Shown: piece by piece, positions 1 to 64,000 of the stretch
Position numbering within the stretch: position 1 is the stretch's first letter
Layout of the letters: every line of letters begins with the position of its first letter
Assembly: GCA_035627515.1 (NCBI GenBank)
Contig: DASPLQ010000012.1
Coordinates: forward strand, 1,199,705-1,263,704
DNA: 64,000 bases
Reading direction: 5' to 3'
Origin: Vitreimonas sp.
GTDB lineage: Bacteria; Patescibacteriota; Microgenomatia; UBA1400; PJMF01
Notes under the pieces: model-generated
The model's database searches: none
What the model was told of the DNA's origin: nothing
The model's input: the letters and a program-made list of their open reading frames with translations, nothing else
Made by a program: the position numbers and the translations under genes

Positions 1-783
1 TACTTTTTAGATCAAGGTAAAGATGTATTAGTCATCTATGATGACCTGAGTAAACACGCTCAAGCCTACCGGGAAATTTCCTTGCTGCTCCGCCGTCCTT
101 CAGGCCGCGAAGCCTACCCTGGTGACGTCTTTTACTTGCACTCACGCTTATTGGAACGCGCAGCTCGCTTAAACGAAAAATATGGTGGTGGTTCCATTAC
201 CGCGTTACCGATCATTGAAACTCAAGCTAATGACGTCTCGGCTTATATTCCTACCAACGTGATTTCTATCACTGATGGTCAAATTTACTTAGAAACTGAC
301 TTATTTAATGCCGGTATGAAGCCTGCTATCAACGTGGGTCTCTCAGTATCTCGGGTCGGTTCTGCTGCACAAACCAAAGCCATGAAGCAAGTTGCTGGTA
401 CCATGAAGCTCGACTTGGCTCAGTTCCGCGAACTCCAAGCTTTTGCCCAATTCAGTTCTGATTTAGACGACAAAACTAAAGCTCAACTCGACCGCGGTGT
501 CCGCGTCAATGCTGTCTTAAAACAAGGTTGGGATACGCCATTGAAAGTCGAAGAGCAAGTCGTGATTATCTTTGCTGCGGTTAATGGTTACTTAGATGGT
601 ATCAAAGTAGAGAAGATTCAAGACTGGGAAAAACAATACTTAGAATATATCCACACTGCTCACAGCGCTATTTTAGACTCAATTGCTCAAGAGAAGAAAA
701 TTACTGATCAAGCAATTGCTGATCTTAAAGAAGCCATTAGCAGTTTCAATAGTATTCATTCAGAATTTCAAGTTGAAGCATAA
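1..783 (+). CDS. atpA: F0F1 ATP synthase subunit alpha, C-terminal part (5' end cut by the window edge)
   Basis: Frame continues from position 1. The translation ...[42 protein letters not shown] is a conserved alpha-subunit motif. atpG, atpD and atpC follow. Confidence 0.9.
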
Positions 784-790
784 CTAACGC

Positions 791-1660
791 ATGGCAAACA
801 CTCGTCAAATCAAACGCCGCATTACAGCTTCACAAAACATCTCTAAGATTACTAAAGCAATGGAGATGGTGGCTGCCAGTAAGATGCGCCGGGCTCAAGA
901 ACAAGCTACGGCAACGCGTCCTTATTCGCGTGCTTTGCAAGCCTCGCTTTCCAAACTTGGTCAATTTTCAGATTCCAGTTTACATCCTTTGTTAGCTCAC
1001 CACGAAACGGGCGCGAACGCTATTTTGTTGCTCTCGACTGATAAGGGCTTGTGCGGTTCATTAAACCCCACCCTGTTCAAAGCAACACTTCAAGCTTATC
1101 GCCAATTTGAGCAACCAAAGCTGATTGCGGTTGGTAAAAAAGCCATTGCTTTTGCTCGGATTTTTGGCTTAGAGTTACACGCTCAGTTCAGCAACGTCCC
1201 TGAAAGGCTCACTAATGCTGACACCATTGCCATCAGTACTTTGATTATGGATGGCTTTTTAAGTCATGAATTCAAGACAGTACACATTGTGTACATGGAC
1301 TTTATTAATACCTTATCTCAAAAAGTTCGTCTGGTGCAATTATTACCATTGACCCAAGATGTTCAAGCAGATGAAGCGTTAGTCAGTCCTGAACTAAAAG
1401 CAGAGTATGCTTTCGAACCCTCGCCGCGAGAAATTTTATCCCAACTGTTGCCTTATTACTTAGAAAACTCTGTTTATCAAGCCTTTTTAGAAGGTAAAGC
1501 TAGTGAACACAGTGCCCGGATGGTCGCCATGAAAAATGCTAGTGAGAATGCTGCTGAATTGGTCAGTGAACTCAAACTCGAATTTAACAAATCTCGTCAA
1601 GCCAGTATTACTAATGAGTTACTCGACATTACCGTCGCAGCCATGACGTTGAAAAAGTAA
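791..1660 (+). CDS. atpG: F0F1 ATP synthase subunit gamma
   Basis: 289 aa, N-terminus MANTRQIKRRITASQNISKITKAMEMVAASKMRRAQ is gamma-like. Sits between atpA and atpD. Confidence 0.9.
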   Translation: MANTRQIKRRITASQNISKITKAMEMVAASKMRRAQEQATATRPYSRALQASLSKLGQFSDSSLHPLLAHHETGANAILLLSTDKGLCGSLNPTLFKATLQAYRQFEQPKLIAVGKKAIAFARIFGLELHAQFSNVPERLTNADTIAISTLIMDGFLSHEFKTVHIVYMDFINTLSQKVRLVQLLPLTQDVQADEALVSPELKAEYAFEPSPREILSQLLPYYLENSVYQAFLEGKASEHSARMVAMKNASENAAELVSELKLEFNKSRQASITNELLDITVAAMTLKK

Positions 1661-3064
<1,404 letters not shown>

Positions 3065-3147
3065 TAGTAACTAAGTAATTGGAGTAATTAAGTAATCTAT
3101 AGTTAAAGCCATTTACTCAGTTACTTAATTACTTAACGACTCAATCT

Positions 3148-3588
3148 ATGTCCGACAAACCTAAACTAACACTCTCTGTCGTTTCCCAAGATAAAAAACT
3201 CTTGGAAATGACCGTCGATTCCGTCAGTTTGCCCACCAGCGAGGGTGAAATTACGGTCTTGCCGGGGCATATTCCGTTGTTTACGCTGCTCACCACTGGG
3301 GAAGTGATTTATAAGCACGATAAAGATGAGTCAAGTTTAGTGGTCACTCGCGGCTTTGCAGATATTACCCCTGATAACCAATTATTGGTGATGGTAGACA
3401 CTGCTGTCCATGCTCGTGATTTGAGTGAAGAAAAAGCTCATGAGGCTGTGAAAAAAGCCCAAGAAACGTTAGCTCACATGACAGCTGCCCCTCCCAATGA
3501 AAAAGAGCTCCAAATGGCGGAAGCTTCGCTGAGACTGGCTCTGCTGCAATTAAGAGTCGCCCAGAGGACCAAGAGAACAACATTATAA
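3148..3588 (+). CDS. atpC: F0F1 ATP synthase subunit epsilon
   Basis: 146 aa. N-terminal beta-sandwich-like sequence (LTLSVVSQDKKLLEMTVDSVSLPTSEGEITVLPGHIP) with a C-terminal helical part. Operon position fits. Confidence 0.85.
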   Translation: MSDKPKLTLSVVSQDKKLLEMTVDSVSLPTSEGEITVLPGHIPLFTLLTTGEVIYKHDKDESSLVVTRGFADITPDNQLLVMVDTAVHARDLSEEKAHEAVKKAQETLAHMTAAPPNEKELQMAEASLRLALLQLRVAQRTKRTTL

Positions 3589-3652
3589 GTCATTTCTGCC
3601 TGAGAACCTGTTCTTGTCCATATTAGAAAATCCCCTATACTAGACCGGTATT

Positions 3653-4138
3653 ATGAACGACACACTTAATCATAAAGCTATTCAGTTAACTGCCGAAGGG
3701 TTGGAAGAGCTCCAAAAAGAGCTTAAAGAACTCGTCGAGGTCAAACTACCCGAAGCCGTCGCTCGTGTAGCTAAGGCTCGTGAATATGGTGATTTGTCCG
3801 AAAATGCCGAGTACCACAGTGCCCGAGAAGACCAACAATTGTTGGAAGCTCGGATCTCTGAGATTGAAGATGTACTCAGTCGTGCGCAAGTGGTTAAACA
3901 AACCAAGAGTCACACTGCAGTAGGCATGGGCTCACAGGTCACAGTCTGTATGTCTGGTAAAAAAGCTAAGCAAATGGTCATTACTATTGTTGGTGAGTTT
4001 GAAGCCGATCCCACTGCCGGCAAAATTTCTAGCGTCTCTCCCTTAGGTAAAGCCTTAATGAGTAAGAAAAAAGGTGACAAAGTCAAAGTCAAAGCTCCCG
4101 CGGGGGAAGTTGAGTACGAAATTTTAGAAATAAAATAA
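3653..4138 (+). CDS. greA: transcription elongation factor GreA
   Basis: 161 aa. Coiled-coil N-terminus with the conserved acidic tip (AREYGDLSENAEYHSA). Confidence 0.9.
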   Translation: MNDTLNHKAIQLTAEGLEELQKELKELVEVKLPEAVARVAKAREYGDLSENAEYHSAREDQQLLEARISEIEDVLSRAQVVKQTKSHTAVGMGSQVTVCMSGKKAKQMVITIVGEFEADPTAGKISSVSPLGKALMSKKKGDKVKVKAPAGEVEYEILEIK

Positions 4139-4153
4139 CAAATCGCACTTACA

Positions 4154-4186
4154 CACCCCCCCCAAGCTGAGCTGGGGGGGTTTTTA
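4154..4186 (+). terminator. rho-independent terminator after greA
   Basis: CCCCCCCC-AAGCTGAGCT-GGGGGGGG stem-loop followed by TTTTT. Confidence 0.8.
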
Positions 4187-4225
4187 GTTTTAATCAAGTA
4201 CATTACAATACAGAAAGCAAATATT

Positions 4226-6619
4226 ATGACAAATCAATCTTCTTCACCTGTTCTTCAAGCTCCTCATTGGGTCGATAATGTAGTGGAAAATATCTTAAGT
4301 TGGCAAAAAACTAACCAAGTTGCCAAGCTCCACGTCGACGACATGAAAACTCCTTCTGGCAGGGTGCATACTGGCGCACTGCGCGGAGTCGTCCTTCATG
4401 ATTTAGTTGCCAAAGCCTTAGCAAACAAAGCTCAAGGCGTGGTCAGTACCTATGTCTTTAATGATATGGACGTGATGGATGGTTTACCAACATATTTAAA
4501 TAAAGATATTTATGAACAGCACATGGGCAAACCGCTCTATAAAATTCCCGTGCCAGCTTTAGAAGAGTGTGGCATCGATTTGAGCACGGCTTCAGCTGAA
4601 GAAATTGCCGAGCTGCGATCGGCTAAAAATTTTGCTGAGTTATATGCTATGGATTTTGTGCATGCTTTTAGACGCTTGGGCTGCTCACAACGGCTGGTGT
4701 GGAGTCATGAGTTATATGAAGCGGGTGAAATGGATGAACAGATTCGGACAGCTTTAAACAGTGTGGAAATTGCCCGTAAGATTTATCAAGAAGTAGCTGA
4801 CTACAAATTACCTGAAAAATGGTATCCCTTTCAAGTCATTTGTGAGAACTGTGGCAAGATGGGCACCACTCTGGTCACCGACTGGGATGGCGAACAAGTA
4901 ACCTATGAATGCCAACCAGCTAAGGTCACCTGGGCAGTTGGTTGCGGACATACTAGTAAAACCTTACCTTTTGGGGGTAAGGGCAAGTTACTATGGAAAA
5001 TGGACTGGCCAGCTCACTGGACGAAACTTGGTATTACGATTGAGGGTGCGGGTAAAGATCATACTTCGGCAGGTGGCTCGCGTGATATGGCTAATGCTAT
5101 TGTCACACAAATCTTTGATCAGATAGTCCCCTTCGATATTCCTTACGAGTGGATTTTGATCCGTGGCGCTAAAATGAGCTCAAGTAAAGGCGTCGGCACA
5201 TCTGCCCGAGAGTTTGTGGAACTTTTTCCGCCCCAAATTGGCCGCTTCTTATTTGTGAATAAAGATTATAACCAGGTCATAGATTTTGATCCTAAAACCA
5301 TGGCTATTCCAGATCTTTACGATGCCTATGATGCTGGCGCGCGTATCTTCTGGAAACAAGAAGAAGGCGATCAGCGCTTAGCTCGATCTTTTGAGTTGTC
5401 ACAATTAGAGACACTCCCAGAACCACATTTCTTGCCGCGCTTTAGAGACGTAGCAGTGTGGATGCAACACCCTGAAATTGAGCTCGAAACAAAGTGTGCA
5501 GAAATAAAGGGTAGTCCTTTGAATCAATTAGAAAAAGCGGTCTTAAAAGAGCGCATTCAATACGCTAAAGTGTGGTTGAGCCGCTACGCTCCAGAAGAAT
5601 ACCAACTAACGCCATCTGCAGCAGTTCCTGCCGCGGCTAGTTCTCTGACTCAAGAGCAGAGACTTTATTTAAGTGAAGCGGAGAGATTAATTACTTCCCA
5701 AGCTTGGCAACCTCAAGATTTGCAGCAAGCTTTGTTTGAGTTGGCAAAAAGCTCCTTGGGAGCTCGGCCCGCTTTTGAAGCAATTTACTTAGCCTTTTTA
5801 GGCAAAAAAGCAGGACCTAGAGCAGCCTGGTTTTTATTAGCCATGGATCCCGAGTTTCGTAAACAGCGCATTGAACTCCTGAGTGGAAACCAACCTATTC
5901 AAACACAATTCAAGTTTCCGACTTTGAATAACTCTGCACACTTCAGCTTTCACCCCGACTTCGCTGCCAAATATCCCACTGCAAGTGTCGGCATTGCCAT
6001 TATTCGGGGCGTAACTATTACTAAGAGTTTACCGGAACTTGAACAACACAAGGCTGAATTTATTCAAGAAATCAGTGGCTTAACCACTGACGCAATTAAT
6101 CAATATCCTGAAATTCAGGCTTATCGTCGCATGTACAAGTCAATGGGCATTGATTGGCACTCCCGTCGTCCTAGTCCTGAAGCATTACTGAGACGCGTTA
6201 CCCAGGGAAAGGGACTCTACACGGTCAACACCTGTGTTGATGCCTACAATTTAGTGGTCATGAAACATCGAATTTCAGTTGGTGCGTTTGATTTGAGTCA
6301 AGTTCAGTTTCCCACACAATTAAGAATTGCAGAAGGTGGTGAACAAATCTTATTACTCGGTGACACAGAATCAACTACTCTTAAAACTGGTGAAGTAAGT
6401 TACTTCGACCAACAAGGACCTTATAACCTCGACTATAACTACCGTGATGCTCAGCGAACCATGGTGACAGAAAAAACAACTGATTTATTAATTAACATTG
6501 ATGGTATTGATGAAGCCGATCGGAGTAGAGTGGAAGAGAGTTTAGCTGAAACTATAGAAATTATTCAGCGCTACTGTGGTGGTGAAGTAGAAATGGCCGG
6601 CATCGTCACCGCAGACTAA
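4226..6619 (+). CDS. lysS: lysine--tRNA ligase, class I type, with about 240-aa C-terminal B3/4-like (PheT-type tRNA-binding/editing fold) extension
   Basis: 797 aa. Class-I LysRS signatures PSGRVHTGALRG and KMSSSKG. Residues from about 560 onward resemble the B3/4 domain (NTCVDAYNLVVMKHRISVGAFDLSQV). Confidence 0.8.
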   Translation: MTNQSSSPVLQAPHWVDNVVENILSWQKTNQVAKLHVDDMKTPSGRVHTGALRGVVLHDLVAKALANKAQGVVSTYVFNDMDVMDGLPTYLNKDIYEQHMGKPLYKIPVPALEECGIDLSTASAEEIAELRSAKNFAELYAMDFVHAFRRLGCSQRLVWSHELYEAGEMDEQIRTALNSVEIARKIYQEVADYKLPEKWYPFQVICENCGKMGTTLVTDWDGEQVTYECQPAKVTWAVGCGHTSKTLPFGGKGKLLWKMDWPAHWTKLGITIEGAGKDHTSAGGSRDMANAIVTQIFDQIVPFDIPYEWILIRGAKMSSSKGVGTSAREFVELFPPQIGRFLFVNKDYNQVIDFDPKTMAIPDLYDAYDAGARIFWKQEEGDQRLARSFELSQLETLPEPHFLPRFRDVAVWMQHPEIELETKCAEIKGSPLNQLEKAVLKERIQYAKVWLSRYAPEEYQLTPSAAVPAAASSLTQEQRLYLSEAERLITSQAWQPQDLQQALFELAKSSLGARPAFEAIYLAFLGKKAGPRAAWFLLAMDPEFRKQRIELLSGNQPIQTQFKFPTLNNSAHFSFHPDFAAKYPTASVGIAIIRGVTITKSLPELEQHKAEFIQEISGLTTDAINQYPEIQAYRRMYKSMGIDWHSRRPSPEALLRRVTQGKGLYTVNTCVDAYNLVVMKHRISVGAFDLSQVQFPTQLRIAEGGEQILLLGDTESTTLKTGEVSYFDQQGPYNLDYNYRDAQRTMVTEKTTDLLINIDGIDEADRSRVEESLAETIEIIQRYCGGEVEMAGIVTAD

Positions 6620-6628
6620 AGGATAACA

Positions 6629-7168
6629 ATGTCAACAATACCAACTCGTCAACAATCACAACAACTTTTAGATAAGTACATTAAAAATGATGCCCTCAAA
6701 CATCACTGCCAGATGGTGGCTCAAGCCATGGAAGCGTATGCGCAAGAGTTAGATCAAGATTCAGAACTCTGGTATCAAGCAGGCTTGCTTCATGATTTGG
6801 ATTGGGAAATGTATCCCGATGAGCATCCTAACCGAGCTATCAATGAGATTTTGATTGATTATCCTCAGGAACTCAAAGCTGCCATTGCCGCTCATGCCCC
6901 AGATAGAACCGGCAAACATCCTGAAACTTTGATTGAAAAATATCTTTTTGCTTGTGATGAAATTTCAGGTTTTATGCACGCGGTGTCACTGATGAGGCCC
7001 ACACGGTTTGAAGGCATGGAACCTAAATCGATCAAAAAGAAACTCAAAGACAAAGCTTTTGCAGCTAATGTCAGCCGTGATGATATAGAAGATGGCCTGA
7101 CTTTAATTGGCAAAAGTGCTGATGAACATTTTAGTTTTTTGATTAAGGTGTTTAGTTCACCAGCCTAA
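6629..7168 (+). CDS. HD-domain phosphohydrolase family protein
   Basis: 179 aa with H...HD motif (LLHDLDWE) and conserved downstream His/Asp residues. Confidence 0.6.
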   Translation: MSTIPTRQQSQQLLDKYIKNDALKHHCQMVAQAMEAYAQELDQDSELWYQAGLLHDLDWEMYPDEHPNRAINEILIDYPQELKAAIAAHAPDRTGKHPETLIEKYLFACDEISGFMHAVSLMRPTRFEGMEPKSIKKKLKDKAFAANVSRDDIEDGLTLIGKSADEHFSFLIKVFSSPA

Positions 7169-7260
7169 CATTTCTTTATTATTTCTTACCTTCTCCTCAC
7201 TCAAGCTTGATAAAAAATCTTTAGCTTGAAGTTTGTTATAAAAATGAAAAGGAGAATAGT

Positions 7261-7800
7261 ATGAGAAAAATGATTATTAGTTGTCTGATGCTGCTATTTG
7301 CGTTTGTAGTATCGGGCTCGTTTAATCAAGTTGAAGCTGCTGGCAACAGTTACAAAGGTAGTACTACCTATAAAAAAACTACTAAAGTAGCCCAAGCCAA
7401 ACGCTACACCAAAAAAGTCTCCTACAAAGCTCCTCGCAAAACAGCATATAAAGCTACCAAAGTCAGCGCAGCTGGTAAAAAAGCCCCTTATCACGCCCAT
7501 ATTCCCAGTGTCACTTATCGACATGTATCGATGAATAAACATATGCAAATTACGGCGGGTACCGATGGAAAAGTCTTGCTGACTTGGGATGATCGCGGTG
7601 GCACCTGTCATTTTGCCTATGGAACAGGTGGGGCAATGCAACATTCAACCTCAGCTGGGTGTGACGAAGCTCGCCATGTCATTGGCGGACTCCAACCTGG
7701 GGTCACCTATCACTTCAGCTTAACTCAAAATAGAGAACACTGGACACCAGCGGTCGCTGCGACTGCGACTAGTGGTCACATCGCTCAAATTCACATGTAG
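7261..7800 (+). CDS. secreted hypothetical protein, Lys/Tyr-rich repeats plus Ig/FN3-like C-terminal domain
   Basis: Signal peptide MRKMIISCLMLLFAFVVSGSFNQVEA. Repeated (S/T)YK(K/A) units. Strong RBS AAAGGAGAA upstream. Confidence 0.5.
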   Translation: MRKMIISCLMLLFAFVVSGSFNQVEAAGNSYKGSTTYKKTTKVAQAKRYTKKVSYKAPRKTAYKATKVSAAGKKAPYHAHIPSVTYRHVSMNKHMQITAGTDGKVLLTWDDRGGTCHFAYGTGGAMQHSTSAGCDEARHVIGGLQPGVTYHFSLTQNREHWTPAVAATATSGHIAQIHM

Positions 7801-7869
7801 TCACCGGGTAGATAGTAACTGCAGGCTCTCACCACGAGGTGGGAGCTTGTGGTTTATGACTATGGTATA

Positions 7870-8060
7870 CTGCATATAGACTAAAAAAGCGCTGGTGATT
7901 AGCACTCGCCATCTCAATACCATTGAGCGCTGATGGGGGAACATCCCATCCGGGTAAGCCCGTGATTGCAGGAATAAGCATATCGAGGTGGCACCGTTCC
8001 TAACCTCAGGAACCCTCTTATCTTCATCACACGTGTGGTGGGTATAAGAGGGTTTTTTTA
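7870..8060 (+). promoter_or_regulatory. putative T-box leader (tRNA-sensing attenuator) upstream of serS
   Basis: 280-nt untranslated leader. Extended -10 TGGTATACT near 7853. GAGGTGGCACCG (7985-7996) resembles the T-box core GGGTGGNACCG. Terminator CCCTCTTAT...ATAAGAGGG + T7 at 8014-8059 lies immediately before the serS RBS. Confidence 0.4.
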
Positions 8061-8080
8061 TGAGTTAACAAAGGAGACAC

Positions 8081-9349
8081 ATGCTTGATATTCAATACAT
8101 TCGCGACCATGCCGAGGAATTAAAGACCGCTATTAGTAATAAACAACTTAACCCTGAAGTGGTAGATCAGGTTTTGGCACATGATGAGCAACGCCGAGAG
8201 TTGATTGTCAAAGTAGAACACATTCGTCAGCAGATTAATGCTAATACTGAGTCCATCAAAACTTCCCCTACTCAACGGCCAACCCCTGAGCAAATTCAAT
8301 TAGGTAAGGAGCTGAAAGCTCAACTTCAAAATGTAGAACCAGAATTAAAAAGAGTAGAAGAAGCTCTTCGAGATTTGATGTCACAAGTCGCTAATCCTCC
8401 TGCTGGCGACGTACCTGTCGGCAAAGATGAGGATGACAATCAAGTCATCAAACAAGTCGGCACCTTACCAACTTTCGAGTTTGAACCCAAACCCCATCAT
8501 GAATTGATGGAAGCCTTGGACATGCTAGATACTAAACGAGCCACTCGGATTGGTGGCTTCCGAAGTTATTTCTTAAAAAATGATGGTTTACTGCTTGAAC
8601 AGGCGTTACTCCAATATGCTCTGCGATTTATGGTGGATCAGGGCTTTACGCCGATGGGTGTACCGATCATGGTCAATAAAGAAGCAATGTGGGGGACTGG
8701 GTACTTTCCTTGGGGTCAAGATGATCACTATAAAACCCAAGATGAGAGTATTTTGGCTGGCACTTCTGAAGTAGCTCTTACCGCCTATCATATGGGTGAA
8801 ACTTTGTCGGAAAAAGATCTGCCGGTTAAAATGGTGGGGATCTCACCATGCTTCCGCCGGGAGATTGGCTCATATGGTAAGGACACGCAGGGAATTATTC
8901 GTGTCCATCAGTTTAATAAGGTTGAGCAAGTAGTCTATACCATTGCCGATGAGGAAGAAACTCGTCGCTGGCACCAAACCATGGTGGGGTTTTCGGAAAA
9001 ACTCCTCACCGATTTGAAGCTCCCTTACCAAGTACTTTTGATGTGTACCGGTGATATGGGTGCCGGCCAGCGTAAAAAATATGATATCGAAACCTGGTTT
9101 CCATCACAACAAAAATACCGAGAAACGCACTCAGCCAGTTACTTCAATGACTTCCAAGCTCGTCGATTAAATATTCGTTACAAGGCTAAGGATGGGAGTA
9201 TGAAGTTTGTTTATACGTTAAATAACACGGTTGCTGCTACGCCGCGCTTGCTGGCTGCAATAATTGAAAATTATCAGCAAGCCGATGGCTCCATTCTAGT
9301 GCCGGAAGTTTTACAAGCGTATATGGGTAAGAGTGTAATTACTCGATAA
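8081..9349 (+). CDS. serS: serine--tRNA ligase
   Basis: 422 aa. Long N-terminal coiled coil. Class-II motifs (GISPCFRREIGSYGKDTQGIIRVHQFNKVE). Confidence 0.9.
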   Translation: MLDIQYIRDHAEELKTAISNKQLNPEVVDQVLAHDEQRRELIVKVEHIRQQINANTESIKTSPTQRPTPEQIQLGKELKAQLQNVEPELKRVEEALRDLMSQVANPPAGDVPVGKDEDDNQVIKQVGTLPTFEFEPKPHHELMEALDMLDTKRATRIGGFRSYFLKNDGLLLEQALLQYALRFMVDQGFTPMGVPIMVNKEAMWGTGYFPWGQDDHYKTQDESILAGTSEVALTAYHMGETLSEKDLPVKMVGISPCFRREIGSYGKDTQGIIRVHQFNKVEQVVYTIADEEETRRWHQTMVGFSEKLLTDLKLPYQVLLMCTGDMGAGQRKKYDIETWFPSQQKYRETHSASYFNDFQARRLNIRYKAKDGSMKFVYTLNNTVAATPRLLAAIIENYQQADGSILVPEVLQAYMGKSVITR

Positions 9350-9395
9350 CAGCCTGAGCGACTTGCGCTTCAAATAACAGTGTTTTGAAAAACCG

Positions 9396-10379
9396 ATGGC
9401 CATTAAAAAAAATGTTATACTTACCTATATGTCCATGAAAAACTTCATTCTCGCGGTCGTCCTGATATTAATATTGGTTCCCTTATTTGGAGCCTTGCAA
9501 CGAAAAAATCAGAAAATGCAGCTCAGCGAGGTGTCTGCGCCTGCAGTGGCACCAGCAGGCAGACCAGCCTTAGATATGTATGCCGAAGAAGATGTCGCCA
9601 ATGTCGCTAGTGATCAGGTAATGATGAAACGCACTGCAGGTGGAGCTGAAATCCTCCCTGTCCCACCTGGTATGCCAGATAATGGTGGTTTTACTCCTAC
9701 GGCAGATAGAACCATTGTTAAAAATGCTTCGCTTTCATTACTCGTTCGTGATACCCGCCAAACCGTCGAGCGCGCCCAAGCTATTGCCAAAGAAGTGAAT
9801 GGTTTTGTAACTACCTCCAATGTCTATGAAAATGAATACGATCAGGGGGTGATTCGCGCCGATATGACTCTGCGCGTGCCAGTTGAAAGATTGGAAGAAA
9901 CACTCGGCAAACTTCGAGGCCTAGCAGACAAAATCACCCACGACACTCTCTCCGCTGATGATCGGACTGAGCAAAAAGTGGATATGGAAGCCCAGCTTAC
10001 AAACTTGAAGGCTACTGAAACTCAGCTCCTCACCATCATGAAACAAGCTCAAACCGTCCAGGACACACTCAACGTCCAACGGGAATTAAGCTCAGTTCGC
10101 AATCAAATCGAGCGTCTTCAAGCACGGCTGGAAAACTTAACTGGCGATGCCGCCATGTCGACTATCCAACTGTCCATGAGCACCAAAGAATCCGATCTGC
10201 CTATTATTGATTCGTCACAACGCAGCATCTGGGAAGAAATTAAGTTATCTTTTAAAGAAGCTTTAACCCTATATCGAGAGTTGTTTATCGCTGGTTTGCG
10301 TCTAGTAATTTTAATTCTACCCGCTGCGATAGCTGCCTTAGTAGTCTGGATGCTCTTCAAAGCATTTAAGAAAAAATAA
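9396..10379 (+). CDS. DUF4349-like membrane-anchored coiled-coil protein
   Basis: 327 aa. N-terminal TM, central coiled coil (EAQLTNLKATETQLLTIMKQAQ...), C-terminal TM. Precise start uncertain (M1, M12 or M14). Confidence 0.5.
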   Translation: MAIKKNVILTYMSMKNFILAVVLILILVPLFGALQRKNQKMQLSEVSAPAVAPAGRPALDMYAEEDVANVASDQVMMKRTAGGAEILPVPPGMPDNGGFTPTADRTIVKNASLSLLVRDTRQTVERAQAIAKEVNGFVTTSNVYENEYDQGVIRADMTLRVPVERLEETLGKLRGLADKITHDTLSADDRTEQKVDMEAQLTNLKATETQLLTIMKQAQTVQDTLNVQRELSSVRNQIERLQARLENLTGDAAMSTIQLSMSTKESDLPIIDSSQRSIWEEIKLSFKEALTLYRELFIAGLRLVILILPAAIAALVVWMLFKAFKKK

Positions 10380-10433
10380 CCGCTAACTACCAGTGACTTT
10401 TTAAAGCCTATCTGCCATAATCGAGCTTCTCTT

Positions 10434-13370
10434 ATGCTGAAATTTATTACCGATCTTTTCGACGAAAATAAGAAAGCCCTTAAGCGCTACCAGGCTATAG
10501 TGGACCAAATCAACGCCTTGGAGCCCAGTCTCAAAAAGCTAAGTGATACCAAGCTGGCAGCACAAACCAAAAAGTTTAAAACTATCATTAAAGACAGCCA
10601 AACTGCTGGGCGAGCTGATCAAGATATCTTAAACGAAATTTTACCTGAGGCCTTTGCTACCGTCCGTGAAGCTTCACGCCGTGTCTTAGGCATGCGGCAT
10701 TTTGATGTCCAACTTCTGGCAGGCATTGCTCTCCACCATGGTACTGTCACTGAACAAAAAACTGGTGAAGGCAAAACGCTTACCGTCACGGCACCACTCT
10801 ACTTGAATGCTCTTCTTGGCAAAGGGGTGCAGCTGATTACCGTCAATGATTATCTAGCCGAAGTTGGGGCAGGGTGGATGGGGCAACTCTACCATTTCCT
10901 CGGTCTTAGCACCTCAGTGATTGTGCACGATAAAGCTAAACTCTATAACCCAGATGTCGATAGCGAAGAGCGGGGAGATGAACGCTTAGAGCACTTTCAA
11001 GATATTTCCCGCCAAGCCGCTTACTCAGCTGATATTACGTACGGCACCAATAATGAGTTTGGTTTTGATTATCTCCGCGATAACATGGTGCAAGAACTCA
11101 ACCAAATGGTTCAGCGTACCGATACACCTCACTACTTTGCCATCGTGGATGAGGCTGACTCTATCTTGATTGACGAAGCCCGGACGCCATTAATTATTTC
11201 CGCTCCTGATACAGAACCTACCCAAAAGTATTATGAATATGCGCAAATGGTCAACGTCTTGGTCAAAAACATTGATTTTAAACTCGATGAAAAGGCCCGG
11301 TCCGTAACCTTAACAGATTTAGGTGTCAAACGTATCGAACAAAAACTCGGTGTCAGCAACTTATATGAGGAAAGCTTTGACACTATCCACCACGTGGAGA
11401 GTGCCCTCAAAGCCATGACTCTCTACCACCGAGATAAAGAGTACATCATCCGCGATAACCAAGTCATCATTGTCGATGAACACACCGGCCGTTTAATGCA
11501 TGGCCGTCGGTACTCAGATGGTTTACACCAGGCTATTGAGGCTAAAGAAGGTGTGCCTATTCAGCAAGAATCTCGTACATTAGCCACGATCTCACTTCAA
11601 AACTACTTCCGTCTCTACACCAAGCTTTCTGGTATGACAGGTACTGCCGTTACCGAAGCTGAAGAGTTTAAAAAGATTTATGACATGAACGTGTTGCCTA
11701 TTCCTACCAACGTGCCAGTTGTCCGGCATGATGGTACGGATCAGGTGTACAAAACTACAGCCGCTAAATATAGTGCTATTGTTCGCGAAGTTGAAGTTGT
11801 TCATGCTGAAGGCCGACCGATCTTAATTGGTACCCGATCGATTGATCACAATCAAATTATCTCCAACTTTTTAAAGCGAAAAAATATTCCTCACCAAGTC
11901 CTCAATGCTAAAAACAATGAACAAGAAGCCTTTATTATTGCCGATGCTGGTAAAAGGGGCTCGATCACTGTCGCCACTAATATCGCCGGCCGCGGTGTGG
12001 ACATTGTGTTGGGTGGTTCTAAACCTGAATTAAAAGATTACCGGAAACAGAAAAAAGCCAGCGATAAAGCCAGTGCCAAGACCGCCACCAAAAACACATT
12101 AGTAGAGGAACTGCGCTTACCACCGTCTGTAAATCCCGATAACTATAAACTCAAAGAGTATGCAGCTGCTCTGAAAAAATGGCAGGCAGCTCATGACGAA
12201 GTCGTCAGCCTCGGGGGTCTTCATATCATTGGTACTGAACGTCATGAATCGCGGCGGATTGATAATCAGCTCCGGGGTCGGGCTGGCCGCCAAGGTGATC
12301 CTGGCTCATCTCAGTTCTTTGTCTCACTCGAAGACGACATTATGCGTATCTTCGGCGGAGAGCAAATTGCCAAGGTCATGGATTTCCTGAAAATCGATGA
12401 AAATCAAGCTATCGAACATAGTATGGTCAGTAAGTCAATTGAGTCAGCCCAGGTGAAAGTGGAAGGGTTCTTCTTTGATCAGCGCAAACGATTGGTGGAG
12501 TTTGACGATGTGATGAACAAGCATCGTGAAATCATTTATAAACGTCGCCGACGCTTACTGGAAGAATCTGAAATGCTCAAAGAACAAATTTTGGAGTACT
12601 TACGCGACGAAATGGAAGCCATGGTGGCACTACGAGCTCCTCAAAACTTCACTGCCGATGAGTATGATGCCATCGTCAAAGAATTCATTAAAATTATCCC
12701 TTTCGATGATAATTCTCAAGCTGAGCTGCGAAAAACGCTTTCTCAATTGACTCAACCAGATGACATTGTTTCTAAATTAATGGAGATCACTACTACAGTG
12801 TATAAAACTCGAGAAGAGGTGGTTGGGACGTCAGCTATGCGCCAGTTAGAACGTTACGTGACCTTATCCACGATTGACGAAAAATGGATGGAACACCTGG
12901 ATGAGATGGATAATTTGCGTGATGGTATCTGGCTGCGTGGTGATAAAAACACGGTTTTAGCCGAGTATAAAAAGGAAGGATTCTCGATGTTTGAGCAACT
13001 CATCGCTCAAACAGAGTCAACCATTGCCAATCGCATTTTCAGAGTTCACATCCAGAATCAACCCCAAGTTCGAGTTGATTTATCTCAAGCGAAAGAAATT
13101 AAAGATGACGTCTTTGAACCACTTGAAAAAGAGGTCCAAGATGCAACTTTACCAGCTGCCGCGCCACGCCAAATCAAAGGCCAAGCTCAGGATTTAGCCG
13201 CGGCTCTAGCCTCAGCCAAAAGTACTTCTCGTCCATCCGTTTCTAGTTCCGATCCTTATGCCAAAGTTGGTCGTAATGATCTCTGTCCGTGTGGCAGTGG
13301 CTTAAAGTACAAAAAATGTGGTTTAATCAATTCTGCTGAGCATCAGGCCAAAACTGAAAATGCAGCATAA
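10434..13370 (+). CDS. secA: preprotein translocase ATPase SecA
   Basis: 978 aa. DEAD-like motor motifs. C-terminal zinc-binding tail CPCGSGLKYKKCG. Lys-rich insertion around aa 530-570. Confidence 0.95.
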   Translation: MLKFITDLFDENKKALKRYQAIVDQINALEPSLKKLSDTKLAAQTKKFKTIIKDSQTAGRADQDILNEILPEAFATVREASRRVLGMRHFDVQLLAGIALHHGTVTEQKTGEGKTLTVTAPLYLNALLGKGVQLITVNDYLAEVGAGWMGQLYHFLGLSTSVIVHDKAKLYNPDVDSEERGDERLEHFQDISRQAAYSADITYGTNNEFGFDYLRDNMVQELNQMVQRTDTPHYFAIVDEADSILIDEARTPLIISAPDTEPTQKYYEYAQMVNVLVKNIDFKLDEKARSVTLTDLGVKRIEQKLGVSNLYEESFDTIHHVESALKAMTLYHRDKEYIIRDNQVIIVDEHTGRLMHGRRYSDGLHQAIEAKEGVPIQQESRTLATISLQNYFRLYTKLSGMTGTAVTEAEEFKKIYDMNVLPIPTNVPVVRHDGTDQVYKTTAAKYSAIVREVEVVHAEGRPILIGTRSIDHNQIISNFLKRKNIPHQVLNAKNNEQEAFIIADAGKRGSITVATNIAGRGVDIVLGGSKPELKDYRKQKKASDKASAKTATKNTLVEELRLPPSVNPDNYKLKEYAAALKKWQAAHDEVVSLGGLHIIGTERHESRRIDNQLRGRAGRQGDPGSSQFFVSLEDDIMRIFGGEQIAKVMDFLKIDENQAIEHSMVSKSIESAQVKVEGFFFDQRKRLVEFDDVMNKHREIIYKRRRRLLEESEMLKEQILEYLRDEMEAMVALRAPQNFTADEYDAIVKEFIKIIPFDDNSQAELRKTLSQLTQPDDIVSKLMEITTTVYKTREEVVGTSAMRQLERYVTLSTIDEKWMEHLDEMDNLRDGIWLRGDKNTVLAEYKKEGFSMFEQLIAQTESTIANRIFRVHIQNQPQVRVDLSQAKEIKDDVFEPLEKEVQDATLPAAAPRQIKGQAQDLAAALASAKSTSRPSVSSSDPYAKVGRNDLCPCGSGLKYKKCGLINSAEHQAKTENAA

Positions 13371-13420
13371 ATAAATCTTCAATACTTCACAGATGAGTAA
13401 AAACTCTATATAGTAAAAGC

Positions 13421-13807
13421 ATGATTGCTGACTACACCCAAACAATTGTGGTCGCTGAAGACGACCCTTTTTACAGTAGTATTCTCCGCTTTAAATTAAC
13501 TGCTTCTGGCCATAAGGTAATTGTGGTGCAAGATGGAAACGCAGTGTTGGAAACTATCCGCATAAACCAACCTCGATTGCTAGTTTTGGACCTGATTTTA
13601 CCTGGCAAAGACGGTTTTGAAATCCTCAAAGAAATTAAAACTTCTTCAGACTTAGCTCAGTTAAAAGTCGTTGTACTAACTAATCTCTCTCAACGTGAAG
13701 ATCGCGCACAAATCACCAATTTAGGCGCCGAGGAATACATCATCAAAACTAATATCTCAGTCCATGAAATGATGGATGCTCTCTCCCAACACCTAGACAC
13801 TAACTAA
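13421..13807 (+). CDS. single-domain response regulator (CheY-like receiver)
   Basis: 128 aa. Receiver-domain signatures (VVAEDD, LLVLDLILPGKDG, conserved downstream Thr and Lys). Confidence 0.8.
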   Translation: MIADYTQTIVVAEDDPFYSSILRFKLTASGHKVIVVQDGNAVLETIRINQPRLLVLDLILPGKDGFEILKEIKTSSDLAQLKVVVLTNLSQREDRAQITNLGAEEYIIKTNISVHEMMDALSQHLDTN

Positions 13808-13934
13808 AATTCGCCTTTTATTTGTGAGTAATTTAAATTCATCTTGGGCATAACCTCAATAAATGGTACTGTTAGTATAGGAGTGTATTTTTTTTGCCTT
13901 ATCGATAATACACAAGAATAAACTCTAGCTCCGA

Positions 13935-16790
13935 ATGCCAACCGCTTATCTTAACTTTATCAAATGTGCCCGTTGGCAAGCTCAACTGAGCATCGGGATT
14001 GCACTTATAGTGCTCTTGGGGTGGTTATTAAAAATTGAACTCCTCAAGCGGATTTATCCTAGCTTTGTGGCTATGAATCCCACCACAGCCATAGCCTTTA
14101 TCCTCCTTGGTGCCAGTGTAGTGTGGCATTCTCAGCGCAACCATAGCGTTATTGCTTCCTGGGCCAGTAAGCTCAGTGGTCTCAGCGTTGCCATCATCGG
14201 TGCCACAAAAATATTTAGCATTATTACCTCAATAGATCTAAAAATCGATCAAATATTATTTGTTTCTCAGCTCAATGAAACCGCAATTAACTTACCGAAT
14301 CGAATGGCACCAAACACTGCTTTTAATTTTTTATTGTTGGGATCTGCCATCATTTTTTTGAGTACTAAATCCCGCTGGTTACAAAAGGTTTGCCAAATCC
14401 TCATCTTTATCTCGGCGTGCATGTCTATGCTGGCAATCGTCGGTTACTTTTACAACTTTGTGAATTTATACGGTATACCGACATATATTCCTATGGCCTT
14501 ACATACCGCCCTGAACTTTATCAATTTAGCCATTGCTATCGCATTCGTTGAACCTAACACTAGCTTTGTTTCGTGGTTTGTTGACCAAGGACTTATTATT
14601 AATAAGTTTAAAAATTTTGGTGTCCGTACAAAGCTGTTTACTGGATTTGGGATCTTGCTCGTTATTTTTATTACTTTTGCTTTTATTACCCATACCAATA
14701 TAACTACTATTCAAAATAATCTCATTCCATTACGGGCTAAGATCCGCAATGCCCGCATAGCGGCTTTAGAAATGCGTAGGTACGAAAAAGACTTTCTAAC
14801 ACGTGATGTAGCGGGTGAATACAATAACTCTTTTTACACAAACAATGAAAGTGAAAATCTCAAAATGTGGCATAAAAACTATGCTTATTTTATTGAGAAT
14901 TTAGACGCTCTCATAGCTTTTCATCAACAAGAAAATAATACTGCAGAGGTGGAAAAACTCACGACCCTTAAATCTAGTATAAATGAATATTATGCGAATT
15001 TTTTATTGATTGTAGCCAAATATAACATGCGTGGCTTTAAGGACTATGGCTTGGAAGGGGAAATGCGCAGAACTATCCAAGACTTAGAGACTTTAACTTC
15101 CTCGCCAGCTGAAGCAGTTTTCATTTTACAAGCTCGTCGTGGGGAAAAAGATTTCTTCTTGCGCAATGACATCCAAGAATTGGAGCGTTTTAAAACAGCT
15201 ACTGAAAATTTAAAAGTTCTTTATGCCTCTCAGCCAGCCAAGATGGCTTTGCTCCAACGATATATTGACACTTTTCACCATATCGTCAGACTCAAAACAG
15301 AGATAGGACTGCGAATTGACAATGGGTTAACCGGAAAAATGAGAGTAGCCATCAATCAAGCTGAACCCGTTTTAGAAGCAGAAGAAGTATCTATTTTAAA
15401 CCTCACCAATAATCGAATTGATGTCATCCAAAAAACTGTTTTAGCCCTGACCGGTTTGTTTTGTTTAATTGGTATTGGTTCTGCTGTTGCTACCTCACAA
15501 ATCATTTTGCGCTCGTTACGCAAGGTGGAGTATGTCGCAGAACAAATTGCTGCTGGGGATCTTTCTCAACGTATCGAAACTACTGCGAAGGATGAAGTTG
15601 GCCACCTCTCACAGGCATTTAATGATATGGTTACCAAACTGCAATTAGCTCAAAATAAGTTAGCTGCTGCCAAAGCCCAAGATGAAGCTCTATTAAGCAG
15701 TATTGGTGATGGCGTGTTTGCAGTTGATACTGAGCTGCGTTTAATTTTAATCAATAAGGTGGCGGAAAAACTTATTAACATAAAAGCACAAGAGGCTTTG
15801 GGTAAGCACTATCATGACATTTTCGCTTTTAGCTATGAGGATGAACCTGGCAAAGCTTATCCCGATTTTGTGAAACAAGTCATCACTAATGGGCAGGTCG
15901 CAAGTCTGGAATCTCGCACCCTGCTGAAGACAAGCGATGGTAACTTCATCCCGGTAGCCGATAGTGCCTCACCCATTACTGACGCTCAAGGTAATATTAT
16001 TGGTTGTATTGTAGTCTTTAGAGATGTCACACAAGAACGGGAACTAGAGCAAGCCAAAGATGATTTTTTATCAGTGGCCGCACATCAACTTCGAACACCA
16101 CTGGGCAGTATGCGCTGGAACATCGAACTAGTCCAAAATGGTGATGTGGGACCGATTAGTGACACCGTCAAAGAGCGCTTGAGTCAAGTTTACCAAAGTA
16201 TTCATCGCATGATTAGTTTAGTTAATGATCTTCTTGATGTCTCTCGAATTGATCAATCGCGAGTCCAAGAAACCCCACAGCCAGTTGAACTTCATTCTGT
16301 CATAACAGAGATGATTGCCGATCTGAATGGTTTGGCTGAAGAAAAGAAAATAACAGTAGCTTTCAATAGAGAAAATCGGCCTTTACCTAGTTTAGTTATT
16401 GATCAGACACATTTGCGACACGTGCTTCAGAACCTCCTCTCCAATGCCATTAAATACAACCGTCCCAATGGAAATGTCACAATTACTACCTACCTTCAGC
16501 CAGATGGTATTCAAGTTTCCATTGCTGATACCGGAATTGGTATACCTGATGCTGACCAAAATGAAGTTTTCTCGAAATTTTATCGTGGTGAGAATGCTTT
16601 GAAGAGTGCCACAGAAGGTTCAGGCTTAGGACTGTTCGTAGTTAAGTCGTATATTGAAGCTTGGGGTGGCAAAATTTGGTTCGAGTCTAAAATTGATCAG
16701 GGGACCACTTTTTACTTTACTCTTCCCATGCATCCCAACCAACACGCTTTAGGTACCCATTTAGCTTCGGTCCAAAAAACAGTACAATAA
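13935..16790 (+). CDS. sensor histidine kinase with large N-terminal multi-TM sensor, HAMP, PAS, HisKA and HATPase_c
   Basis: 951 aa. More than 6 predicted TM helices in the first about 250 aa. HAMP (AEQIAAGDLSQRIETTAKDEVGHLSQAFNDMV). H-box DDFLSVAAHQLRTPL. N/G1/G2 boxes (LSNAIKYNRPNG; DTGIGIP; GSGLGL). Confidence 0.85.
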   Translation: MPTAYLNFIKCARWQAQLSIGIALIVLLGWLLKIELLKRIYPSFVAMNPTTAIAFILLGASVVWHSQRNHSVIASWASKLSGLSVAIIGATKIFSIITSIDLKIDQILFVSQLNETAINLPNRMAPNTAFNFLLLGSAIIFLSTKSRWLQKVCQILIFISACMSMLAIVGYFYNFVNLYGIPTYIPMALHTALNFINLAIAIAFVEPNTSFVSWFVDQGLIINKFKNFGVRTKLFTGFGILLVIFITFAFITHTNITTIQNNLIPLRAKIRNARIAALEMRRYEKDFLTRDVAGEYNNSFYTNNESENLKMWHKNYAYFIENLDALIAFHQQENNTAEVEKLTTLKSSINEYYANFLLIVAKYNMRGFKDYGLEGEMRRTIQDLETLTSSPAEAVFILQARRGEKDFFLRNDIQELERFKTATENLKVLYASQPAKMALLQRYIDTFHHIVRLKTEIGLRIDNGLTGKMRVAINQAEPVLEAEEVSILNLTNNRIDVIQKTVLALTGLFCLIGIGSAVATSQIILRSLRKVEYVAEQIAAGDLSQRIETTAKDEVGHLSQAFNDMVTKLQLAQNKLAAAKAQDEALLSSIGDGVFAVDTELRLILINKVAEKLINIKAQEALGKHYHDIFAFSYEDEPGKAYPDFVKQVITNGQVASLESRTLLKTSDGNFIPVADSASPITDAQGNIIGCIVVFRDVTQERELEQAKDDFLSVAAHQLRTPLGSMRWNIELVQNGDVGPISDTVKERLSQVYQSIHRMISLVNDLLDVSRIDQSRVQETPQPVELHSVITEMIADLNGLAEEKKITVAFNRENRPLPSLVIDQTHLRHVLQNLLSNAIKYNRPNGNVTITTYLQPDGIQVSIADTGIGIPDADQNEVFSKFYRGENALKSATEGSGLGLFVVKSYIEAWGGKIWFESKIDQGTTFYFTLPMHPNQHALGTHLASVQKTVQ

Positions 16791-16791
16791 C

Positions 16792-17205
16792 TTGATTACG
16801 TCTATGAACTCACCCTCTCCCAACTCCACTGCCACTAAAAGATATGTATTAGTCGCTGAAGACGATGTTTTCTACAGCAACATATTTAAACTTAAGCTAA
16901 CTGCAGCAGGTTATGAGACTGTAGTGGTCAGCGATGGACAACAACTTTTGACTGCTGCCAAAAAAAAGCTTCCTGATTTGATCTTGCTTGATTTAATTAT
17001 GCCTATAATGGATGGTTTTGAGACATTACAAGCTCTCAAAAAAGATCCAAATCTTAAAACTGTCAAAGTAGTGATTATGTCTAATCTAGGACAAGAAGAA
17101 GATGTCCAAAAAACAATGGGCCTAGGTGCGGAAGATTACCTCATCAAAACCAATCTTTCCGTTCAAGAAATGGTCGCTGCAGTTCAAAAATACCTTCTTA
17201 ACTAG
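16792..17205 (+). CDS. single-domain response regulator (CheY-like receiver), paralog of 13421..13807
   Basis: 137 aa. Start is 2 nt after the HK stop. About 45% identical to the upstream receiver (LVAEDDVFYSNIFKLKLTAAGYETVVV...). Confidence 0.8.
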   Translation: MITSMNSPSPNSTATKRYVLVAEDDVFYSNIFKLKLTAAGYETVVVSDGQQLLTAAKKKLPDLILLDLIMPIMDGFETLQALKKDPNLKTVKVVIMSNLGQEEDVQKTMGLGAEDYLIKTNLSVQEMVAAVQKYLLN

Positions 17206-17253
17206 GTTTATCTCTCTAGACTTTCTTCTTGAGAACCCGTACACTTTTCTAGT

Positions 17254-18954
17254 ATGTTGCTGCCCTATGATCCTGCCCAGCTGTTAGCTTCCTTACAAGA
17301 GTTAAATTTGATTGAAGAAACAGCACTTCAAAATGCTTATCAAGAGAGCACAGCAACTAATTTGCCTTTTGATCAAATCCTTCTCAGACTAAATTTAATC
17401 TCTGATGAAAATCTCGGTAAAGTCATCGCTGAATTAATTGGCATTCCATATGTTCATCTATCACATGTGCATATTCCGGCTCCAGTTCTGAATCTCATTC
17501 CTGAAACTTTCGCAAAAAAACACCATGTGATTGTTTACCAAAATGAGAATGGCCAGGTTGCAATCGCTACCAGTCACCCACAGAATTTAGTCGCTCAAGA
17601 ATTCATTAAGCGAGCAGTGAATGCGGAGCTAAAAGTGGCCTATACTACCCAGCGAGAACTGACTCAAGCTTTAAGCCTCTACACCCCTGATATCAAAAGT
17701 GTCATTACGCCCTTGATAGAAACTAAGTCCGGGGAGCAACCCATTATTGAAATTGTAGATAACATTTTAGGATATGGTTATAAGTATAAGGCTTCTGACA
17801 TTCACATCGAACCGATCGATGAATACTCATTGGTGAGAATGAGAATAGATGGCGTGCTCCATGATTCCTTGGAACTACCGATCAAACTTCATGAGCAAGT
17901 TGTAACCCGCATCAAAGTTTTAGCCAAACTGCGCACTGACGAACACCAAGCTGCCCAAGATGGTAAGTTGCAGTTTGACGTTGATGAAGAACCTGTCGAT
18001 GTCCGTGTCTCTATTGTACCCATTACTAATGGTGAAAAGATCGTAATGCGGTTACTGTCAAAACAAGCTCGTGAGTATTCACTTCAAGACCTAGGTATTT
18101 CATCTTCCGATCTCGATAAAATTAACCGTGCATATGAAAAGCCGTATGGCATGATTTTATCCACTGGGCCAACGGGATCTGGTAAAACGACCAGTCTTTA
18201 TACCATCCTAAAAATGGTTAACAAACGCGACATTAATATTATGACTATTGAAGATCCAGTGGAATATACTATTGCCGGTATTAATCAAATTCAAGTTAAC
18301 ACCAAGACAAATTTAACTTTTGCTGCTGGTTTACGTTCCATAGTTCGTCAGGACCCTAATGTCATCCTAGTCGGTGAAATTAGAGATGAAGAAACAGCGG
18401 GCATTGCTGTAAATGCCGCTATGACTGGTCACTTAGTTTTGTCCACATTGCACACCAACAATGCCGCTACTGCTATTCCGCGCTTATTAGATATGGAAGT
18501 TGAACCTTTTTTGGTCGCATCTTCCATTAATGTCATTATTGCCCAACGGCTGGTTAGAAAAACATGCTTACGCTGTCGTGTTTCTAAAGAAGTAACATTA
18601 AGTGAATTGAGTTCTAAAACGTCTGAGCAATCTGACGGCGCCGTTGATCAAATGGGCGAAGCACACTTTACTCAGCTGAAGCATCACTTTGATGACCAGG
18701 AAAAAATCAGAGTTTATGAGGGCAAAGGTTGTGAAGTTTGCCATCATACTGGATATGTGGGCCGGATTGGCATCTTTGAAGTTTTGGAAATCACCGAGGA
18801 AATTCGCCAAGCTATTACCGATCGGCAAGACGCAGGAAATATTCAAACACTAGCAATGAAACAGGGCATGACTACTATGTTCGAGGATGGTTTAGAAAAA
18901 ATGAAACAGGGCCAAACTACCTTAGCCGAAATTTTACGCGTCACCAAAGAGTAG
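17254..18954 (+). CDS. pilB: type IV pilus assembly ATPase PilB (GspE family)
   Basis: 566 aa. N-terminal GSPII_E_N domain. Walker A GPTGSGKTT. Tetracysteine motif CLRC...CEVC. Confidence 0.85.
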   Translation: MLLPYDPAQLLASLQELNLIEETALQNAYQESTATNLPFDQILLRLNLISDENLGKVIAELIGIPYVHLSHVHIPAPVLNLIPETFAKKHHVIVYQNENGQVAIATSHPQNLVAQEFIKRAVNAELKVAYTTQRELTQALSLYTPDIKSVITPLIETKSGEQPIIEIVDNILGYGYKYKASDIHIEPIDEYSLVRMRIDGVLHDSLELPIKLHEQVVTRIKVLAKLRTDEHQAAQDGKLQFDVDEEPVDVRVSIVPITNGEKIVMRLLSKQAREYSLQDLGISSSDLDKINRAYEKPYGMILSTGPTGSGKTTSLYTILKMVNKRDINIMTIEDPVEYTIAGINQIQVNTKTNLTFAAGLRSIVRQDPNVILVGEIRDEETAGIAVNAAMTGHLVLSTLHTNNAATAIPRLLDMEVEPFLVASSINVIIAQRLVRKTCLRCRVSKEVTLSELSSKTSEQSDGAVDQMGEAHFTQLKHHFDDQEKIRVYEGKGCEVCHHTGYVGRIGIFEVLEITEEIRQAITDRQDAGNIQTLAMKQGMTTMFEDGLEKMKQGQTTLAEILRVTKE

Positions 18955-18955
18955 T

Positions 18956-20035
18956 ATGAACATTAGTCTTAATCAAAAAATCCAGTTCTTTTCCCATGTT
19001 ACTTTAGTGGAAAAAGCTTTATTTACGAAGCATTTAGCTACTTTAATTCATGCTGGTATTCCCTTGGCAGAAGCTCTAGCCACCTTACATGAAGACCAAC
19101 ATTCCACTTTAAATACTATTATTGGTGAGATGCAAACAGACATTGAAAACGGTTTATCGCTAGCAGCTACTTTGCACAAACATCCCCAAGCTTTCGATAA
19201 TTTTTATGTCAGTATGATTGAGGTGGGGGAGACGGCAGGAACCTTAGAAGAAACTCTTAGTTTTTTAAGCAACCACCTCTCTAAGGAATATATTTTACGT
19301 CAAAAAATAAATGGAGCCATGATGTATCCAGGTGTAGTTTTCTTTGCTACTCTCATCATGAGTGGTTTTATTGCTTTGTTTGTTCTGCCTAAACTCACCA
19401 CTTTTTTTGATGCTTTTGAAATAGAGTTGCCGCTCAGCACGCAAATTTTATTAGCGGTAGCCAACTTTATGAGCAGCTATGGAATTGCCTTTTTTGCTGG
19501 AGTAATAGGAGTGATTGCTCTTGTAATATGGCTTCTACAACTGCCTATGATTAAACCGCATTGGCATCGAATTGTCTTAAAAACTCCTTTATTTGGCAAA
19601 CTACTCCAGTATACCCAAATCGCTCGCTTCACCAGAAATTTGAGCGTCTTATTAAAAAGTGGGGTGCCTATTACTCAATCTCTCGCAGTTACTACTCACA
19701 CGCTGAGCAATGTTGTCATTCAGCACGATATTGAACGCTTAGTCAACTCACTCAAAGCTGGCACTACCATGGGTAAGGCACTCAAAGAGGGTAATTATCC
19801 TCGCTTCCCGCAGCTGATGAAAAAAATGATTGCCGTGGGTGAAAAAACCGGGAAACTCGAAGACACCTTGCACTACGTAGCCGAGTTTTATGAAGAAGAA
19901 ATTGACACTGTCAGCAAAAATCTTTCCACAATTTTAGAGCCAGTACTATTGATTGTCATTGGCTTAGTAGTAGGTTTTGTAGCACTCGCCATTATCGGCC
20001 CCATTTACAATTTAACGGGCTCCATCGGTCGGTAG
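18956..20035 (+). CDS. pilC: type IV pilus inner-membrane platform protein PilC (GspF family)
   Basis: 359 aa. Two GspF-like repeats with 3 TM segments. Start is 2 nt after the pilB stop. Confidence 0.8.
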   Translation: MNISLNQKIQFFSHVTLVEKALFTKHLATLIHAGIPLAEALATLHEDQHSTLNTIIGEMQTDIENGLSLAATLHKHPQAFDNFYVSMIEVGETAGTLEETLSFLSNHLSKEYILRQKINGAMMYPGVVFFATLIMSGFIALFVLPKLTTFFDAFEIELPLSTQILLAVANFMSSYGIAFFAGVIGVIALVIWLLQLPMIKPHWHRIVLKTPLFGKLLQYTQIARFTRNLSVLLKSGVPITQSLAVTTHTLSNVVIQHDIERLVNSLKAGTTMGKALKEGNYPRFPQLMKKMIAVGEKTGKLEDTLHYVAEFYEEEIDTVSKNLSTILEPVLLIVIGLVVGFVALAIIGPIYNLTGSIGR

Positions 20036-20041
20036 GGAACA

Positions 20042-20464
20042 ATGATGCAACAAGGCGTGACACTCATCGAGTTATTGCTAGTGATCGGTTTAATGCTGAT
20101 CGTCGGCATGATGGCATCTCCATTTATTTCCCAATTCCTGACTTACAACTCATTTGACATAGCAGAACAACAACTACAAGGCAACTTACGCAAGGCTCAA
20201 GCATATGCCATGGATGGCAAACAACCCGGACCTTGGGGAGTATGTTTGAGTGATCGGATGATCCGTTTATTTAGTGGCACCTGTGCCAGTCCCACTCATC
20301 ACGAAGACTTTGAGTTACCAACTACTGTTACTGTCACTGGCCTCAATACGGTTACTTTTAACAATCGGGGTGAGCCCTCCGCAGCCTTATCAATCACCAT
20401 TACGACACCGCTAGAAACAGCCACTATGGTACTTAATCAAAGTGGAGGACTAAGTGTTAATTAA
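20042..20464 (+). CDS. prepilin-type (class III signal) minor pilin/pseudopilin
   Basis: 140 aa. MMQQG|VTLIELLLVIGL with Gly-1/Glu+5 followed by a hydrophobic helix. Confidence 0.65.
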   Translation: MMQQGVTLIELLLVIGLMLIVGMMASPFISQFLTYNSFDIAEQQLQGNLRKAQAYAMDGKQPGPWGVCLSDRMIRLFSGTCASPTHHEDFELPTTVTVTGLNTVTFNNRGEPSAALSITITTPLETATMVLNQSGGLSVN

Positions 20465-22247
20465 GTTTATCGAGCGCCATCATTTTCCTTTCCCATCTCA
20501 CCTTCAGAGTGGATTTGGATTAGTGGAAACCATTGTAGCCGTTGGCTTATTTATGATAATTGCCGGGGGCGGAGCATCGGTTATCCTCCAGAGTTTGACT
20601 CTCAATCGCCTCAGTGAAAACCAAACTGATGCCACATTATATGCTCAAGAAGGTTTAGAGGCCACGCGCTCACTTCAGCGCCAAGGCTGGTCAAACATGA
20701 GCCTAGGCACGTATGGTTTATCTAGTAGTAGTGGCGGATGGGCTTGGACGGGCACAAACAATACCAAAGGCGTGTTTACACGTCAAATTGCCCTCACTTC
20801 TGTTCAACGTAATGGGAGTGGAACAATTGTTACTAGTGGTGGCACAGTTGATCCTGACACGATTAAAGCTACCTCTACAGTGACCTGGAATTTCACGCCT
20901 ACCCGCAGCAACTCTGTTAGCCTCAGTCAGTACTTTACTAACTGGACCAAACAAATTGGACGCGGAGGAATGTTAATTTATGCTGATTACTCGGGAGCCG
21001 ACGACGTCATCCGATATAAAACCCTTGGTGCAGATGGAACTTGGTCAAGTGAGCAAACTGTTCCCGATACTGGTGTCCCGCTTGATAGACCTACCCGGCG
21101 CGTGGATCTTTACACCTCTACCACTCGTAACGAAAAAATCCTTATTTCCAAGCACTTTGCCAATGGCGCTGGCAATGATCAATACGTATATGCCCAAGTC
21201 TGGAATGGCAGTAGCTGGGGCAATGTAGTCCAACTCAGTTCATGGGCTGGCGCCACTAATCCCGAGTTGAGAGGTTATGACGGCGCTTACTTGAATAATG
21301 GTAACTTCTTACTAGTGTATCAAGATAATACTACTACTCCAAAATATCGCCTGTGGAATGGTACTTCATGGTCAGCCGCCACTGCTACGACTAATATTGG
21401 TTCCACCCCGGAATGGATCGTACTCAAAAATAGGCCCGGGACCAATGAAGCTATGGTAGCCACTGCCGATACAACTCTAGATACTAATACTTTTTATTGG
21501 AACGGGTCTAGCTGGAGTGGGGCTACTGAACATGCGACTACTTTACCACTGATCACTGCCCAGCCCATTGATTTCACTTGGAATAAAAATACTTCTACTA
21601 CAGGGGCGTTGGTATATAACGATGCCAATGATGCCACACCGGTAGTAAGAATATGGAATGGCAGCAGTTGGAGTGGGGCTGTGCAAAATCAAAATATCGG
21701 AGGCAACACACGTTCCATGCAGCTGGTAAGTTATCCTAGTAGTAATACTTTTCTAAGTTGTATCAGTGATGCCAACACGCAAGCAGATATTAATTGTTTG
21801 CGCACAGATTTCACACCTTCCTGGAACACAGTCACTAATGGCGAAATTGCTACCGATAGTGATATCGGTACCCAACGTTCATTTTCGCTCGCCTTCGAGA
21901 AAAATACTCCTACCACCGCACTGAGTGTTTATAGTAATGGTGTACTAGCAACTGACCGGAATATTCCAAAATATCGTTTATTCGATGCAAGCACTCACAG
22001 CTTTAGTAGTGAATCAAGTCTGTCCACTGTGGGAGCAGAACTAGAAAGTGTAGAACTTTACCCTCATCCTAGCAGCGATGACATTATGGTGGTAATGGCA
22101 GCAACCGATCAGGATTTATGGACAGTGCAGTGGGACGGCAGTAGCAATCAGTTCTATACCACTGGGGGCAAAGCTCAAACGGAACAAGCTCTCAATGGCT
22201 CCACTGACCAAGATATTTGGTTTGACTTTGCATGGGATGAAAATTAA
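20454..22247 (+). CDS. large prepilin-type protein with repeated WNGSSW(S/G) modules (putative pilus tip adhesin / minor pilin)
   Basis: 597 aa. N-terminus SG|FGLVETIVAVGLF has F+1/E+5. Four or more repeats (VWNGSSWGN, LWNGTSWSA, YWNGSSWSG, IWNGSSWSG) at about 60-aa spacing. Overlaps the upstream gene by 11 nt. Confidence 0.6.
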   Translation: MLIKFIERHHFPFPSHLQSGFGLVETIVAVGLFMIIAGGGASVILQSLTLNRLSENQTDATLYAQEGLEATRSLQRQGWSNMSLGTYGLSSSSGGWAWTGTNNTKGVFTRQIALTSVQRNGSGTIVTSGGTVDPDTIKATSTVTWNFTPTRSNSVSLSQYFTNWTKQIGRGGMLIYADYSGADDVIRYKTLGADGTWSSEQTVPDTGVPLDRPTRRVDLYTSTTRNEKILISKHFANGAGNDQYVYAQVWNGSSWGNVVQLSSWAGATNPELRGYDGAYLNNGNFLLVYQDNTTTPKYRLWNGTSWSAATATTNIGSTPEWIVLKNRPGTNEAMVATADTTLDTNTFYWNGSSWSGATEHATTLPLITAQPIDFTWNKNTSTTGALVYNDANDATPVVRIWNGSSWSGAVQNQNIGGNTRSMQLVSYPSSNTFLSCISDANTQADINCLRTDFTPSWNTVTNGEIATDSDIGTQRSFSLAFEKNTPTTALSVYSNGVLATDRNIPKYRLFDASTHSFSSESSLSTVGAELESVELYPHPSSDDIMVVMAATDQDLWTVQWDGSSNQFYTTGGKAQTEQALNGSTDQDIWFDFAWDEN

Positions 22248-22803
22248 TATGTGGCACTTTAAAAAATCCCCTCCCCAGTCTGCATCTACAGCCGCACAAG
22301 CTGGTTTTACCTTGATCGAACTCATCTTATATATAGCTTTAATTAGTATTTTCTTGAGTGCTGTCATCACCTTTGCCTGGGATATCATTTATAGCCATGC
22401 TAAATCCAGTACGCAACAAACAGTTCTTTATAACCTGCGGTTAGCGAGTGAAAGAATTACCTATGAAATCCGCAATGCTCGCGCCATTAACAGTGTTTCT
22501 GCTACCTCACTTTGTTTAGCATCAGCTGATGCCGCTCGCAATCCTACCAAACTTTATCTCGCCTCCAACGAACTGCGAATTGGCTGGGGTGGAGGAAACA
22601 GTACTTGTGCTACAACCACCAATGATCAAGCACTGACGAGTGCTGAAGTAAACGTAACGGCACTCACTTTCCAAAACCTAACTACCGCAGGAACTGCTTC
22701 ACAGCATATTCAATTTACAATCGGGATTACCAGTACTGCTAATCGCCAAGAATGGCAGTACTCACAAACGTTTAGTAGTAGTGCAGAAGTGAGGTCACAC
22801 TAA
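22237..22803 (+). CDS. prepilin-type minor pilin
   Basis: AAQAG|FTLIELILYIALISIF is a class III signal. Start is either 22237 (overlaps the previous stop) or 22249. Confidence 0.6.
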   Translation: MKINMWHFKKSPPQSASTAAQAGFTLIELILYIALISIFLSAVITFAWDIIYSHAKSSTQQTVLYNLRLASERITYEIRNARAINSVSATSLCLASADAARNPTKLYLASNELRIGWGGGNSTCATTTNDQALTSAEVNVTALTFQNLTTAGTASQHIQFTIGITSTANRQEWQYSQTFSSSAEVRSH

Positions 22804-22806
22804 GTT

Positions 22807-23199
22807 ATGAAACGACACTGCACATTACCTTCTTCACCTGGCTACATTGCTCTCTCAAGTATGCTCATGATAGCTGCTATCATTGTCATCATTGGCACCA
22901 CAGCGTCATTGCTAGCCATCAATGCTGGACAAATTTCCCTGGCAGATACCCGCCAAGAAAATGTGCTTAATTTAGTTGAAAGTTGTATTGAAGACAGTTT
23001 GTTGCAGCTTAACAAAAGTAATACTTTACCATCATCACTCAGTTTGCCTGAAGGTAACTGTACAGTCACGCTTAATTCACAGGTGGGCAGTGTATGGACC
23101 TTCACCATTTCAGCTACCTTAAATGGACACACCAAAACCCTTCAAGTTACCACCAACCGTACTACCCAATTAACAATTACCAACTGGATAGAACAATAA
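22807..23199 (+). CDS. pilin-like protein lacking Glu+5 (GspK/PilX-like minor pilin candidate)
   Basis: 130 aa. SPG|YIALSSMLMIAAIIVIIG hydrophobic N-terminus directly after the pilin genes. Confidence 0.45.
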   Translation: MKRHCTLPSSPGYIALSSMLMIAAIIVIIGTTASLLAINAGQISLADTRQENVLNLVESCIEDSLLQLNKSNTLPSSLSLPEGNCTVTLNSQVGSVWTFTISATLNGHTKTLQVTTNRTTQLTITNWIEQ

Positions 23200-23222
23200 G
23201 GTATTTGTTACAATGAATATTC

Positions 23223-24566
23223 ATGTTTGATAAAAAAAGCTTTGTCCTCACCTTTTTACCTCAGCACCTTTACCTTCATAAAGTAGTAGCTGGTAAACCT
23301 GAAGCTAAAGAATTACTTTTTGAAGCTGATTGGACTAAGGCTACACTGGCCACAGTGTTGGCATCGCTCCAACCACACTTAGAGTCACAGCCGGTGGGAA
23401 TTATTCTCAGCGATCACTTCAGCTATGTACTCAGTGTCCAAGCACCACCTTCTGATTCACCAAATTTAGTAACCACTCTTAGTTCCTTAATCCCTGAAGA
23501 TCTGACTCAGACTTTATGGCACTCAGCAGTTATAACGGAACAAAATGAAGCCCGCACTCTGCAAGTAGTCGTCTTAACTCATCTCTTTTCTACCGAGCTA
23601 TTGCCACTTTTTCACGCTGCTGAGATAGAAATAAAACAGCTCCAACCCATATCTATTATCTTAGCCCACAGCTCTAACCTCGATACCTCATATGTTAGTT
23701 TATATGCTGATTCATATCATTATCTGGGTGCAGTAGTTGAAAAAGACGCAGTAAAATTTACTAAAACCTTTTCCCCTTCATTTAAAATTTCAGATTTAAC
23801 CTCTTTCTTAGCGTTTGCCAAAACAAGTACTCCTGATCTGACAACGATTGAGTTAAATGGCTTACATATTAATGGTGATGACCCCACATTACGTGCTTAT
23901 CACTTGCATGAAAAAAACCTGGACTTACAAACGTCTTCAGTAGCAGACTCACTCTCACACAATACGTTTAGCCCCGAAACCTTAAATAATTACCATCCGC
24001 TTAAAACAGATGACACGATTCCAGCTGGAACTCAGCGGAGCGGTAAACCTTCATCTCCTCGTCATCATAGTAGATCGTGGTGGATGGGGATGGGGGTCTT
24101 GTTTTTGGCACTAGTGTTGATGACCGCGGCTGCCAGCTTTTTCATAATTCCACTCCTCAATCAACGTGCTGCGTCTGTCCAACAATTAGAAACTCAATTG
24201 GAGCAAGTGGCCAGCCCTACACCTTCACCACTTACCTCTCCTTCCCCTGCCACTACGCCTATTCCTGAAGAGAGTCCTGAACCTGGAGTTGTTAGTAATT
24301 TAAGAGTTAATGTCTTAAATGCGAGTGGTAAAAGCGGGGAAGCTCAAAAAGTAAAAACGGCCCTCACAGAGTTTGAGTTTGCAAAAGTCGATCTTGGCAA
24401 CACAGAACCTGGCACCGCTACTACCTCAACTCTTCAAGCTAAAGCCAGTGTACCTCCTCAAACCCTCACTGATATCCAAACTATACTCAACAATTATGAC
24501 TTGATCACCTCTGATCCATTGACACCCTCAAGTGAATATGATGTAGTTATAGTGATTCGCAATTAA
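23223..24566 (+). CDS. pilus-assembly membrane protein (PilM/N/O-like topology) with C-terminal LytR_C-like domain
   Basis: 447 aa. Cytoplasmic N-terminal region of about 280 aa, then a TM (WWMGMGVLFLALVLMTAAASFFIIPLL), a Pro/Ser/Thr linker, and a C-terminal LRVNVLNASGKSGEAQKV (LytR_C-like). Confidence 0.35.
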   Translation: MFDKKSFVLTFLPQHLYLHKVVAGKPEAKELLFEADWTKATLATVLASLQPHLESQPVGIILSDHFSYVLSVQAPPSDSPNLVTTLSSLIPEDLTQTLWHSAVITEQNEARTLQVVVLTHLFSTELLPLFHAAEIEIKQLQPISIILAHSSNLDTSYVSLYADSYHYLGAVVEKDAVKFTKTFSPSFKISDLTSFLAFAKTSTPDLTTIELNGLHINGDDPTLRAYHLHEKNLDLQTSSVADSLSHNTFSPETLNNYHPLKTDDTIPAGTQRSGKPSSPRHHSRSWWMGMGVLFLALVLMTAAASFFIIPLLNQRAASVQQLETQLEQVASPTPSPLTSPSPATTPIPEESPEPGVVSNLRVNVLNASGKSGEAQKVKTALTEFEFAKVDLGNTEPGTATTSTLQAKASVPPQTLTDIQTILNNYDLITSDPLTPSSEYDVVIVIRN

Positions 24567-24593
24567 TAAATATTACTTACGTGAAAGTTTGTC

Positions 24594-25085
24594 ATGTCAA
24601 AATCTGCCCGTCATTACTTGTCTCAGGGATTCACCCTGATTGAGTTATTAGTCGTAATTGCCATTATTTCCATTTTGGCAGTCGTCGTATTTGTAGCTTT
24701 AGACCCTGTGACACGCTTCCGCGATGCTCGCAATGCTCGCCGTACAGCAGATGTTCAAAATTACTTAACTGCCATCCACCAATGTATCGTGGATAATAAA
24801 GGTAGTCTCACTCCTTGTGTAGGTACTTTGACTGCTACCAATACCTATGAAATTGTGAGTAGTGGCGCTGCCGGTTGTGATGATGTCTGTACGGGCGCAA
24901 CCAGTGACTCTAGTTGTGCAGATCTGGACACAAACTTAGCTAAGTACTTAAAAACGTTACCTCTTGATCCTGGTGGTGTTGCCACCGGTCATACTGAGTA
25001 CTCAATCAGCATTGATGCTAATAACTTGGTCACCATCCGCTCTTGTGCGGCTGAGGGTAGCACTACTATCGAGGCCTCTCGTTAA
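24594..25085 (+). CDS. pilA: type IV major pilin (PilA-like)
   Basis: 163 aa. Canonical QG|FTLIELLVVIAIISILA. C-terminal Cys pairs. Strong RBS and strong terminator downstream. Confidence 0.8.
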   Translation: MSKSARHYLSQGFTLIELLVVIAIISILAVVVFVALDPVTRFRDARNARRTADVQNYLTAIHQCIVDNKGSLTPCVGTLTATNTYEIVSSGAAGCDDVCTGATSDSSCADLDTNLAKYLKTLPLDPGGVATGHTEYSISIDANNLVTIRSCAAEGSTTIEASR

Positions 25086-25104
25086 CCTCATTCTTTGATA
25101 CTCT

Positions 25105-25140
25105 TTAAACCGCCTCCGGCTCTGCAGGGGCGGTTTTTGC
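25105..25140 (+). terminator. rho-independent terminator after major pilin gene
   Basis: AAACCGCCTCCGGCTCTGCAGGGGCGGTTTTT. Confidence 0.8.
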
Positions 25141-25174
25141 TTGATAATACGCTAGAAGTGATACAATAGAGCCT

Positions 25175-25576
25175 ATGAAACGGATCACTCCCCGCACGTA
25201 TCAAGGCAAAGTCATCAATGGGGAAAAGGTCGGTCGCAAAATCGGCTTTCCCACGGCTAATCTCGATACTCTCCCCAGTGAGGAAAACTTAAATCCTGGT
25301 GTTTATTTTGGTGAGTGCGTCATCGACGGGCATCACTACTTTGGACTAGCATATTTTGGACCCCGCCTCATTTTTGGAGAAGTCAAACCTAACTTTGAAA
25401 TTTACCTCTATGACTTTACCAGTGATCTCTACGATCAAGTTTTAGAAGTAACTTTAACACATTACTTGCGCTCACCAATGCCGTTTGACTCCTTGGCCGC
25501 CCTGCAAACTCAACTGGAACAGGATAAAGCTATGGGTCAACAATTAATTATCCAAGGTCACACACAACCTCATTAA
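25175..25576 (+). CDS. riboflavin kinase (standalone flavokinase domain)
   Basis: 133 aa. GFPTANL motif and flavokinase-like C-terminal half. No FAD-synthetase domain. Confidence 0.7.
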   Translation: MKRITPRTYQGKVINGEKVGRKIGFPTANLDTLPSEENLNPGVYFGECVIDGHHYFGLAYFGPRLIFGEVKPNFEIYLYDFTSDLYDQVLEVTLTHYLRSPMPFDSLAALQTQLEQDKAMGQQLIIQGHTQPH

Positions 25577-25595
25577 AAAGGTATACTATTGACAT

Positions 25596-26501
25596 ATGAA
25601 ACTTCTTGCTGGCTCATCTAATCTCCCTTTCGCTCAGTCCCTAGCTCACCAAATGGAGCTTCCACTCATCGACGTAGAGATTAGCCACTTTCCCAATGGC
25701 GAAAAACGGGTATGGGTGAAAGATGAAGTCAAAGGCGAGAACGTAACTATCATCCAATCTTTTGCTGAACCCACCGATCAGCACATCATGGAATTTTTAT
25801 TACTTGCTGACGCTCTGGAAAGACTGGGCGCCCGCCACGTCAACTTAGTCTTACCGTGGATGGGGTACTCACTGCAGGATAAAGCGTTCCGAGCCGGCGA
25901 GCCGATTGCCGCTAAAGTCATTGCTAACCTGGTTTCAAATTCTTACATCAAGCGCGTCTTCTTGCTCGACTTACACAACAGTAGTACTCCCGGCTTTTTC
26001 TCAATCCCTACCCAACATCTTTCAGCCTTAACTTTGTTTGCTGATTATGCCCAGCGCAACTTCGACCTGAATAACTTTATTGTGGCCAGTCCCGATTTTG
26101 GTGGTCTGAAACGCGCTCGGCTTTTTGCTGATAGATTGGGCATTCCCTATATCAACATTGATAAACATCGCGATCTGAGTACCGGTGAACCGACTGCCAT
26201 TAGCCTCAGTGGCGATGTGGAAGGTAAATCAATTTTAATTTTTGATGATGTCATCAACGCCGGTGGCACTATCACCACCACTTCAGCCATTCTTAAAAAA
26301 CACGGTGCCCAACAAGTTCATTTTTTTGCCACTCACGGACCACTTGTCAAAGCAGCCTTTACCAAAATTGATAATTCAGAGGCCGATTCGGTAGTCGTCA
26401 CTAACTCTATTCATCACGATCAAACCTCCGCTAAAGTCCGCACCCTCGATGCAGCACCCATTTTTGCGGAAGAATTAAAGACGTGGTGGAAAGCACGTTG
26501 A
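25596..26501 (+). CDS. prs: ribose-phosphate pyrophosphokinase
   Basis: 301 aa. PRPP-synthetase N-terminal region and PRPP-binding loop (ILIFDDVINAGGT). TGA stop. Confidence 0.85.
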   Translation: MKLLAGSSNLPFAQSLAHQMELPLIDVEISHFPNGEKRVWVKDEVKGENVTIIQSFAEPTDQHIMEFLLLADALERLGARHVNLVLPWMGYSLQDKAFRAGEPIAAKVIANLVSNSYIKRVFLLDLHNSSTPGFFSIPTQHLSALTLFADYAQRNFDLNNFIVASPDFGGLKRARLFADRLGIPYINIDKHRDLSTGEPTAISLSGDVEGKSILIFDDVINAGGTITTTSAILKKHGAQQVHFFATHGPLVKAAFTKIDNSEADSVVVTNSIHHDQTSAKVRTLDAAPIFAEELKTWWKAR

Positions 26502-26539
26502 CAACCTCTGTATAATATTTCTACAAGTTAAGTAAATGT

Positions 26540-26790
26540 CTTAAGAGCTCCCAACTCTTTTCTTAAATCATTTTAAGAGACAGAGAAGTAGACTTCGGAA
26601 TAATCATGGATAAACTTCTCCGGCACAGAGCCGTCATCTTCTCTGACACCAATGTCGTTTTTACAGAGTTGGTGAAAAAGTTCTGAGTTAGCAATAATTC
26701 AGAAAAAGCAAAGTGGTACCGCGTCACTACACGCCTTTGCATATCAATCAAACAGTGGTTTGGTGGATATGTAAGGGCGTTTTTTTATTG
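26540..26790 (+). promoter_or_regulatory. putative T-box leader upstream of Trbp111-proS operon
   Basis: AAAGTGGTACCGCG (26710-26723) matches the T-box core. Terminator ACGCCTTTGCATAT...ATATGTAAGGGCG + T7 at 26731-26786. Stem I-like helix CAGAGAAG/CTTCTCTG (26581-88 / 26638-45), then single-stranded ACACCAA. Confidence 0.55.
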
Positions 26791-26860
26791 GCCATCCACA
26801 GGTAGAAAGTATCCTCGGCACTACAGTATCAACGTCTAGCAGCATAAAGGAGATGACAAC

Positions 26861-27196
26861 ATGAACAAAATTACTATTGCTGATTTTGAAAATATTGACA
26901 TCCGGCTTGGCAAAATTGTGGCAGCTGAATTGCTACCTAATCCTCGTTATACCACACACAAACTAACCATCGATTTTGGTGATGAGTTAGGCAAGAAAAT
27001 CTCAGGGGCACGGTTAATCAACTATCAACCTAATGAACTAGTTGGCAAGCTTATGATAGGAGTTATTAATTTGCAGCCTCGTCAGATTGGTAAAATTATG
27101 TCGGAGGTCTTAACACTGGGAGTTGCGGATCATAAAGGTGACTTTGTGTTGTTATCGCCCCTCTCAGATGTTCCTCTTGGAGGTAAAGTCTGCTAA
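26861..27196 (+). CDS. tRNA-binding domain protein (Trbp111/CsaA/EMAP-like)
   Basis: 111 aa. DFENIDIRLGKIVAAELLPN... is an OB-fold tRNA-binding domain signature. Strong RBS AAGGAGATG. Confidence 0.7.
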   Translation: MNKITIADFENIDIRLGKIVAAELLPNPRYTTHKLTIDFGDELGKKISGARLINYQPNELVGKLMIGVINLQPRQIGKIMSEVLTLGVADHKGDFVLLSPLSDVPLGGKVC

Positions 27197-27241
27197 AAAA
27201 TGAATAAAAAGTACTTTATAGTTAACTAATAGAAAGAAAAT

Positions 27242-28687
27242 ATGGCAAAACAACAACTAACACCAAAGTCGCAAGACATGAGTAAGTGGTACACGCAAGT
27301 CATTCAACAAGCTAAACTAGCTGATTATTCTCCAGTTAAAGGCTGTATGGTCATGCGTCCCAGTGGCTACGGCATTTGGGAGAATATTCAAAAGACACTA
27401 GACCCTATGTTGAAAGAATTAGGTGTCGAAAATGCTTACTTCCCTTTATTTATTCCCATGTCTTTTTTAAGTCGCGAGGCAGATCACGTTGAAGGCTTTG
27501 CCCCTGAGCTTGCAGTGGTCACACATGGGGGTGGAGAAGAATTAGAAGAGAAATTAGTGGTTAGACCCACATCTGAAACTATCATGTACGAAATGTACAG
27601 TAAATGGGTTCAATCACATCGAGACTTACCTTTGAACCTCAACCAGTGGAATAACGTGGTCCGCTGGGAGAAACGAACCTATTTTTTCTTAAGAACTACC
27701 GAGTTTTTATGGCAAGAAGCTCACACCGCTCATGCCACTCATGAAGAAGAATTTGAGATGGTTCTAAATGCCTTGGAAAAATATCGGACACTGGTCGAGG
27801 ATAACCTAGCTATTCCCGTAGTCAAAGGTCGCAAAAGTACTGCTGAGAAATTTGCTGGGGCTGATTTAACCACAACTATAGAAGCTATGATGCCTGATGG
27901 CAAAGCCTTGCAAGCTGGAACCAGCCACGACCTAGGTCAAAACTTCTCTAAGAAAGAAGCCTTTAATATCTCATTCCTGAATGCTGAAGGCAAAACTGAT
28001 TATGCTTGGCAAACCAGTTATGGCTTATCAACTCGGGTCATCGGGGCATTAATCATGACTCATGGCGATGATGATGGCTTAGTCATTCCTCCCCGCATTG
28101 CTCCAACACAAGTAATGATCGTTCCTGCCCAATCTACTCCTGAATTATTGGGAGAGGCAGTAAAGATTCAAAAACAGTTAAAAGCACAAAATATTCGTGC
28201 GAAAGTTGATACAGACATAGAACATAGTATGGGTTGGAAACTCAATGATGCTGAAATTCAAGGAATTCCAGTCACATTAATCGTTGGTCAGCGTGAATTA
28301 GACGAGGGCAGCTTAACTGCTAATATTCGCTATTCTAAACAAAAACAAAAAATTAACTTGCAAACTGTTACTAAAGATCTTGATGCTTTACTAGAAACTA
28401 TTCAAACCGAAATGTTTGCACAAGCTCAAAAAAGAACTCAGGCACTAACCACTGAAGTGAATTCATTTGATGAGTTCAAGAACGTTATGGAGACCAAGCG
28501 TGGGTTCTTGAAAGCTTTATGGTGTGAAGATGCTGTTTGCGAAAAAGCTATCAAAGAAGAAACCAAAGCTAGTACTCGCTGCTTACCGTTCATTGATGAC
28601 AAAGGTAATGTCAAAGAAGAAACAGGAGTTTGTGTAAAATGTGGCGCAGCTGCAAATCATCGTTGGTTATTTGCACAATCATACTAA
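27242..28687 (+). CDS. proS: proline--tRNA ligase, archaeal/eukaryotic type
   Basis: 481 aa. Class IIa catalytic core. C-terminal zinc-binding domain ending ...CVKCGAAANHRWLFAQSY with C-terminal Tyr. Confidence 0.85.
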   Translation: MAKQQLTPKSQDMSKWYTQVIQQAKLADYSPVKGCMVMRPSGYGIWENIQKTLDPMLKELGVENAYFPLFIPMSFLSREADHVEGFAPELAVVTHGGGEELEEKLVVRPTSETIMYEMYSKWVQSHRDLPLNLNQWNNVVRWEKRTYFFLRTTEFLWQEAHTAHATHEEEFEMVLNALEKYRTLVEDNLAIPVVKGRKSTAEKFAGADLTTTIEAMMPDGKALQAGTSHDLGQNFSKKEAFNISFLNAEGKTDYAWQTSYGLSTRVIGALIMTHGDDDGLVIPPRIAPTQVMIVPAQSTPELLGEAVKIQKQLKAQNIRAKVDTDIEHSMGWKLNDAEIQGIPVTLIVGQRELDEGSLTANIRYSKQKQKINLQTVTKDLDALLETIQTEMFAQAQKRTQALTTEVNSFDEFKNVMETKRGFLKALWCEDAVCEKAIKEETKASTRCLPFIDDKGNVKEETGVCVKCGAAANHRWLFAQSY

Positions 28688-28698
28688 CCAACTAAACC

Positions 28699-29016
28699 AT
28701 GGAACATCAAGGCTTTATTTTTACCACTCACGCTCAGGAGAGGCTGAAGTTACGCTCAGTCTCTCCTGATGATGTGGTTAAAGTCTTGCGACATCCGACT
28801 CATACCTTCCCCGGTGATAAAGCCAACACTACTAAGTTCATCCGCACGTTGAACCAGCGTGAGATCCAAGTCATCGCCACTTATCTTAAAGATCAAAAAA
28901 AATGGTTGATTGTGTCGGTGTGGGTAAGGGGAGAGGATGATCCTGAATCATGGAGTTGGTGGATGGTAGCTTTGCCATTTAGAATACTATGGTGGTTAGT
29001 GAAAAAGTGTATTTAG
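28699..29016 (+). CDS. DUF4258-like small protein
   Basis: 105 aa. MEHQGFIFTTHAQERLKLRSVSPDDVVKVL is DUF4258-like. Starts 11 nt after proS. Hydrophobic Trp-rich C-terminal tail. Confidence 0.4.
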   Translation: MEHQGFIFTTHAQERLKLRSVSPDDVVKVLRHPTHTFPGDKANTTKFIRTLNQREIQVIATYLKDQKKWLIVSVWVRGEDDPESWSWWMVALPFRILWWLVKKCI

Positions 29017-29350
29017 TCTTTCCCCGCAAAAATTTCGGCAATTACTGCGTCTTATAACGATATTTGTTGGAAAGAGGCGACAAAACTATAGACTGTCCGT
29101 TCAATCCTTTTTATCTATGGGTTTTTTCTGCTTCTAACTGTATATTTCTAAATAACCCGGTGAGGAACCCACTGCAACTGTCCTAGCTAGCTCGACTAAT
29201 TAAGGCTGTTGCGGTGGGTGTTTTTTTTCTTTTTTATATTCCTCACACCTCAGATAATGATGATTTAATCACAGTATTCTTTACTTTAGCTTTACTCAAA
29301 CTAAAGTTTTCTTTAATTTCAAATTTGGAATAAATTGGTATACTTGCTCC

Positions 29351-30223
29351 ATGTCTCGCCGCCTGATTGTTACCCACCACGCTCCAGATTTAGATGCTAT
29401 TGGCGCTGTATGGCTGCTCAAACGTTTTGACAGCCAGCATTATGCCGACGCCAAAATTGCTTTTGTAAATCCTGGTGACACTATCACTTTAGAAGAAGCC
29501 GAAGAATTTGGAGTCCAACTGCATGAAGTCACTCATGTGGATACAGGCTTAAGCGAATTTGATCATCACCAACCCGATCGCGGTTTGCAATATATTAGTG
29601 CCACCTCATTAGTGTATGACCATATTTGTAAAATTCACCCCGACTTAGTCGATGACAAAGCTTTAAAAATTGTGGTTGAGTTCACTACCGAGACTGATCA
29701 CCTTGGCGAAGTCCATTGGCCTGATGCATCATCTGCTCGGTATAACTTCATGATTCATGAATTAATCCGTGGCACTGAGTTTACTGACCCTCACACTGAT
29801 GACTCACAACTTCACTTTGGGATGATGTGTTTAGATAGTGCCTACGCTAGTCTCAAACAACACGTCCGGGCAGCTGAGATCGTCGCTAACGAAGGCATTC
29901 AATTTGATATTAAGATCGGTAAATGTTTAGCGGTAGAAACTCGGAATGACGACACTATTAAGCTGGCTCAAAAACAAGGCTATGTGCTAGTCATTCGCAA
30001 AGACCCTGAAGAAGGTAACATCCGCATCAAAGCCCGCCCTGATGTTGAGCTGAGCCTTAACGCAGCAGCAGAGGCAATCACTAAGCTCGATACTAAAGGC
30101 AGTTGGTACAATCATCCCAGTGGCAAAATGTTAATTAATGGCTCCCGCAAACACCGCAACCAAAAAGCTAGTCCACTGACATTGAATCAAGTGATTGAGA
30201 TTATTAAGAGACTATATTCATAA
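29351..30223 (+). CDS. DHH-family phosphoesterase (NrnA-like)
   Basis: 290 aa. HHAPDLDAIGA (motifs I/II) and FDHHQPD (DHH motif). Confidence 0.6.
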   Translation: MSRRLIVTHHAPDLDAIGAVWLLKRFDSQHYADAKIAFVNPGDTITLEEAEEFGVQLHEVTHVDTGLSEFDHHQPDRGLQYISATSLVYDHICKIHPDLVDDKALKIVVEFTTETDHLGEVHWPDASSARYNFMIHELIRGTEFTDPHTDDSQLHFGMMCLDSAYASLKQHVRAAEIVANEGIQFDIKIGKCLAVETRNDDTIKLAQKQGYVLVIRKDPEEGNIRIKARPDVELSLNAAAEAITKLDTKGSWYNHPSGKMLINGSRKHRNQKASPLTLNQVIEIIKRLYS

Positions 30224-30227
30224 AAAT

Positions 30228-30995
30228 ATGCCAAATGATGAAAGCTCTAAATGGTGGCTTCAAGGACAATTTGCTGAGCGGTGGCAAAAACCCGATGCTT
30301 CACCCCAAACAGCTAATAGTAGTCATAAAAGTGAAAACTCACCCTGGTGGCATAGTCATTTAAAACCCCAGGATCTAGCACTACCCGTTGAACCCCCTGT
30401 AAATAATGAATTTCATGAGAACCTGATCGCGACTTTTGGTTGGAAGTTGCATTTAAATTTCGACGCACAAAACCCCAAAAATAAATCCAATATTGAAGCT
30501 CTTCGATTATTTCTAAGCCAATTAAAAAATGATGGCTCCATTGCTCATTACAAAATTGGCGATGGAGGTGGTAAAGCAGATGATCAGCCAGGCAAAGAAG
30601 CAACAGTGTATGTTGGTTCTAGGAAAAAAGCTAAAGAAGCAGCGAAGAAAATCTTAGATAACAAAACAGTTAAAGAATTTTTACTCCCAGCAGAAGATTC
30701 AACTTTAATTGATGATGTACCATATGATTCATTAACTGGTGATTTCTTAATTAGCGAAGATTCTGTTGCAAGCATAGACAAGTTACCGTCTAACCTAAGC
30801 TATTTAATTATGGGAAGGTTCGATATTAGTAAAAAGAATCCTGACTTTCATCAATATGGTGGACATGGAATTCCACTCTTAAAAGTTGACGCGCCAGTGC
30901 CATGGGATCCGAGAGAACCTGCTGAAAGAATCAATAATAAACGGAAAGCATATAAAGCATTAGTTAAAGAATACGGAACCTTTTTCACAGGATAA
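30228..30995 (+). CDS. hypothetical protein
   Basis: ATG at 30228 lies 4 nt after the DHH stop (the track ORF from 30195 overlaps the DHH gene). No recognisable motif. Gly-rich segment IGDGGGKADDQPGKEATVYVGS. Confidence 0.45.
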   Translation: MPNDESSKWWLQGQFAERWQKPDASPQTANSSHKSENSPWWHSHLKPQDLALPVEPPVNNEFHENLIATFGWKLHLNFDAQNPKNKSNIEALRLFLSQLKNDGSIAHYKIGDGGGKADDQPGKEATVYVGSRKKAKEAAKKILDNKTVKEFLLPAEDSTLIDDVPYDSLTGDFLISEDSVASIDKLPSNLSYLIMGRFDISKKNPDFHQYGGHGIPLLKVDAPVPWDPREPAERINNKRKAYKALVKEYGTFFTG

Positions 30996-30999
30996 CTCT

Positions 31000-31473
31000 A
31001 TGCACAAACCCGACTGTATTTTTTGTTTAATTGCTCAAGGCCAAGCTCCTTGCCACAAAGTGTGGGAAGATGATAAACACCTGGCATTTTTGTCGATTTT
31101 TCCGAATACCGAAGGCTTCACTGTAGTGATTCCTAAAGAACATCATGGTAGTTATGCCTTTGAACAAGATGACCAAGTCTTAAAAGATTTAATTGTAGCT
31201 GTCAAAAAAGTAGCTCACATTTTGGATAACTACTTTGAGGACGTCAGCAGATGCGGGATGTTTTTTGAAGGCTTTGGCGTGGATCACTTACATGCCAAGT
31301 TGTTTCCGATGCATGGCACTGGTAACTTAGCGGAATGGAAACCAATTGAAAGTGAAGCGCAAAATCGCCGTTATTTCGACAAGTATCCTGGTTATTTATC
31401 ATCGAATGACTCTGAACGAGCTGATGATGCCAAGTTGGCAAAATTAGCTGAAAACCTCCGCGAATCATCATAG
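31000..31473 (+). CDS. HIT-like hydrolase family protein
   Basis: 157 aa. CIFCLIAQGQAP...FLSIFPNTEGFTVVIPKEH and DHLHAKLFP (degenerate HxHxH). Confidence 0.55.
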   Translation: MHKPDCIFCLIAQGQAPCHKVWEDDKHLAFLSIFPNTEGFTVVIPKEHHGSYAFEQDDQVLKDLIVAVKKVAHILDNYFEDVSRCGMFFEGFGVDHLHAKLFPMHGTGNLAEWKPIESEAQNRRYFDKYPGYLSSNDSERADDAKLAKLAENLRESS

Positions 31474-31590
31474 TTTGAGTCTAATCTGGACTTCCTGTTA
31501 TTTTTCCGTTATAATTACGAGCTTTGAAAGCATAGCCTAATTGGGGACCAAAGTGATCCAATTAGCCTGGAAAGGAGGTGTTCTTCTCTA

Positions 31591-31842
31591 ATGCCAATTA
31601 TTATTAAAGCTCAAGGTAATGATTCTACTAATGATTTGATTAAGAAGTTTAAGAAGGTAGTGGTGGCTACTGACATCGTACAAACTGTCAAGGACCGTCG
31701 CTATTATCAAAAACCCTCCCGCGTCAAAGCCGTCCGAACTATCGAGAAGAAACGTTTGCAAAAACGTGTCCGTAGTTTGAAACGCATGAAAAACGTTTCC
31801 CCACAAGTTTTGACTCGTATTCAAGAGAGAATTAATTCATAA
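31591..31842 (+). CDS. rpsU: 30S ribosomal protein S21 (bS21), C-terminally extended
   Basis: 83 aa. MPIIIKAQGNDSTNDLIKKFKK...YYQKPSRVKAVRTIEKKR. RBS GGAAAGGAGGTG. Confidence 0.8.
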   Translation: MPIIIKAQGNDSTNDLIKKFKKVVVATDIVQTVKDRRYYQKPSRVKAVRTIEKKRLQKRVRSLKRMKNVSPQVLTRIQERINS

Positions 31843-31859
31843 CTCTTTACTTTGAACCA

Positions 31860-31892
31860 AGGCCCCCTACCTAAAAAGTAGGGGGTTTTTTG
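31860..31892 (+). terminator. rho-independent terminator after rpsU
   Basis: GCCCCCTACCTAAAAAGTAGGGGGTTTTTT. Confidence 0.8.
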
Positions 31893-31920
31893 TTGTAGGC
31901 GAAATGCGTATACTAGTTTC

Positions 31921-33216
31921 ATGACGTACATTGCTGCCCTGCGTGCGCGCACGATTCTTGATTCCCGCGGAACTCCCACTATTGAAACTGATGTTATTCT
32001 CAATGATGGCTCGATGGGCAGAGCCAGCGTTCCTAGTGGCGCTAGCACGGGCACCCATGAGTCTTTAGAACTTCGTGATGGTGATCAAACTCGCTTTTTT
32101 GGTAAAGGTGTCCAAAAGGCTGTTGATTTTGTTAATAATGAGCTTTGTCACGCCTTGACTAATAACAATCCCCTAGATCAAGAAAATTGTGATCAGGAAC
32201 TGGTGATGAGAGATGGGACAGCTAATCTTTCTCGGTATGGTGCTAACACTCTTTTAAGTATTTCCTTAGCCCTCTCCAAAGCCGCTGCTGCTAGTTTAAA
32301 TATTCCTTATTATCAGTATGTGCGCGAACTTTATCATCGCTTAACCCCGCGGTATCACAGTGGCGACTTATCAGCCAAACTGACAGAGCCTTTACCTCAA
32401 CCAATGTTTAACTTAATGAATGGTGGAGCTCACACTGATTGGCAAAGTACTAACTTTCAAGAGTTTATGATTGTGCCACACGCAGCCAAGAACTTCTCCC
32501 AAGCTGTAGAGTGGGGCAGTGAAGTCTACCACCATCTCAAAGCTGTGCTTAAAAGTCGTGGTTATATCACCTTAGTCGGTGATGAAGGTGGCTTTGCCCC
32601 GGCACTTAAAAATGATGAAGAAGCCTTGGAAATTTTACTGCAAGCGATTGAGAAAGCTGGTTTCAAACCTGGTGAGCACATTAGCTTAGCCCTTGATCCT
32701 GCCACCTCTGAGTTGTATGAAAATGGCATTTATAATTTACGAATTACGAATCAACATCTAACGAGTGCACAACTGATAGAGATGTGGCAAGACTGGGTTC
32801 GCCAATATCCGATCATCTCAATTGAGGATGGCCTAGCCGAAGACGACTGGCAAGGGTGGCAAGACTTAAATCAGGCTTTGGGTCAGAAAATTCTACTCGT
32901 CGGCGATGACTTCCTGGTAACCAATACTGAACGCATCGAGCGCGCCCAGCTTCAACCTTCGTGCAATGCGTTATTAACCAAAGTTAACCAAATCGGCACC
33001 TTGTCCGAGACGTTACATGCCATTTTACTCAGCCGGCAAGCAGGGTGGAAAATTATCATGTCACATCGCAGTGGCGAGACAGAAGACACCACTATTGCAG
33101 AGTTGGCAATTGGGGTGGCAGCAGAGTATGTGAAGATGGGTTCTTTAGCCCGCAGCGAGCGGACTGCTAAGTACAATCAGTTATTAAGAATCGAAGAAGT
33201 ATTGTCTAACCGTTAA
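31921..33216 (+). CDS. eno: enolase (phosphopyruvate hydratase)
   Basis: 431 aa. N-terminal region (ILDSRGTPTIETDVIL...GASTGTHE) and Mg-binding/catalytic region (SHRSGETEDTTIAELAIGVAA) of enolase. Confidence 0.9.
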   Translation: MTYIAALRARTILDSRGTPTIETDVILNDGSMGRASVPSGASTGTHESLELRDGDQTRFFGKGVQKAVDFVNNELCHALTNNNPLDQENCDQELVMRDGTANLSRYGANTLLSISLALSKAAAASLNIPYYQYVRELYHRLTPRYHSGDLSAKLTEPLPQPMFNLMNGGAHTDWQSTNFQEFMIVPHAAKNFSQAVEWGSEVYHHLKAVLKSRGYITLVGDEGGFAPALKNDEEALEILLQAIEKAGFKPGEHISLALDPATSELYENGIYNLRITNQHLTSAQLIEMWQDWVRQYPIISIEDGLAEDDWQGWQDLNQALGQKILLVGDDFLVTNTERIERAQLQPSCNALLTKVNQIGTLSETLHAILLSRQAGWKIIMSHRSGETEDTTIAELAIGVAAEYVKMGSLARSERTAKYNQLLRIEEVLSNR

Positions 33217-33273
33217 CCTTGTCATATTTGCTACTCCTTTACCTGGTAGATACCTTTTGAGTACGATAATTGA

Positions 33274-34560
33274 ATGCCAGTTGCTCTGCCCACCAAAAAT
33301 CATGGCCTAAGTTCTTCACACAACTTATTATCAAACTCTTTATTTGCCTTGTTGTACTATTCGGGGCTGATTTTTTTAGTGAGTTGGGCTGATGGCATCA
33401 TGGCGTACGTGACTCCAATTTACATCACAGAGCACGTCAGTCACCCGGTGCTGATGGGATTCGTGATGGCTTTTTCTTCGATCGTCGGTATTAACTGTGA
33501 TTTACTGTTTGCCAAGCGATTACATGGTAAAAGATATAGTTACTTTCTATTTCAAACTTCGTTTTTTGCCTTGTTAGCAGGGTTATGTTATGTAGTCTTT
33601 TCACCTAATGTGGCCATTCTCTTATTGATCGTAGGTTTGTGGGGTATTTACTATGAGTTGCTCCAGTTTTCTAACTTTCATTTCATTCATACTTTTTTAA
33701 GTACATCCCAACATACACTAGGGTGGAGTACTGTGATGAATGCCAAATACATGGCCTTGTTAGTAGCGCCTTTAACCGCTTCTTACCTGATGGAAGATAC
33801 TGAGTTTCCGGCTTTCTACTTTATGATTACCTTGCATCTTATTGCCATCGTGTTTTTATTTATTTTTACTACATTAACACCCAAACAATCTCAACCGACT
33901 TTGCCGGCAGAGAAGCAGCGTCATAACCCTAAAATTCAAGAGTTTCGAATTTGGCAGGTTTTGATAAAGCGATTATGGCCCATTTATTTATTTGTGTTGA
34001 CCTTATCAGTGCTTGACTCAGTGTACTGGACTGTAGGGGCTCTACTCTCAGAACACATGGCGGATCCTTATAAAGGGGTACTGTTAACGTTAAATGCGTT
34101 ACCTGCTTTATTTGTCAGTTACTTCATTCAAAAAGCTTTTGTGAACTACAGTAAAAAAAGGACTGCTTTCTTATTAGCTTTAGCTGGCTCGTGTTGTTTA
34201 TTTTTTGTGGGGTTTGTTACTCATCCAGTCTTATTACTGAGCTTAATTTTCATTTCATCTTGTTTTACGGTCAGTGCCTGGCCACTGATTTTGGCAACCT
34301 ATGAAGATTATGTGGCGCGCAGTGATGAGTATGGCAATGACTTAATTGGCTTCGAAAACTCAGCTATCAGTTTGTCATATATTTTGGGACCCATTTTTGC
34401 GAGTACTACTGCCAGTTTAGTGGGTGAACAACAAACGTTTAGTATCGTCGCTCTTTTATTGGGTAGTGTCAGTTTATTAGCTTTAGCTGTCACACCGCGA
34501 AAAATTCGCTTGCCTCAAAGTGAGATTATTGCCCTAGAAAAGCCATTGCACATGCCTTAG
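33274..34560 (+). CDS. MFS-like multi-pass membrane transporter
   Basis: 428 aa, about 12 predicted TM helices in a 6+6 arrangement with central loop. Confidence 0.45.
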   Translation: MPVALPTKNHGLSSSHNLLSNSLFALLYYSGLIFLVSWADGIMAYVTPIYITEHVSHPVLMGFVMAFSSIVGINCDLLFAKRLHGKRYSYFLFQTSFFALLAGLCYVVFSPNVAILLLIVGLWGIYYELLQFSNFHFIHTFLSTSQHTLGWSTVMNAKYMALLVAPLTASYLMEDTEFPAFYFMITLHLIAIVFLFIFTTLTPKQSQPTLPAEKQRHNPKIQEFRIWQVLIKRLWPIYLFVLTLSVLDSVYWTVGALLSEHMADPYKGVLLTLNALPALFVSYFIQKAFVNYSKKRTAFLLALAGSCCLFFVGFVTHPVLLLSLIFISSCFTVSAWPLILATYEDYVARSDEYGNDLIGFENSAISLSYILGPIFASTTASLVGEQQTFSIVALLLGSVSLLALAVTPRKIRLPQSEIIALEKPLHMP

Positions 34561-34571
34561 TTAGGCGTACC

Positions 34572-34919
34572 TTACTTACGGCGGCGTGACTTGCGAGGTA
34601 ATTTTTTTTCAATGCGGTGCAAACTAGCTTGAATCTCATCTTCGCTGTCACGTGACTCAGCACTGCCTTTGTGAATCAAAAAGCTAGTTAACACCACCAT
34701 GCTTAATAATTGCAGAAATTCTGATTGCCAGTTTTCAAAAGTTGCAGCCCAAAACTCAGGCATAAACTCTTCAACAACCGCTGGCTGTTGATGCGCTTGG
34801 GCATTGGAAACAAATTCTTGCCACTGAAAATAAGCTTGTCCCATCCAACTAAAAATAAAAAGTGCTAACAGGGTTAAACTCAAATTGTAATCTTTTAAAA
34901 GTTTCTCCATCAGCTGCAT
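34572..34919 (-). CDS. small membrane protein, hypothetical
   Basis: 115 aa, two hydrophobic helices, basic C-terminus (KKLPRKSRRRK). Confidence 0.4.
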   Translation of the reverse strand: MQLMEKLLKDYNLSLTLLALFIFSWMGQAYFQWQEFVSNAQAHQQPAVVEEFMPEFWAATFENWQSEFLQLLSMVVLTSFLIHKGSAESRDSEDEIQASLHRIEKKLPRKSRRRK

Positions 34920-35049
34920 GTCGCTCCTTTTTAGTCAAAAATAATATAAATATTGACTAGGAGAGATAGCATATCCAGACACTTTAAAAAAAGCGCCCCA
35001 AATCTGTAAGACTTTGACAAGAATTTTAATGGATTGATAGCTAAAATTT

Positions 35050-35634
35050 TTAAGCCGCTTTTTTACGGGGCTTAACTTTGGCGCGAATGTTGAACTCCCA
35101 CTGGTCTCCATCACTGGTGTCAAAACTGGTGGAGTTAGTCAATTGATAATAATTAACTAAGTGGTTACTTAATGTTTCTTCCAACTCTTTTTTCTGTTCA
35201 TTGATCTCGCCAATTTGAACTTTAAGTGAAGTTACTTGTGGATCAGATTGTAGTTTAGCTTTGCGCTCTTTGAGTTGTTCTGAAACCACTTGCATTTGAG
35301 CTTCGGCTTCACCTAACTGGGTATCATTTTCAAAAATATTTTTTAGTGACTCACGTTTGTGTTTAATTTCCTCACCTAACCGTTCCAGTTCATTAGCATT
35401 CCGCTCGATGACATTTTGCAGTGATGTGAGCGTTTGAGCGATTTGATCAGAGGCTACGGCCTCATCGTCGGAATCAGAACTAGGAGCAGAGGAGTTTGGG
35501 GCAGTAGGCTGACCTGAGGCTTGTGATAAAGCCTCTAAGGCCAAATCATCGCCACTTTTTAACTGTAAAGCATCTTCACCTGCCTCGAGTGCTGGGGTGT
35601 TAGGTTGATTGGATTGAGAGTTATTGTCGTTCAT
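35050..35634 (-). CDS. acidic coiled-coil protein, hypothetical
   Basis: 194 aa. Disordered Asp/Ser/Gln-rich N-terminus and a long heptad-like segment (LERLGEEIKHKRESLKNIFEND...). Confidence 0.45.
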   Translation of the reverse strand: MNDNNSQSNQPNTPALEAGEDALQLKSGDDLALEALSQASGQPTAPNSSAPSSDSDDEAVASDQIAQTLTSLQNVIERNANELERLGEEIKHKRESLKNIFENDTQLGEAEAQMQVVSEQLKERKAKLQSDPQVTSLKVQIGEINEQKKELEETLSNHLVNYYQLTNSTSFDTSDGDQWEFNIRAKVKPRKKAA

Positions 35635-35812
35635 ACGATCCTTAATTGTTGGTCTGTTTCCACTTGGAAAGCAGATCTAATTCTTTAGTGACTACTCTGT
35701 ATACCATATCTCAAAAAGCTTGCCTACGTGGAGTTAATGATCAGCAATAGTTTTTAATTTATTTTTCAGATCGCCTCTTGAACAACATCTGTGATCAATA
35801 GATAATAAAAGT

Positions 35813-37216
35813 ATGAAAAAGTTGACAAAAATAGTAGCGACCATTGGCCCAGCTACCGAAGCAGAAACTATCATGGCAGATATGATCCATGCGGGCATGA
35901 ACGTGGCTCGGTTTAATACTAAACATTCTGACCCTCAATGGCACAATCAGTTTATTCAACAAATCAAAAAAGTAGCTAATGATTTACATCAACCTGTGGG
36001 AGTGTTACTTGATTTACAAGGTCCTGAAGTTCGTATTGATTTACCCGGTGAACCTTTTGCTGTAGCCAAAGGTGATTCTGTCACTTTTACCAGCGATCGC
36101 ACTGTGCAAGGCGATAAAATTGTCTGGGTTCCGGAAGACGTGGTGCGTTCTCTCCAACCCGGCAATAGCATTTTATTAGAAGATGGTGCCTGCGAGTTTA
36201 GCGTCATCAGCCACACTGAAAATGCTTTGATCTGCAAAGCTGAAATAGAGTGTACGGTAAAAACTCGCAAAACCATGAATACACCGGGAGTGGTATTGAG
36301 CATGCCATCTCTGACAGATCGCGATTATCAATTTTTAGACCATGTTGATCTTAACAATGTGGATTTTGTCGGTTTGTCGTTTGTTCGTAACAAGGAAGAT
36401 GTTGCTATTCTTCGCAGTGAGTTAGAAAAACGCAATTCACAAGCAGACATCGTTGCGAAAATTGAAAACCAGCAGGCGCTCGATAATATTGATGAACTGA
36501 TTCAAGTTTCTGATGCAGTGATGGTGGCTCGCGGTGACTTAGGAGTTGAAGTGCCATTTCAGGAGTTAACATACTGGCAAAGATTAATTATTGATAAGTG
36601 TCGCGTTGCTAGTAAACCGGTGATTACTGCTACTGAGATGTTGAAATCAATGATCGAAAAACCTCGCCCGACTCGTGCCGAAGTCAGCGACGTTGCTCAT
36701 GCCATTTATGATGGCACAGATGCCATTATGCTTTCCGATGAGACCACGATTGGAAAATATCCGCTCAAAGCCGTAGCGGCTCAAACTGCGATTGCAGAAT
36801 TCAACGAGCAGCACACTAAATGCTCAATTGAAGTGGGCAAGAGTATCGATAGCACCGCGGCCATTGCTCAAGCCGCTTCCGATATTATTGAAAATAGTAA
36901 TATTCCCTTAGATAAAATTATTTGCTTAACTGAAACCGGCCGTACTGCTCGTCTTATCGCTCGTTTTCATCCGCTCATTCCCATTTATACGTTAACGCAC
37001 TCAACTAGTGTGGCCCAAAAACTGACATTGTCATATGGTGTTTCACCATTGTTCATTGATCCTTCTCAACCTGAGATTCAGACTGAAGAAGGCTTGCTCC
37101 AACAATGTAAAGAAATGAAGATCGTAGATAGTGGTGATCAAATTTTGTTGATTCGCGGTAAATTTTGGCGTCAATCAGGACTTACTAATACGGTATCAAT
37201 TATTACTATTCCATAA
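35813..37216 (+). CDS. pyk: pyruvate kinase
   Basis: 467 aa. KIVATIGP...; MVARGDLGVE; no PEP-utiliser C-terminal domain. Confidence 0.9.
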   Translation: MKKLTKIVATIGPATEAETIMADMIHAGMNVARFNTKHSDPQWHNQFIQQIKKVANDLHQPVGVLLDLQGPEVRIDLPGEPFAVAKGDSVTFTSDRTVQGDKIVWVPEDVVRSLQPGNSILLEDGACEFSVISHTENALICKAEIECTVKTRKTMNTPGVVLSMPSLTDRDYQFLDHVDLNNVDFVGLSFVRNKEDVAILRSELEKRNSQADIVAKIENQQALDNIDELIQVSDAVMVARGDLGVEVPFQELTYWQRLIIDKCRVASKPVITATEMLKSMIEKPRPTRAEVSDVAHAIYDGTDAIMLSDETTIGKYPLKAVAAQTAIAEFNEQHTKCSIEVGKSIDSTAAIAQAASDIIENSNIPLDKIICLTETGRTARLIARFHPLIPIYTLTHSTSVAQKLTLSYGVSPLFIDPSQPEIQTEEGLLQQCKEMKIVDSGDQILLIRGKFWRQSGLTNTVSIITIP

Positions 37217-37224
37217 GGAGTACT

Positions 37225-37485
37225 ATGTCGAAAAAAGGGAGTCTCTTGACTCTAGTCGCTGGCGTTGCAGCTGGAGCTGCCGCTTTATTTTTCTCTAAAA
37301 AAGCCAATCGGGAGATGGCCAAAAAGGAAATTCAAAAAGCAAGCACTAAGGTCAAGCAAGCTAAAAAAGAGGTCAAAAAAGCTGTGACTAAAGTCAAAGC
37401 TCAAACCAAAAAAGTAGCCAGTAAAGCCCCTAAAGCTGCTCCTAAAAAAGCTGTCAAAAAAAGCAAAGCTAAAAAAAGTAAATAA
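37225..37485 (+). CDS. membrane-anchored lysine-rich (histone H1-like / YtxH-like) small protein
   Basis: 86 aa. N-terminal hydrophobic helix (LLTLVAGVAAGAAALFF) then (A/V)KK repeats. Confidence 0.5.
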   Translation: MSKKGSLLTLVAGVAAGAAALFFSKKANREMAKKEIQKASTKVKQAKKEVKKAVTKVKAQTKKVASKAPKAAPKKAVKKSKAKKSK

Positions 37486-37518
37486 TTTTATTTTAGATTA
37501 GTTCATCAAATGGCATCG

Positions 37519-38931
37519 CTATAAGCGGTGCCATTTTTGTAAATGATGATCAATATTGCCATCAAAAAATTGACGCAAATAAACGTCTTTAGTTTGTCTT
37601 CCTAGAAGATAGGGGAGTTGACGAGAAGCCACATACATTCGGGGCATAAGATTGATGAAGATAGCCGCCGCGATTAACGTCAATAACGGGAGTTTCCAAG
37701 CCGGTTTTTTATCAAAAAGCAGTTTAATATACCAAAAGACACATATACCCAAAACAATAAAGCCTGACAACGCATAGCGAGTCGATAAAGGGGGCACAAA
37801 CCACCAAATGAGCCACTGAGCTAAACCAAAAATCCACAACGTGGTCAGTTTACGATCTGCCTTCCTTTGCCAGCAGTCATAGCCTGCTAGAGGCAAGGCC
37901 AGAAATAAAACTGACACATAATCACGACTAAAAAGTGTCAACTGTATCAAAGACCAAGGGAAAGAGATAATACGCTCACTCAGATAACTAACACCGCTAC
38001 TGCCACCACTAATCTCATCTAAACGGCCTAAATGCAGTAGAGCAGACAAAAAAGGTGTGCCGGCATACCAAAAGGTGTAAAGATAAAAAGGTGCAACCAC
38101 TAAGGCACTCGTTACCAAGAACACACATACCTTCTGCCACCGCTTAGTCATTAACCACACGAGGAGTAACATCACTGGCCACAACAACACTGAAAATAAT
38201 TTAGTCGCCAGTGAGGCCCCAAAAAATAAACCACTCCACATCGTGTGCTGATGTCTAGAACTCTGATGATCCACCGCTTGTAACAGCAACCACAAGCTCG
38301 CTACTTCCCACATCGCCTTTGCCACATCCACATAGAAACTACTTGCTTGCCACGTCATAACCTGATAGGTAGAGATGAAAAGCACAGTCGCTAAAGCCCA
38401 GTGACGAGGCAGCACATGGCGTGCCAATGCATAACTCACTGCCATACAACTCAACGCTAAACCATACGCCACTACTTTCGCTCCCATATCACCAGCAGCT
38501 TGATAGCCTAATAAAAACAACACATCGGAAAACAGAGGATTAAGTGATTGGTAATAATCAGGAAGGTATATGATGCGACCTAAAGTCAGGAACTGCTCCA
38601 CGATTGGCAAGTGATACCAAACAGCATCGAACCCGGTTTCCGGCATCAATACTCCCAAACCATGCATCAGCCATATGAGGCCAAACACAGTCACCATTAG
38701 TTTTTCAATTACCTTCAGACCAGAAAAGCTGATTACCACTTGCCAACCTAATCGCATGAGAAAAAAACTGGGAAAAAGTAAAATCAGGTAAAGTGGCAAA
38801 AACAAACCACCTGCCCACCCCACCAGTGTGGTAATCACAGCACAACTAAACCAACTGACCATTAACCAAAAAAGGTGCGTTTTATTTTTTTGCTCTGGTT
38901 TGGGAACTTGAAGCGGTTTCTTTAGTACCAT
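37519..38931 (-). CDS. GT39/GT83-like (PMT/ArnT-type) membrane glycosyltransferase family protein
   Basis: Multi-TM protein with ArnT/PMT-like topology. Start uncertain: ATG 38931 overlaps the RND gene 3' end; alternative ATG 38862; the track ORF begins at 38997. Confidence 0.4.
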   Translation of the reverse strand: MVLKKPLQVPKPEQKNKTHLFWLMVSWFSCAVITTLVGWAGGLFLPLYLILLFPSFFLMRLGWQVVISFSGLKVIEKLMVTVFGLIWLMHGLGVLMPETGFDAVWYHLPIVEQFLTLGRIIYLPDYYQSLNPLFSDVLFLLGYQAAGDMGAKVVAYGLALSCMAVSYALARHVLPRHWALATVLFISTYQVMTWQASSFYVDVAKAMWEVASLWLLLQAVDHQSSRHQHTMWSGLFFGASLATKLFSVLLWPVMLLLVWLMTKRWQKVCVFLVTSALVVAPFYLYTFWYAGTPFLSALLHLGRLDEISGGSSGVSYLSERIISFPWSLIQLTLFSRDYVSVLFLALPLAGYDCWQRKADRKLTTLWIFGLAQWLIWWFVPPLSTRYALSGFIVLGICVFWYIKLLFDKKPAWKLPLLTLIAAAIFINLMPRMYVASRQLPYLLGRQTKDVYLRQFFDGNIDHHLQKWHRL

Positions 38932-41900
38932 ACACCTCAATATACATGGCAGGCAACAAGAACAAAATAAGCAAGCCGGATACAGAAAGACCAGCAATAA
39001 TTGCCCCGCCTAGCCCTCTCCACAAAGGATCTGAAATCGTGACCGGCAACAACCCCACCACGGATGAAAAAGAACTCAGAAAAATAGCTTCTAACCGTGA
39101 GGATGAAGCATCCACGACCGCATCTTTAGTGCTAAAACCATACTCTAAGTTTAGGTTAATTTTCTCTGTCATCATCAGGGCATTGTTAACCACAATTCCA
39201 AATAGTGACAACACCCCAATTAAAGCCGGAAATGACAATGGGATTTGGAACAAGGTAAAGTTAATAGCCACCCCAATCAATGCTAACGGAATCACGATCA
39301 CTACTAAAATGGCTTTGCGAAATGATTTTAGCTGTAACACCATGGTCACTAAAATCATAAAAAATGAGATGCCCATCGCTTGGATAATTGATTGGACTGA
39401 TTTCTCATTTTCTTCATTAGCACCACCTACGTCCCAAGTATAACCAGCTGGCATATCATAGTCCTTCACTTTTTCTTGGAACTGGCGCAAGACTTCAGGA
39501 GAGGTTGTACCTTGAACATCAGCGGTAACTCTCACTACTCGTCGACCATCTTCGCGTTCGATCGAAAGAGGACTGTTTTCAAGTCGCAAAGTAGCCACTT
39601 CTGAAACTGTGTAGGACCCCAGAGCGCTCGGTAGGCTTAAATTAGTCAGCAGGTCGAGGTTCTGTGACGGTGTTTCTAATTGCAAGGTAATGTCACGATC
39701 TTCATTATCAATGATAGTATCAGTGGCTTCACTGCCAGAGAGAGCAGTCCGCAGCCATCCACCCACTTGTTGGGCACTCAAACCTCGCTCTGCCAACTCT
39801 TGAGGGTTGAGCTCGATGGTAATTTGGCCAGCGGATAATTTAAGTGAGTTATCAATATTAATAGTCCCCTGAATTTCACCTAACGTCTTTTGAAAATCTG
39901 CCGCAATCCTTTCCAATTCCTCTAATGACTCACCTTTCAAATTAACCTGAAAAGCTGAGCCCGCCGGCGGACCACCACTCAGTTCAACTACCGTAATTTT
40001 TGCTTCTCTGACTTCATTTAACATGGATCGCAACTCAGCGGTGATCGCTAATGAGTCACGGCCACGATCTTCTAACTCGGGCAATAAAACGGTCATCATC
40101 GCCAAATTACTACTACCACCTCCACCACCAAAGCTATTTAAAAAATTACTGCCCGTTGAACTTTGAATTGATTTAACTTCTGGCAACTGCAACACTATCG
40201 CTTCTACTTTTTCCAATACTTGTTCAGTCTCAGTGACTGTCCAACCGGCTGGCCCTTCGATGTTAATATAGAAGGTCTTGTTATCAGTCTTAGGGAAAAA
40301 CTCGGTTTTTAATAAACCAGTAAAAGCAAAGACTAAACTTACCACTAATAAAGCTGCAACTAACGCGAATACGGCCAATCGCCAGCGTCGGTAATCAACT
40401 ATTTTTGTGACACCACGGCGGTAGGCCTTGATCATTGGGTCTAGCGTCACTAAACTATTTTCTAATAAGCCTCTTTGTTTCACCCATAGCCAAGTGCGAT
40501 GCATAGCAGATGACCGGTTTCCTACCCGGTTAAATCCCGTCCGCACCACTGCTATCACTTTCTGACGAGCGATAAATAGCGCACAGATAAACAGTAAATA
40601 AACTAAAATCACCGGGATAGCTAATAACGAAGTACTCACCACGCTCCAGACAAACAGTAATGATAACAGTAACCCAAGGATCATCAGTAAAGCTTTCACC
40701 CGAGCCGGGATATGAGCTCCACGTAAGACAATGTTTAAAGGTAGGTTTAGCAAGGTCGCAATCGCGGTGGAAGATAACAATGTGGCTGTGACCACCAGTG
40801 GAATGGGTTTAATGAACTCGCCAATAATTCCGCTTGCTAACAACAGCGGCACAAATGACCACACCACCGTGATCGTGCCCACCCAAATGGGAATAAAAAA
40901 GTCTCTAAATACCATTAAACCAGTTTCAATTGAATTAAATTTTCGACCATAAGCCGTGGTCGATTGAGCCATCACAATGGCATCATCACCAATTAAACTC
41001 AACGCTAACAAGAGGGAAAACAACGATAAAAAGTTGAGAGATAAACCCATGATGTTCATGGCCACAAAAGTGCACATAATGACTAAGGGAATTGATAATG
41101 CTGCCACAGTGGCTTGGCGCAAACCGAGGAAAATCGTCAATACTAAAAACATCAAGCCAATGGAATTGACAAAGTTGCGTTGTAAATCCGCAAAGGTCCG
41201 GGTAATTTCTTCAGTAAAATTTAAGATGTCCACAGCTTTAACTTGTGGATATTTTTGGAGCGTTTCGTTAATGACTTGACGGGATTTTTGTTCAGCCGCA
41301 GTGATAGTTTCGTTTTCAGCTTTGAAAATAGCTACCTGAACTGCGTTTTGTCGAGAATTATTTTTTTCAGTATAACTTTGGAAACGTGTAATTTCTTTGG
41401 TTCGCAAATAGACTTGCGCCACTTGGCCAAGCTGAATCGTTTTCCCTTCCACTATGAGCGGTAAGGTCCGAATCTTGTCGAGACTGTCTAACTCACTATT
41501 GAGTGATAAGGTGTACTCTAGGCCGCCAATAGTAACATTGCCAGTGGGAAAGGTCAGATTATTGCCGCGAAGGGCTTGGGCGACTGCTTGCTCAGAGAGG
41601 TGGTAGGTTCGTAAACTACTTGGATCCAATGCCACGACTACTTCTTCTTCCTCAGCCCCAATTAAATCAGCACGACGAATGCCATTGACTTGTTCTAACT
41701 CATCCTTCAGTTCATCAGCCACCCGAGAAATAGTATATAAATCAACTTCACCGGTCAAAGCGATGGTTAAAAAGGGTTGGTCATTGACGTTAATTTTTTC
41801 CACCCGAGGTTCTGTTGCATCATCGGGAAGATCATCAATCAGCAAATCAATTTCTTCTTTAGTGGAACGGACGGCTTCTTCAGGATCCATTGAGCTCAAA

Positions 41901-42271
41901 AATTGAAACGTGACTACAGACACCCCTTGGGTGGAGCTGGAAACCACGTTATCTAAGTTGGGTAAATTTGGGGCAGCTTTTTCTAATTTCTGAGTTACTA
42001 ACTGCTCCACGTCACGAGGTGAAGCACCTGGTAAAGTAGTGATCACATTGACCGCCGGCAACACCACATCGGGATTTAATTCTCTGGGTAACTGCGCAAA
42101 GGAATACAAACCAAAGACCACAATGCCAATCATCATCAAAATTAACAAGCGTGGGTTGCGAAATAAAACTTCGATCCATTTCCCGCGCAGACTTTCATCA
42201 AAACGAAGTTTTTTAAGATACTCGGACTCAGCATCAATTTGAGGAGGTGGGGAAGATTTAGACTTAGCCAT
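38882..42271 (-). CDS. RND family efflux transporter permease (AcrB/HAE1-like)
   Basis: 1129 aa, 12-TM RND architecture with two large periplasmic loops. N-terminus RNPRLLILMMIGIVVFGLYSF. Confidence 0.85.
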   Translation of the reverse strand: MAKSKSSPPPQIDAESEYLKKLRFDESLRGKWIEVLFRNPRLLILMMIGIVVFGLYSFAQLPRELNPDVVLPAVNVITTLPGASPRDVEQLVTQKLEKAAPNLPNLDNVVSSSTQGVSVVTFQFLSSMDPEEAVRSTKEEIDLLIDDLPDDATEPRVEKINVNDQPFLTIALTGEVDLYTISRVADELKDELEQVNGIRRADLIGAEEEEVVVALDPSSLRTYHLSEQAVAQALRGNNLTFPTGNVTIGGLEYTLSLNSELDSLDKIRTLPLIVEGKTIQLGQVAQVYLRTKEITRFQSYTEKNNSRQNAVQVAIFKAENETITAAEQKSRQVINETLQKYPQVKAVDILNFTEEITRTFADLQRNFVNSIGLMFLVLTIFLGLRQATVAALSIPLVIMCTFVAMNIMGLSLNFLSLFSLLLALSLIGDDAIVMAQSTTAYGRKFNSIETGLMVFRDFFIPIWVGTITVVWSFVPLLLASGIIGEFIKPIPLVVTATLLSSTAIATLLNLPLNIVLRGAHIPARVKALLMILGLLLSLLFVWSVVSTSLLAIPVILVYLLFICALFIARQKVIAVVRTGFNRVGNRSSAMHRTWLWVKQRGLLENSLVTLDPMIKAYRRGVTKIVDYRRWRLAVFALVAALLVVSLVFAFTGLLKTEFFPKTDNKTFYINIEGPAGWTVTETEQVLEKVEAIVLQLPEVKSIQSSTGSNFLNSFGGGGGSSNLAMMTVLLPELEDRGRDSLAITAELRSMLNEVREAKITVVELSGGPPAGSAFQVNLKGESLEELERIAADFQKTLGEIQGTINIDNSLKLSAGQITIELNPQELAERGLSAQQVGGWLRTALSGSEATDTIIDNEDRDITLQLETPSQNLDLLTNLSLPSALGSYTVSEVATLRLENSPLSIEREDGRRVVRVTADVQGTTSPEVLRQFQEKVKDYDMPAGYTWDVGGANEENEKSVQSIIQAMGISFFMILVTMVLQLKSFRKAILVVIVIPLALIGVAINFTLFQIPLSFPALIGVLSLFGIVVNNALMMTEKINLNLEYGFSTKDAVVDASSSRLEAIFLSSFSSVVGLLPVTISDPLWRGLGGAIIAGLSVSGLLILFLLPAMYIEVYGTKETASSSQTRAKK

Positions 42272-42276
42272 GCTGA

Positions 42277-43722
42277 TTATCCTAATTCTTGGACACTCCG
42301 CACTGGAGTGCTCTGGATGACTGGCTCTACAGCTTCACCTTCTAAAACTCGACGATCCAAAATCACAATATCATTGGGGAGCGGACCGGTTTTAATTTCC
42401 ACGGTACTACCCACGATCTCACCAGTTTCAATCACTTTTTTGACTGCACGACCATTTTCCGCCACCAGCACATAACTACCATTATTGGTTACAAAAATGG
42501 CATCTAAGGGTAAGAAAGAGTTGCCCTCAATTAAGGTTTGAGTATAAAGAGGCAGCGTCACTGCCACGGCTGATTCTTCGGGAATAAACTCTTGATACTC
42601 CGCTGGAAGAACTGCCAACACTTCAAATAACTGCCCATTGATGGGGGTAGAGGAAACATGGGTAATGGGGACAACAAACTCACGATCATTCAGGACAACT
42701 ATTAAGTCTTGTTGAGCATCTATGCGGCTAGCTACTGCCCCTGCTACCGAAATTTGCAGACTGAGATTGGCATCACCTTTAATCTTAGCTACAGGTGTCC
42801 CTGGTGTGACATACTGGCCAGGATTGACATATACTTTCTCAATTGTCCCTGAAAAAGGTGCCACCACCCGGGTAGATGCCTCATTAATTTTAGCCAACTG
42901 TAAGCTCAAAGCTGAAACCTCTTGATTAATTTGGGCTTGCTTGAGCTGCAGTTCAGTCGTTTTGTAAACTAAGTCTTTGGTAATATCAGCAATTTTAGTA
43001 GGCGGATTGCCAGTTGCTACTGCATACTCGGCTGATCGCAGCCCCGAACGATTTGAGTTTTGAATTCCCCGATAGGTTATCAAAGATTGGCGCAAAGATT
43101 GAATGGTAGTGGCGTTATTAGTACTAGCTTGTTCGGTAGCAATATCACTTTCAATTTTACTAATCACTTGATCAGTAGTAGTCAGTATACTTTTAATCTC
43201 ATCAATTGATTTCTCAGTGATTTTGCGCAGCTCTTCAGTATTATCACGATTTTTATCGGCTAACTCACGATTTTTTGATACCACCTCCACAGTGTTCTTA
43301 AGAGTTTCTTGAGCTAGTTCATAATTTTTACCCGCAATTTGGCGTTGAACGGTAGCGGCGCTGCCAGCGCCATAGGCAGAGGTTTGATTAAGGAGTAACG
43401 TTCCTTTTTTGACTGTTTTTCCTTCAGCAACTTTCACTTGTCCCACCGGACCTGCCGTTTGTGCCACTAACGTAATTGAACTCAAATTTTTAACCGTGCC
43501 CACGGCCTGTTCAGAAATTTCTGTTGATCCAAATCGTAAGGCATTGACCTTGCGAGGGGGAACTTCAGAAGTGGTAACAACCGGCTCAGGCTTTTGAAAG
43601 TAACGCGCTAAAACTAAGCCTTGAGCAAAAACAATTGCTAAGACTACTACAATTACTAATCCAAACCGATGGAAAAAAGACGTTAGAGCAGCTCTCATTT
43701 TCTTCATAAAACCAATCAACAC
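42277..43722 (-). CDS. efflux RND periplasmic adaptor (membrane fusion protein, HlyD family)
   Basis: 481 aa. N-terminal TM, long coiled coil, biotinyl/lipoyl-like and beta-barrel segments (VAPFSGTIEKVYVNPGQYV). Confidence 0.75.
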   Translation of the reverse strand: MLIGFMKKMRAALTSFFHRFGLVIVVVLAIVFAQGLVLARYFQKPEPVVTTSEVPPRKVNALRFGSTEISEQAVGTVKNLSSITLVAQTAGPVGQVKVAEGKTVKKGTLLLNQTSAYGAGSAATVQRQIAGKNYELAQETLKNTVEVVSKNRELADKNRDNTEELRKITEKSIDEIKSILTTTDQVISKIESDIATEQASTNNATTIQSLRQSLITYRGIQNSNRSGLRSAEYAVATGNPPTKIADITKDLVYKTTELQLKQAQINQEVSALSLQLAKINEASTRVVAPFSGTIEKVYVNPGQYVTPGTPVAKIKGDANLSLQISVAGAVASRIDAQQDLIVVLNDREFVVPITHVSSTPINGQLFEVLAVLPAEYQEFIPEESAVAVTLPLYTQTLIEGNSFLPLDAIFVTNNGSYVLVAENGRAVKKVIETGEIVGSTVEIKTGPLPNDIVILDRRVLEGEAVEPVIQSTPVRSVQELG

Positions 43723-43741
43723 ACCTCAACGACTATAATAG

Positions 43742-43753
43742 TTAACATGTTAA
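43742..43753. promoter_or_regulatory. candidate MarR operator (perfect 12-bp palindrome TTAACATGTTAA) in divergent promoter region
   Basis: Perfect palindrome TTAACATGTTAA. It sits next to a TATAAT box (43734-39), between the divergent marR gene and the MFP-RND operon. Confidence 0.4.
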
Positions 43754-43778
43754 TTGTCAACGTGATAAAATAGGCGGA

Positions 43779-44231
43779 TTGAGTATGAAAGAACCTAAAA
43801 TTAATTGTTTACCTACCCATCGCTTTCGATCCAGCCCCCTGATCAAACTCGTACTGACCATGCTCAAAAAAGCTGACTTCATTCTCAGGCGCGAATGTGA
43901 TTTAACACACTCGCAATGCCAAGTTTTGGGCCTTCTTAAGTTTAACGAAGTTTTGTCTCAAGATCAAATAGCGCAAGTTCTGGATTTAACCCCAGCTGCA
44001 GTCAGTCGCCTCACGGAAACTCTTCAGGAAAAAAAATATATTCAGCGCCAAGAAAACCCTGACAATCGTCGCCAGAATCAACTCAAGTTAACCTCAGCGG
44101 GAGAGAAAAACCTCGAAAAGGCTCTTGAGATTATCAAAACTCTAGAGGATAGATTACTGGGGAACTTAAATGATAAACGCAGCCAAGAGTTTCTCACCAC
44201 GGCGGATTATCTCTTAAAACTAATTGAGTAG
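43779..44231 (+). CDS. MarR family transcriptional regulator
   Basis: 150 aa. Winged-HTH region (LSQDQIAQVLDLTPAAVSRLTETLQEKKYIQRQENPDNRRQNQLKLTSAGEK). Confidence 0.8.
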   Translation: MSMKEPKINCLPTHRFRSSPLIKLVLTMLKKADFILRRECDLTHSQCQVLGLLKFNEVLSQDQIAQVLDLTPAAVSRLTETLQEKKYIQRQENPDNRRQNQLKLTSAGEKNLEKALEIIKTLEDRLLGNLNDKRSQEFLTTADYLLKLIE

Positions 44232-44280
44232 CTGGCCTCTAGGCGCCAACCAGACCCCATACTATAATATGTCGTCATAT

Positions 44281-44354
<74 letters not shown>

Positions 44355-44369
44355 CAAAATATTGGCATT

Positions 44370-45233
44370 CTACTTTGGCCAGGGAAGTGTCCAAACATAC
44401 TTTTGCTTATTTCTTGGCCCTCCCCGAGATTTCTTTTTATTTGACGGCTGTTTACTTTCTTCCCATCTCTTGATTTCAAGTTCAGAAAAGGCTAAAGCAT
44501 GAAATCTCGTACTTTGGGTCATCAGGAACACACCAAGCTTTACTTCATCATTTGACGAGTAATAAATTTTTCTTCGGTCTAGATCAATGCGCACCGGCAC
44601 AGGTGAATCAGCAAAGAGGTCGTTGTAATGAATATACTTCCATTTGCTCCGAGAGGTTCGAGTTGTTGAATTCTGATACCAGATTCTAATTGGAATTCTC
44701 AGCTCATTGAGTAAAGACGTCACTAATAGTTGTCGCTTGGGAGAAGGAATTTTCTTAACTTCAGTATTACGATTAGCTGCTTTCTCCAGTGGTAAGCTAC
44801 TCCAGCTCAATCGTTCAGCTAAAACAGGCTGACTGCGTTCTATGCCTTTCAGCAACCGTTTAATAACTTCATCAAAATGAGTCGTAACGCTGTCTCGAGC
44901 TCTTTTTATTTCAGGGCCACTTGGTTGAGGTCGAGAAGGAACATTGCTCGGTTTTAAGTATTGTTGGTAAATTTCCCATTTACTAAGCTCAGTCAAAAAA
45001 TAATGGAGCACCATTTTAAAACCTTCATCTAGCTTTTGGCCATGCTCATCCTCTTCTATTGCCTCACTTAATTCGGTGAACACATTTAACTGAATTGCCA
45101 AAAGAAAAAGTTGAGCCACGTCTCTATTAACGCCTAAGTCTCTAAACCGCACCTCAAAGCTTGTGAGCGTGCCATCTAAGTCTTGGATGCCTAATGCCGT
45201 CAAATACTCGGTTAAATAAAGATTATCTTCCAT
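44370..45233 (-). CDS. hypothetical protein (orphan, between two tRNA genes)
   Basis: 287 aa ORF with no recognisable motifs. Basic C-terminus (KKKSRGGPRNKQK). Confidence 0.45.
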   Translation of the reverse strand: MEDNLYLTEYLTALGIQDLDGTLTSFEVRFRDLGVNRDVAQLFLLAIQLNVFTELSEAIEEDEHGQKLDEGFKMVLHYFLTELSKWEIYQQYLKPSNVPSRPQPSGPEIKRARDSVTTHFDEVIKRLLKGIERSQPVLAERLSWSSLPLEKAANRNTEVKKIPSPKRQLLVTSLLNELRIPIRIWYQNSTTRTSRSKWKYIHYNDLFADSPVPVRIDLDRRKIYYSSNDEVKLGVFLMTQSTRFHALAFSELEIKRWEESKQPSNKKKSRGGPRNKQKYVWTLPWPK

Positions 45234-45298
45234 TGTCAGCTATTATATCTCCTGTGTGGCCAAAGACAGGGGAAACTGTTATAATTTCAGGTCTGAAT

Positions 45299-45373
45299 GG
45301 TGGTATTAGCTCAGTTGGTTAGAGCGCTGCTCTGTGAAAGCAGAGGTCGCCGGTTCGAGTCCGGTATACCACC
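45299..45373 (+). tRNA. tRNA-His (anticodon GTG) with genomically encoded G-1
   Basis: Acceptor GTGGTAT/ATACCAC. Extra 5' G pairs with discriminator C. Anticodon stem-loop CTGCT-CTGTGAA-AGCAG. T-arm GCCGGTTCGAGTCCGGT. TATAAT at 45278-83. Confidence 0.85.
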
Positions 45374-45455
45374 CAAGTGAATCTTCCTCAAATAATCCTT
45401 CTAGATATTGTTAGTTGGGGTCATTTTTGATTATATAAATTGCTACAATGTCTAC

Positions 45456-45815
45456 ATGCCACAAAAAAAGCTAACTCTTAAATTTAAATTACTGCTGATC
45501 TTTGTTTTTATATCATTAATCTATTACAGCTTTACCTCCGCTACTATTTTATATCTGATCTTTAAAGAACACTCTTTTTACATGTTATTAAATGAAATTG
45601 TCCTTTTTATATTACTTTGGACAGTTGCTCAAATTGGGCTAGTTACAGTACAAAAGTGGGGGGTTTATTTAGCAGCAGTACTCTCAATTATAGTATTGGC
45701 CCAAACATTAATGATGGGGTTAGGCATTGGGAATATTCATGGATTTAGTTTACATTTACTCTTTTTTGTCTTGATATTGCTGAACAAGGACGAGTATTTT
45801 TCTCAGTCAACTTAA
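45456..45815 (+). CDS. small multi-pass membrane protein, hypothetical (AT-rich island)
   Basis: Probable start MPQKK at 45456 (the track ORF starts at 45408). 4 hydrophobic helices. Very AT-rich DNA. Confidence 0.4.
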   Translation: MPQKKLTLKFKLLLIFVFISLIYYSFTSATILYLIFKEHSFYMLLNEIVLFILLWTVAQIGLVTVQKWGVYLAAVLSIIVLAQTLMMGLGIGNIHGFSLHLLFFVLILLNKDEYFSQST

Positions 45816-45824
45816 AAGCCAAAT

Positions 45825-46295
45825 ATGGTAAAAATCAGATGTACTGATAACTTTGGCAAGCCACACGAATTCAATGAAAGTGAATATATTGATCGGGAAT
45901 CAGTCCATGGCATTCTCTTACTAAAAGATTCAGTCTTATTAGTTGAAGACAGACACTCAAAATTTTGGGACTTTCCAGGTGGAGGAGTAGAGAAAGATGA
46001 AAATTTAATTCAGGCCTTAAAAAGGGAATTTATTGAGGAAACAGGAATAACTGATATCTCGATTGGAGTAGAAGTAGAAAACTCAATAGATTATTTTTTC
46101 AATGTTCATTCCCAGGAACCTTGGCGATCTCACCGCCACTTCTATTTAGTTAAAGCGAACATACATGAATTAAAGACTCAAACAAATGCTGAAGATATTT
46201 GTGAAGCAAAGCTTATTCCCGTTGCAGAACTCTTAGGATATAAAATTAAAGATAAAGCAAAAGAACTAATTATTAACCTAACAAAGCAGGCTTAA
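45825..46295 (+). CDS. Nudix hydrolase
   Basis: 156 aa. Nudix box GGGVEKDENLIQALKREFIEETGI. Confidence 0.7.
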   Translation: MVKIRCTDNFGKPHEFNESEYIDRESVHGILLLKDSVLLVEDRHSKFWDFPGGGVEKDENLIQALKREFIEETGITDISIGVEVENSIDYFFNVHSQEPWRSHRHFYLVKANIHELKTQTNAEDICEAKLIPVAELLGYKIKDKAKELIINLTKQA

Positions 46296-46367
46296 AACAG
46301 GTTCGAACGTCACCTAGCCAGTGATCTAACCATTTCTATAATTACATTAATTTGATACTATCAAACT

Positions 46368-46793
46368 ATGATTAAAATAAATACTTGGATCAACTTTAAC
46401 GGTAATGCTGAAGAAGCATTTAATTTTTACAAATCAGTTTTCGGTGGAGAGTTTACAAAGGTGGTGCGTTTCAAAGATATCGCAAGTGATGAATTCCCCG
46501 TAGCTGAAAAAGAAGAAAATAAAATAATGTATATTGCTTTACCTATTAGCAACACTGCTATGTTGATCGCCAATGATGTGCCGGAAGTTTTAGGTCAAGT
46601 AAATGAGCGTGAAAATCGCAGTAAAATTATGGTGAGTGCAGAAAGTAAAGAAGAGGCGGAAAGATTATTTCATGGCCTTTCAGCCGATGGGGAAGTCGAA
46701 GGACCTATGGGAAACAGTCCATGGGGCTCATATGCCGGTATGTTTAGAGATAAATACGGTATTGAGTGGATAATTGAATTTTCTCCTAATTAA
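46368..46793 (+). CDS. VOC/glyoxalase-fold protein (PhnB-like)
   Basis: 141 aa. MIKINTWINFNGNAEEAFNFYKSVFGG... resembles PhnB/COG2764. Confidence 0.6.
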   Translation: MIKINTWINFNGNAEEAFNFYKSVFGGEFTKVVRFKDIASDEFPVAEKEENKIMYIALPISNTAMLIANDVPEVLGQVNERENRSKIMVSAESKEEAERLFHGLSADGEVEGPMGNSPWGSYAGMFRDKYGIEWIIEFSPN

Positions 46794-46829
46794 TAGTTTT
46801 TCACATTTTTTTATACGAGGGAAAATTAA

Positions 46830-47141
46830 GTGATAAGAAAAGAAACTCTTATTCCCTTTATAGGAGTTTTAATCTTCTTTGCGTTTGTTTCTTGGTTTGT
46901 TTATGGGCACTGGGTTGAACTCCATTGTATAAGTTATGGGCATAACCATAGGAGCCCTAACAACGAATTAATCCCGGCAACAGAAGAAGAAAAGAAGCGT
47001 TTTGGGCTAAGCGAAACAGCCACTATTTCACTGTCATTACACTATCAGGATCAATGCCAAAGAGCTCTTTGGTTTAATGTTTTTAACCAATCTCCATCTG
47101 CCACGTTCACTAGTTTAAAAGCATATTTACTTGATAACTAA
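46830..47141 (+). CDS. small membrane-anchored hypothetical protein
   Basis: 103 aa, N-terminal TM. Overlaps the next gene by 11 nt. Confidence 0.35.
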   Translation: MIRKETLIPFIGVLIFFAFVSWFVYGHWVELHCISYGHNHRSPNNELIPATEEEKKRFGLSETATISLSLHYQDQCQRALWFNVFNQSPSATFTSLKAYLLDN

Positions 47142-48372
47142 AATAAATTCTCTTATGAGCAATAAGCTAGAATCGCTACGCCAACACTCACAAATTGAGA
47201 CAGACAATCATGCTCTAATTCCTGAACAAGTGTTGAAGCTTATTAATACAGAACTATTACATGCTCCAATCGCCTCACACATTCTCAGAGAACATACAAT
47301 TACAACTGACTTATATGAAAAGAGATTTAAAGGGATCTGTGGGTGGATATTTCAAGAATTTGAACCAGAAGTAAACGAGTTTATTAAACCAGAAATATTT
47401 ATAGTCTTTTTTGGAATTGCCAACCAATTAGTTGAATTAACTCTTGACCCAAAGATAACTGAAGTATCTCAAAATCAAATACTTTTTTTATTAGAAGTCT
47501 TGGAGGAAATGACTACAGAAAAAGCAGATGTGGGAAAAATAGCTGAAGTTGAAAAATTAGTACAAGAGTTAGAAATATTAAAAGATGAAACCTTAACACA
47601 ACAGGTTATAGATTCATTAAAGGCAAATAAACAATTCCGAGATTTTAAAAAGAATATAGGAATTAGAATCACAGGGGAAACTCCTTTTAGTATTTGTGTT
47701 ATTAGTAGTCATGATTGGCCACAATCACGATTTATACCTAATAATTCCACAGCGTTCGTCATAGGCTCCACCTACTATATTAATGCCCTTCAAGCCCAAA
47801 AAATAATAGCCGGTGATAAAACAGAAATATCTGGAGCAATACATGAATACACACATCTTCAAAGACCTTTTAACCGAGGAAAATCTAATAACTTAAACTA
47901 TCTATTTTATGAATTAATTGCGCACTCATATGGTGGAGGAGAACACTATGATGTTTTGGCTTTGTGGTTTTTCCTGAGAGTTGTAACAAAAAATGAAATA
48001 GTCAGAAAAATTGATAAATATGTGATGACTAATGAGCAAGGCAAAATACTTCCTTGGCTAGCACATAAGGTTGGTTATAACTATCTTCTCTATGCTGCAG
48101 TAAAAAAGCCTCAGTATTATGAGTCAAACCAAAATAATAACTTTGCACACGTACCTGAATTAGAAAGAGGATATAAAGGTACTATTCAACTTATCCAAAT
48201 GATGTATGAGGAATATTTAAAAATTAATGGCTATGATAAAGAGCAAGAAATTATCACTTGGTTGAAAGAAGATAAGAATGATTACTTAAGAAAAGGCTGC
48301 AATGTCATTGACGTTGTTTTGGGTAAAGGTTTGCCAGATCCCTTAAATGAAATCATTGTAGAACCATGGTGA
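47131..48372 (+). CDS. hypothetical protein with HExxH zincin-like motif (HEYTHLQ)
   Basis: 413 aa. Single HExxH (AIHEYTHLQRP) in the C-terminal half. Low-GC gene. Confidence 0.45.
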   Translation: MITKINSLMSNKLESLRQHSQIETDNHALIPEQVLKLINTELLHAPIASHILREHTITTDLYEKRFKGICGWIFQEFEPEVNEFIKPEIFIVFFGIANQLVELTLDPKITEVSQNQILFLLEVLEEMTTEKADVGKIAEVEKLVQELEILKDETLTQQVIDSLKANKQFRDFKKNIGIRITGETPFSICVISSHDWPQSRFIPNNSTAFVIGSTYYINALQAQKIIAGDKTEISGAIHEYTHLQRPFNRGKSNNLNYLFYELIAHSYGGGEHYDVLALWFFLRVVTKNEIVRKIDKYVMTNEQGKILPWLAHKVGYNYLLYAAVKKPQYYESNQNNNFAHVPELERGYKGTIQLIQMMYEEYLKINGYDKEQEIITWLKEDKNDYLRKGCNVIDVVLGKGLPDPLNEIIVEPW

Positions 48373-48379
48373 AAACTGT

Positions 48380-48946
48380 TCATAAAAACTTTTTCCCATT
48401 TTCCAACATCTGAATCATTTTCTCTATCCGTCGTTTGCGTGTTTCTTCCTTTTTAGCACGTTGCAGCTGATAGGCGATGTAGAAAGTATTAGTTTTGTTT
48501 AAGGTCTTAAAAAACTCAGCAGCTTTTTTATTGTGCTTTAAGGCAATTAAAAAATCTTCGGGGATTTTAGCATTGGCTGGAGATTCATAAGCTTGAGCCC
48601 ATCTACCATCTGCTTTTGCCGCTTCTACCGCCGCTATCCCAGCTGGCATCATTTTGCCCTCCCGTGTCAATCTTTCGATGTGTTGGGTATTGATCTTCGA
48701 CCACACACTTTTGGCTCTACGAGGTGTAAATCTTTGTGCATAAGAAAGGTCGTCATATTTATTGACAATGCCATCAATCCATCCAAAGCATAACGCCTCA
48801 TCTAAGGCCTGATCATAATTCATACCGGTTTTACCAGAGGCTTTTTTCCAAAAACCAACCCAAATTTCAGTTTCGTTATCATGGTGGGCTGACAGCCATT
48901 TGCGAAACTCGGCCGGTGTCTTAAAGAAAAGGGGTTTAATGTTCAT
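48380..48946 (-). CDS. YdeI/OmpD-associated family protein
   Basis: 188 aa with family-typical segments. Confidence 0.55.
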   Translation of the reverse strand: MNIKPLFFKTPAEFRKWLSAHHDNETEIWVGFWKKASGKTGMNYDQALDEALCFGWIDGIVNKYDDLSYAQRFTPRRAKSVWSKINTQHIERLTREGKMMPAGIAAVEAAKADGRWAQAYESPANAKIPEDFLIALKHNKKAAEFFKTLNKTNTFYIAYQLQRAKKEETRKRRIEKMIQMLENGKKFL

Positions 48947-48992
48947 ATAAAGACTTCGATTATTTTACCTCAAATCCTGATAAAATAACTCT

Positions 48993-49382
48993 ATGCACAC
49001 AGATATTCAAGCCTACCACAACACACTTACTGATGAAGATAAAGCTATATGTGAATTATTAGCTAAAACCATTAATGCCAGTCTTCCCGAAGCAGAGAGT
49101 AAAATGTGGCACGCTCGTCCTGTTTGGTTTTTGGAGGGTAATCCGGTTGTAGGCTATGCCAAACTGAAGCATAACATCCAGTTATTGTTTTGGAGTGGTC
49201 AATCTTTTAATGAACCCAACTTACAAACTGAAGGTACCTTCAAAGCCGCTCAAGCTCGCTACACTTCTATTGATCAAATAAACGTCGATGATTTAAAACG
49301 ATGGTTGGAAAAAGCTAGAGATATTCAATGGGACTATAAAAATATCGTCAAACGCAAAGGTGAGTTAATTAGGCTAAAATAA
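48993..49382 (+). CDS. DUF1801 (YdhG-like) domain protein
   Basis: 129 aa. Confidence 0.55.
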   Translation: MHTDIQAYHNTLTDEDKAICELLAKTINASLPEAESKMWHARPVWFLEGNPVVGYAKLKHNIQLLFWSGQSFNEPNLQTEGTFKAAQARYTSIDQINVDDLKRWLEKARDIQWDYKNIVKRKGELIRLK

Positions 49383-49400
49383 TTTTTATTTTCGGAGGCT

Positions 49401-50081
49401 TTACAGCACCTTAAATAACAGGCCTAAGTAAATGTAGGGGAGTTGTAAGTACATCACTACTAACAGCAGCCAATCTGGCCACATCCAAGTGTTATTGAGA
49501 GCAATCCACTTCATTTCTTTTGAAGGCTCTTCTGGTATTAACAAGCTGTTCTCGGAAATGTGCCAACTTTCAGCTCTGCTGGCCTTCTGAATATACAACG
49601 CTTTTTGACCATTTCCTTTATCATAAATACTCACAAACGATTCATACTCAAACGGGTATTTCTGACCCACCAGCGAACTATAGTCAGTAACTTGCTCACT
49701 ACTCAACTTTAACTCACCAAAAATATACTCAGCATCCTGGCTAGAAAAATGACACTTATTTGAGTCCTTAATTTCTGCCACAGGCGCTTTGGTAAAAACT
49801 GCACAACCATTAGATATTAAGTCTTGTTTACCATCACCATCGACATCATTGAATAAATATTGAGGATCAGGGTTAAAAGGACCCGCAAAAGAGTGGATGG
49901 GTACTCTTTTTTGCTGAAAAATAAGCCAATTGTCAGCTAGGGGCTCACCAAACACATACCAGTTACCACCCAAATAAAAGAGGGTAATAAATAATCCCAA
50001 AGCTAAGTAAATACCCCATAAAGAAAAGATAATCTTCACGAATTTATTTTCTAGCTTTTTAGTGGCCATGATGGAGCTCAT
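49401..50081 (-). CDS. membrane-anchored hypothetical protein with FG-GAP/VCBS-like DVDGDGKQD motif
   Basis: 226 aa. N- and C-terminal hydrophobic segments. Calcium-binding-like loop NDVDGDGKQDLI. Confidence 0.4.
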   Translation of the reverse strand: MSSIMATKKLENKFVKIIFSLWGIYLALGLFITLFYLGGNWYVFGEPLADNWLIFQQKRVPIHSFAGPFNPDPQYLFNDVDGDGKQDLISNGCAVFTKAPVAEIKDSNKCHFSSQDAEYIFGELKLSSEQVTDYSSLVGQKYPFEYESFVSIYDKGNGQKALYIQKASRAESWHISENSLLIPEEPSKEMKWIALNNTWMWPDWLLLVVMYLQLPYIYLGLLFKVL

Positions 50082-50096
50082 TATATCTAAGTATGG

Positions 50097-50351
50097 TTGT
50101 ATAATCCAATTACTATGAAAACCTCCTCACCGTTCCAGTTTTCTCCCCAAGAAATTGAAGATATCAAGGACGCACTCAAAACATATTTCTCTGATGAATT
50201 AGACACTGAGATCAGCAACATGCAAGCTGATCTATTTATCGAATTTTTAAACACCAAAATTGGAAAATATTACTACAATGTTGGGATTGTGAATGCGATT
50301 AAAGAAATGAAACAAAAAACTGATGATTTAGTGTTACTGATTAAAGAGTAG
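50097..50351 (+). CDS. DUF2164-like small protein
   Basis: 84 aa. Confidence 0.45.
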   Translation: MYNPITMKTSSPFQFSPQEIEDIKDALKTYFSDELDTEISNMQADLFIEFLNTKIGKYYYNVGIVNAIKEMKQKTDDLVLLIKE

Positions 50352-50360
50352 AATTAAATC

Positions 50361-50948
50361 ATGACCAACACTCATCCTCTTGCCTCCACCCGACGTCGAA
50401 TGTTTGCAGCCGTGATTGACGTAGTGATTGTGATGTTTTTCTCCCTTCTCTTTTGTATTCCTTTTGGCGGCAGCTTTTCCATGAATGTTGGTTATAGTTT
50501 AGGCGTTTGGGAATTTTCTTATTACAATGGCCATATCTTCCTCCTCACCTTTTTAGGCTATTTTATGATGAGTGATGTCATGGATGGCCGCAGTATTGGC
50601 AAGAAGTTATTAGGTTTAGACATTGTCAGTACCATCAAAGCTAAGCTTGATCGTAATCGCTTAATCATGCGCACCCTGGTGAAGCTCGGTGATTTCTTTT
50701 TCTTAGGTGTGCCATTGATTCTCTTAACTGGTAAAAGTATGGGGGACATGGCGTCCAAAACCCAAGTGGTTTATACCAAAGGCACCAAGCCCTCAACTAT
50801 AAAAGGGTGGAAAGCCACCCTCAAAAAGGGGCTTGGCCTTCTCTTTTTAGCGGTCGCCGTTTGGCTATGGTATGGAATTGTCATTCATATTCCTCAAATT
50901 TGGTCACTGTCACGTGCCGCCCAGAATACTTGGCAAGAGATGAACTAA
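50361..50948 (+). CDS. RDD family membrane protein
   Basis: 195 aa. Arg-Asp-Asp context (RRRMFAAVIDVVIV ... DGRSIGKKLLGLDIV) with 3 TM segments. Confidence 0.55.
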   Translation: MTNTHPLASTRRRMFAAVIDVVIVMFFSLLFCIPFGGSFSMNVGYSLGVWEFSYYNGHIFLLTFLGYFMMSDVMDGRSIGKKLLGLDIVSTIKAKLDRNRLIMRTLVKLGDFFFLGVPLILLTGKSMGDMASKTQVVYTKGTKPSTIKGWKATLKKGLGLLFLAVAVWLWYGIVIHIPQIWSLSRAAQNTWQEMN

Positions 50949-50951
50949 GCT

Positions 50952-51227
50952 ATGGCCACCAATGATTATCATCAGCTCTATTCTAAAGCGGACCCTTTGC
51001 TCCAAAATGACGTTACCGAAGCGGAGTTTGGGGAAATCTTAAACCAACTCAAAGAGCAGGCAAAAATTTCAAATCAGCAGGCTGCTGCGCCATATGAAGC
51101 TCGCTCGTGGATATTTACTAGGACCTTGGGTGAAACTCGTGGGGTAGCAAATCACACGTTTCCTTTTTCACTTACCTTTACTCGTCATGATGGCGAGTGG
51201 CGCTTTGCCGGCTTTCGGTCACCGTAG
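50952..51227 (+). CDS. hypothetical small protein
   Basis: 91 aa ORF in apparent operon with the RDD gene. Confidence 0.35.
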   Translation: MATNDYHQLYSKADPLLQNDVTEAEFGEILNQLKEQAKISNQQAAAPYEARSWIFTRTLGETRGVANHTFPFSLTFTRHDGEWRFAGFRSP

Positions 51228-51239
51228 TCAGATTACCAC

Positions 51240-51668
51240 ATGACCATCTACAATCCCAACCATCAAGAAGAAAAAGCTTTTTTTCGGATTGGTCAAAAAG
51301 CCATTATCTTAAATGAATATGGTGAGATGTTATTGTTGCTGCGGTCACAAAAAAGTGGCAATGGTGGCCAGTGGTCACTTGCTGGAGGTGGATTAGAAGC
51401 TAACGAAGATCCTTACCAAGGCTTAGAGCGGGAAATCAGAGAAGAAACCCAACTAGCAGTCACTCATATTAAGCCTTTCACCTTATTTTCGTATCAGAGT
51501 GATAAAGGTGAATCAATTGTGATCATTGGCTATAGTTGTATGGTCAAAAAAGGTGAAGTCATTTTAAATTGGGAACATGATCAATTTAAATGGGTGAAGA
51601 GGGTAGAGGCATTCACAATGAAACTAGGATCACACGCTCGCTTTTTGATTGAACGATTTGAGTCCTGA
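51240..51668 (+). CDS. Nudix hydrolase
   Basis: 142 aa. Nudix box GGGLEANEDPYQGLEREIREETQL. Confidence 0.7.
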   Translation: MTIYNPNHQEEKAFFRIGQKAIILNEYGEMLLLLRSQKSGNGGQWSLAGGGLEANEDPYQGLEREIREETQLAVTHIKPFTLFSYQSDKGESIVIIGYSCMVKKGEVILNWEHDQFKWVKRVEAFTMKLGSHARFLIERFES

Positions 51669-51670
51669 CT

Positions 51671-52171
51671 CTAACTTTTCTTCCCCAAGTGCTTTTTCTT
51701 AAGCAGTTGGTATTCAGGATCATTTTTAGCTAATAAATACTTTTCATAAAACATACTTGCTGAAACTGCTTTGTCATTTGTGGCCCAATCTTTGTTTTGG
51801 GGTAAAATTCTTTGTCTAGCTTTTCTTTGGTCTGTGGGTAGTTTTTCTTTTTGTGGGTTACTGACATATTTTCTGCCCGAAGTATGATTGGCATATCGTC
51901 TGGAGCGGGTATACCCCATCTGCAAAAATTTTCGTGCCATATCCATACCTACAAAATCCTGATGGCTCTTGTACTTTAAGAATAATTTATAAATTGCTAG
52001 TGAAGACTTTTCAGCAATTTCGGGCGTCTTAAACCGCCAATGAGGCAAGATCTCAGATTTATATGGCTCAACTAGTAACACTCCCTGCTCACCTTTGCCT
52101 ACCATATAGAGATCGGGCTGTTCACGAAAATTAATTTTTTTGAAATCTAAATCATAGTTAAATTTTGACAC
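51671..52171 (-). CDS. DUF4385-like protein
   Basis: 166 aa. INFREQPDLYMVGKGEQGVLLVEPYKSEILPHWRFKT ... FVGMDMARKFLQMGYTRSRRY. Confidence 0.5.
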   Translation of the reverse strand: MSKFNYDLDFKKINFREQPDLYMVGKGEQGVLLVEPYKSEILPHWRFKTPEIAEKSSLAIYKLFLKYKSHQDFVGMDMARKFLQMGYTRSRRYANHTSGRKYVSNPQKEKLPTDQRKARQRILPQNKDWATNDKAVSASMFYEKYLLAKNDPEYQLLKKKHLGKKS

Positions 52172-52255
52172 AGCACATTTTAATCATTGAATGACAAAAT
52201 GCTGTAAGAAATAGCCCAAAAATGCAGCAAAATGCTGCTGTTTTTTTGTATTTAA

Positions 52256-53698
52256 GTGCTCACCACGTATAATCAGCGAGTAATGGCTCATTTTCTTAAA
52301 CGCCTTACCATTCGTCTTAATCACTCTTTAGATGCTGCTTTTACCACTAAAGCTAAAAAAGTGGGCATAAGCAAATCCAAACTCTTGCGGCAGTGGCTAC
52401 AAGAAGACCTTTCCACTCTCCAGCTATTTTCCACAGTTCCAATGACTAAAACTGTCAGTTATTCGTGTGCTTTAAGCGATGATGATTTCACCCGTCTCTC
52501 TGAGATAGCAGATCGCTTTCATCTTTCTCATACTAAATTGATTCAAGTGCTGATTGAAAATAAAACCCAGGTTAAACCCCTGCCTTCTGCTGCCAGCTCG
52601 TCTCCCTTAAATGTATCGTTACTAAGTGAACTGCTTAACCAAGGACATCTCAGAGAGGTTACACAACTCTATACTGGCTATGTTGAAGGTTACTCAGTTG
52701 AATCATTATTTTCATTGCTAGAAGCCAATTTTGAGATGGGAAATGGAGAAGCATCACATCAATTGTTGAACCTGCTACACGAAAAAATTTCTCCTCACCA
52801 TCAGACACACTCATTATTATTGACAACATATAAAGCGTATTATTTGATGAGTTACTATCGTGATTTGAAAAAAAGCACTCAACTCCTTGACCAAGTTGAG
52901 CCATTTATTGCTCATATCCAAGATCGACAGTTTCTGGGTATTTATTACCGGATTAAAGGCCTACTCGCTTACTATAGTGACGATATCCTCAATGGCATTC
53001 AGTTTCTTGATCGCTCAATTGATTATTTAGATCCCATTTATTATCAGCGGCAATTTTTATACAGTGCGGTGGAGCTCCTCAAAATTTATACTGGGCAATG
53101 TAACTGGGAAATGGTGAAACTCTTTCATATCAAAATTCAATCTCTTCTCGATCGTCATCCAAATGTTTTTTTCACTTCATGGTTCAATCGCCATAAAACT
53201 CTCTATTATTTAAGTCAGCGTAATTATCAAACTGCCTTAGATCTCATTAATGAGTCAGTTCGGTGTGATCAAATTTCTGGTTCCAGATGGGCCTTATCCG
53301 TTACCTACCGGGAAAAAGCTAAAATTTTATTAGCACTGAATCGTAAAGCTGAAGCAATACAGTATTTTCAAAATTCAAGCTGGATCGATACTAGCTTTAG
53401 ACCTCATGTGCATTTTAGCCGTTCGAAATTATATTCCAATTTCATGAGTACTGAGTTGCAAAACGAAAGTGCTTTTAAGTGCTTAGAAAATTTAACAGTG
53501 TCTAACTCACAAAGTGTTGAACCTAGCTTAGGTAGTTACGTTTATTACACTGCTCAATTTTTACACGGGAACACTAAAAAAGAGCGCCTCACAGGTGAAC
53601 AGGGTTTAAAGTCATTAACAGCACATGGTGCGTATTCGCTCATCAAAACTGCTGCCAAAGAAACACTCACCAAACACCAGTTCGAAACCGCACTTTAA
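52256..53698 (+). CDS. tandem ribbon-helix-helix (CopG-like) domains fused to TPR-like helical domain; putative transcription regulator
   Basis: 480 aa. Two RHH-like units (RLTIRLNHSLDAAFTTKAKKVGISKSKLLRQWL; KTVSYSCALSDDDFTRLSEIADRFHLSHTKLIQVLI). -35/-10 TTGTAT-16-TATAAT upstream. Confidence 0.4.
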   Translation: MLTTYNQRVMAHFLKRLTIRLNHSLDAAFTTKAKKVGISKSKLLRQWLQEDLSTLQLFSTVPMTKTVSYSCALSDDDFTRLSEIADRFHLSHTKLIQVLIENKTQVKPLPSAASSSPLNVSLLSELLNQGHLREVTQLYTGYVEGYSVESLFSLLEANFEMGNGEASHQLLNLLHEKISPHHQTHSLLLTTYKAYYLMSYYRDLKKSTQLLDQVEPFIAHIQDRQFLGIYYRIKGLLAYYSDDILNGIQFLDRSIDYLDPIYYQRQFLYSAVELLKIYTGQCNWEMVKLFHIKIQSLLDRHPNVFFTSWFNRHKTLYYLSQRNYQTALDLINESVRCDQISGSRWALSVTYREKAKILLALNRKAEAIQYFQNSSWIDTSFRPHVHFSRSKLYSNFMSTELQNESAFKCLENLTVSNSQSVEPSLGSYVYYTAQFLHGNTKKERLTGEQGLKSLTAHGAYSLIKTAAKETLTKHQFETAL

Positions 53699-53847
53699 AT
53701 ACATACATCTGAATCAAATTTAGCCTGGTTTCATTCGCCCTATTGACACTTCTGAGTAATAACTCTTTAATTGAAGTATTACGTAAAGATCCTGCCCGAT
53801 CGCCGACCATTTTTGGTGACGTGGCAGAACCAGAAAAAGGGAGGCAT

Positions 53848-53991
53848 ATGCCTGCAGCTAAAAAGAAGAGCGCTGTTAAATCAGCCAAGAAAACTGTTAA
53901 GAAAGTAGTCAAAAAGGTAGTTAAAAAAGCTAAAACTGCCGTCAAAAAAGTGGCTAAAAAAACCACTAAAAAGACTGCTAAAAAGAAATAA
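53848..53991 (+). CDS. lysine-rich histone H1-like small basic protein
   Basis: 47 aa from ATG 53848 after RBS AAAGGGAGG: MPAAKKKSAVKSAKKTVKKVVKKVVKKAKTAVKKVAKKTTKKTAKKK. The track ORF from 53743 has no RBS. Confidence 0.5.
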   Translation: MPAAKKKSAVKSAKKTVKKVVKKVVKKAKTAVKKVAKKTTKKTAKKK

Positions 53992-54011
53992 TTTAACTTT
54001 TAGTTCGTCTT

Positions 54012-54042
54012 AAAAACGGTGTCATCTGACACCGTTTTTTTT
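54012..54042. terminator. bidirectional rho-independent terminator
   Basis: AAAAACGGTGTCATCTGACACCGTTTTTTTT between convergent genes. Confidence 0.8.
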
Positions 54043-54055
54043 ATACTTAGTCTAT

Positions 54056-54682
54056 TCATTCGGGAAGAATAATATCGTGAGTAGCATAATAAACCTCACC
54101 ATTATCAGTGGTCTGCTTATCTAGTTTTACAATATATGCTTCATCAATTTGCTGATTACGAGCCGCCGGCAAAAACATTTGTGAGGTAATAATTTCTCGC
54201 TGACCATCCCAGACTTTAAAATGAATATGCGGTGGGCGATAAGCGGTGCCTTGACCATATCCCAAGGGGATCACCGTTTCAAAGTAATAACTGCCATCAC
54301 TTTGAGTAGTAACCTGACCGCGGTACCATTCATCTTCATAGTTACCAGACTCATTGGCTTGCCAAATATCAATTACAACGCTGCCAGCTGGTACCTGACA
54401 ATCGCTTTTCAACACCTTACCACTGACAATGAGTTTTTGACCGGTATTTACCTCTGGAGCAATATTCGTTCTAAATGGTGAATTTGCTTGGTAATACGGG
54501 CCACCACCATCCACAAAGGTGGGTATACAGTTAGGATTAAGGCTGGGCGTTGGTAAAGCTGAATCAGTCGGGATGGGAGAAGAGGAAACAGTCAGATTTG
54601 TCTGCAAACGTCGGTTGTTTAGAGAGATCAGTATGCCACTAATTACCAGTAATGTGATCAGGGTGATGTGCTTGGCATTCAT
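54056..54682 (-). CDS. secreted intradiol-dioxygenase-fold protein
   Basis: 208 aa. Signal/TM anchor. RPPHIHFKV matches the intradiol ring-cleavage dioxygenase His motif. Confidence 0.4.
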   Translation of the reverse strand: MNAKHITLITLLVISGILISLNNRRLQTNLTVSSSPIPTDSALPTPSLNPNCIPTFVDGGGPYYQANSPFRTNIAPEVNTGQKLIVSGKVLKSDCQVPAGSVVIDIWQANESGNYEDEWYRGQVTTQSDGSYYFETVIPLGYGQGTAYRPPHIHFKVWDGQREIITSQMFLPAARNQQIDEAYIVKLDKQTTDNGEVYYATHDIILPE

Positions 54683-54705
54683 GCCCTTTATAATACACCA
54701 AAGCT

Positions 54706-55872
54706 ATGGTAAGAAAATCTCGAAAGTTATTGATGGGAATCACGATTGTGGCAGTGGTGGGTGTGATCATAGGCAGTTGGCTGGGCCTGCTCTATGCCTA
54801 CTATGGTCACCAAACCTTTTTCTTTTTAGTCAAAGCTCCTCCTCGAACGATTGTTGAGTACTCCAAAAACATAGTCAGTGCGCCCGTTAGTGCTCCTGAG
54901 CCTAACTCCACTCAAACAACTCCTGATACCACCGCACCACCTGTCCCAACCTCACATACCATTCCTACCATGAGTCATATGTACCAAAAACTTAATAATT
55001 GTGGTCCTAGTTCGGTAGCCATGGCAGCCAGTAGTTATGACATTACCTTTGATCAATTTGCCGCGGCAGAAGTGCTAAAAGGCAACGACAAAGACAAAAA
55101 CGTCTCACCAACTGAGCTAGTGGCTTTTCTGTCTACTCAACATTTATCGGCTATTCACCGTGTCAACGGCACCCCAGCCCAAATTGAAGCACTAGTAGCT
55201 CAGGGCATTCCTGTTATCGTCGAACAATGGTTGGAAAAAAGAGGCACCGGCGAGTTAGTGGGACATTATCGGGTCGTAAGAGGTTACAACCGTCAGCGCC
55301 AACTCTTTATCACTAATGATTCATTTAATGGCCCCAACTTCACCATTCCCTATGCCCAGTTTGAAGAATGGTGGCGACCATTTAACCGAACTTACATTCC
55401 CGTTTATCGACCTGACCAAGCAGAAACCGTGCGCACTATTTTAGGCTCTGATTGGGAAGTGGCAGCTAATTGGCAGCGGGCTAGCCAGCAAGCCCAACAA
55501 GATATTCAAAACCACAACGATGGCTATGCCTACTTTAATGCAGGCATTACTGCTGTGGCATTAGAAAAATATCCTGAAGCCGTAGCCGCCTTTAATAAAG
55601 CCCTCACTTTTAGTTTTCCGGAGCATTTTTTGTGGTATCAATTTGATTTATTCGAGGCCTACTTCCAAGTAGGGGAGTATGACAAAGTTTTGGAATTAAC
55701 AGACCACTTACTGAAAGAGGCGGGTGAGGTAGAAGAAGCTCGGTATTATCGCGGGCTGGTTTTTGAGCACCAAGGTGAGATTGAGAAAGCTAAAGCTGAA
55801 GCTCAAAAAGCAGTCACTGCCAATCCTCGTTACCAACCTGCCCAAGACTTACTTACGCGTTTGGCTTCCTAA
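54706..55872 (+). CDS. membrane-anchored C39-like peptidase domain protein with C-terminal TPR repeats
   Basis: 388 aa. N-terminal TM. Papain-like NNCGPSSVAMA (catalytic Cys context). TPR-like C-terminus. Confidence 0.4.
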   Translation: MVRKSRKLLMGITIVAVVGVIIGSWLGLLYAYYGHQTFFFLVKAPPRTIVEYSKNIVSAPVSAPEPNSTQTTPDTTAPPVPTSHTIPTMSHMYQKLNNCGPSSVAMAASSYDITFDQFAAAEVLKGNDKDKNVSPTELVAFLSTQHLSAIHRVNGTPAQIEALVAQGIPVIVEQWLEKRGTGELVGHYRVVRGYNRQRQLFITNDSFNGPNFTIPYAQFEEWWRPFNRTYIPVYRPDQAETVRTILGSDWEVAANWQRASQQAQQDIQNHNDGYAYFNAGITAVALEKYPEAVAAFNKALTFSFPEHFLWYQFDLFEAYFQVGEYDKVLELTDHLLKEAGEVEEARYYRGLVFEHQGEIEKAKAEAQKAVTANPRYQPAQDLLTRLAS

Positions 55873-57217
55873 GCAACTGCCACAAAGAAATTCCTAGAAG
55901 AAGATCTTGCACGATAAAACCGGTTGAAAACGCTACGGGTAAAGCAAATAAACCTAATGTCGGTAATAACCACGTACTCACACCTAAACTAACCATGATC
56001 GCCACCACATGAATTGCCGACGGACGCAAGGTATTTCGTAACGCATAATGCGCTCTAGCGAGTAAATGCATCATGCTCTCAAATGGAATAGAAATCGCAT
56101 ACACCGACAGCAGGGCAGCCGTGGTAGCTACAGCGTCGGCTGTAAATTTACCGCCACCTAATAACGTGTTTACCAGCGGATAACTGATCATAGCAACTGT
56201 CACAGCAGCGGCAGTGGTGATCACAAAAATCTTCACGGTGTCAAAAATAATGGTGGTCCGGAAGGCTGCAAGTTTCTTTTGGGCAGCTAAATGGCTCAAA
56301 TCTGCAAAGGCTGCCAGGGCAATGGCCACCCCAATTAAACTGACTGGGACGCTTTGAAAGTTATAGGCAAAATTGTACTGAGTGACACCACCCGCTCCGG
56401 TTTGGGTGGCCAAGTTCACAAACCACCACAACATCACTTGCCACATCCCAATTTGAATCATTTTTGGCAACATTAAACGGAATGTCTCGATCATTTCGGG
56501 ACTAAAACGCATCACAAATCGCGGTCGAAAACCATACTGCAACAACTCTGGCACACGAATCGCCATGTGCAGAGCCGCCCCCACAATCGTACCCATCACC
56601 AACCCTGCCACGCCGATATGAGGGTATAACATCACCACTCCTACAATAATGCCCAAGTTGTACATAACCGGCGCCAAGCCATACCATAAAAAGCCCTTCA
56701 AACTTAACAACGCATTCCCAAAGGTATTACTGACTGTAAACAAAAAAGGCGCCATCAACATCAATCGGGTGACCCAAATATATTGGGCTTGTTCAACCGG
56801 CGAAAAACCTTTGACCAACCAGGGAGTCAAAAGCGGGAGAAAAATCGCAAACAACACGCTAAAGACTCCCAAAAAACTTAGTGTCCAACTCAATACTTCA
56901 TTTATATAAAGAATAGCTTTATGACGATTTTTTTCATCGAAGCTCGTAAAAATGGGTACAAAGGCTGCTGAAAGAGCGCCACTCACAAAAACAGCAAATA
57001 AAAAATCCGGCACTACAAAAGCGGCATTATAAATATCTAAGTCAGGCGACGCCCCGATACTATACGCAAAAACTTTATCACGCGTTAAGCCTAACAAATA
57101 ACTTAGTGCTGAAGTACCGGTTAAAGTTAAGCTGGTATGGAAAAGCAGGTTGTACAAACCGCCTTCGGTATTAACACGATGGAGAAAGTTATTTTTTAAG
57201 TTAATAAGGGCAAACAT
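55853..57217 (-). CDS. murJ: lipid II flippase MurJ
   Basis: MviN/MurJ N-terminal signature (LSYLLGLTRDKVFAYSIGASPDLDIYNAAFVVPDFLFAVFVSGALSAAFVPIF) and 14-TM length. ATG at 57217 preferred over the GTG at 57271, which would overlap the upstream gene. Confidence 0.75.
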   Translation of the reverse strand: MFALINLKNNFLHRVNTEGGLYNLLFHTSLTLTGTSALSYLLGLTRDKVFAYSIGASPDLDIYNAAFVVPDFLFAVFVSGALSAAFVPIFTSFDEKNRHKAILYINEVLSWTLSFLGVFSVLFAIFLPLLTPWLVKGFSPVEQAQYIWVTRLMLMAPFLFTVSNTFGNALLSLKGFLWYGLAPVMYNLGIIVGVVMLYPHIGVAGLVMGTIVGAALHMAIRVPELLQYGFRPRFVMRFSPEMIETFRLMLPKMIQIGMWQVMLWWFVNLATQTGAGGVTQYNFAYNFQSVPVSLIGVAIALAAFADLSHLAAQKKLAAFRTTIIFDTVKIFVITTAAAVTVAMISYPLVNTLLGGGKFTADAVATTAALLSVYAISIPFESMMHLLARAHYALRNTLRPSAIHVVAIMVSLGVSTWLLPTLGLFALPVAFSTGFIVQDLLLGISLWQLLRKPNA

Positions 57218-57249
57218 ATTCCTATTGTAACCTACTGCAATAGGGATCC

Positions 57250-58197
57250 TTAAATCACCAACACTTCCCACCCGACAAATAAGACATATCCCAGTAATAA
57301 CAACGCACTTTCAGCGCGTGAAAGGGTATTTTTGGACCGGGCAAATACAAAAAACAACAATAAGCCAATTACTAAAAAACTTAACCGGTGGGCAACAAAG
57401 TTTGGCAAATAAATGGGCTGGCCATAGAAAAGTGTTAAGACACCCAAAATGAGTGTATTGGCACTGGCAGAACCCAAGTAATCAGCTAAAGCCAGTTCTT
57501 CTTGCTTATTAAAAATTGAGCGCGCTACCAAGGATAACTCAGGCAAGTTCGTACCAAGGGAAATCACAATTAAACTCACAAAAAAAGGCGATACTTGAAT
57601 ATACTCAGCAAAAAAAAGTGTTGAGGTCACAATTTGTTGGCTAGCTAACCATAGAATAGCTACGCCAGATCCAATTTTGAGTGCTTCTTTACCAAGACTT
57701 AGTTTTTGAGTTGTGACACTGGCAAGCATTTTTTCCCACCAGGGTCGTTTTTGCATCAAAAACAAAAACAATAAAAAATAAAGTAAGATCAATAAAACTG
57801 CCTCAGCGGCCTCAATTTGCTGATCAAAAGTGAGCAAAGAAGGGGCGAGAACCACTATTAACGTTAGCACAATCTGGTTTTGGGTCAAAAGTTTAGGAAT
57901 TTTGATCCCGGCATTGAGAAAGGCTAGCAAAGGAATGATCAATAAAAAGACTACAATCACCCCACCCAGTAGATTACCCACAAAGATCTCAGGATCTGCA
58001 CCCTGTAATGCGGAAACACCAATGCTGATTTCCGGCAAAGACGTCATCAAGCCCAACACAAAAAATGACAAAGTGAAAACTGGCAGTCGCCACAGTTTAG
58101 CAATCCTCAGCGCTGCTGAGATAACTATACCAGCGGCAAACCAGAGCCCTAAAAAGGACAGTCCATACAAAAATGCGTGCCAATATACTGCTGTCAT
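57250..58197 (-). CDS. Ca2+/cation antiporter (CaCA family, YrbG-like)
   Basis: 315 aa. Two alpha-repeat signatures (LMTSLPEISIGVSA; LGTNLPELSLVARS). Confidence 0.65.
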   Translation of the reverse strand: MTAVYWHAFLYGLSFLGLWFAAGIVISAALRIAKLWRLPVFTLSFFVLGLMTSLPEISIGVSALQGADPEIFVGNLLGGVIVVFLLIIPLLAFLNAGIKIPKLLTQNQIVLTLIVVLAPSLLTFDQQIEAAEAVLLILLYFLLFLFLMQKRPWWEKMLASVTTQKLSLGKEALKIGSGVAILWLASQQIVTSTLFFAEYIQVSPFFVSLIVISLGTNLPELSLVARSIFNKQEELALADYLGSASANTLILGVLTLFYGQPIYLPNFVAHRLSFLVIGLLLFFVFARSKNTLSRAESALLLLGYVLFVGWEVLVI

Positions 58198-59888
58198 GAT
58201 TTAAACTTCAGCCGGCGCTGCTGCTTAGCTTTTTCTTTTTCATAAGCCACTAAGTTTAAGTGGTGAGTTTCTAAAAGACCTGCCGCTAATTCTGCACCAG
58301 CATAGTGAGGCAGAACCACATAACTTGCCCCAGCTTGATACAGCGTTTTTGCTTCTGCTAAGGTTTGAGCCATTGGCAAGACAATGGCATTGGGATTTCG
58401 TGCTAAGACGTCTTTAATAATCAATAAGTTAGTAGCCATATCTGGAATCGTTGAAACTACTAAGCGCGGCTTACGAAGGGGAAGTTCTTCCAAAAACTCT
58501 ACGTCACTCGCATCACCATAGCGATAAGGAATCTCAGCCTCGTTCAAGCGTTCAATCGAGCTGGGATTAAAATCAACTACCAGAAAACTCAGATTGAGAT
58601 CTTTGAAGGCTTCACCAAAAATTCTGCCCACCCGATCATATCCAAATAACACTCCTTGATAATCTTCTCCCACCGAGCCTTTTTGAGTGCGTTTTCGTTT
58701 TAGAAGTTCCAGGAGTTGGAGCACTTTCGAAACGTAGGGGTATAACTTTTCCGAGTATAAAATTAAGTAGGTAGAACCGGCAATCGTAATTAGACCCACT
58801 AACGTAATTAATGACATGGTTTGTTGAGATAAGTGACCGACTTGTAAACCTAAACTCGCTAAAATTAATGAAAACTCGCTAATTTGAGCCACCGTCAAAC
58901 CCGCTAAATACCCTGTTTTACGGTTATAACCTAAGGCATTCATCAATAGAATTACAATAATGGGATTGCCCACTAACACAAACAGTGACAACACCACCGC
59001 GGGAATAACAATACTGGCCAAATCATCGAGCACCATTTGCGAGCCCAACAAAATAAAGAACGTCACGATGAAGAAATCACGCAAAGGCTTTAGACGAGAA
59101 GCCATTTCATCAGCATAGGGAGTCATCGAGAGCGTCACACCTGCGATCAAGGCCCCAATTTCAATCGAGAAACCCAAGATATAAAACAAACTAGCCCAAC
59201 CGGTACCCCATGCCAATGAAAACAAGAACAATAACTCCTGAGATTGCGCCAGAAAACGCGTCAAGCGTGGCAAAATGTAGGTACTAATAAGTAATAGCGC
59301 AATCAGTAATCCCACTCCGATACCCATGGTCACCAGCAAAGTCTGAATAAGACTGCCGGACCCAGCTGAGGTCAATACGGTAATACCAATTAGAATTAAC
59401 GTCGCAATGATGTCTTGAACCAGCAAGAACCCAATGGCAATTTTGGCATAGAGCTTTTGAAGATCCTTTTTATCCGCTAGTAACTTCAAAATAATGATCG
59501 TACTGCTGAAAGTCAGGGCTATCGCCACATAGATTGCTGCCACACGATCTAGTCCTAAAAGCATGGTGATGGCAAACCCGATTGAAGCCGTCAACATCAC
59601 CTGTCCCACACCACCAATCACTGACGTGGCACCAACTTCTTTGACAACCTTCGGGTTAAGATGCAACCCAACAATAAACAATAATAAAACAATCCCAATC
59701 TTAGAAAAAAATTCTAGTTCGTGCTGTGACGTCAAAATATTTAAGGCATACGGACCTACCAAAATCCCTGCCAAAATATAGCCTACCACGAGCGGTTGCT
59801 TCAGTAACTTAGTGATGATCGTCACCACTGTAGTCAAAGCTAGTAAAGCGCTAATTTCGAGAAAAATACTCATAGTATTTCTTATCAA
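58194..59888 (-). CDS. monovalent cation:proton antiporter (CPA2, Kef-type) with C-terminal RCK/TrkA-N domain
   Basis: 564 aa. 12-13 TM segments followed by a Rossmann-like RCK domain (VLFGYDRVGRIFGEAF...VVVDFN). Confidence 0.7.
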   Translation of the reverse strand: MIRNTMSIFLEISALLALTTVVTIITKLLKQPLVVGYILAGILVGPYALNILTSQHELEFFSKIGIVLLLFIVGLHLNPKVVKEVGATSVIGGVGQVMLTASIGFAITMLLGLDRVAAIYVAIALTFSSTIIILKLLADKKDLQKLYAKIAIGFLLVQDIIATLILIGITVLTSAGSGSLIQTLLVTMGIGVGLLIALLLISTYILPRLTRFLAQSQELLFLFSLAWGTGWASLFYILGFSIEIGALIAGVTLSMTPYADEMASRLKPLRDFFIVTFFILLGSQMVLDDLASIVIPAVVLSLFVLVGNPIIVILLMNALGYNRKTGYLAGLTVAQISEFSLILASLGLQVGHLSQQTMSLITLVGLITIAGSTYLILYSEKLYPYVSKVLQLLELLKRKRTQKGSVGEDYQGVLFGYDRVGRIFGEAFKDLNLSFLVVDFNPSSIERLNEAEIPYRYGDASDVEFLEELPLRKPRLVVSTIPDMATNLLIIKDVLARNPNAIVLPMAQTLAEAKTLYQAGASYVVLPHYAGAELAAGLLETHHLNLVAYEKEKAKQQRRLKFKS

Positions 59889-59977
59889 TTACTTTTCGAT
59901 CATTCGACAAACTATTTTCAAAGGCATTTTGCCAATTGAAACTCTAGTTAATTACATACCTGCTAGCTGTCTCTAGA

Positions 59978-61309
59978 TTATGCTAAGTATTTCAACCATA
60001 AAATACCAAAAGTAATCAAGGAGTTGATGACAACTAAAGGCATAGCTAGCAACAAATACTTCATAAAATTAATGTGAATTTTTTCTTTTTCTGCTTGGCC
60101 AAAGGCGATCACGTTACAAGCTGCTGCAATAGGTGAACCAAAGCCTCCAATCGAGGTACCTAAATTCAGTGCCCACCACAGTGGATACACCCAAATGCCA
60201 CTCGCTTCCATAGCTTGAATCGCTCCCACCATCGTAATGTTGTAGGGGACGTTATCTATAAAGGTCGATAAAAATCCTGATCCCAGGGAAATCAAAAAGA
60301 GCAAAGCTGTTAAATTACCACCCGTTGCTTCAATTAAGCCTTCTGCAAGTAAAGTAATCACATGAGTAAACTCGAGGGCACCAACAACAACAAATAAACC
60401 CATAAAGAAAAAGATAATTTCCCAATCAATTAAGTTACGAAAGACTTCTCTAGGTTCTTTATGGAAAATTAAAATTGATAAAAAGGAAGCACCAATTGTA
60501 ATAGTGGCATTATCCAAAGTAATGCCGGTGAGTGCGGCAATTCTTTCTTTGAGAACCATTAATAAAATACTAATGACCACCAACGGTACACCCACCTTCA
60601 TGATGTATCTGTTTTGAATGGCTTTCAGTGGCTTAAATAAGGCTACATCACTGGCTTTAACGTGGGCTTTGTTAAGATCATTTCGAAAAACAAAGAGAAT
60701 GTATATTAAACTGACCACACTCAGGATCATCACAATTAAACCCGAGTTCTGCAGCACCTCCATGAATGTCAATCCAACAGTTTTTGCCTGATAATAGGTA
60801 GTAGGGTCAGAGATGGGCGTCATGGCACCACCCAGGTTGGCCATAGTCACAATCGTGAACAAAAAGGGAAGAGCCGGCAACTTAAGCTCTTTAATTAATA
60901 CCAATACTACCGGGGCTAAGATCAGGACGGTGGGAATATTGGAAAAGAATGCTGTCATGAATAACGTTAAGTAACCTAAAGCCACCACTAAATGGGTGGG
61001 TTTACCCTTGACTACTTTCACTAACCCAATTGCAGCTGCCTCAAAAACCCCTGACTCCCGCACAATCCCTACTAACACCATCATTCCTATCACAAACCCG
61101 AGAATATCTAAGTTGTGACTAATAAACTCAAAGGCATTATCCTGCGATGAACCTTCTGCCGATTTAAAAACCTGCATCATGATTAAAGTGACGCCACCCA
61201 GCACAGCAACTAAAGCTTTAGGTAACTTTTCGGTAATCAAAAAAAAGTAAACAATTACTAAAACAAAAATTGAAATTACAGCGTAAGTGGTAAGACCAGC
61301 AAGGAACAT
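59978..61309 (-). CDS. ArsB/NhaD-superfamily ion transporter permease
   Basis: 443 aa, two-repeat multi-TM permease. Confidence 0.45.
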   Translation of the reverse strand: MFLAGLTTYAVISIFVLVIVYFFLITEKLPKALVAVLGGVTLIMMQVFKSAEGSSQDNAFEFISHNLDILGFVIGMMVLVGIVRESGVFEAAAIGLVKVVKGKPTHLVVALGYLTLFMTAFFSNIPTVLILAPVVLVLIKELKLPALPFLFTIVTMANLGGAMTPISDPTTYYQAKTVGLTFMEVLQNSGLIVMILSVVSLIYILFVFRNDLNKAHVKASDVALFKPLKAIQNRYIMKVGVPLVVISILLMVLKERIAALTGITLDNATITIGASFLSILIFHKEPREVFRNLIDWEIIFFFMGLFVVVGALEFTHVITLLAEGLIEATGGNLTALLFLISLGSGFLSTFIDNVPYNITMVGAIQAMEASGIWVYPLWWALNLGTSIGGFGSPIAAACNVIAFGQAEKEKIHINFMKYLLLAMPLVVINSLITFGILWLKYLA

Positions 61310-61333
61310 AGGCAGATTATTCGTAATTAATAA

Positions 61334-61792
61334 TTATTTTTTCACGTCTCTCATTCCGTAATGCAGAGCTTTTTTAATTTCGCTTCTCGTCACGACGCCT
61401 AACAACTTTCCGTCATTGATGACCGGCACGATATATAAATCATTTTTTAAGAAATCTGCAGTTACCGCCATAATATTATCGTCAAGGTCCACGGCTACAA
61501 ACTCTTTGCGCATCACGGTGCTAATTGGTTGATCTTTTAGCTGCTGACACATCTCAGTAAAAAAACCTGGCTTATACATAGCTGCTGCCATACGGATATT
61601 TTTGCGAAATTGCCTGGGCACAGTTGCGGCAGCAATATCTTGAAGTGATAAAATTCCCACCACCTTTTTATTTTTATCAATAATTACTAACGCGTTTACT
61701 TCGTCTTTGAGTAATTCTTCGACCGCCTCATCAATAGTAGCTGTGGCTACCATAGTTTTGGGTCGGGGGTGGTAAATTTCGGAAATGAGCAT
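61334..61792 (-). CDS. CBS-pair domain protein
   Basis: 152 aa with two CBS motifs (VVGILSLQDIAAA; LLGVVTRSEIKKA). Confidence 0.65.
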   Translation of the reverse strand: MLISEIYHPRPKTMVATATIDEAVEELLKDEVNALVIIDKNKKVVGILSLQDIAAATVPRQFRKNIRMAAAMYKPGFFTEMCQQLKDQPISTVMRKEFVAVDLDDNIMAVTADFLKNDLYIVPVINDGKLLGVVTRSEIKKALHYGMRDVKK

Positions 61793-61832
61793 GACTAATT
61801 ATTAGAATAGCCAAATTTCTGAGTAAATTCAA

Positions 61833-62324
61833 TTAGTCATTCAGCCATTCCACATATGTACAACCCGTCGGCTGGCGGAACTCGCGGTCCCACCCGGCTG
61901 TGGAACATTTCTTCATCTTTTTACCTTTGTTAGTGGTAAATAAGACCAGTTTTTCACCACATTGCGGACACTCTTCATCCAGTTGTTCAGTAGTATTACT
62001 CAGCCACTCCACATAATCACAACCCGTAGCCACCATATTTTCTCGGTCCCAACCACCAGTACTACATTTTTTCATTTTCTTTCCGGTGCGGGTGACTTGA
62101 AGTTGCAGTGGCGAACCACATTTAGGACACTTCTCATCTAAGGTTTGTGGTTCATCTTTGAGCCATTTTACGTAGGTACAGCCTTCCACCTGATGTGTCT
62201 CACTATTCCAGGAGCCTTTAGAACACCGCTGGAGCTTTTTACCAGTTTTAGTTTCTTCAGGTGGGTTGAGGGGAGCGCCACATTGTGGACAAAGGTCTGT
62301 AAGTGAAGGTGAAGAATTTGACAT
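61833..62324 (-). CDS. tandem triple zinc-ribbon protein (three C-x2-C...C...GC modules)
   Basis: 163 aa. Three about 50-aa repeats CP(Q/K)CG..L...TGKK(L/M)(Q/K)(R/K)CS.G.W......GC.YV(K/E)WL, each with 4 Cys. Confidence 0.5.
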   Translation of the reverse strand: MSNSSPSLTDLCPQCGAPLNPPEETKTGKKLQRCSKGSWNSETHQVEGCTYVKWLKDEPQTLDEKCPKCGSPLQLQVTRTGKKMKKCSTGGWDRENMVATGCDYVEWLSNTTEQLDEECPQCGEKLVLFTTNKGKKMKKCSTAGWDREFRQPTGCTYVEWLND

Positions 62325-62370
62325 AGCAAGTTAGTGTAAACCTCTTGCGCGCATTTGATAAGATACAGTC

Positions 62371-63645
62371 ATGAAATGGCGAGAAATAATTAACAAAGAG
62401 GAACCAGATAAGGCACCCCAAGATTTTAGTGATTTGGTAAAGTTAAGGTTTGCCAAGAATGAGCCTGTCTTGATCACTGGAGCTAATTTTCCCAACCTTG
62501 TCACACAAAAGCCTGAACTCAAAAGCTCTAGAGACAACCGGCATTTTGCTTACATGTTTGAAACAGAAACAATTCGCTGGAAAAGTATTCTTAGTCTCCC
62601 ACTTGAGAAAGTTAGTTATAGCGAGTTGGTAACTCATCAAAATGTGCTTTACTACCCCTCACAAGAAACTGTTACATTAGCCGGTGAGGATTTACAGCAC
62701 ATTCAAACAGCGAGCTCTCAAGAACGACTGATAGCCAAACAACTTTTTCCTCTTACTAAACATCCTGATTTAAACTTTCCTTCTCCTACTCAAACTACCC
62801 AAGACGGCGTTAACATTGCCTTGAGCTTAAAGTGTGTGCTTGATCTCATGACCAATCGCTATGCTTCTGCTGAGGAACTCATCTCACATTTATTGGAACT
62901 CAACTGTGATATTAGTCTCTTAATTGATAGCTTAAGCTTTATTGTCGCTGAGAAAAAAATTCCTGAATGGCAATCAAGTAGCTCTCATCTGGAACTTCAA
63001 AATTCCCTATCTGAATTTTATGAAGTGGCTGCCGAACTACTGTTGATGTGTGCGCAAGTTTCTTTAACTTTACATAACAAGCCCGGAAAGTTACCCGCCA
63101 CTTTTCCCTATGTACAACGGTATTATGAATCCACATACCCCTCTCTAGAGTTCATTCCGTATATACTTTTTAATCACTTGTTATTCTTAATTGAATTACC
63201 AGGTTTAATTAAAGAAAATAATGAGTTTGAGTGGATTAATATAATTAACTCTACCAAAAAATTAATGGGGGAAAGTGATGCGAGCGAAGATAATTTGGTT
63301 TTCGATGTTGTCCTACTGAAATTACAACAAGAACACCACGTTTATACTAATAGAGAAGTCATGACCCTTTTCCAACACGCAAATGACAAACTTAAAAAAC
63401 AAATTTCTGACCTAGTAGAGTACACTCAATTAGTGAGAAGCCTTTGTATGCGTGTGATTTCCTTTTATTCTAGAAACATGTATCTGCTCAATAAAACAAA
63501 GCAAACCGAAATGCAAGTCCAACAAGCATTATCACACCCTGAATATGCTTTAATGAGGCAAGAAATACTTGATTCTGGCGGTAGAGCTCCACTCAAAGGA
63601 CTACGCATTAAATATCGTCATAGGACGAAGGGTAATAAGATTTAG
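62371..63645 (+). CDS. hypothetical protein
   Basis: 424 aa ORF, divergent from the zinc-ribbon gene. No recognisable motifs. Confidence 0.4.
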   Translation: MKWREIINKEEPDKAPQDFSDLVKLRFAKNEPVLITGANFPNLVTQKPELKSSRDNRHFAYMFETETIRWKSILSLPLEKVSYSELVTHQNVLYYPSQETVTLAGEDLQHIQTASSQERLIAKQLFPLTKHPDLNFPSPTQTTQDGVNIALSLKCVLDLMTNRYASAEELISHLLELNCDISLLIDSLSFIVAEKKIPEWQSSSSHLELQNSLSEFYEVAAELLLMCAQVSLTLHNKPGKLPATFPYVQRYYESTYPSLEFIPYILFNHLLFLIELPGLIKENNEFEWINIINSTKKLMGESDASEDNLVFDVVLLKLQQEHHVYTNREVMTLFQHANDKLKKQISDLVEYTQLVRSLCMRVISFYSRNMYLLNKTKQTEMQVQQALSHPEYALMRQEILDSGGRAPLKGLRIKYRHRTKGNKI

Positions 63646-63699
63646 AAATTACGTACAATTTTAACCAAAGCTTAACTAGCAAAAGAGTATAATAGCCTG

Positions 63700-64000
63700 A
63701 TGCGTGCTATCGAGTCGGTGGTCAAATCACTTAAAGAGTTCACTCAGCTTACAGCCAATAATCTTGGAACTCTCAGAATTCCTGCAAGCCCTCACCACCC
63801 TCGAACTGATAATCCTAACGTGATTACCGATGAAATTCAGCATCTCGGCACATTAAATATGGGTGAATATGACGAGTATCACCAGATTGGCTTTGCGACT
63901 GGCGTCACCACTAACCCCTCACCTCATACTCCGATTCAGGTTGATCATCAGCAATTTTTAAATGCTTTTAACCAGCACTTTCCTCATCAGGATCCAGAAG
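63700..64000 (+). CDS. hypothetical protein, 3' end beyond the window
   Basis: Open frame from ATG 63700 (MRAIESVVKSLKEFTQ...) to the window end. Not in the ORF track because no stop lies within the window. Confidence 0.3.
   Translation, partial: MRAIESVVKSLKEFTQLTANNLGTLRIPASPHHPRTDNPNVITDEIQHLGTLNMGEYDEYHQIGFATGVTTNPSPHTPIQVDHQQFLNAFNQHFPHQDPE

Follow-up and report, generated by a model that had tools for sequence, protein, structure and literature searches.

In a 64,000-nt stretch of DNA (the window), an AT-rich islet of about 3.0 kb containing five genes is located 3' of a tRNA-His gene. We consider, with a probability of roughly 0.55, that this islet was acquired horizontally and that it carries mixed accessory genes, including the gene for a putative gluzincin-type protein of 405 aa.

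Base composition and edges of the block

The GC content of the block (positions 45375-48375) was 33.6%, whereas the remainder of the window had 42.2%. As a reference, we took nineteen equally long, non-overlapping windows (GC mean 42.5%, SD 1.6, minimum 39.4%), and the block was 5.4 SD under these other 3-kb windows. With 500-nt windows, GC went down to 0.31-0.37 from 45.25 to 48.5 kb, and the sliding window with the lowest GC in the 64 kb begins at 45501. The GC3 values of the five block genes were, in order, 0.325, 0.261, 0.303, 0.317, and 0.246 (window mean 0.384 +/- 0.049), and GC was lowered at all three codon positions in these genes. The block genes fill five of the six lowest GC3 ranks among the 59 genes in the window; a combinatorial estimate of the chance that five consecutive genes all fall within the lowest six is about 7e-5. 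The raw tetranucleotide distance of the block (0.337) was the window maximum (others, 0.191 +/- 0.034). In contrast, its composition-normalised (Markov) tetranucleotide signature stayed within the range (correlation 0.44 vs 0.54 +/- 0.08; -1.4 SD). An earlier note on this DNA had described an AT-rich break at about 45.4-48.4 kb. GC, GC3 and raw tetranucleotide distance agree on this break, and the windowed analysis that the note proposed thus gave a deviation in GC and raw tetranucleotide distance but not in the normalised signature. The description of the block as the most foreign DNA of the window also holds, in that the block has the lowest GC and the largest raw tetranucleotide distance in the 64 kb.

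The GC drop is abrupt at either end. On the left, GC falls directly after the 3' end of the tRNA-His (GTG) gene, which was found by ARAGORN at 45300-45374 on the forward strand (Rfam tRNA, 70.4 bits), directly upstream of the block as had been noted. On the right, the edge is the stop codon of a convergent YdeI/OmdA-family gene (48380-48946, reverse strand; PF13376, 3.5e-19), the composition of which is normal (GC 0.409, GC3 0.397). The stop codons of this gene and of the 405-aa gene are 7 nt apart. The flanks had been placed at 43-47% GC; we measured approximately 40-44% on the left and just 36-41% on the right up to about 54 kb. Since the right flank is itself GC-poor, the contrast on this side is weaker than previously stated. 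The Logan contig (100.9 kb), which was assembled independently, was identical across 44300-58372. Thus, the block is not a chimeric join.

Genes of the block other than the 405-aa gene

All five block genes lie on the forward strand. The first (45456-45815), seen as an ORF and in the gene call, encodes a membrane protein of 119 aa, or of 135 aa if TTG at 45408 serves as the start. About four transmembrane (TM) segments were predicted from hydropathy, and no family match was found in Pfam, NCBIfam, PADLOC or PHROG. The second (45825-46295) encodes a 156-aa Nudix hydrolase (PF00293, 6.7e-17; 62 bits, cut-off 21). Its Nudix box, GGVEKDENLIQALKREFIEETGI, as read off the translation, is complete with respect to the consensus GX5EX7REUXEEXGU, and its best match among PDB Nudix proteins was 3.7e-7. 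A second Nudix gene in the window (51240-51668) has the Nudix box alone in common with it. The third gene (46368-46793) encodes a PhnB/YjdN-type protein of the VOC superfamily (141 aa), with matches to PF00903 (3.6e-11; 43.9 bits, cut-off 20.6) and PF06983 (5.9e-11; 43.4 bits, cut-off 24). PDB matches were obtained with 1u6l (7e-17) and PhnB 3oms (9.5e-13), and the best plasmid-borne relatives, from Chondrinema and Aureibacter, were 41-46% identical. The match to NCBIfam YjdN (5.3e-8, 33 bits) did not reach the equivalog cut-off of 122 bits, and the Nudix hydrolase was under all NCBIfam equivalog cut-offs. Therefore, the substrates of the two proteins are not assignable. These two annotated genes encode ordinary members of the Nudix (MutT/RppH-like) and PhnB/YjdN VOC superfamilies. 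The Pfam results (Nudix, 6.7e-17; Glyoxalase/3-dmu-9_3-mt, about 4e-11; OmdA, 3.5e-19) confirm the Nudix, PhnB-like VOC and convergent YdeI-like identities that had been read from the sequence.

The fourth gene is an ORF of 103 aa with a GTG start (46830-47141), preceded by the Shine-Dalgarno-like motif GAGGGA. It was called in the Logan contig and is present in the JGI/ENA/Logan protein sets without an NCBI accession; the NCBI annotation appears to pass over it, going from locus tag 06505 (VOC) to 06510 (405-aa). An ORF of at least 103 codons arose in 41 of 20000 shuffles, and the codon pattern of the ORF is GC1>GC2>GC3. On the basis of these two results, we regard the 103-aa ORF as probably a real gene. 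The hydropathy scan gave a single TM segment at residues 4-29, an N-terminal signal-anchor helix, in agreement with the earlier prediction, as was also the case for the 4-TM protein. The remaining domain of about 75 aa, which contains two Cys, is probably extracytoplasmic. No match to the 103-aa ORF was found in Pfam, NCBIfam, PADLOC, PHROG, or the phage or plasmid sets.

Relatives were also searched with a query in which the 4-TM and 103-aa proteins were joined to the flanking 287-aa orphan. The 287-aa part matched itself only, and the 4-TM and 103-aa parts failed to recover even themselves. For three of the five block products one relative or none was detected, the 4-TM and 103-aa proteins being counted among these by that query, in which they did not recover themselves. 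The block proteins checked and the flanking enolase were singleton clusters at 90% identity, except for the 103-aa ORF, which formed a two-member cluster; the second member, likewise on a 1.41-Mb contig, most likely reflects another choice of start codon. In the 361-nt interval between the VOC and 405-aa genes no RNA element was detected, and Rfam found just two tRNAs.

Start codon of the 405-aa gene

The large protein had been read as 413 aa, with an 11-nt overlap with the 103-aa ORF. This reading requires TTG at 47131 as the start. In two independent gene calls, those of NCBI and the Logan contig, the start is ATG 47155, and a homologue, P0003, aligns from Met1-Ser2 of the shorter form. These results favor a 405-aa protein (P0001; 47155-48372) whose gene, with the lowest GC3 in the window, begins after a 13-nt gap behind the stop codon of the 103-aa ORF (47139-47141). 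Since the genes overlap only with the TTG start, a translational coupling that relies on this overlap is unsupported.

The 405-aa protein and its homologue

The metagenomic protein P0003 was the sole homologue of the 405-aa protein among 1.84e9 representative proteins (E 1e-5). The pairwise alignment extended over residues 22-401 (7e-14) with 23-26% identity. A profile search against 5.8e9 clusters gave no further members. Another candidate, P0002 (E 5e-12 to the 405-aa protein), was dropped as a tandem-repeat artefact.

The 405-aa protein is acidic (net charge -12), soluble and probably cytoplasmic, and possesses neither a TM segment nor a signal peptide. It consists of an N-terminal part of about 165 aa and a C-terminal part of about 240 aa, which bears an HExxH motif (H230-E231-Y232-T233-H234; 47842-47856, as read from the DNA). 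The motif is inside the nonamer IHEYTHLQR, the best-conserved stretch between the two proteins, in which seven of nine residues are identical, a value with thin statistics given that the conservation of the region rests on two sequences; P0003 has HEYVH. By chance, 0.03 and 0.016 occurrences of HExxH would be expected per protein. E253 (codon 47911-47913, likewise read from the DNA), a candidate third zinc ligand, is 19 residues past H234. Both E253 and A256, the Ala at +22, are invariant in P0001 and P0003, so that the signature conserved in the two sequences is IHEYxHxQR-(X15)-ExxA, that is, HExxH-X18-E. As the earlier note had stated, HExxH is the only recognisable feature of the large protein: the 405-aa protein, its C-terminal half and P0003 had no Pfam match at E up to 10 and no NCBIfam match at 0.1. 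For the 405-aa protein, PADLOC gave no match and PHROGs nothing below E 0.06. Searches of the PDB with the full-length sequence, with a profile and with one of the C-terminal part, as well as with a core of 106 aa, gave noise only and no peptidase.

AlphaFold2 gave a mean pLDDT of 35 from the single sequence and of 42 for the C-terminal half from an alignment of two sequences, and both models were set aside as uninformative. One low-confidence model sets HExxH in a strand, and in a very low-confidence model the N-terminal part of about 165 aa is possibly helical. In a Foldseek comparison with the PDB, there was no match at E 0.001 or better, and the hits were random helical repeats.

The 405-aa protein as a putative metallohydrolase

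The conserved signature suggests that the 405-aa protein is a putative gluzincin-type metallohydrolase of a two-member family. In such an enzyme, H230, H234 and E253 would hold Zn2+, and E231 would prime water for attack on a peptide or amide bond. The motif is preceded by alternating hydrophobic stretches (FSICVIS and TAFVIGSTYYIN) that may form a substrate-binding sheet, and the N-terminal residues (about 165) may act in substrate selection or autoinhibition. We infer metal binding, catalysis and cellular location from the sequence.

The 405-aa protein resembles the gluzincins (MEROPS clan MA(E); M4 thermolysin, M1, M9) in HExxH and in the Glu, here 19 residues past the second His. HEXXH-X18-E is the spacing of the M1 aminopeptidases, and in the 405-aa protein an ExxA follows HExxH at this M1-type X18 distance. 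Beyond the motif, the 405-aa protein showed no similarity to sequences in Pfam, NCBIfam or the PDB. The M4 and M9 enzymes are secreted, whereas the 405-aa protein has no signal peptide. In the M9 collagenases, the Glu is approximately 28 residues downstream, not 19 as in the 405-aa protein. The pentapeptides HEYTH and HEYVH, identical to those of P0001 and P0003, are zinc motifs of the M9 collagenases (PMC11294657). This is a resemblance only: membership in M9 was rejected, since there is no Pfam M9 match and the Glu spacing differs.

An affinity to the DUF4157, SprT or M78 zincins had also been suggested. Pfam holds models for the SprT-like, M78 and DUF4157 families, and at E up to 10 none of its profiles hit either P0001 (full length or C-terminal half) or P0003. 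The general layout of SprT-like, ImmA/IrrE (M78) and DUF4157 proteins, a beta-strand-like segment, a short linker and the HExxH helix, is common to the 405-aa protein, which otherwise carries no annotation. With its N-terminal domain of about 165 aa, however, the 405-aa protein exceeds them in size. The third ligand of SprT is His, whereas the candidate in the 405-aa protein is Glu.

Alternatively, the 405-aa protein may not be a hydrolase. It may be mostly helical and have some other function, with HExxH binding a metal for structural or regulatory purposes or just forming a conserved surface of a helix. We regard this as a quite serious possibility, although short of an even chance. Peptidase profile, PDB sequence and fold matches were all absent, the low-confidence models are largely helical without a zincin-like core, and, with two sequences, identity at seven of nine positions in one window is not extraordinary by itself. 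However, HExxH is aligned in P0001 and P0003 despite an overall identity of 23%, the Glu has the canonical spacing (+19) and is followed by a small residue at +22, and beta-like hydrophobic stretches precede HExxH, as in zincins, according to our reading of the sequence. A further-reaching proposal is that P0001 and P0003 found a new, extremely rare family of gluzincin-type metallopeptidases (HExxH-X18-ExxA), without a detectable sequence link to described peptidase families, limited to poorly sampled small-genome bacteria and horizontally spread. We put this forward tentatively and think it somewhat doubtful as a whole. Such a metallopeptidase might act as a regulatory protease in the cytoplasm or, if exported non-classically, on a host cell.

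Searches for mobility genes and relatives

No ORF or Pfam match for an integrase, recombinase or transposase was found from 44.3 to 58 kb. The 17-mer of the tRNA 3' end, with up to three mismatches, was present in the tRNA itself only; no att-like direct repeat was thus detected. At 49964-49973, 10 nt of the tRNA end recur; this copy was considered as an att site and rejected, as it lies inside a coding ORF and probably occurs by chance. No phage, plasmid or viral similarity was found for the 405-aa protein, the 103-aa protein or the block DNA, save an 87-nt match in the VOC gene. With this match alone in the block DNA, a phage, plasmid or viral origin of the block was rejected.

Relatives of the host were sought with an AcrB peptide and a tRNA-His pattern, and no related genome emerged from the collections scanned. 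The AcrB scan of genome contigs gave one spurious match of 23% identity only, that of metagenome contigs gave nothing, and a degenerate tRNA-His pattern had 0 matches in metagenome contigs. The host genome is small, with a GC content of about 42%, and seems to resemble those of Patescibacteria/CPR in its genes. On a 1.41-Mb contig it encodes class I LysRS, an archaeal-type ProRS and the ATPase of a type IV pilus, which fit a CPR-like bacterium.

Origin of the block

The block is probably of foreign origin and an old insertion, as we infer from its composition and edges. Sharp edges at a tRNA 3' end and at a convergent stop codon are a classic signature of acquired DNA. Moreover, the Nudix (GC3 0.26) and VOC (0.30) genes are as AT-rich as the orphans, which argues for a shared foreign history and not for the drift of orphan genes. 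Most likely, the islet would have come horizontally from a source of lower GC, and mobility genes would not have been retained. Its genes may be a mixed bag that act individually rather than as one system. The block is similar to tRNA-adjacent genomic islands and islets in its position at the tRNA 3' end, in its deviant GC, GC3 and raw oligonucleotide usage, and in its small accessory and orphan cargo. In contrast to them, it is only 3 kb long, lacks an integrase and a repeat of the tRNA end, and shows similarity to neither phages nor plasmids.

It is also possible, though rather unlikely in our view, that the region is native, a variable zone that evolves fast under weak constraint, where relaxed selection together with AT-biased mutation would have cut GC and lineage-specific orphans would have accrued. 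The normalised tetranucleotide signature inside the window range and the negative searches for mobility genes and att repeats are consistent with this. Since approximately 6 kb on the right is at 36-41% GC, the region could be such a zone; from 48.4 to 54 kb it is likewise rich in small accessory genes (YdeI, DUF1801, DUF2164, RDD, the second Nudix gene and DUF4385). In addition, the adjacent 287-aa gene is an orphan with normal GC, and a lone gene at 30195-30995 has a GC3 of 0.262. However, GC changes abruptly rather than gradually at either end, and the tRNA 3' end is an edge typical of insertions. The low GC3 genes are consecutive (five of the six lowest), and they include the Nudix and VOC genes, which belong to conserved families and have equally low GC3.

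The acquired islet, as we favor it, differs from the horizontally acquired cassette of the earlier note. Composition and edges fit acquired DNA. The coherent cassette or module is not supported, as the pair of the 103-aa and 405-aa genes was not recurrent and neither integrase, att repeat nor phage, plasmid or viral similarity was found. P0003 is carried on four contigs, where its neighbors are genes of 162, 71 and 124 aa and ychF. No similarity was found between these neighbors and the 103-aa ORF (E 0.17 and 16). Thus, P0003 has no partner like the 103-aa protein and no recurring module is seen, which was the check proposed for the pair. A defence, effector or toxin-immunity function had been proposed too. 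The sole PADLOC match was that of the Nudix protein to the candidate PDC-S07, over the Nudix box alone, which gives this proposal no support for the 103-aa or 405-aa protein. That these two genes form a two-gene module (toxin/effector and immunity, or an anti-phage pair), with a metalloprotease effector and a small membrane protein as partner or sensor, is very improbable. In its favor, they are adjacent on the same strand with a 13-nt gap, the alternative TTG start would give an overlap, and both products are orphans within a compositionally foreign block. Against it, no similar partner accompanies P0003, the sole homologue of the large protein, PADLOC gave no match to either protein, phage, plasmid and viral relatives were not found, the small ORF is uncalled by NCBI, and the predicted topologies place the small protein mostly outside the cell and the large one inside.

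Significance

Overall, the block is a routine small, compositionally foreign islet beside a tRNA gene, and it brings no conceptual change. Only the 405-aa protein is of broader interest. If confirmed, this protein and P0003, which share a conserved zinc-hydrolase signature and are the only two members in about 15 billion predicted proteins, would constitute a new family of the zincin clan. If this is true, orphan enzymes would be circulating in small-genome, possibly symbiotic, bacteria.

Gene Organization and Boundaries of the AT-rich Block

The AT-rich block (45400-48375) starts directly after tRNA-His(GTG) (45300-45374), and the plus strand carries all five of its genes. These encode a 119-aa protein with approximately four TM segments (45456-45815), a 156-aa Nudix hydrolase with a full Nudix box (45825-46295; PF00293, 6.7e-17), a 141-aa PhnB/YjdN-type VOC protein (46368-46793; PF00903/PF06983; PDB 1u6l, 7e-17), a 103-aa ORF with a single N-terminal TM helix (46830-47141) and a large HExxH protein of 405 aa, termed P0001 (47155-48372). 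The intergenic gaps are 9, 72, 36 and 13 nt, in this order. ORFs, Pfam and hydropathy thus bear out the gene content described in the earlier note. Its placement of the right edge at a convergent YdeI-like gene was also correct: a YdeI/OmdA gene with normal composition has its stop codon 7 nt beyond the end of the block. On the left side, a 287-aa orphan (44370-45233, minus strand) lies between tRNA-Arg(TCT) (44281-44355) and tRNA-His. Its GC content is normal (0.405), it had no match in Pfam, NCBIfam, PADLOC or PHROG, and a search of 5.8 billion clusters returned only the protein itself.

Across 44300-58372, the window is matched without differences by a Logan contig that was assembled independently. 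Thus, the block is not an assembly chimera.

Base Composition of the Block

In 500-nt windows, GC content falls from 0.40-0.44 to 0.31-0.37 between approximately 45.25 and 48.5 kb. The block as a whole has 33.6% GC, against 42.2% in the remainder of the 64-kb window, which confirms the compositional break claimed at about 45.4-48.4 kb. Non-overlapping windows of the size of the block (n = 19) have a mean of 42.5% (SD 1.6) and a minimum of 39.4%, and the sliding window with the lowest GC starts at 45501. The flanks had been put at 43-47% GC; the measured values are lower, approximately 40-44% on the left and 36-41% across the 6 kb on the right.

GC is depleted at codon positions 1, 2 and 3 of the block genes. 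Their GC3 values are 0.325, 0.261, 0.303, 0.317 and 0.246 in gene order; of the six genes with the lowest GC3 out of 59 ranked, five are these block genes. A 266-aa gene at 30195-30995 (plus strand; GC3 0.262) is the sole gene outside the block that is equally AT-rich at third positions.

The raw tetranucleotide distance peaks in the block (0.337, against 0.191 ± 0.034 window-wide). However, the Markov (composition-normalized) signature is no outlier, with a correlation of 0.44 against 0.54 ± 0.08. The description of the block as the most foreign DNA in the window is borne out by its raw composition.

To the right, 48380-54700 is a moderately GC-poor (36-41%) series of small accessory genes: YdeI/OmdA, DUF1801, a 226-aa two-TM orphan, DUF2164, RDD, a second Nudix, DUF4385, a 480-aa TPR protein and Dioxygenase_C. 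The second Nudix protein (51240-51668) has only the Nudix box in common with that of the block. These genes and the AT-rich block may belong to one larger variable region, of which the block would be the extreme.

The 103-aa ORF and the Start Codon of the Large Protein

In the earlier note, the large protein was 413 aa long and overlapped the 103-aa ORF by 11 nt. This version requires a TTG start at 47131. Both the NCBI annotation and the gene call on the Logan contig use ATG 47155, and P0003, the only homologue of P0001, aligns with the 405-aa form from Met1-Ser2. Therefore, the 405-aa form is favored, and the two ORFs do not overlap but are separated by 13 nt.

The 103-aa ORF is seemingly absent from the NCBI annotation and has no NCBI accession; the locus tags pass from VD999_06505 (VOC) to VD999_06510 (405-aa protein) and skip it. 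The gene call on the Logan contig includes it, as do the protein sets of JGI, ENA and Logan. When the 361-nt interval was shuffled, an ORF of this length arose in just 41 of 20000 trials, and its reading frame shows GC1 > GC2 > GC3. The ORF is probably a real gene, and may be a small membrane-protein gene missed by NCBI.

A Conserved HExxH Motif in the 405-aa Protein

When 5.8 billion clusters were searched with word seeding, P0001 matched only itself. Exhaustive phmmer against 1.84 billion representatives gave one genuine relative, the metagenomic P0003 (440 aa, E 1e-5); pairwise BLASTP aligned the two over residues 22-401 with 23% identity (7e-14). A second phmmer match, P0002, was rejected as a tandem-repeat artefact. 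No further members were found with a profile of the two sequences.

The most conserved stretch of the alignment is IHEYTHLQR in P0001 and IHEYVHVQR in P0003 (7/9 identical). The chance expectation of HExxH in these two proteins is 0.03 and 0.016 occurrences, respectively. In both sequences, an invariant Glu (E253) follows the second His at +19 and an invariant Ala at +22, which gives HExxH-X18-ExxA. This matches the pattern of gluzincins, both in its spacing, which is of the M1 type, and in an ExxA(D)-like helix. HEYTH and HEYVH also happen to be the pentapeptides of the M9 collagenase zinc motifs (PMC11294657).

P0001 and P0003 are both acidic, and the hydropathy scan detected neither a TM segment nor a signal peptide in either. 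P0001 matched no described family in Pfam, NCBIfam, PADLOC or PHROGs, and no PDB sequence with single sequences or profiles. Two AlphaFold2 models had pLDDT values of 35 and 42, too low to use, and Foldseek on the better one returned only noise. Since the family and PDB searches gave no match and the models were unusable, the zincin assignment is drawn solely from the conserved motif. On this basis, the chance that P0001 is a zincin, with a gluzincin-like motif, is put slightly above even, and we call it a putative zincin.

Gene Neighborhood of the Homologue

P0003 is present on four metagenomic contigs, where its gene lies between three small genes upstream (162, 71 and 124 aa) and ychF downstream. 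The 162- and 124-aa neighbors, which were the two compared with the 103-aa ORF, show no resemblance to it (E 0.17 and 16), and no Nudix or VOC gene lies near P0003. Thus, the 103-aa/405-aa pair was not found to recur as a module beside P0003, as judged from these two neighbors.

On L003, a contig carrying P0003, the genes just upstream at 6001-7000, namely those for 162 and 71 aa plus the first part of that for 124 aa, have a GC content of 0.44-0.47, against approximately 0.35-0.39 in the remainder of the contig. This local anomaly adjoins the P0003 gene and does not lie inside it.

The only PADLOC match in the block was the Nudix box. Phage, plasmid and viral collections contained no relatives of the 103-aa or 405-aa protein, and the sole match of the block DNA in them was 87 nt in the VOC gene. 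The islet is probably not a coherent system.

Origin of the Islet

The islet beside tRNA-His is a real accessory region, AT-rich and with sharp boundaries. Ten nucleotides of the tRNA-His 3′ end (TACCACCCAA) recur exactly at 49964-49973, at a distance of 4.6 kb downstream from the tRNA. This copy, were it an attR, would delimit a 4.6-kb island including YdeI and DUF1801. However, the copy sits within a 226-aa coding ORF (49401-50081, minus strand), and the 17-mer of the tRNA-His end is unique to the tRNA. The copy is probably due to chance.

Several observations count against a foreign origin. No integrase was found among the ORFs, Pfam matches and gene calls around the block; an att-like repeat is absent, as the 17-mer occurs only once; the normalized oligonucleotide signature is unremarkable; and the right flank is itself GC-poor and rich in accessory genes. 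In favor of it are the sharp edges at the tRNA 3′ end and the convergent stop codon, the deviant composition common to conserved-family genes and orphans, and the genome of the sole homologue, itself approximately 37% GC. No related genomes of the host were found in genome and metagenome collections, and at 90% identity each block protein clusters alone or nearly alone. We consider that the islet is probably an old horizontal acquisition, with a probability of roughly 0.55-0.6. Of the "horizontally acquired cassette" proposed from the sequence, the foreign origin is thus probable from edges and composition, whereas a single coherent cassette is not upheld, as the pair was not found to recur beside P0003.

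Gene Content of the Host Genome

The source is a 1.41-Mb contig of approximately 42% GC. The window codes for an archaeal-type ProRS, a type IV pilus ATPase, an RND pump with an HlyD-like adaptor and a 797-aa LysRS-B3_4 protein (4226-6619, plus strand), in which a class I lysyl-tRNA synthetase (PF01921, 9e-80) is followed by a C-terminal B3_4 domain (PF03483, 2e-23). The B3_4 domain normally belongs to the PheRS beta subunit, and LysRS-B3_4 is an unusual fusion. A PMT_2-like glycosyltransferase ORF with a TTG start (37519-38997, minus strand) overlaps the end of an AcrB-family gene (38882-42271, minus strand) by 116 nt; this overlap is probably a start-codon artefact of the longest-ORF listing.

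NCBI labels this MAG "Vitreimonas sp.", an alphaproteobacterium. From its gene content and GC, the host genome looks like a Patescibacteria/CPR-type genome, and the label is probably wrong. Genomes of this type commonly contain orphan genes, which makes the orphans of the block less surprising. The one unusual passenger of the islet is the orphan P0001, which has a conserved gluzincin-like motif and belongs to a family of two.

What the first reader, a model, noticed from the sequence alone, without database searches (positions are those of the whole stretch)
61833..62324. 163-aa protein made of three tandem four-cysteine zinc-ribbon modules
The sequence is three consecutive about 50-aa repeats: CPQCGAPL...TGKKLQRCSKGSW...GCTYVKWL, CPKCGSPLQL...TGKKMKKCSTGGW...GCDYVEWL and CPQCGEKLVL...KGKKMKKCSTAGW...GCTYVEWL. 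The four Cys are spaced C-x2-C-x17-C-x14-C. The K-C-S-x-G-W signature is reminiscent of, but spaced differently from, the C-terminal Zn-ribbons of topoisomerase I. A free-standing array of three such ribbons with conserved Trp/Tyr and Lys-rich loops suggests a nucleic-acid-binding protein. It is divergently transcribed from a 424-aa hypothetical gene.
Basis: seen in the sequence. Interest (0 to 1): 0.5.

Follow-up and report, generated by a model that had tools for sequence, protein, structure and literature searches.

The report
Free-standing triple topoisomerase-type zinc ribbon protein
This small gene encodes three tandem copies of the zinc-binding, single-stranded-DNA-gripping module normally found at the tail of topoisomerase I, as a stand-alone protein that is unusually well conserved across one class of ultra-small (CPR/Patescibacteria) bacteria but whose cellular job is still unknown.

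Summary
ORF 61833-62324 (-) encodes 163 aa made of three ~53-aa modules, each with four invariant Cys (CxxC-x17/18-C-x14-C).

The modules are a long-insert variant of the topoisomerase IA C-terminal zinc ribbon:
- Pfam PF01396 scores exactly at its threshold.
- The same module sits at the C-terminus of real type IA topoisomerases, and on ERF and Rad52-type single-strand annealing proteins.

The protein is not a gene fragment. More than 2,000 full-length homologues of 152-198 aa exist, almost all in Microgenomates-class CPR genomes. They are 65-85% identical, which beats 98% of neighbouring orthologues. There is no conserved gene neighbourhood.

Most homologues carry an acidic GEEFLPPE tail; the window protein does not.

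Best reading: a stand-alone ssDNA-binding accessory protein analogous to E. coli YrdD (COG0551), which is how JGI already labels its relatives.

The split-topA idea has no support (no linkage in 167 loci), but I could not test it directly. Canonical SSB coexists with the family, so this protein does not replace SSB.

It is a lineage-specific variant of a known kind, of modest interest.

The parts
61833..62324 (-). Complete CDS (stop included) of a 163-aa protein made of three zinc-ribbon modules
   Evidence: ORF listing and translation. There are 2,071 homologues with E<=1e-3, and the best 120 are 152-198 aa and 68-85% identical. AF2 mean pLDDT is 83.
62160..62306 (-). Module 1 (residues 7-55): C12, C15, C34, C49; CxxC-x18-C-x14-C; G28-K-K-L-Q-R-C34, W39, Y51, W54
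   Evidence: (invariant C12 C15 G28 C34 W39 G48 C49 W54).
62001..62147 (-). Module 2 (residues 60-108): C66, C69, C87, C102; CxxC-x17-C-x14-C; G81-K-K-M-K-K-C87, W92, Y104, W107
61842..61988 (-). Module 3 (residues 113-161): C119, C122, C140, C155; CxxC-x17-C-x14-C; G134-K-K-M-K-K-C140, W145, Y157, W160. The protein ends 2 residues later, without the acidic tail seen in most homologues.
   Evidence: Tail census: 73 of 82 family members have a tail of 15 aa or more, and the window protein has 3 residues after the last motif.
62325..62370 (.). 46-nt divergent intergenic spacer between this gene and the 424-aa ORF
   Evidence: The consensus scan finds no sigma-70-like site in the spacer. No conserved upstream k-mer or LexA-like box appears in 148 distinct upstream regions of homologues.

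Best explanation
The gene encodes a stand-alone, three-zinc protein built from three tandem copies of a long-insert variant of the type IA topoisomerase C-terminal zinc ribbon.

Predicted fold of each module: the four invariant Cys sit on two knuckles (CPxCG, and C...GC) and hold one Zn(II) on top of a small antiparallel beta-sheet. A 14-residue insert between Cys3 and Cys4 adds an extra beta-hairpin.

Inferred mechanism, by homology with E. coli TopA domains D5-D7 and with YrdD:
- The array binds single-stranded DNA non-specifically, roughly 3 nt per module.
- Bases stack on the invariant aromatic residues (Trp at +5 of Cys3, and the C-x-Tyr-Val-x-Trp last strand).
- Phosphates are held by the Lys-rich beta2-beta3 hairpin (G-K-K-M-K-K-C).

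In Microgenomates-class CPR bacteria it would act as a housekeeping ssDNA-binding accessory factor in replication, repair or transcription-coupled topology. It works alongside, not instead of, canonical SSB.

In most orthologues an acidic GEEFLPPE tail would recruit a partner or mask the basic face. The window protein lacks that tail.

Shown: gene, repeats, invariant Cys, predicted fold, homology to topoisomerase ribbons, lineage distribution, strong purifying selection. Inferred: zinc binding, ssDNA binding and cellular role.
For: Domain and fold:
- PF01396 Zn_ribbon_Top1 scores 32.0 bits (cut-off 32) for the window protein and 41.2 bits for the cluster representative P0121. PF01396 is precomputed on nearly all of the 120 best homologues, and JGI names them 'ssDNA-binding Zn-finger/Zn-ribbon topoisomerase 1'.
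- Foldseek with the full-length model puts E. coli Topo I first and second (E 4e-3 and 1e-2).

Same module in other proteins:
- It forms the C-terminus of Toprim+Topoisom_bac proteins P0141 (45% identity to residues 59-163), P0148 (followed by a canonical ribbon), P0188 and P0214.
- It forms the C-terminus of ERF (P0158) and Rad52-like (P0162) annealing proteins.

Similarity to known ssDNA binders:
- blastp to E. coli YrdD gives E 1.5e-5. YrdD is reported to bind ssDNA in a Zn-dependent way, and TopA ribbons bind ssDNA by pi-stacking (PMC4678816).

Conservation:
- All 12 Cys and the module Trp and Gly are invariant.
- The protein is more conserved than 98% of neighbouring orthologues between the same genome pairs.
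- The family forms one single 50%-identity cluster.

Not an SSB replacement: canonical SSB is present in three related loci.
Against: - No experiment on any member of this family was found.
- The aromatic residue at -3 of Cys3, which is the centre of ssDNA stacking in E. coli TopA D5/D7, is Leu or Met in all three modules here.
- The protein is not basic overall: pI is 7.4, and 5.1 for a tail-bearing relative.
- Gene neighbourhood gives no functional support. The 143 immediate neighbours hit 113 different Pfam families.
- The Foldseek E-values for the full-length model are weak.
- Zinc-ribbon folds also serve RNA binding and protein-protein contacts.
Confidence: 0.55

Rival explanations
1. Split topoisomerase I. 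In these CPR bacteria TopA has lost its own C-terminal ribbons, and this protein supplies them in trans, docking on the TopA core to hold the passing or ssDNA strand.
For: - The module is the same type that forms the C-terminal domain of real type IA topoisomerases (P0141, P0148, P0188, P0214).
- Conservation comparable to core enzymes (65-85%, against 82-89% for AtpD) would fit an obligate subunit of an essential enzyme.
- Among the topoisomerase-length hits carrying this module, none came from a standard-code genome.
Against: - No topA lies within the window or 166 related loci (1.7 Mb). Split genes usually stay adjacent in at least some lineages. About 1.7 chance co-occurrences were expected, so this is only weak evidence.
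- In E. coli, free-standing YrdD coexists with a TopA that has all its ribbons (PMC4678816).
- The acidic tail and the three-module architecture are not those of the topoisomerase-borne copies, which have one or two modules.
Confidence: 0.12
2. RNA-binding or translation-associated factor. The ribbons bind rRNA, tRNA or mRNA, for example as a lineage-specific ribosome-associated protein in a group known to lack some ribosomal proteins.
For: - Very high conservation with no operon context.
- The Lys-rich hairpins.
- Many zinc-ribbon proteins are ribosomal or RNA-binding. Weak Pfam and NCBIfam matches include Nop10, S27a and Elf1, all below their thresholds.
- A few neighbours are Dus, RrnaAD or GTPases, at most 5 of 143.
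Against: - pI of 7.4 (5.1 with the tail) is unlike ribosomal proteins.
- The closest fold and sequence relatives are DNA enzymes: topoisomerase IA, ERF, Rad52-like and YrdD.
- None of the RNA-related matches reaches its family threshold.
Confidence: 0.1
3. Protein-protein adaptor. Like the TopA C-terminal ribbons that contact RNA polymerase, the array mainly docks on a protein partner (RNAP, helicase or primase) and DNA binding is secondary. The acidic tail is a second docking motif.
For: - The canonical stacking aromatic is lost.
- A conserved GEEFLPPE tail is present in 73 of 82 members.
Against: - The tail is absent in the window protein and its nearest relatives, so it is not essential to the core function.
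- The tail motif occurs in no other protein in ~0.9 Mb of related DNA.
- No partner is suggested by neighbourhood.
Confidence: 0.12
4. Remnant of a disrupted larger gene, such as a degraded topA 3' end.
For: The domain type is normally the C-terminal part of a larger enzyme.
Against: - More than 2,000 homologues have the same length and ends (152-198 aa).
- Complete unrelated ORFs abut both sides: a CBS-domain gene 40 nt downstream and a divergent 424-aa ORF 46 nt upstream.
- There is no Toprim or Topoisom_bac similarity anywhere in the window.
- The gene is under strong purifying selection.
Confidence: 0.01

Closest known systems
[quoted passage not shown]
   Same: - A small free-standing protein (180 aa) made only of tandem Topo-I-type 4-Cys ribbons.
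- Detectable sequence similarity: blastp E 1.5e-5, 32% over 72 aa.
- YrdD is reported to bind ssDNA in a Zn-dependent way (PMC4678816).
- JGI gives homologues of the window protein this COG name.
   Different: - YrdD has four canonical short ribbons (C-x2-C-x~17-C-x5-C, G-[RK]-x-G-x-[FY]-x-x-C). The window protein has three long-insert ribbons (C3-x14-C4, G-K-K-M-K-K-C, C-x-Y-V-x-W).
- They are not orthologues. YrdD sits in smf-smg-yrdD-tsaC, whereas this family has no fixed context.
- This family is restricted to Microgenomates-class CPR bacteria, and most members have an acidic tail.
Topo_C_ZnRpt / Zn_ribbon_Top1 (PF01396) domains D5-D7 of E. coli topoisomerase I
   Same: - CxxC first knuckle, beta1 strand present, and Zn site formed by two knuckles on a small antiparallel sheet.
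- The Pfam score reaches the gathering cut-off.
- The same variant module is found fused to topoisomerase IA cores.
   Different: - Not attached to a topoisomerase.
- Cys3-Cys4 spacing is 14 residues with an extra hairpin.
- Only profile positions 1-20 of 39 align.
- The stacking aromatic at -3 of Cys3 is Met or Leu, and the second aromatic is shifted from +3 to +5 (PMC9369019).
Eukaryotic zf-GRF (PF06839; APE2, NEIL3, TOP3A) and Pfam 'GRF-like zinc ribbon' PF23549
   Same: - A G-basic-x-hydrophobic-x-x-Cys3 beta3 strand with the same G-to-Cys spacing.
- A long Cys3-Cys4 loop.
- A C-x-[FY]-[FV]-x-W aromatic last strand.
- zf-GRF domains bind ssDNA and also occur on type IA topoisomerases (PMC9369019).
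   Different: - The first knuckle is CxxC, not CxC.
- The Phe of GRxF is Met or Leu.
- A beta1 strand is present.
- PF23549 scores 25.8 bits, below its cut-off of 27.
Bacterial SSB (OB-fold with an acidic C-terminal tip)
   Same: In most orthologues the overall layout is the same: ssDNA-binding modules followed by a short linker and an acidic tail containing an aromatic/Pro motif. Some tails end in ...EDIF.
   Different: - There is no OB fold.
- Canonical SSB with a normal ...MPF or ...DLPF tip is present in the same lineage.
- The window protein has no tail.

Membership tests
Zn_ribbon_Top1 / Topo_C_ZnRpt (PF01396) | Profile HMM score at or above Pfam's gathering cut-off | tested here: met
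   The score is 32.0 bits against a cut-off of 32. That is borderline, and the best stretch covers only profile positions 1-20 of 39. The cluster representative P0121 scores 41.2 bits. PF01396 is precomputed on nearly all of the 120 best homologues.
Zn_ribbon_Top1 / Topo_C_ZnRpt (PF01396) | Four Zn-ligand Cys, with the first pair as C-x2-C | tested here: met
   CPQC, CPKC and CPQC. All 12 Cys are invariant in 42 sequences. Metal content itself was not measured.
Zn_ribbon_Top1 / Topo_C_ZnRpt (PF01396) | Small antiparallel beta-sheet ribbon fold superposable on TopA D5-D7 | tested here: met
Zn_ribbon_Top1 / Topo_C_ZnRpt (PF01396) | Aromatic residue just before Cys3 on beta3 (F616/Y728 in EcTopA), the centre of ssDNA pi-stacking | tested here: not met
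   The position is L31, M84 and M137 in the window protein, nearly invariant in the family. In the wider module family it is M21/F21/Y13/L9 of 81. The feature is defined in PMC4678816 and PMC9369019.
Zn_ribbon_Top1 / Topo_C_ZnRpt (PF01396) | Second aromatic shortly after Cys3 (C-S-x-Y-P-x-C) with a short Cys3-Cys4 loop | tested here: inconclusive
   An invariant Trp lies at +5 rather than +3, and the loop is 14 residues with an extra hairpin.
Zn_ribbon_Top1 / Topo_C_ZnRpt (PF01396) | Located C-terminal to a Toprim + Topoisom_bac catalytic core | tested here: not met
   The protein is free-standing, and there is no topoisomerase core in the window or in 166 related loci. The same module does occur in that position in P0141, P0148, P0188 and P0214.
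YrdD-like free-standing ribbon proteins (COG0551) | Whole protein consists of tandem Topo-type ribbons with no other domain | tested here: met
   Three modules cover residues 7-161 of 163. JGI applies the COG0551 name to homologues.
YrdD-like free-standing ribbon proteins (COG0551) | Orthology with E. coli YrdD (full-length similarity and shared context smf-smg-yrdD-tsaC) | tested here: not met
   Only local similarity: 32% over 72 aa, E 1.5e-5. YrdD has four ribbons against three here. The context differs and is not conserved.
YrdD-like free-standing ribbon proteins (COG0551) | Zn-dependent ssDNA binding | not testable with these tools
   This needs purified protein. It has been reported for YrdD only (PMC4678816).
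zf-GRF (PF06839) / GRF-like ribbon (PF23549) | Profile score above the cut-off | tested here: not met
zf-GRF (PF06839) / GRF-like ribbon (PF23549) | C-x1-C first knuckle and a GRxF motif on beta3 | tested here: not met
   The first knuckle is C-x2-C, and the motif is G-K-K-[LM]. The features are defined in PMC9369019.
zf-GRF (PF06839) / GRF-like ribbon (PF23549) | Aromatic cluster on the last strand (C-x-F-F-x-W) | tested here: met
   C-T-Y-V-K-W, C-D-Y-V-E-W and C-T-Y-V-E-W. The Trp is invariant.
Bacterial SSB | OB-fold ssDNA-binding domain (PF00436) | tested here: not met
   No PF00436 match. The fold is a zinc ribbon. True SSB genes are present in related loci L017, L054 and L116.

The most novel reading that the evidence does not exclude
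The protein is an obligate, class-wide trans-acting partner of DNA-strand-passage machinery in Microgenomates. One version is a detached C-terminal domain of a topoisomerase I that has lost its own ribbons (a naturally split TopA). A broader version is a zinc-ribbon-based, SSB-like ssDNA hub whose acidic GEEFLPPE tail recruits replication or repair enzymes. Either would explain why a 160-aa ribbon array is conserved at the level of core enzymes across an entire CPR class.
Probability: 0.12. Interest if true: 0.6.

Novelty: new variant of a known kind. Interest (0 to 1): 0.32.

Why it matters
CPR/Patescibacteria have tiny genomes in which almost every strongly conserved gene is expected to be essential. 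This protein is conserved at 65-85% identity across the Microgenomates class, has no experimental characterisation, and carries only an automatic COG label.

It defines a clear sub-type of topoisomerase-type zinc ribbon (C-x2-C-x17-C-x14-C, Trp at +5, C-x-Y-V-x-W) that bridges bacterial Topo_C_ZnRpt and eukaryotic zf-GRF motifs. The same sub-type recurs on topoisomerases and on phage single-strand annealing proteins.

If it proves to be a detached TopA domain or an SSB-like hub, it would say something new about DNA transactions in these organisms. If it is simply a YrdD-like accessory ssDNA binder, it is an ordinary, if well conserved, member of a known class.

Tried and rejected
1. Split-topA test. 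I looked for topA by tblastn, using E. coli TopA and four other TopA cores as queries, in the window, 86 genome or assembly loci and 80 metagenome loci (1.7 Mb in all). None was found. About 1.7 were expected by chance, so this says little.

2. Gene-neighbourhood inference.
   - Clustering all ORFs of 80 loci gave no real neighbour in more than 10 of 80 loci. The two largest clusters were antisense ORFs inside the gene itself.
   - A Pfam census of 143 immediate neighbours gave 113 families, the largest being Dus at 5.

3. Regulatory motif. There is no enriched upstream k-mer or LexA-type box in 148 distinct upstream regions, and the promoter scan of the window spacer was at background.

4. 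SSB-replacement idea. Rejected, because canonical rpsF-ssb-rpsR with normal tips occurs in related loci.

5. Shared docking motif. The GEEFLPPE-type tail motif occurs in no other ORF of ~0.9 Mb of related DNA.

6. Cyanobacterial origin or HGT into a non-CPR host.
   - There is only 1 HIP1 site.
   - The window's AtpD is 100% identical to a protein on a 1.41-Mb contig, and 82-89% identical to Patescibacteria and Woesebacteria proteins that sit on the same ~1-Mb contigs as ZnR homologues.
   - So the window is a CPR genome and the gene is native.

7. Phage origin. There is no tblastn hit in 50,697 GenBank phages, and no significant BFVD structural match.

8. Sequence search of the PDB gave only non-significant hits. 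NCBIfam gave no family above its cut-off.

9. Exact-sequence look-ups of the window protein and of its 424-aa neighbour found nothing on record.

Full report
**1. The observation.**
The ORF is present exactly as described: 61833..62324 on the minus strand, ATG start, 163 aa. Translation places Cys at 12/15/34/49, 66/69/87/102 and 119/122/140/155. The spacing is CxxC-x18-C-x14-C in module 1 and CxxC-x17-C-x14-C in modules 2 and 3.

The three ~49-aa cores align with scores of 120-180, against a shuffled mean of 24 (sd ~5). That is z = 21-32, with 47-65% identity. At the DNA level the modules are only 41-61% identical, so the triplication is old.

The ORF is flanked by complete, unrelated ORFs. 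A CBS-domain gene (61334..61792, -) lies 40 nt downstream. A divergent 424-aa ORF with no Pfam or NCBIfam family lies 46 nt upstream.

**2. It is a real, conserved gene and not a fragment.**
A search of 5.8 billion proteins found 2,071 relatives with E<=1e-3. The best 120 are all 152-198 aa, 68-85% identical, and cover at least 92% of the query. In an alignment of 42 of them, all 12 Cys and the Gly and Trp of each module are invariant.

In the 50%-identity representative library (1.84 billion proteins) the whole family collapses into one full-length cluster (P0121) plus fragments. Only 182 proteins reach E<=1e-3. So this is a tight family with no close outgroup.

**3. Whose gene is it?**
- In one-genome-per-species GTDB contigs, at least 365 stretches encode a relative. 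The 80 best are almost all named Collier-, Gottesman-, Shapiro-, Davies-, Roizman-, Woese-, Levyi- or Chisholmbacteria, Microgenomates, or Patescibacteria group. Some third-party assemblies carry implausible labels such as 'uncultured Pseudomonadales'.
- The window's AtpD is 100% identical to a protein on a 1,409,795-bp NCBI contig. It is 82-89% identical to proteins named Patescibacteria or Woesebacteria. Several of these sit on the same ~1.0-1.2-Mb contigs that carry ZnR homologues; for example the 1,122,199-bp contig holds both P0001 and P0275.
- The window has only one HIP1 site and a compact set of housekeeping genes.

I conclude that the window is a Microgenomates-class CPR genome and the gene is native to it.

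**4. How conserved is it?**
Between the same pairs of genomes, the protein is more conserved than 98% of the other orthologues found in the flanking DNA. Where it is 65-75% identical, the neighbours have a median of 41-45%. Its conservation approaches that of AtpD.

**5. What the module is.**

*Sequence.* PF01396 (Zn_ribbon_Top1) scores 32.0 bits, exactly at the gathering cut-off. Only the first half of the model aligns. PF23549 (GRF-like ribbon) scores 25.8, below its cut-off of 27. Everything else is generic zinc-ribbon noise. blastp to E. coli YrdD gives E 1.5e-5, and to the E. coli TopA C-terminal domain E 0.002.

*Structure.* AF2 gives pLDDT 83 for the full chain but pTM 0.48, consistent with independently folded modules. 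Module 2 alone gives pLDDT 82. Each module has six short beta-strands.
- Foldseek with the full model also ranks E. coli Topo I first and second, though weakly.

*Domain context elsewhere.* The same module forms the C-terminus of bona fide Toprim+Topoisom_bac proteins:
- P0141 (769 aa, two modules, 45% identical to residues 59-163);
- P0148 (678 aa, one such module followed by a canonical C-S-S-Y-P-K-C ribbon);
- P0188 and P0214.

These come from contigs whose standard-code translation does not reproduce the recorded protein, which suggests organisms with an alternative genetic code.

The module also ends ERF-family (P0158) and Rad52-like (P0162) single-strand annealing proteins, and many short proteins that fall in unannotated PHROG families.

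Across 118 modules extracted from the 150 representative hits, the x17/18 and x14 spacings hold in 105. The consensus is C-P-k-C-g-x2-L-v-x2-t-t-k-x-G-k-k-x2-K-C-s-t-x-k-W-d-x2-t-k-x-a-x-G-C-d-y-v-x-W.

*Comparison with the literature definitions* (PMC4678816; PMC9369019). The module keeps the Topo_C_ZnRpt CxxC knuckle and beta1 strand. It has the long Cys3-Cys4 loop, the G-basic-x-hydrophobic beta3 strand and the C-x-[YF]-[VF]-x-W last strand typical of zf-GRF.
- The aromatic at -3 of Cys3, which stacks on ssDNA bases in E. coli TopA, is Leu or Met here. In the wider module family it is F or Y in 34 of 81 modules.
- An aromatic at +5 (Trp or Tyr) is universal.

**6. Context and regulation give no lead.**
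- No real neighbour is shared by more than 10 of 80 loci; that group is a Collierbacteria sub-clade.
- The 143 immediate neighbours hit 113 Pfam families, with a maximum of 5.
- No upstream motif is enriched.
- No topA occurs in the window or in 166 loci.

**7. The tail.**
73 of 82 family members have a C-terminal extension of 15 residues or more, and 50-51 contain G-E-E-F-L-P-P-E. Some end in ...EDIF. The window protein and its closest relatives lack the tail.

The motif occurs in no other ORF of ~0.9 Mb of related DNA. Canonical SSB genes (rpsF-ssb-rpsR, with tips ...GEMPF and ...DDLPF) are present in related loci. So the protein is not an SSB replacement.

**8. Interpretation.**
The best-supported reading is a stand-alone ssDNA-binding accessory protein made of three topoisomerase-type zinc ribbons, analogous to (but not orthologous with) E. 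coli YrdD. I put this at about 0.55.

Fold, homology, distribution and selection are shown. Zinc binding, ssDNA binding and the cellular role are inferred.

Points against:
- the canonical stacking aromatic is lost;
- the pI is near neutral or acidic (7.4, and 5.1 with the tail);
- there is no contextual support.

Rivals are a trans-acting TopA C-terminal domain (0.12), an RNA or ribosome factor (0.10), a protein-docking adaptor (0.12) and a gene remnant (0.01).

**9. Novelty.**
The domain class and the idea of a free-standing ribbon protein are known: YrdD/COG0551, the label JGI already gives to homologues. I found no paper on this family.

What is new is the defined long-insert sub-type, the three-module architecture with an acidic tail, the restriction to one CPR class, and the unusually strong conservation. 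I rate it a new variant of a known kind, with interest about 0.3.

Noticed in passing
Homologues in L003-L080 (C-termini of the ZnR ORFs), e.g. L009, L011, L018, L073: 73 of 82 family members carry an acidic C-terminal tail with a conserved G-E-E-F-L-P-P-E motif, and some end in ...EDIF. The layout resembles the SSB C-terminal tip. The window protein lacks the tail, and the motif occurs in no other ORF of ~0.9 Mb of related DNA.
   Followed up: partly
P0141/L089, P0188, P0148/L090, P0214/L091: These type IA topoisomerases carry the same long-insert ribbon at their C-terminus. Their loci do not translate to the recorded protein under the standard code, and the recorded sequences have Trp where Gly is expected (e.g. 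'WIWRPSTY'). This suggests genomes or phages with a recoded stop codon. L089 has RusA next to the topoisomerase and L091 has SSB next to it.
   Followed up: partly
P0158, P0162 and other ~100-230-aa hits: The same ribbon sub-type is fused to the C-terminus of ERF and Rad52-like single-strand annealing proteins, and of many short proteins in unannotated PHROG families (phrog_13226, phrog_21557). P0158 ends in ...DETPDF, like an SSB tip.
   Followed up: partly
window 4226-6619 (+): A 797-aa protein combines a class I lysyl-tRNA synthetase domain (PF01921) with a C-terminal B3/4 domain (PF03483), which is normally part of the PheRS beta subunit. This is an unusual fusion.
   Followed up: no
window 38882-43722 (-): An AcrB-family RND transporter (1129 aa) lies next to an HlyD-type membrane-fusion protein (481 aa). 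Such efflux machinery is usually associated with double-membrane bacteria and is unexpected in a ~1.4-Mb CPR genome.
   Followed up: no
window 1673-3064 (+): The window's AtpD is 100% identical to a protein on a 1,409,795-bp NCBI third-party MAG contig labelled 'Vitreimonas sp.' (an alphaproteobacterium). All other close hits are Patescibacteria, so the label looks wrong. Many third-party MAGs are similarly labelled 'uncultured Pseudomonadales/Gammaproteobacteria'.
   Followed up: partly
window 61962-62421, both strands; clusters 1 and 2: Overlapping ORFs of 53-68 aa lie within or beside the zinc-ribbon gene. In other genomes, ORFs antisense to the gene form 'conserved' clusters of 13-16 loci. 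They are conserved only because the sense gene is, so they are artefacts and not genes.
   Followed up: yes
window 62371-63645 (+): The divergent 424-aa ORF has no Pfam or NCBIfam family, no homologue in any of the 86 loci compared, and no exact record in the protein collection. It appears to be a lineage-specific orphan.
   Followed up: partly
L088 (E. coli NC_000913.3 3431420-3433560) versus L092: E. coli yrdD lies in smf(dprA)-smg-yrdD-tsaC, while in a Firmicute-like contig topA directly follows dprA. YrdD therefore sits close to where topA sits relative to dprA in the other contig, hinting that YrdD may derive from a topA 3' end.
   Followed up: no
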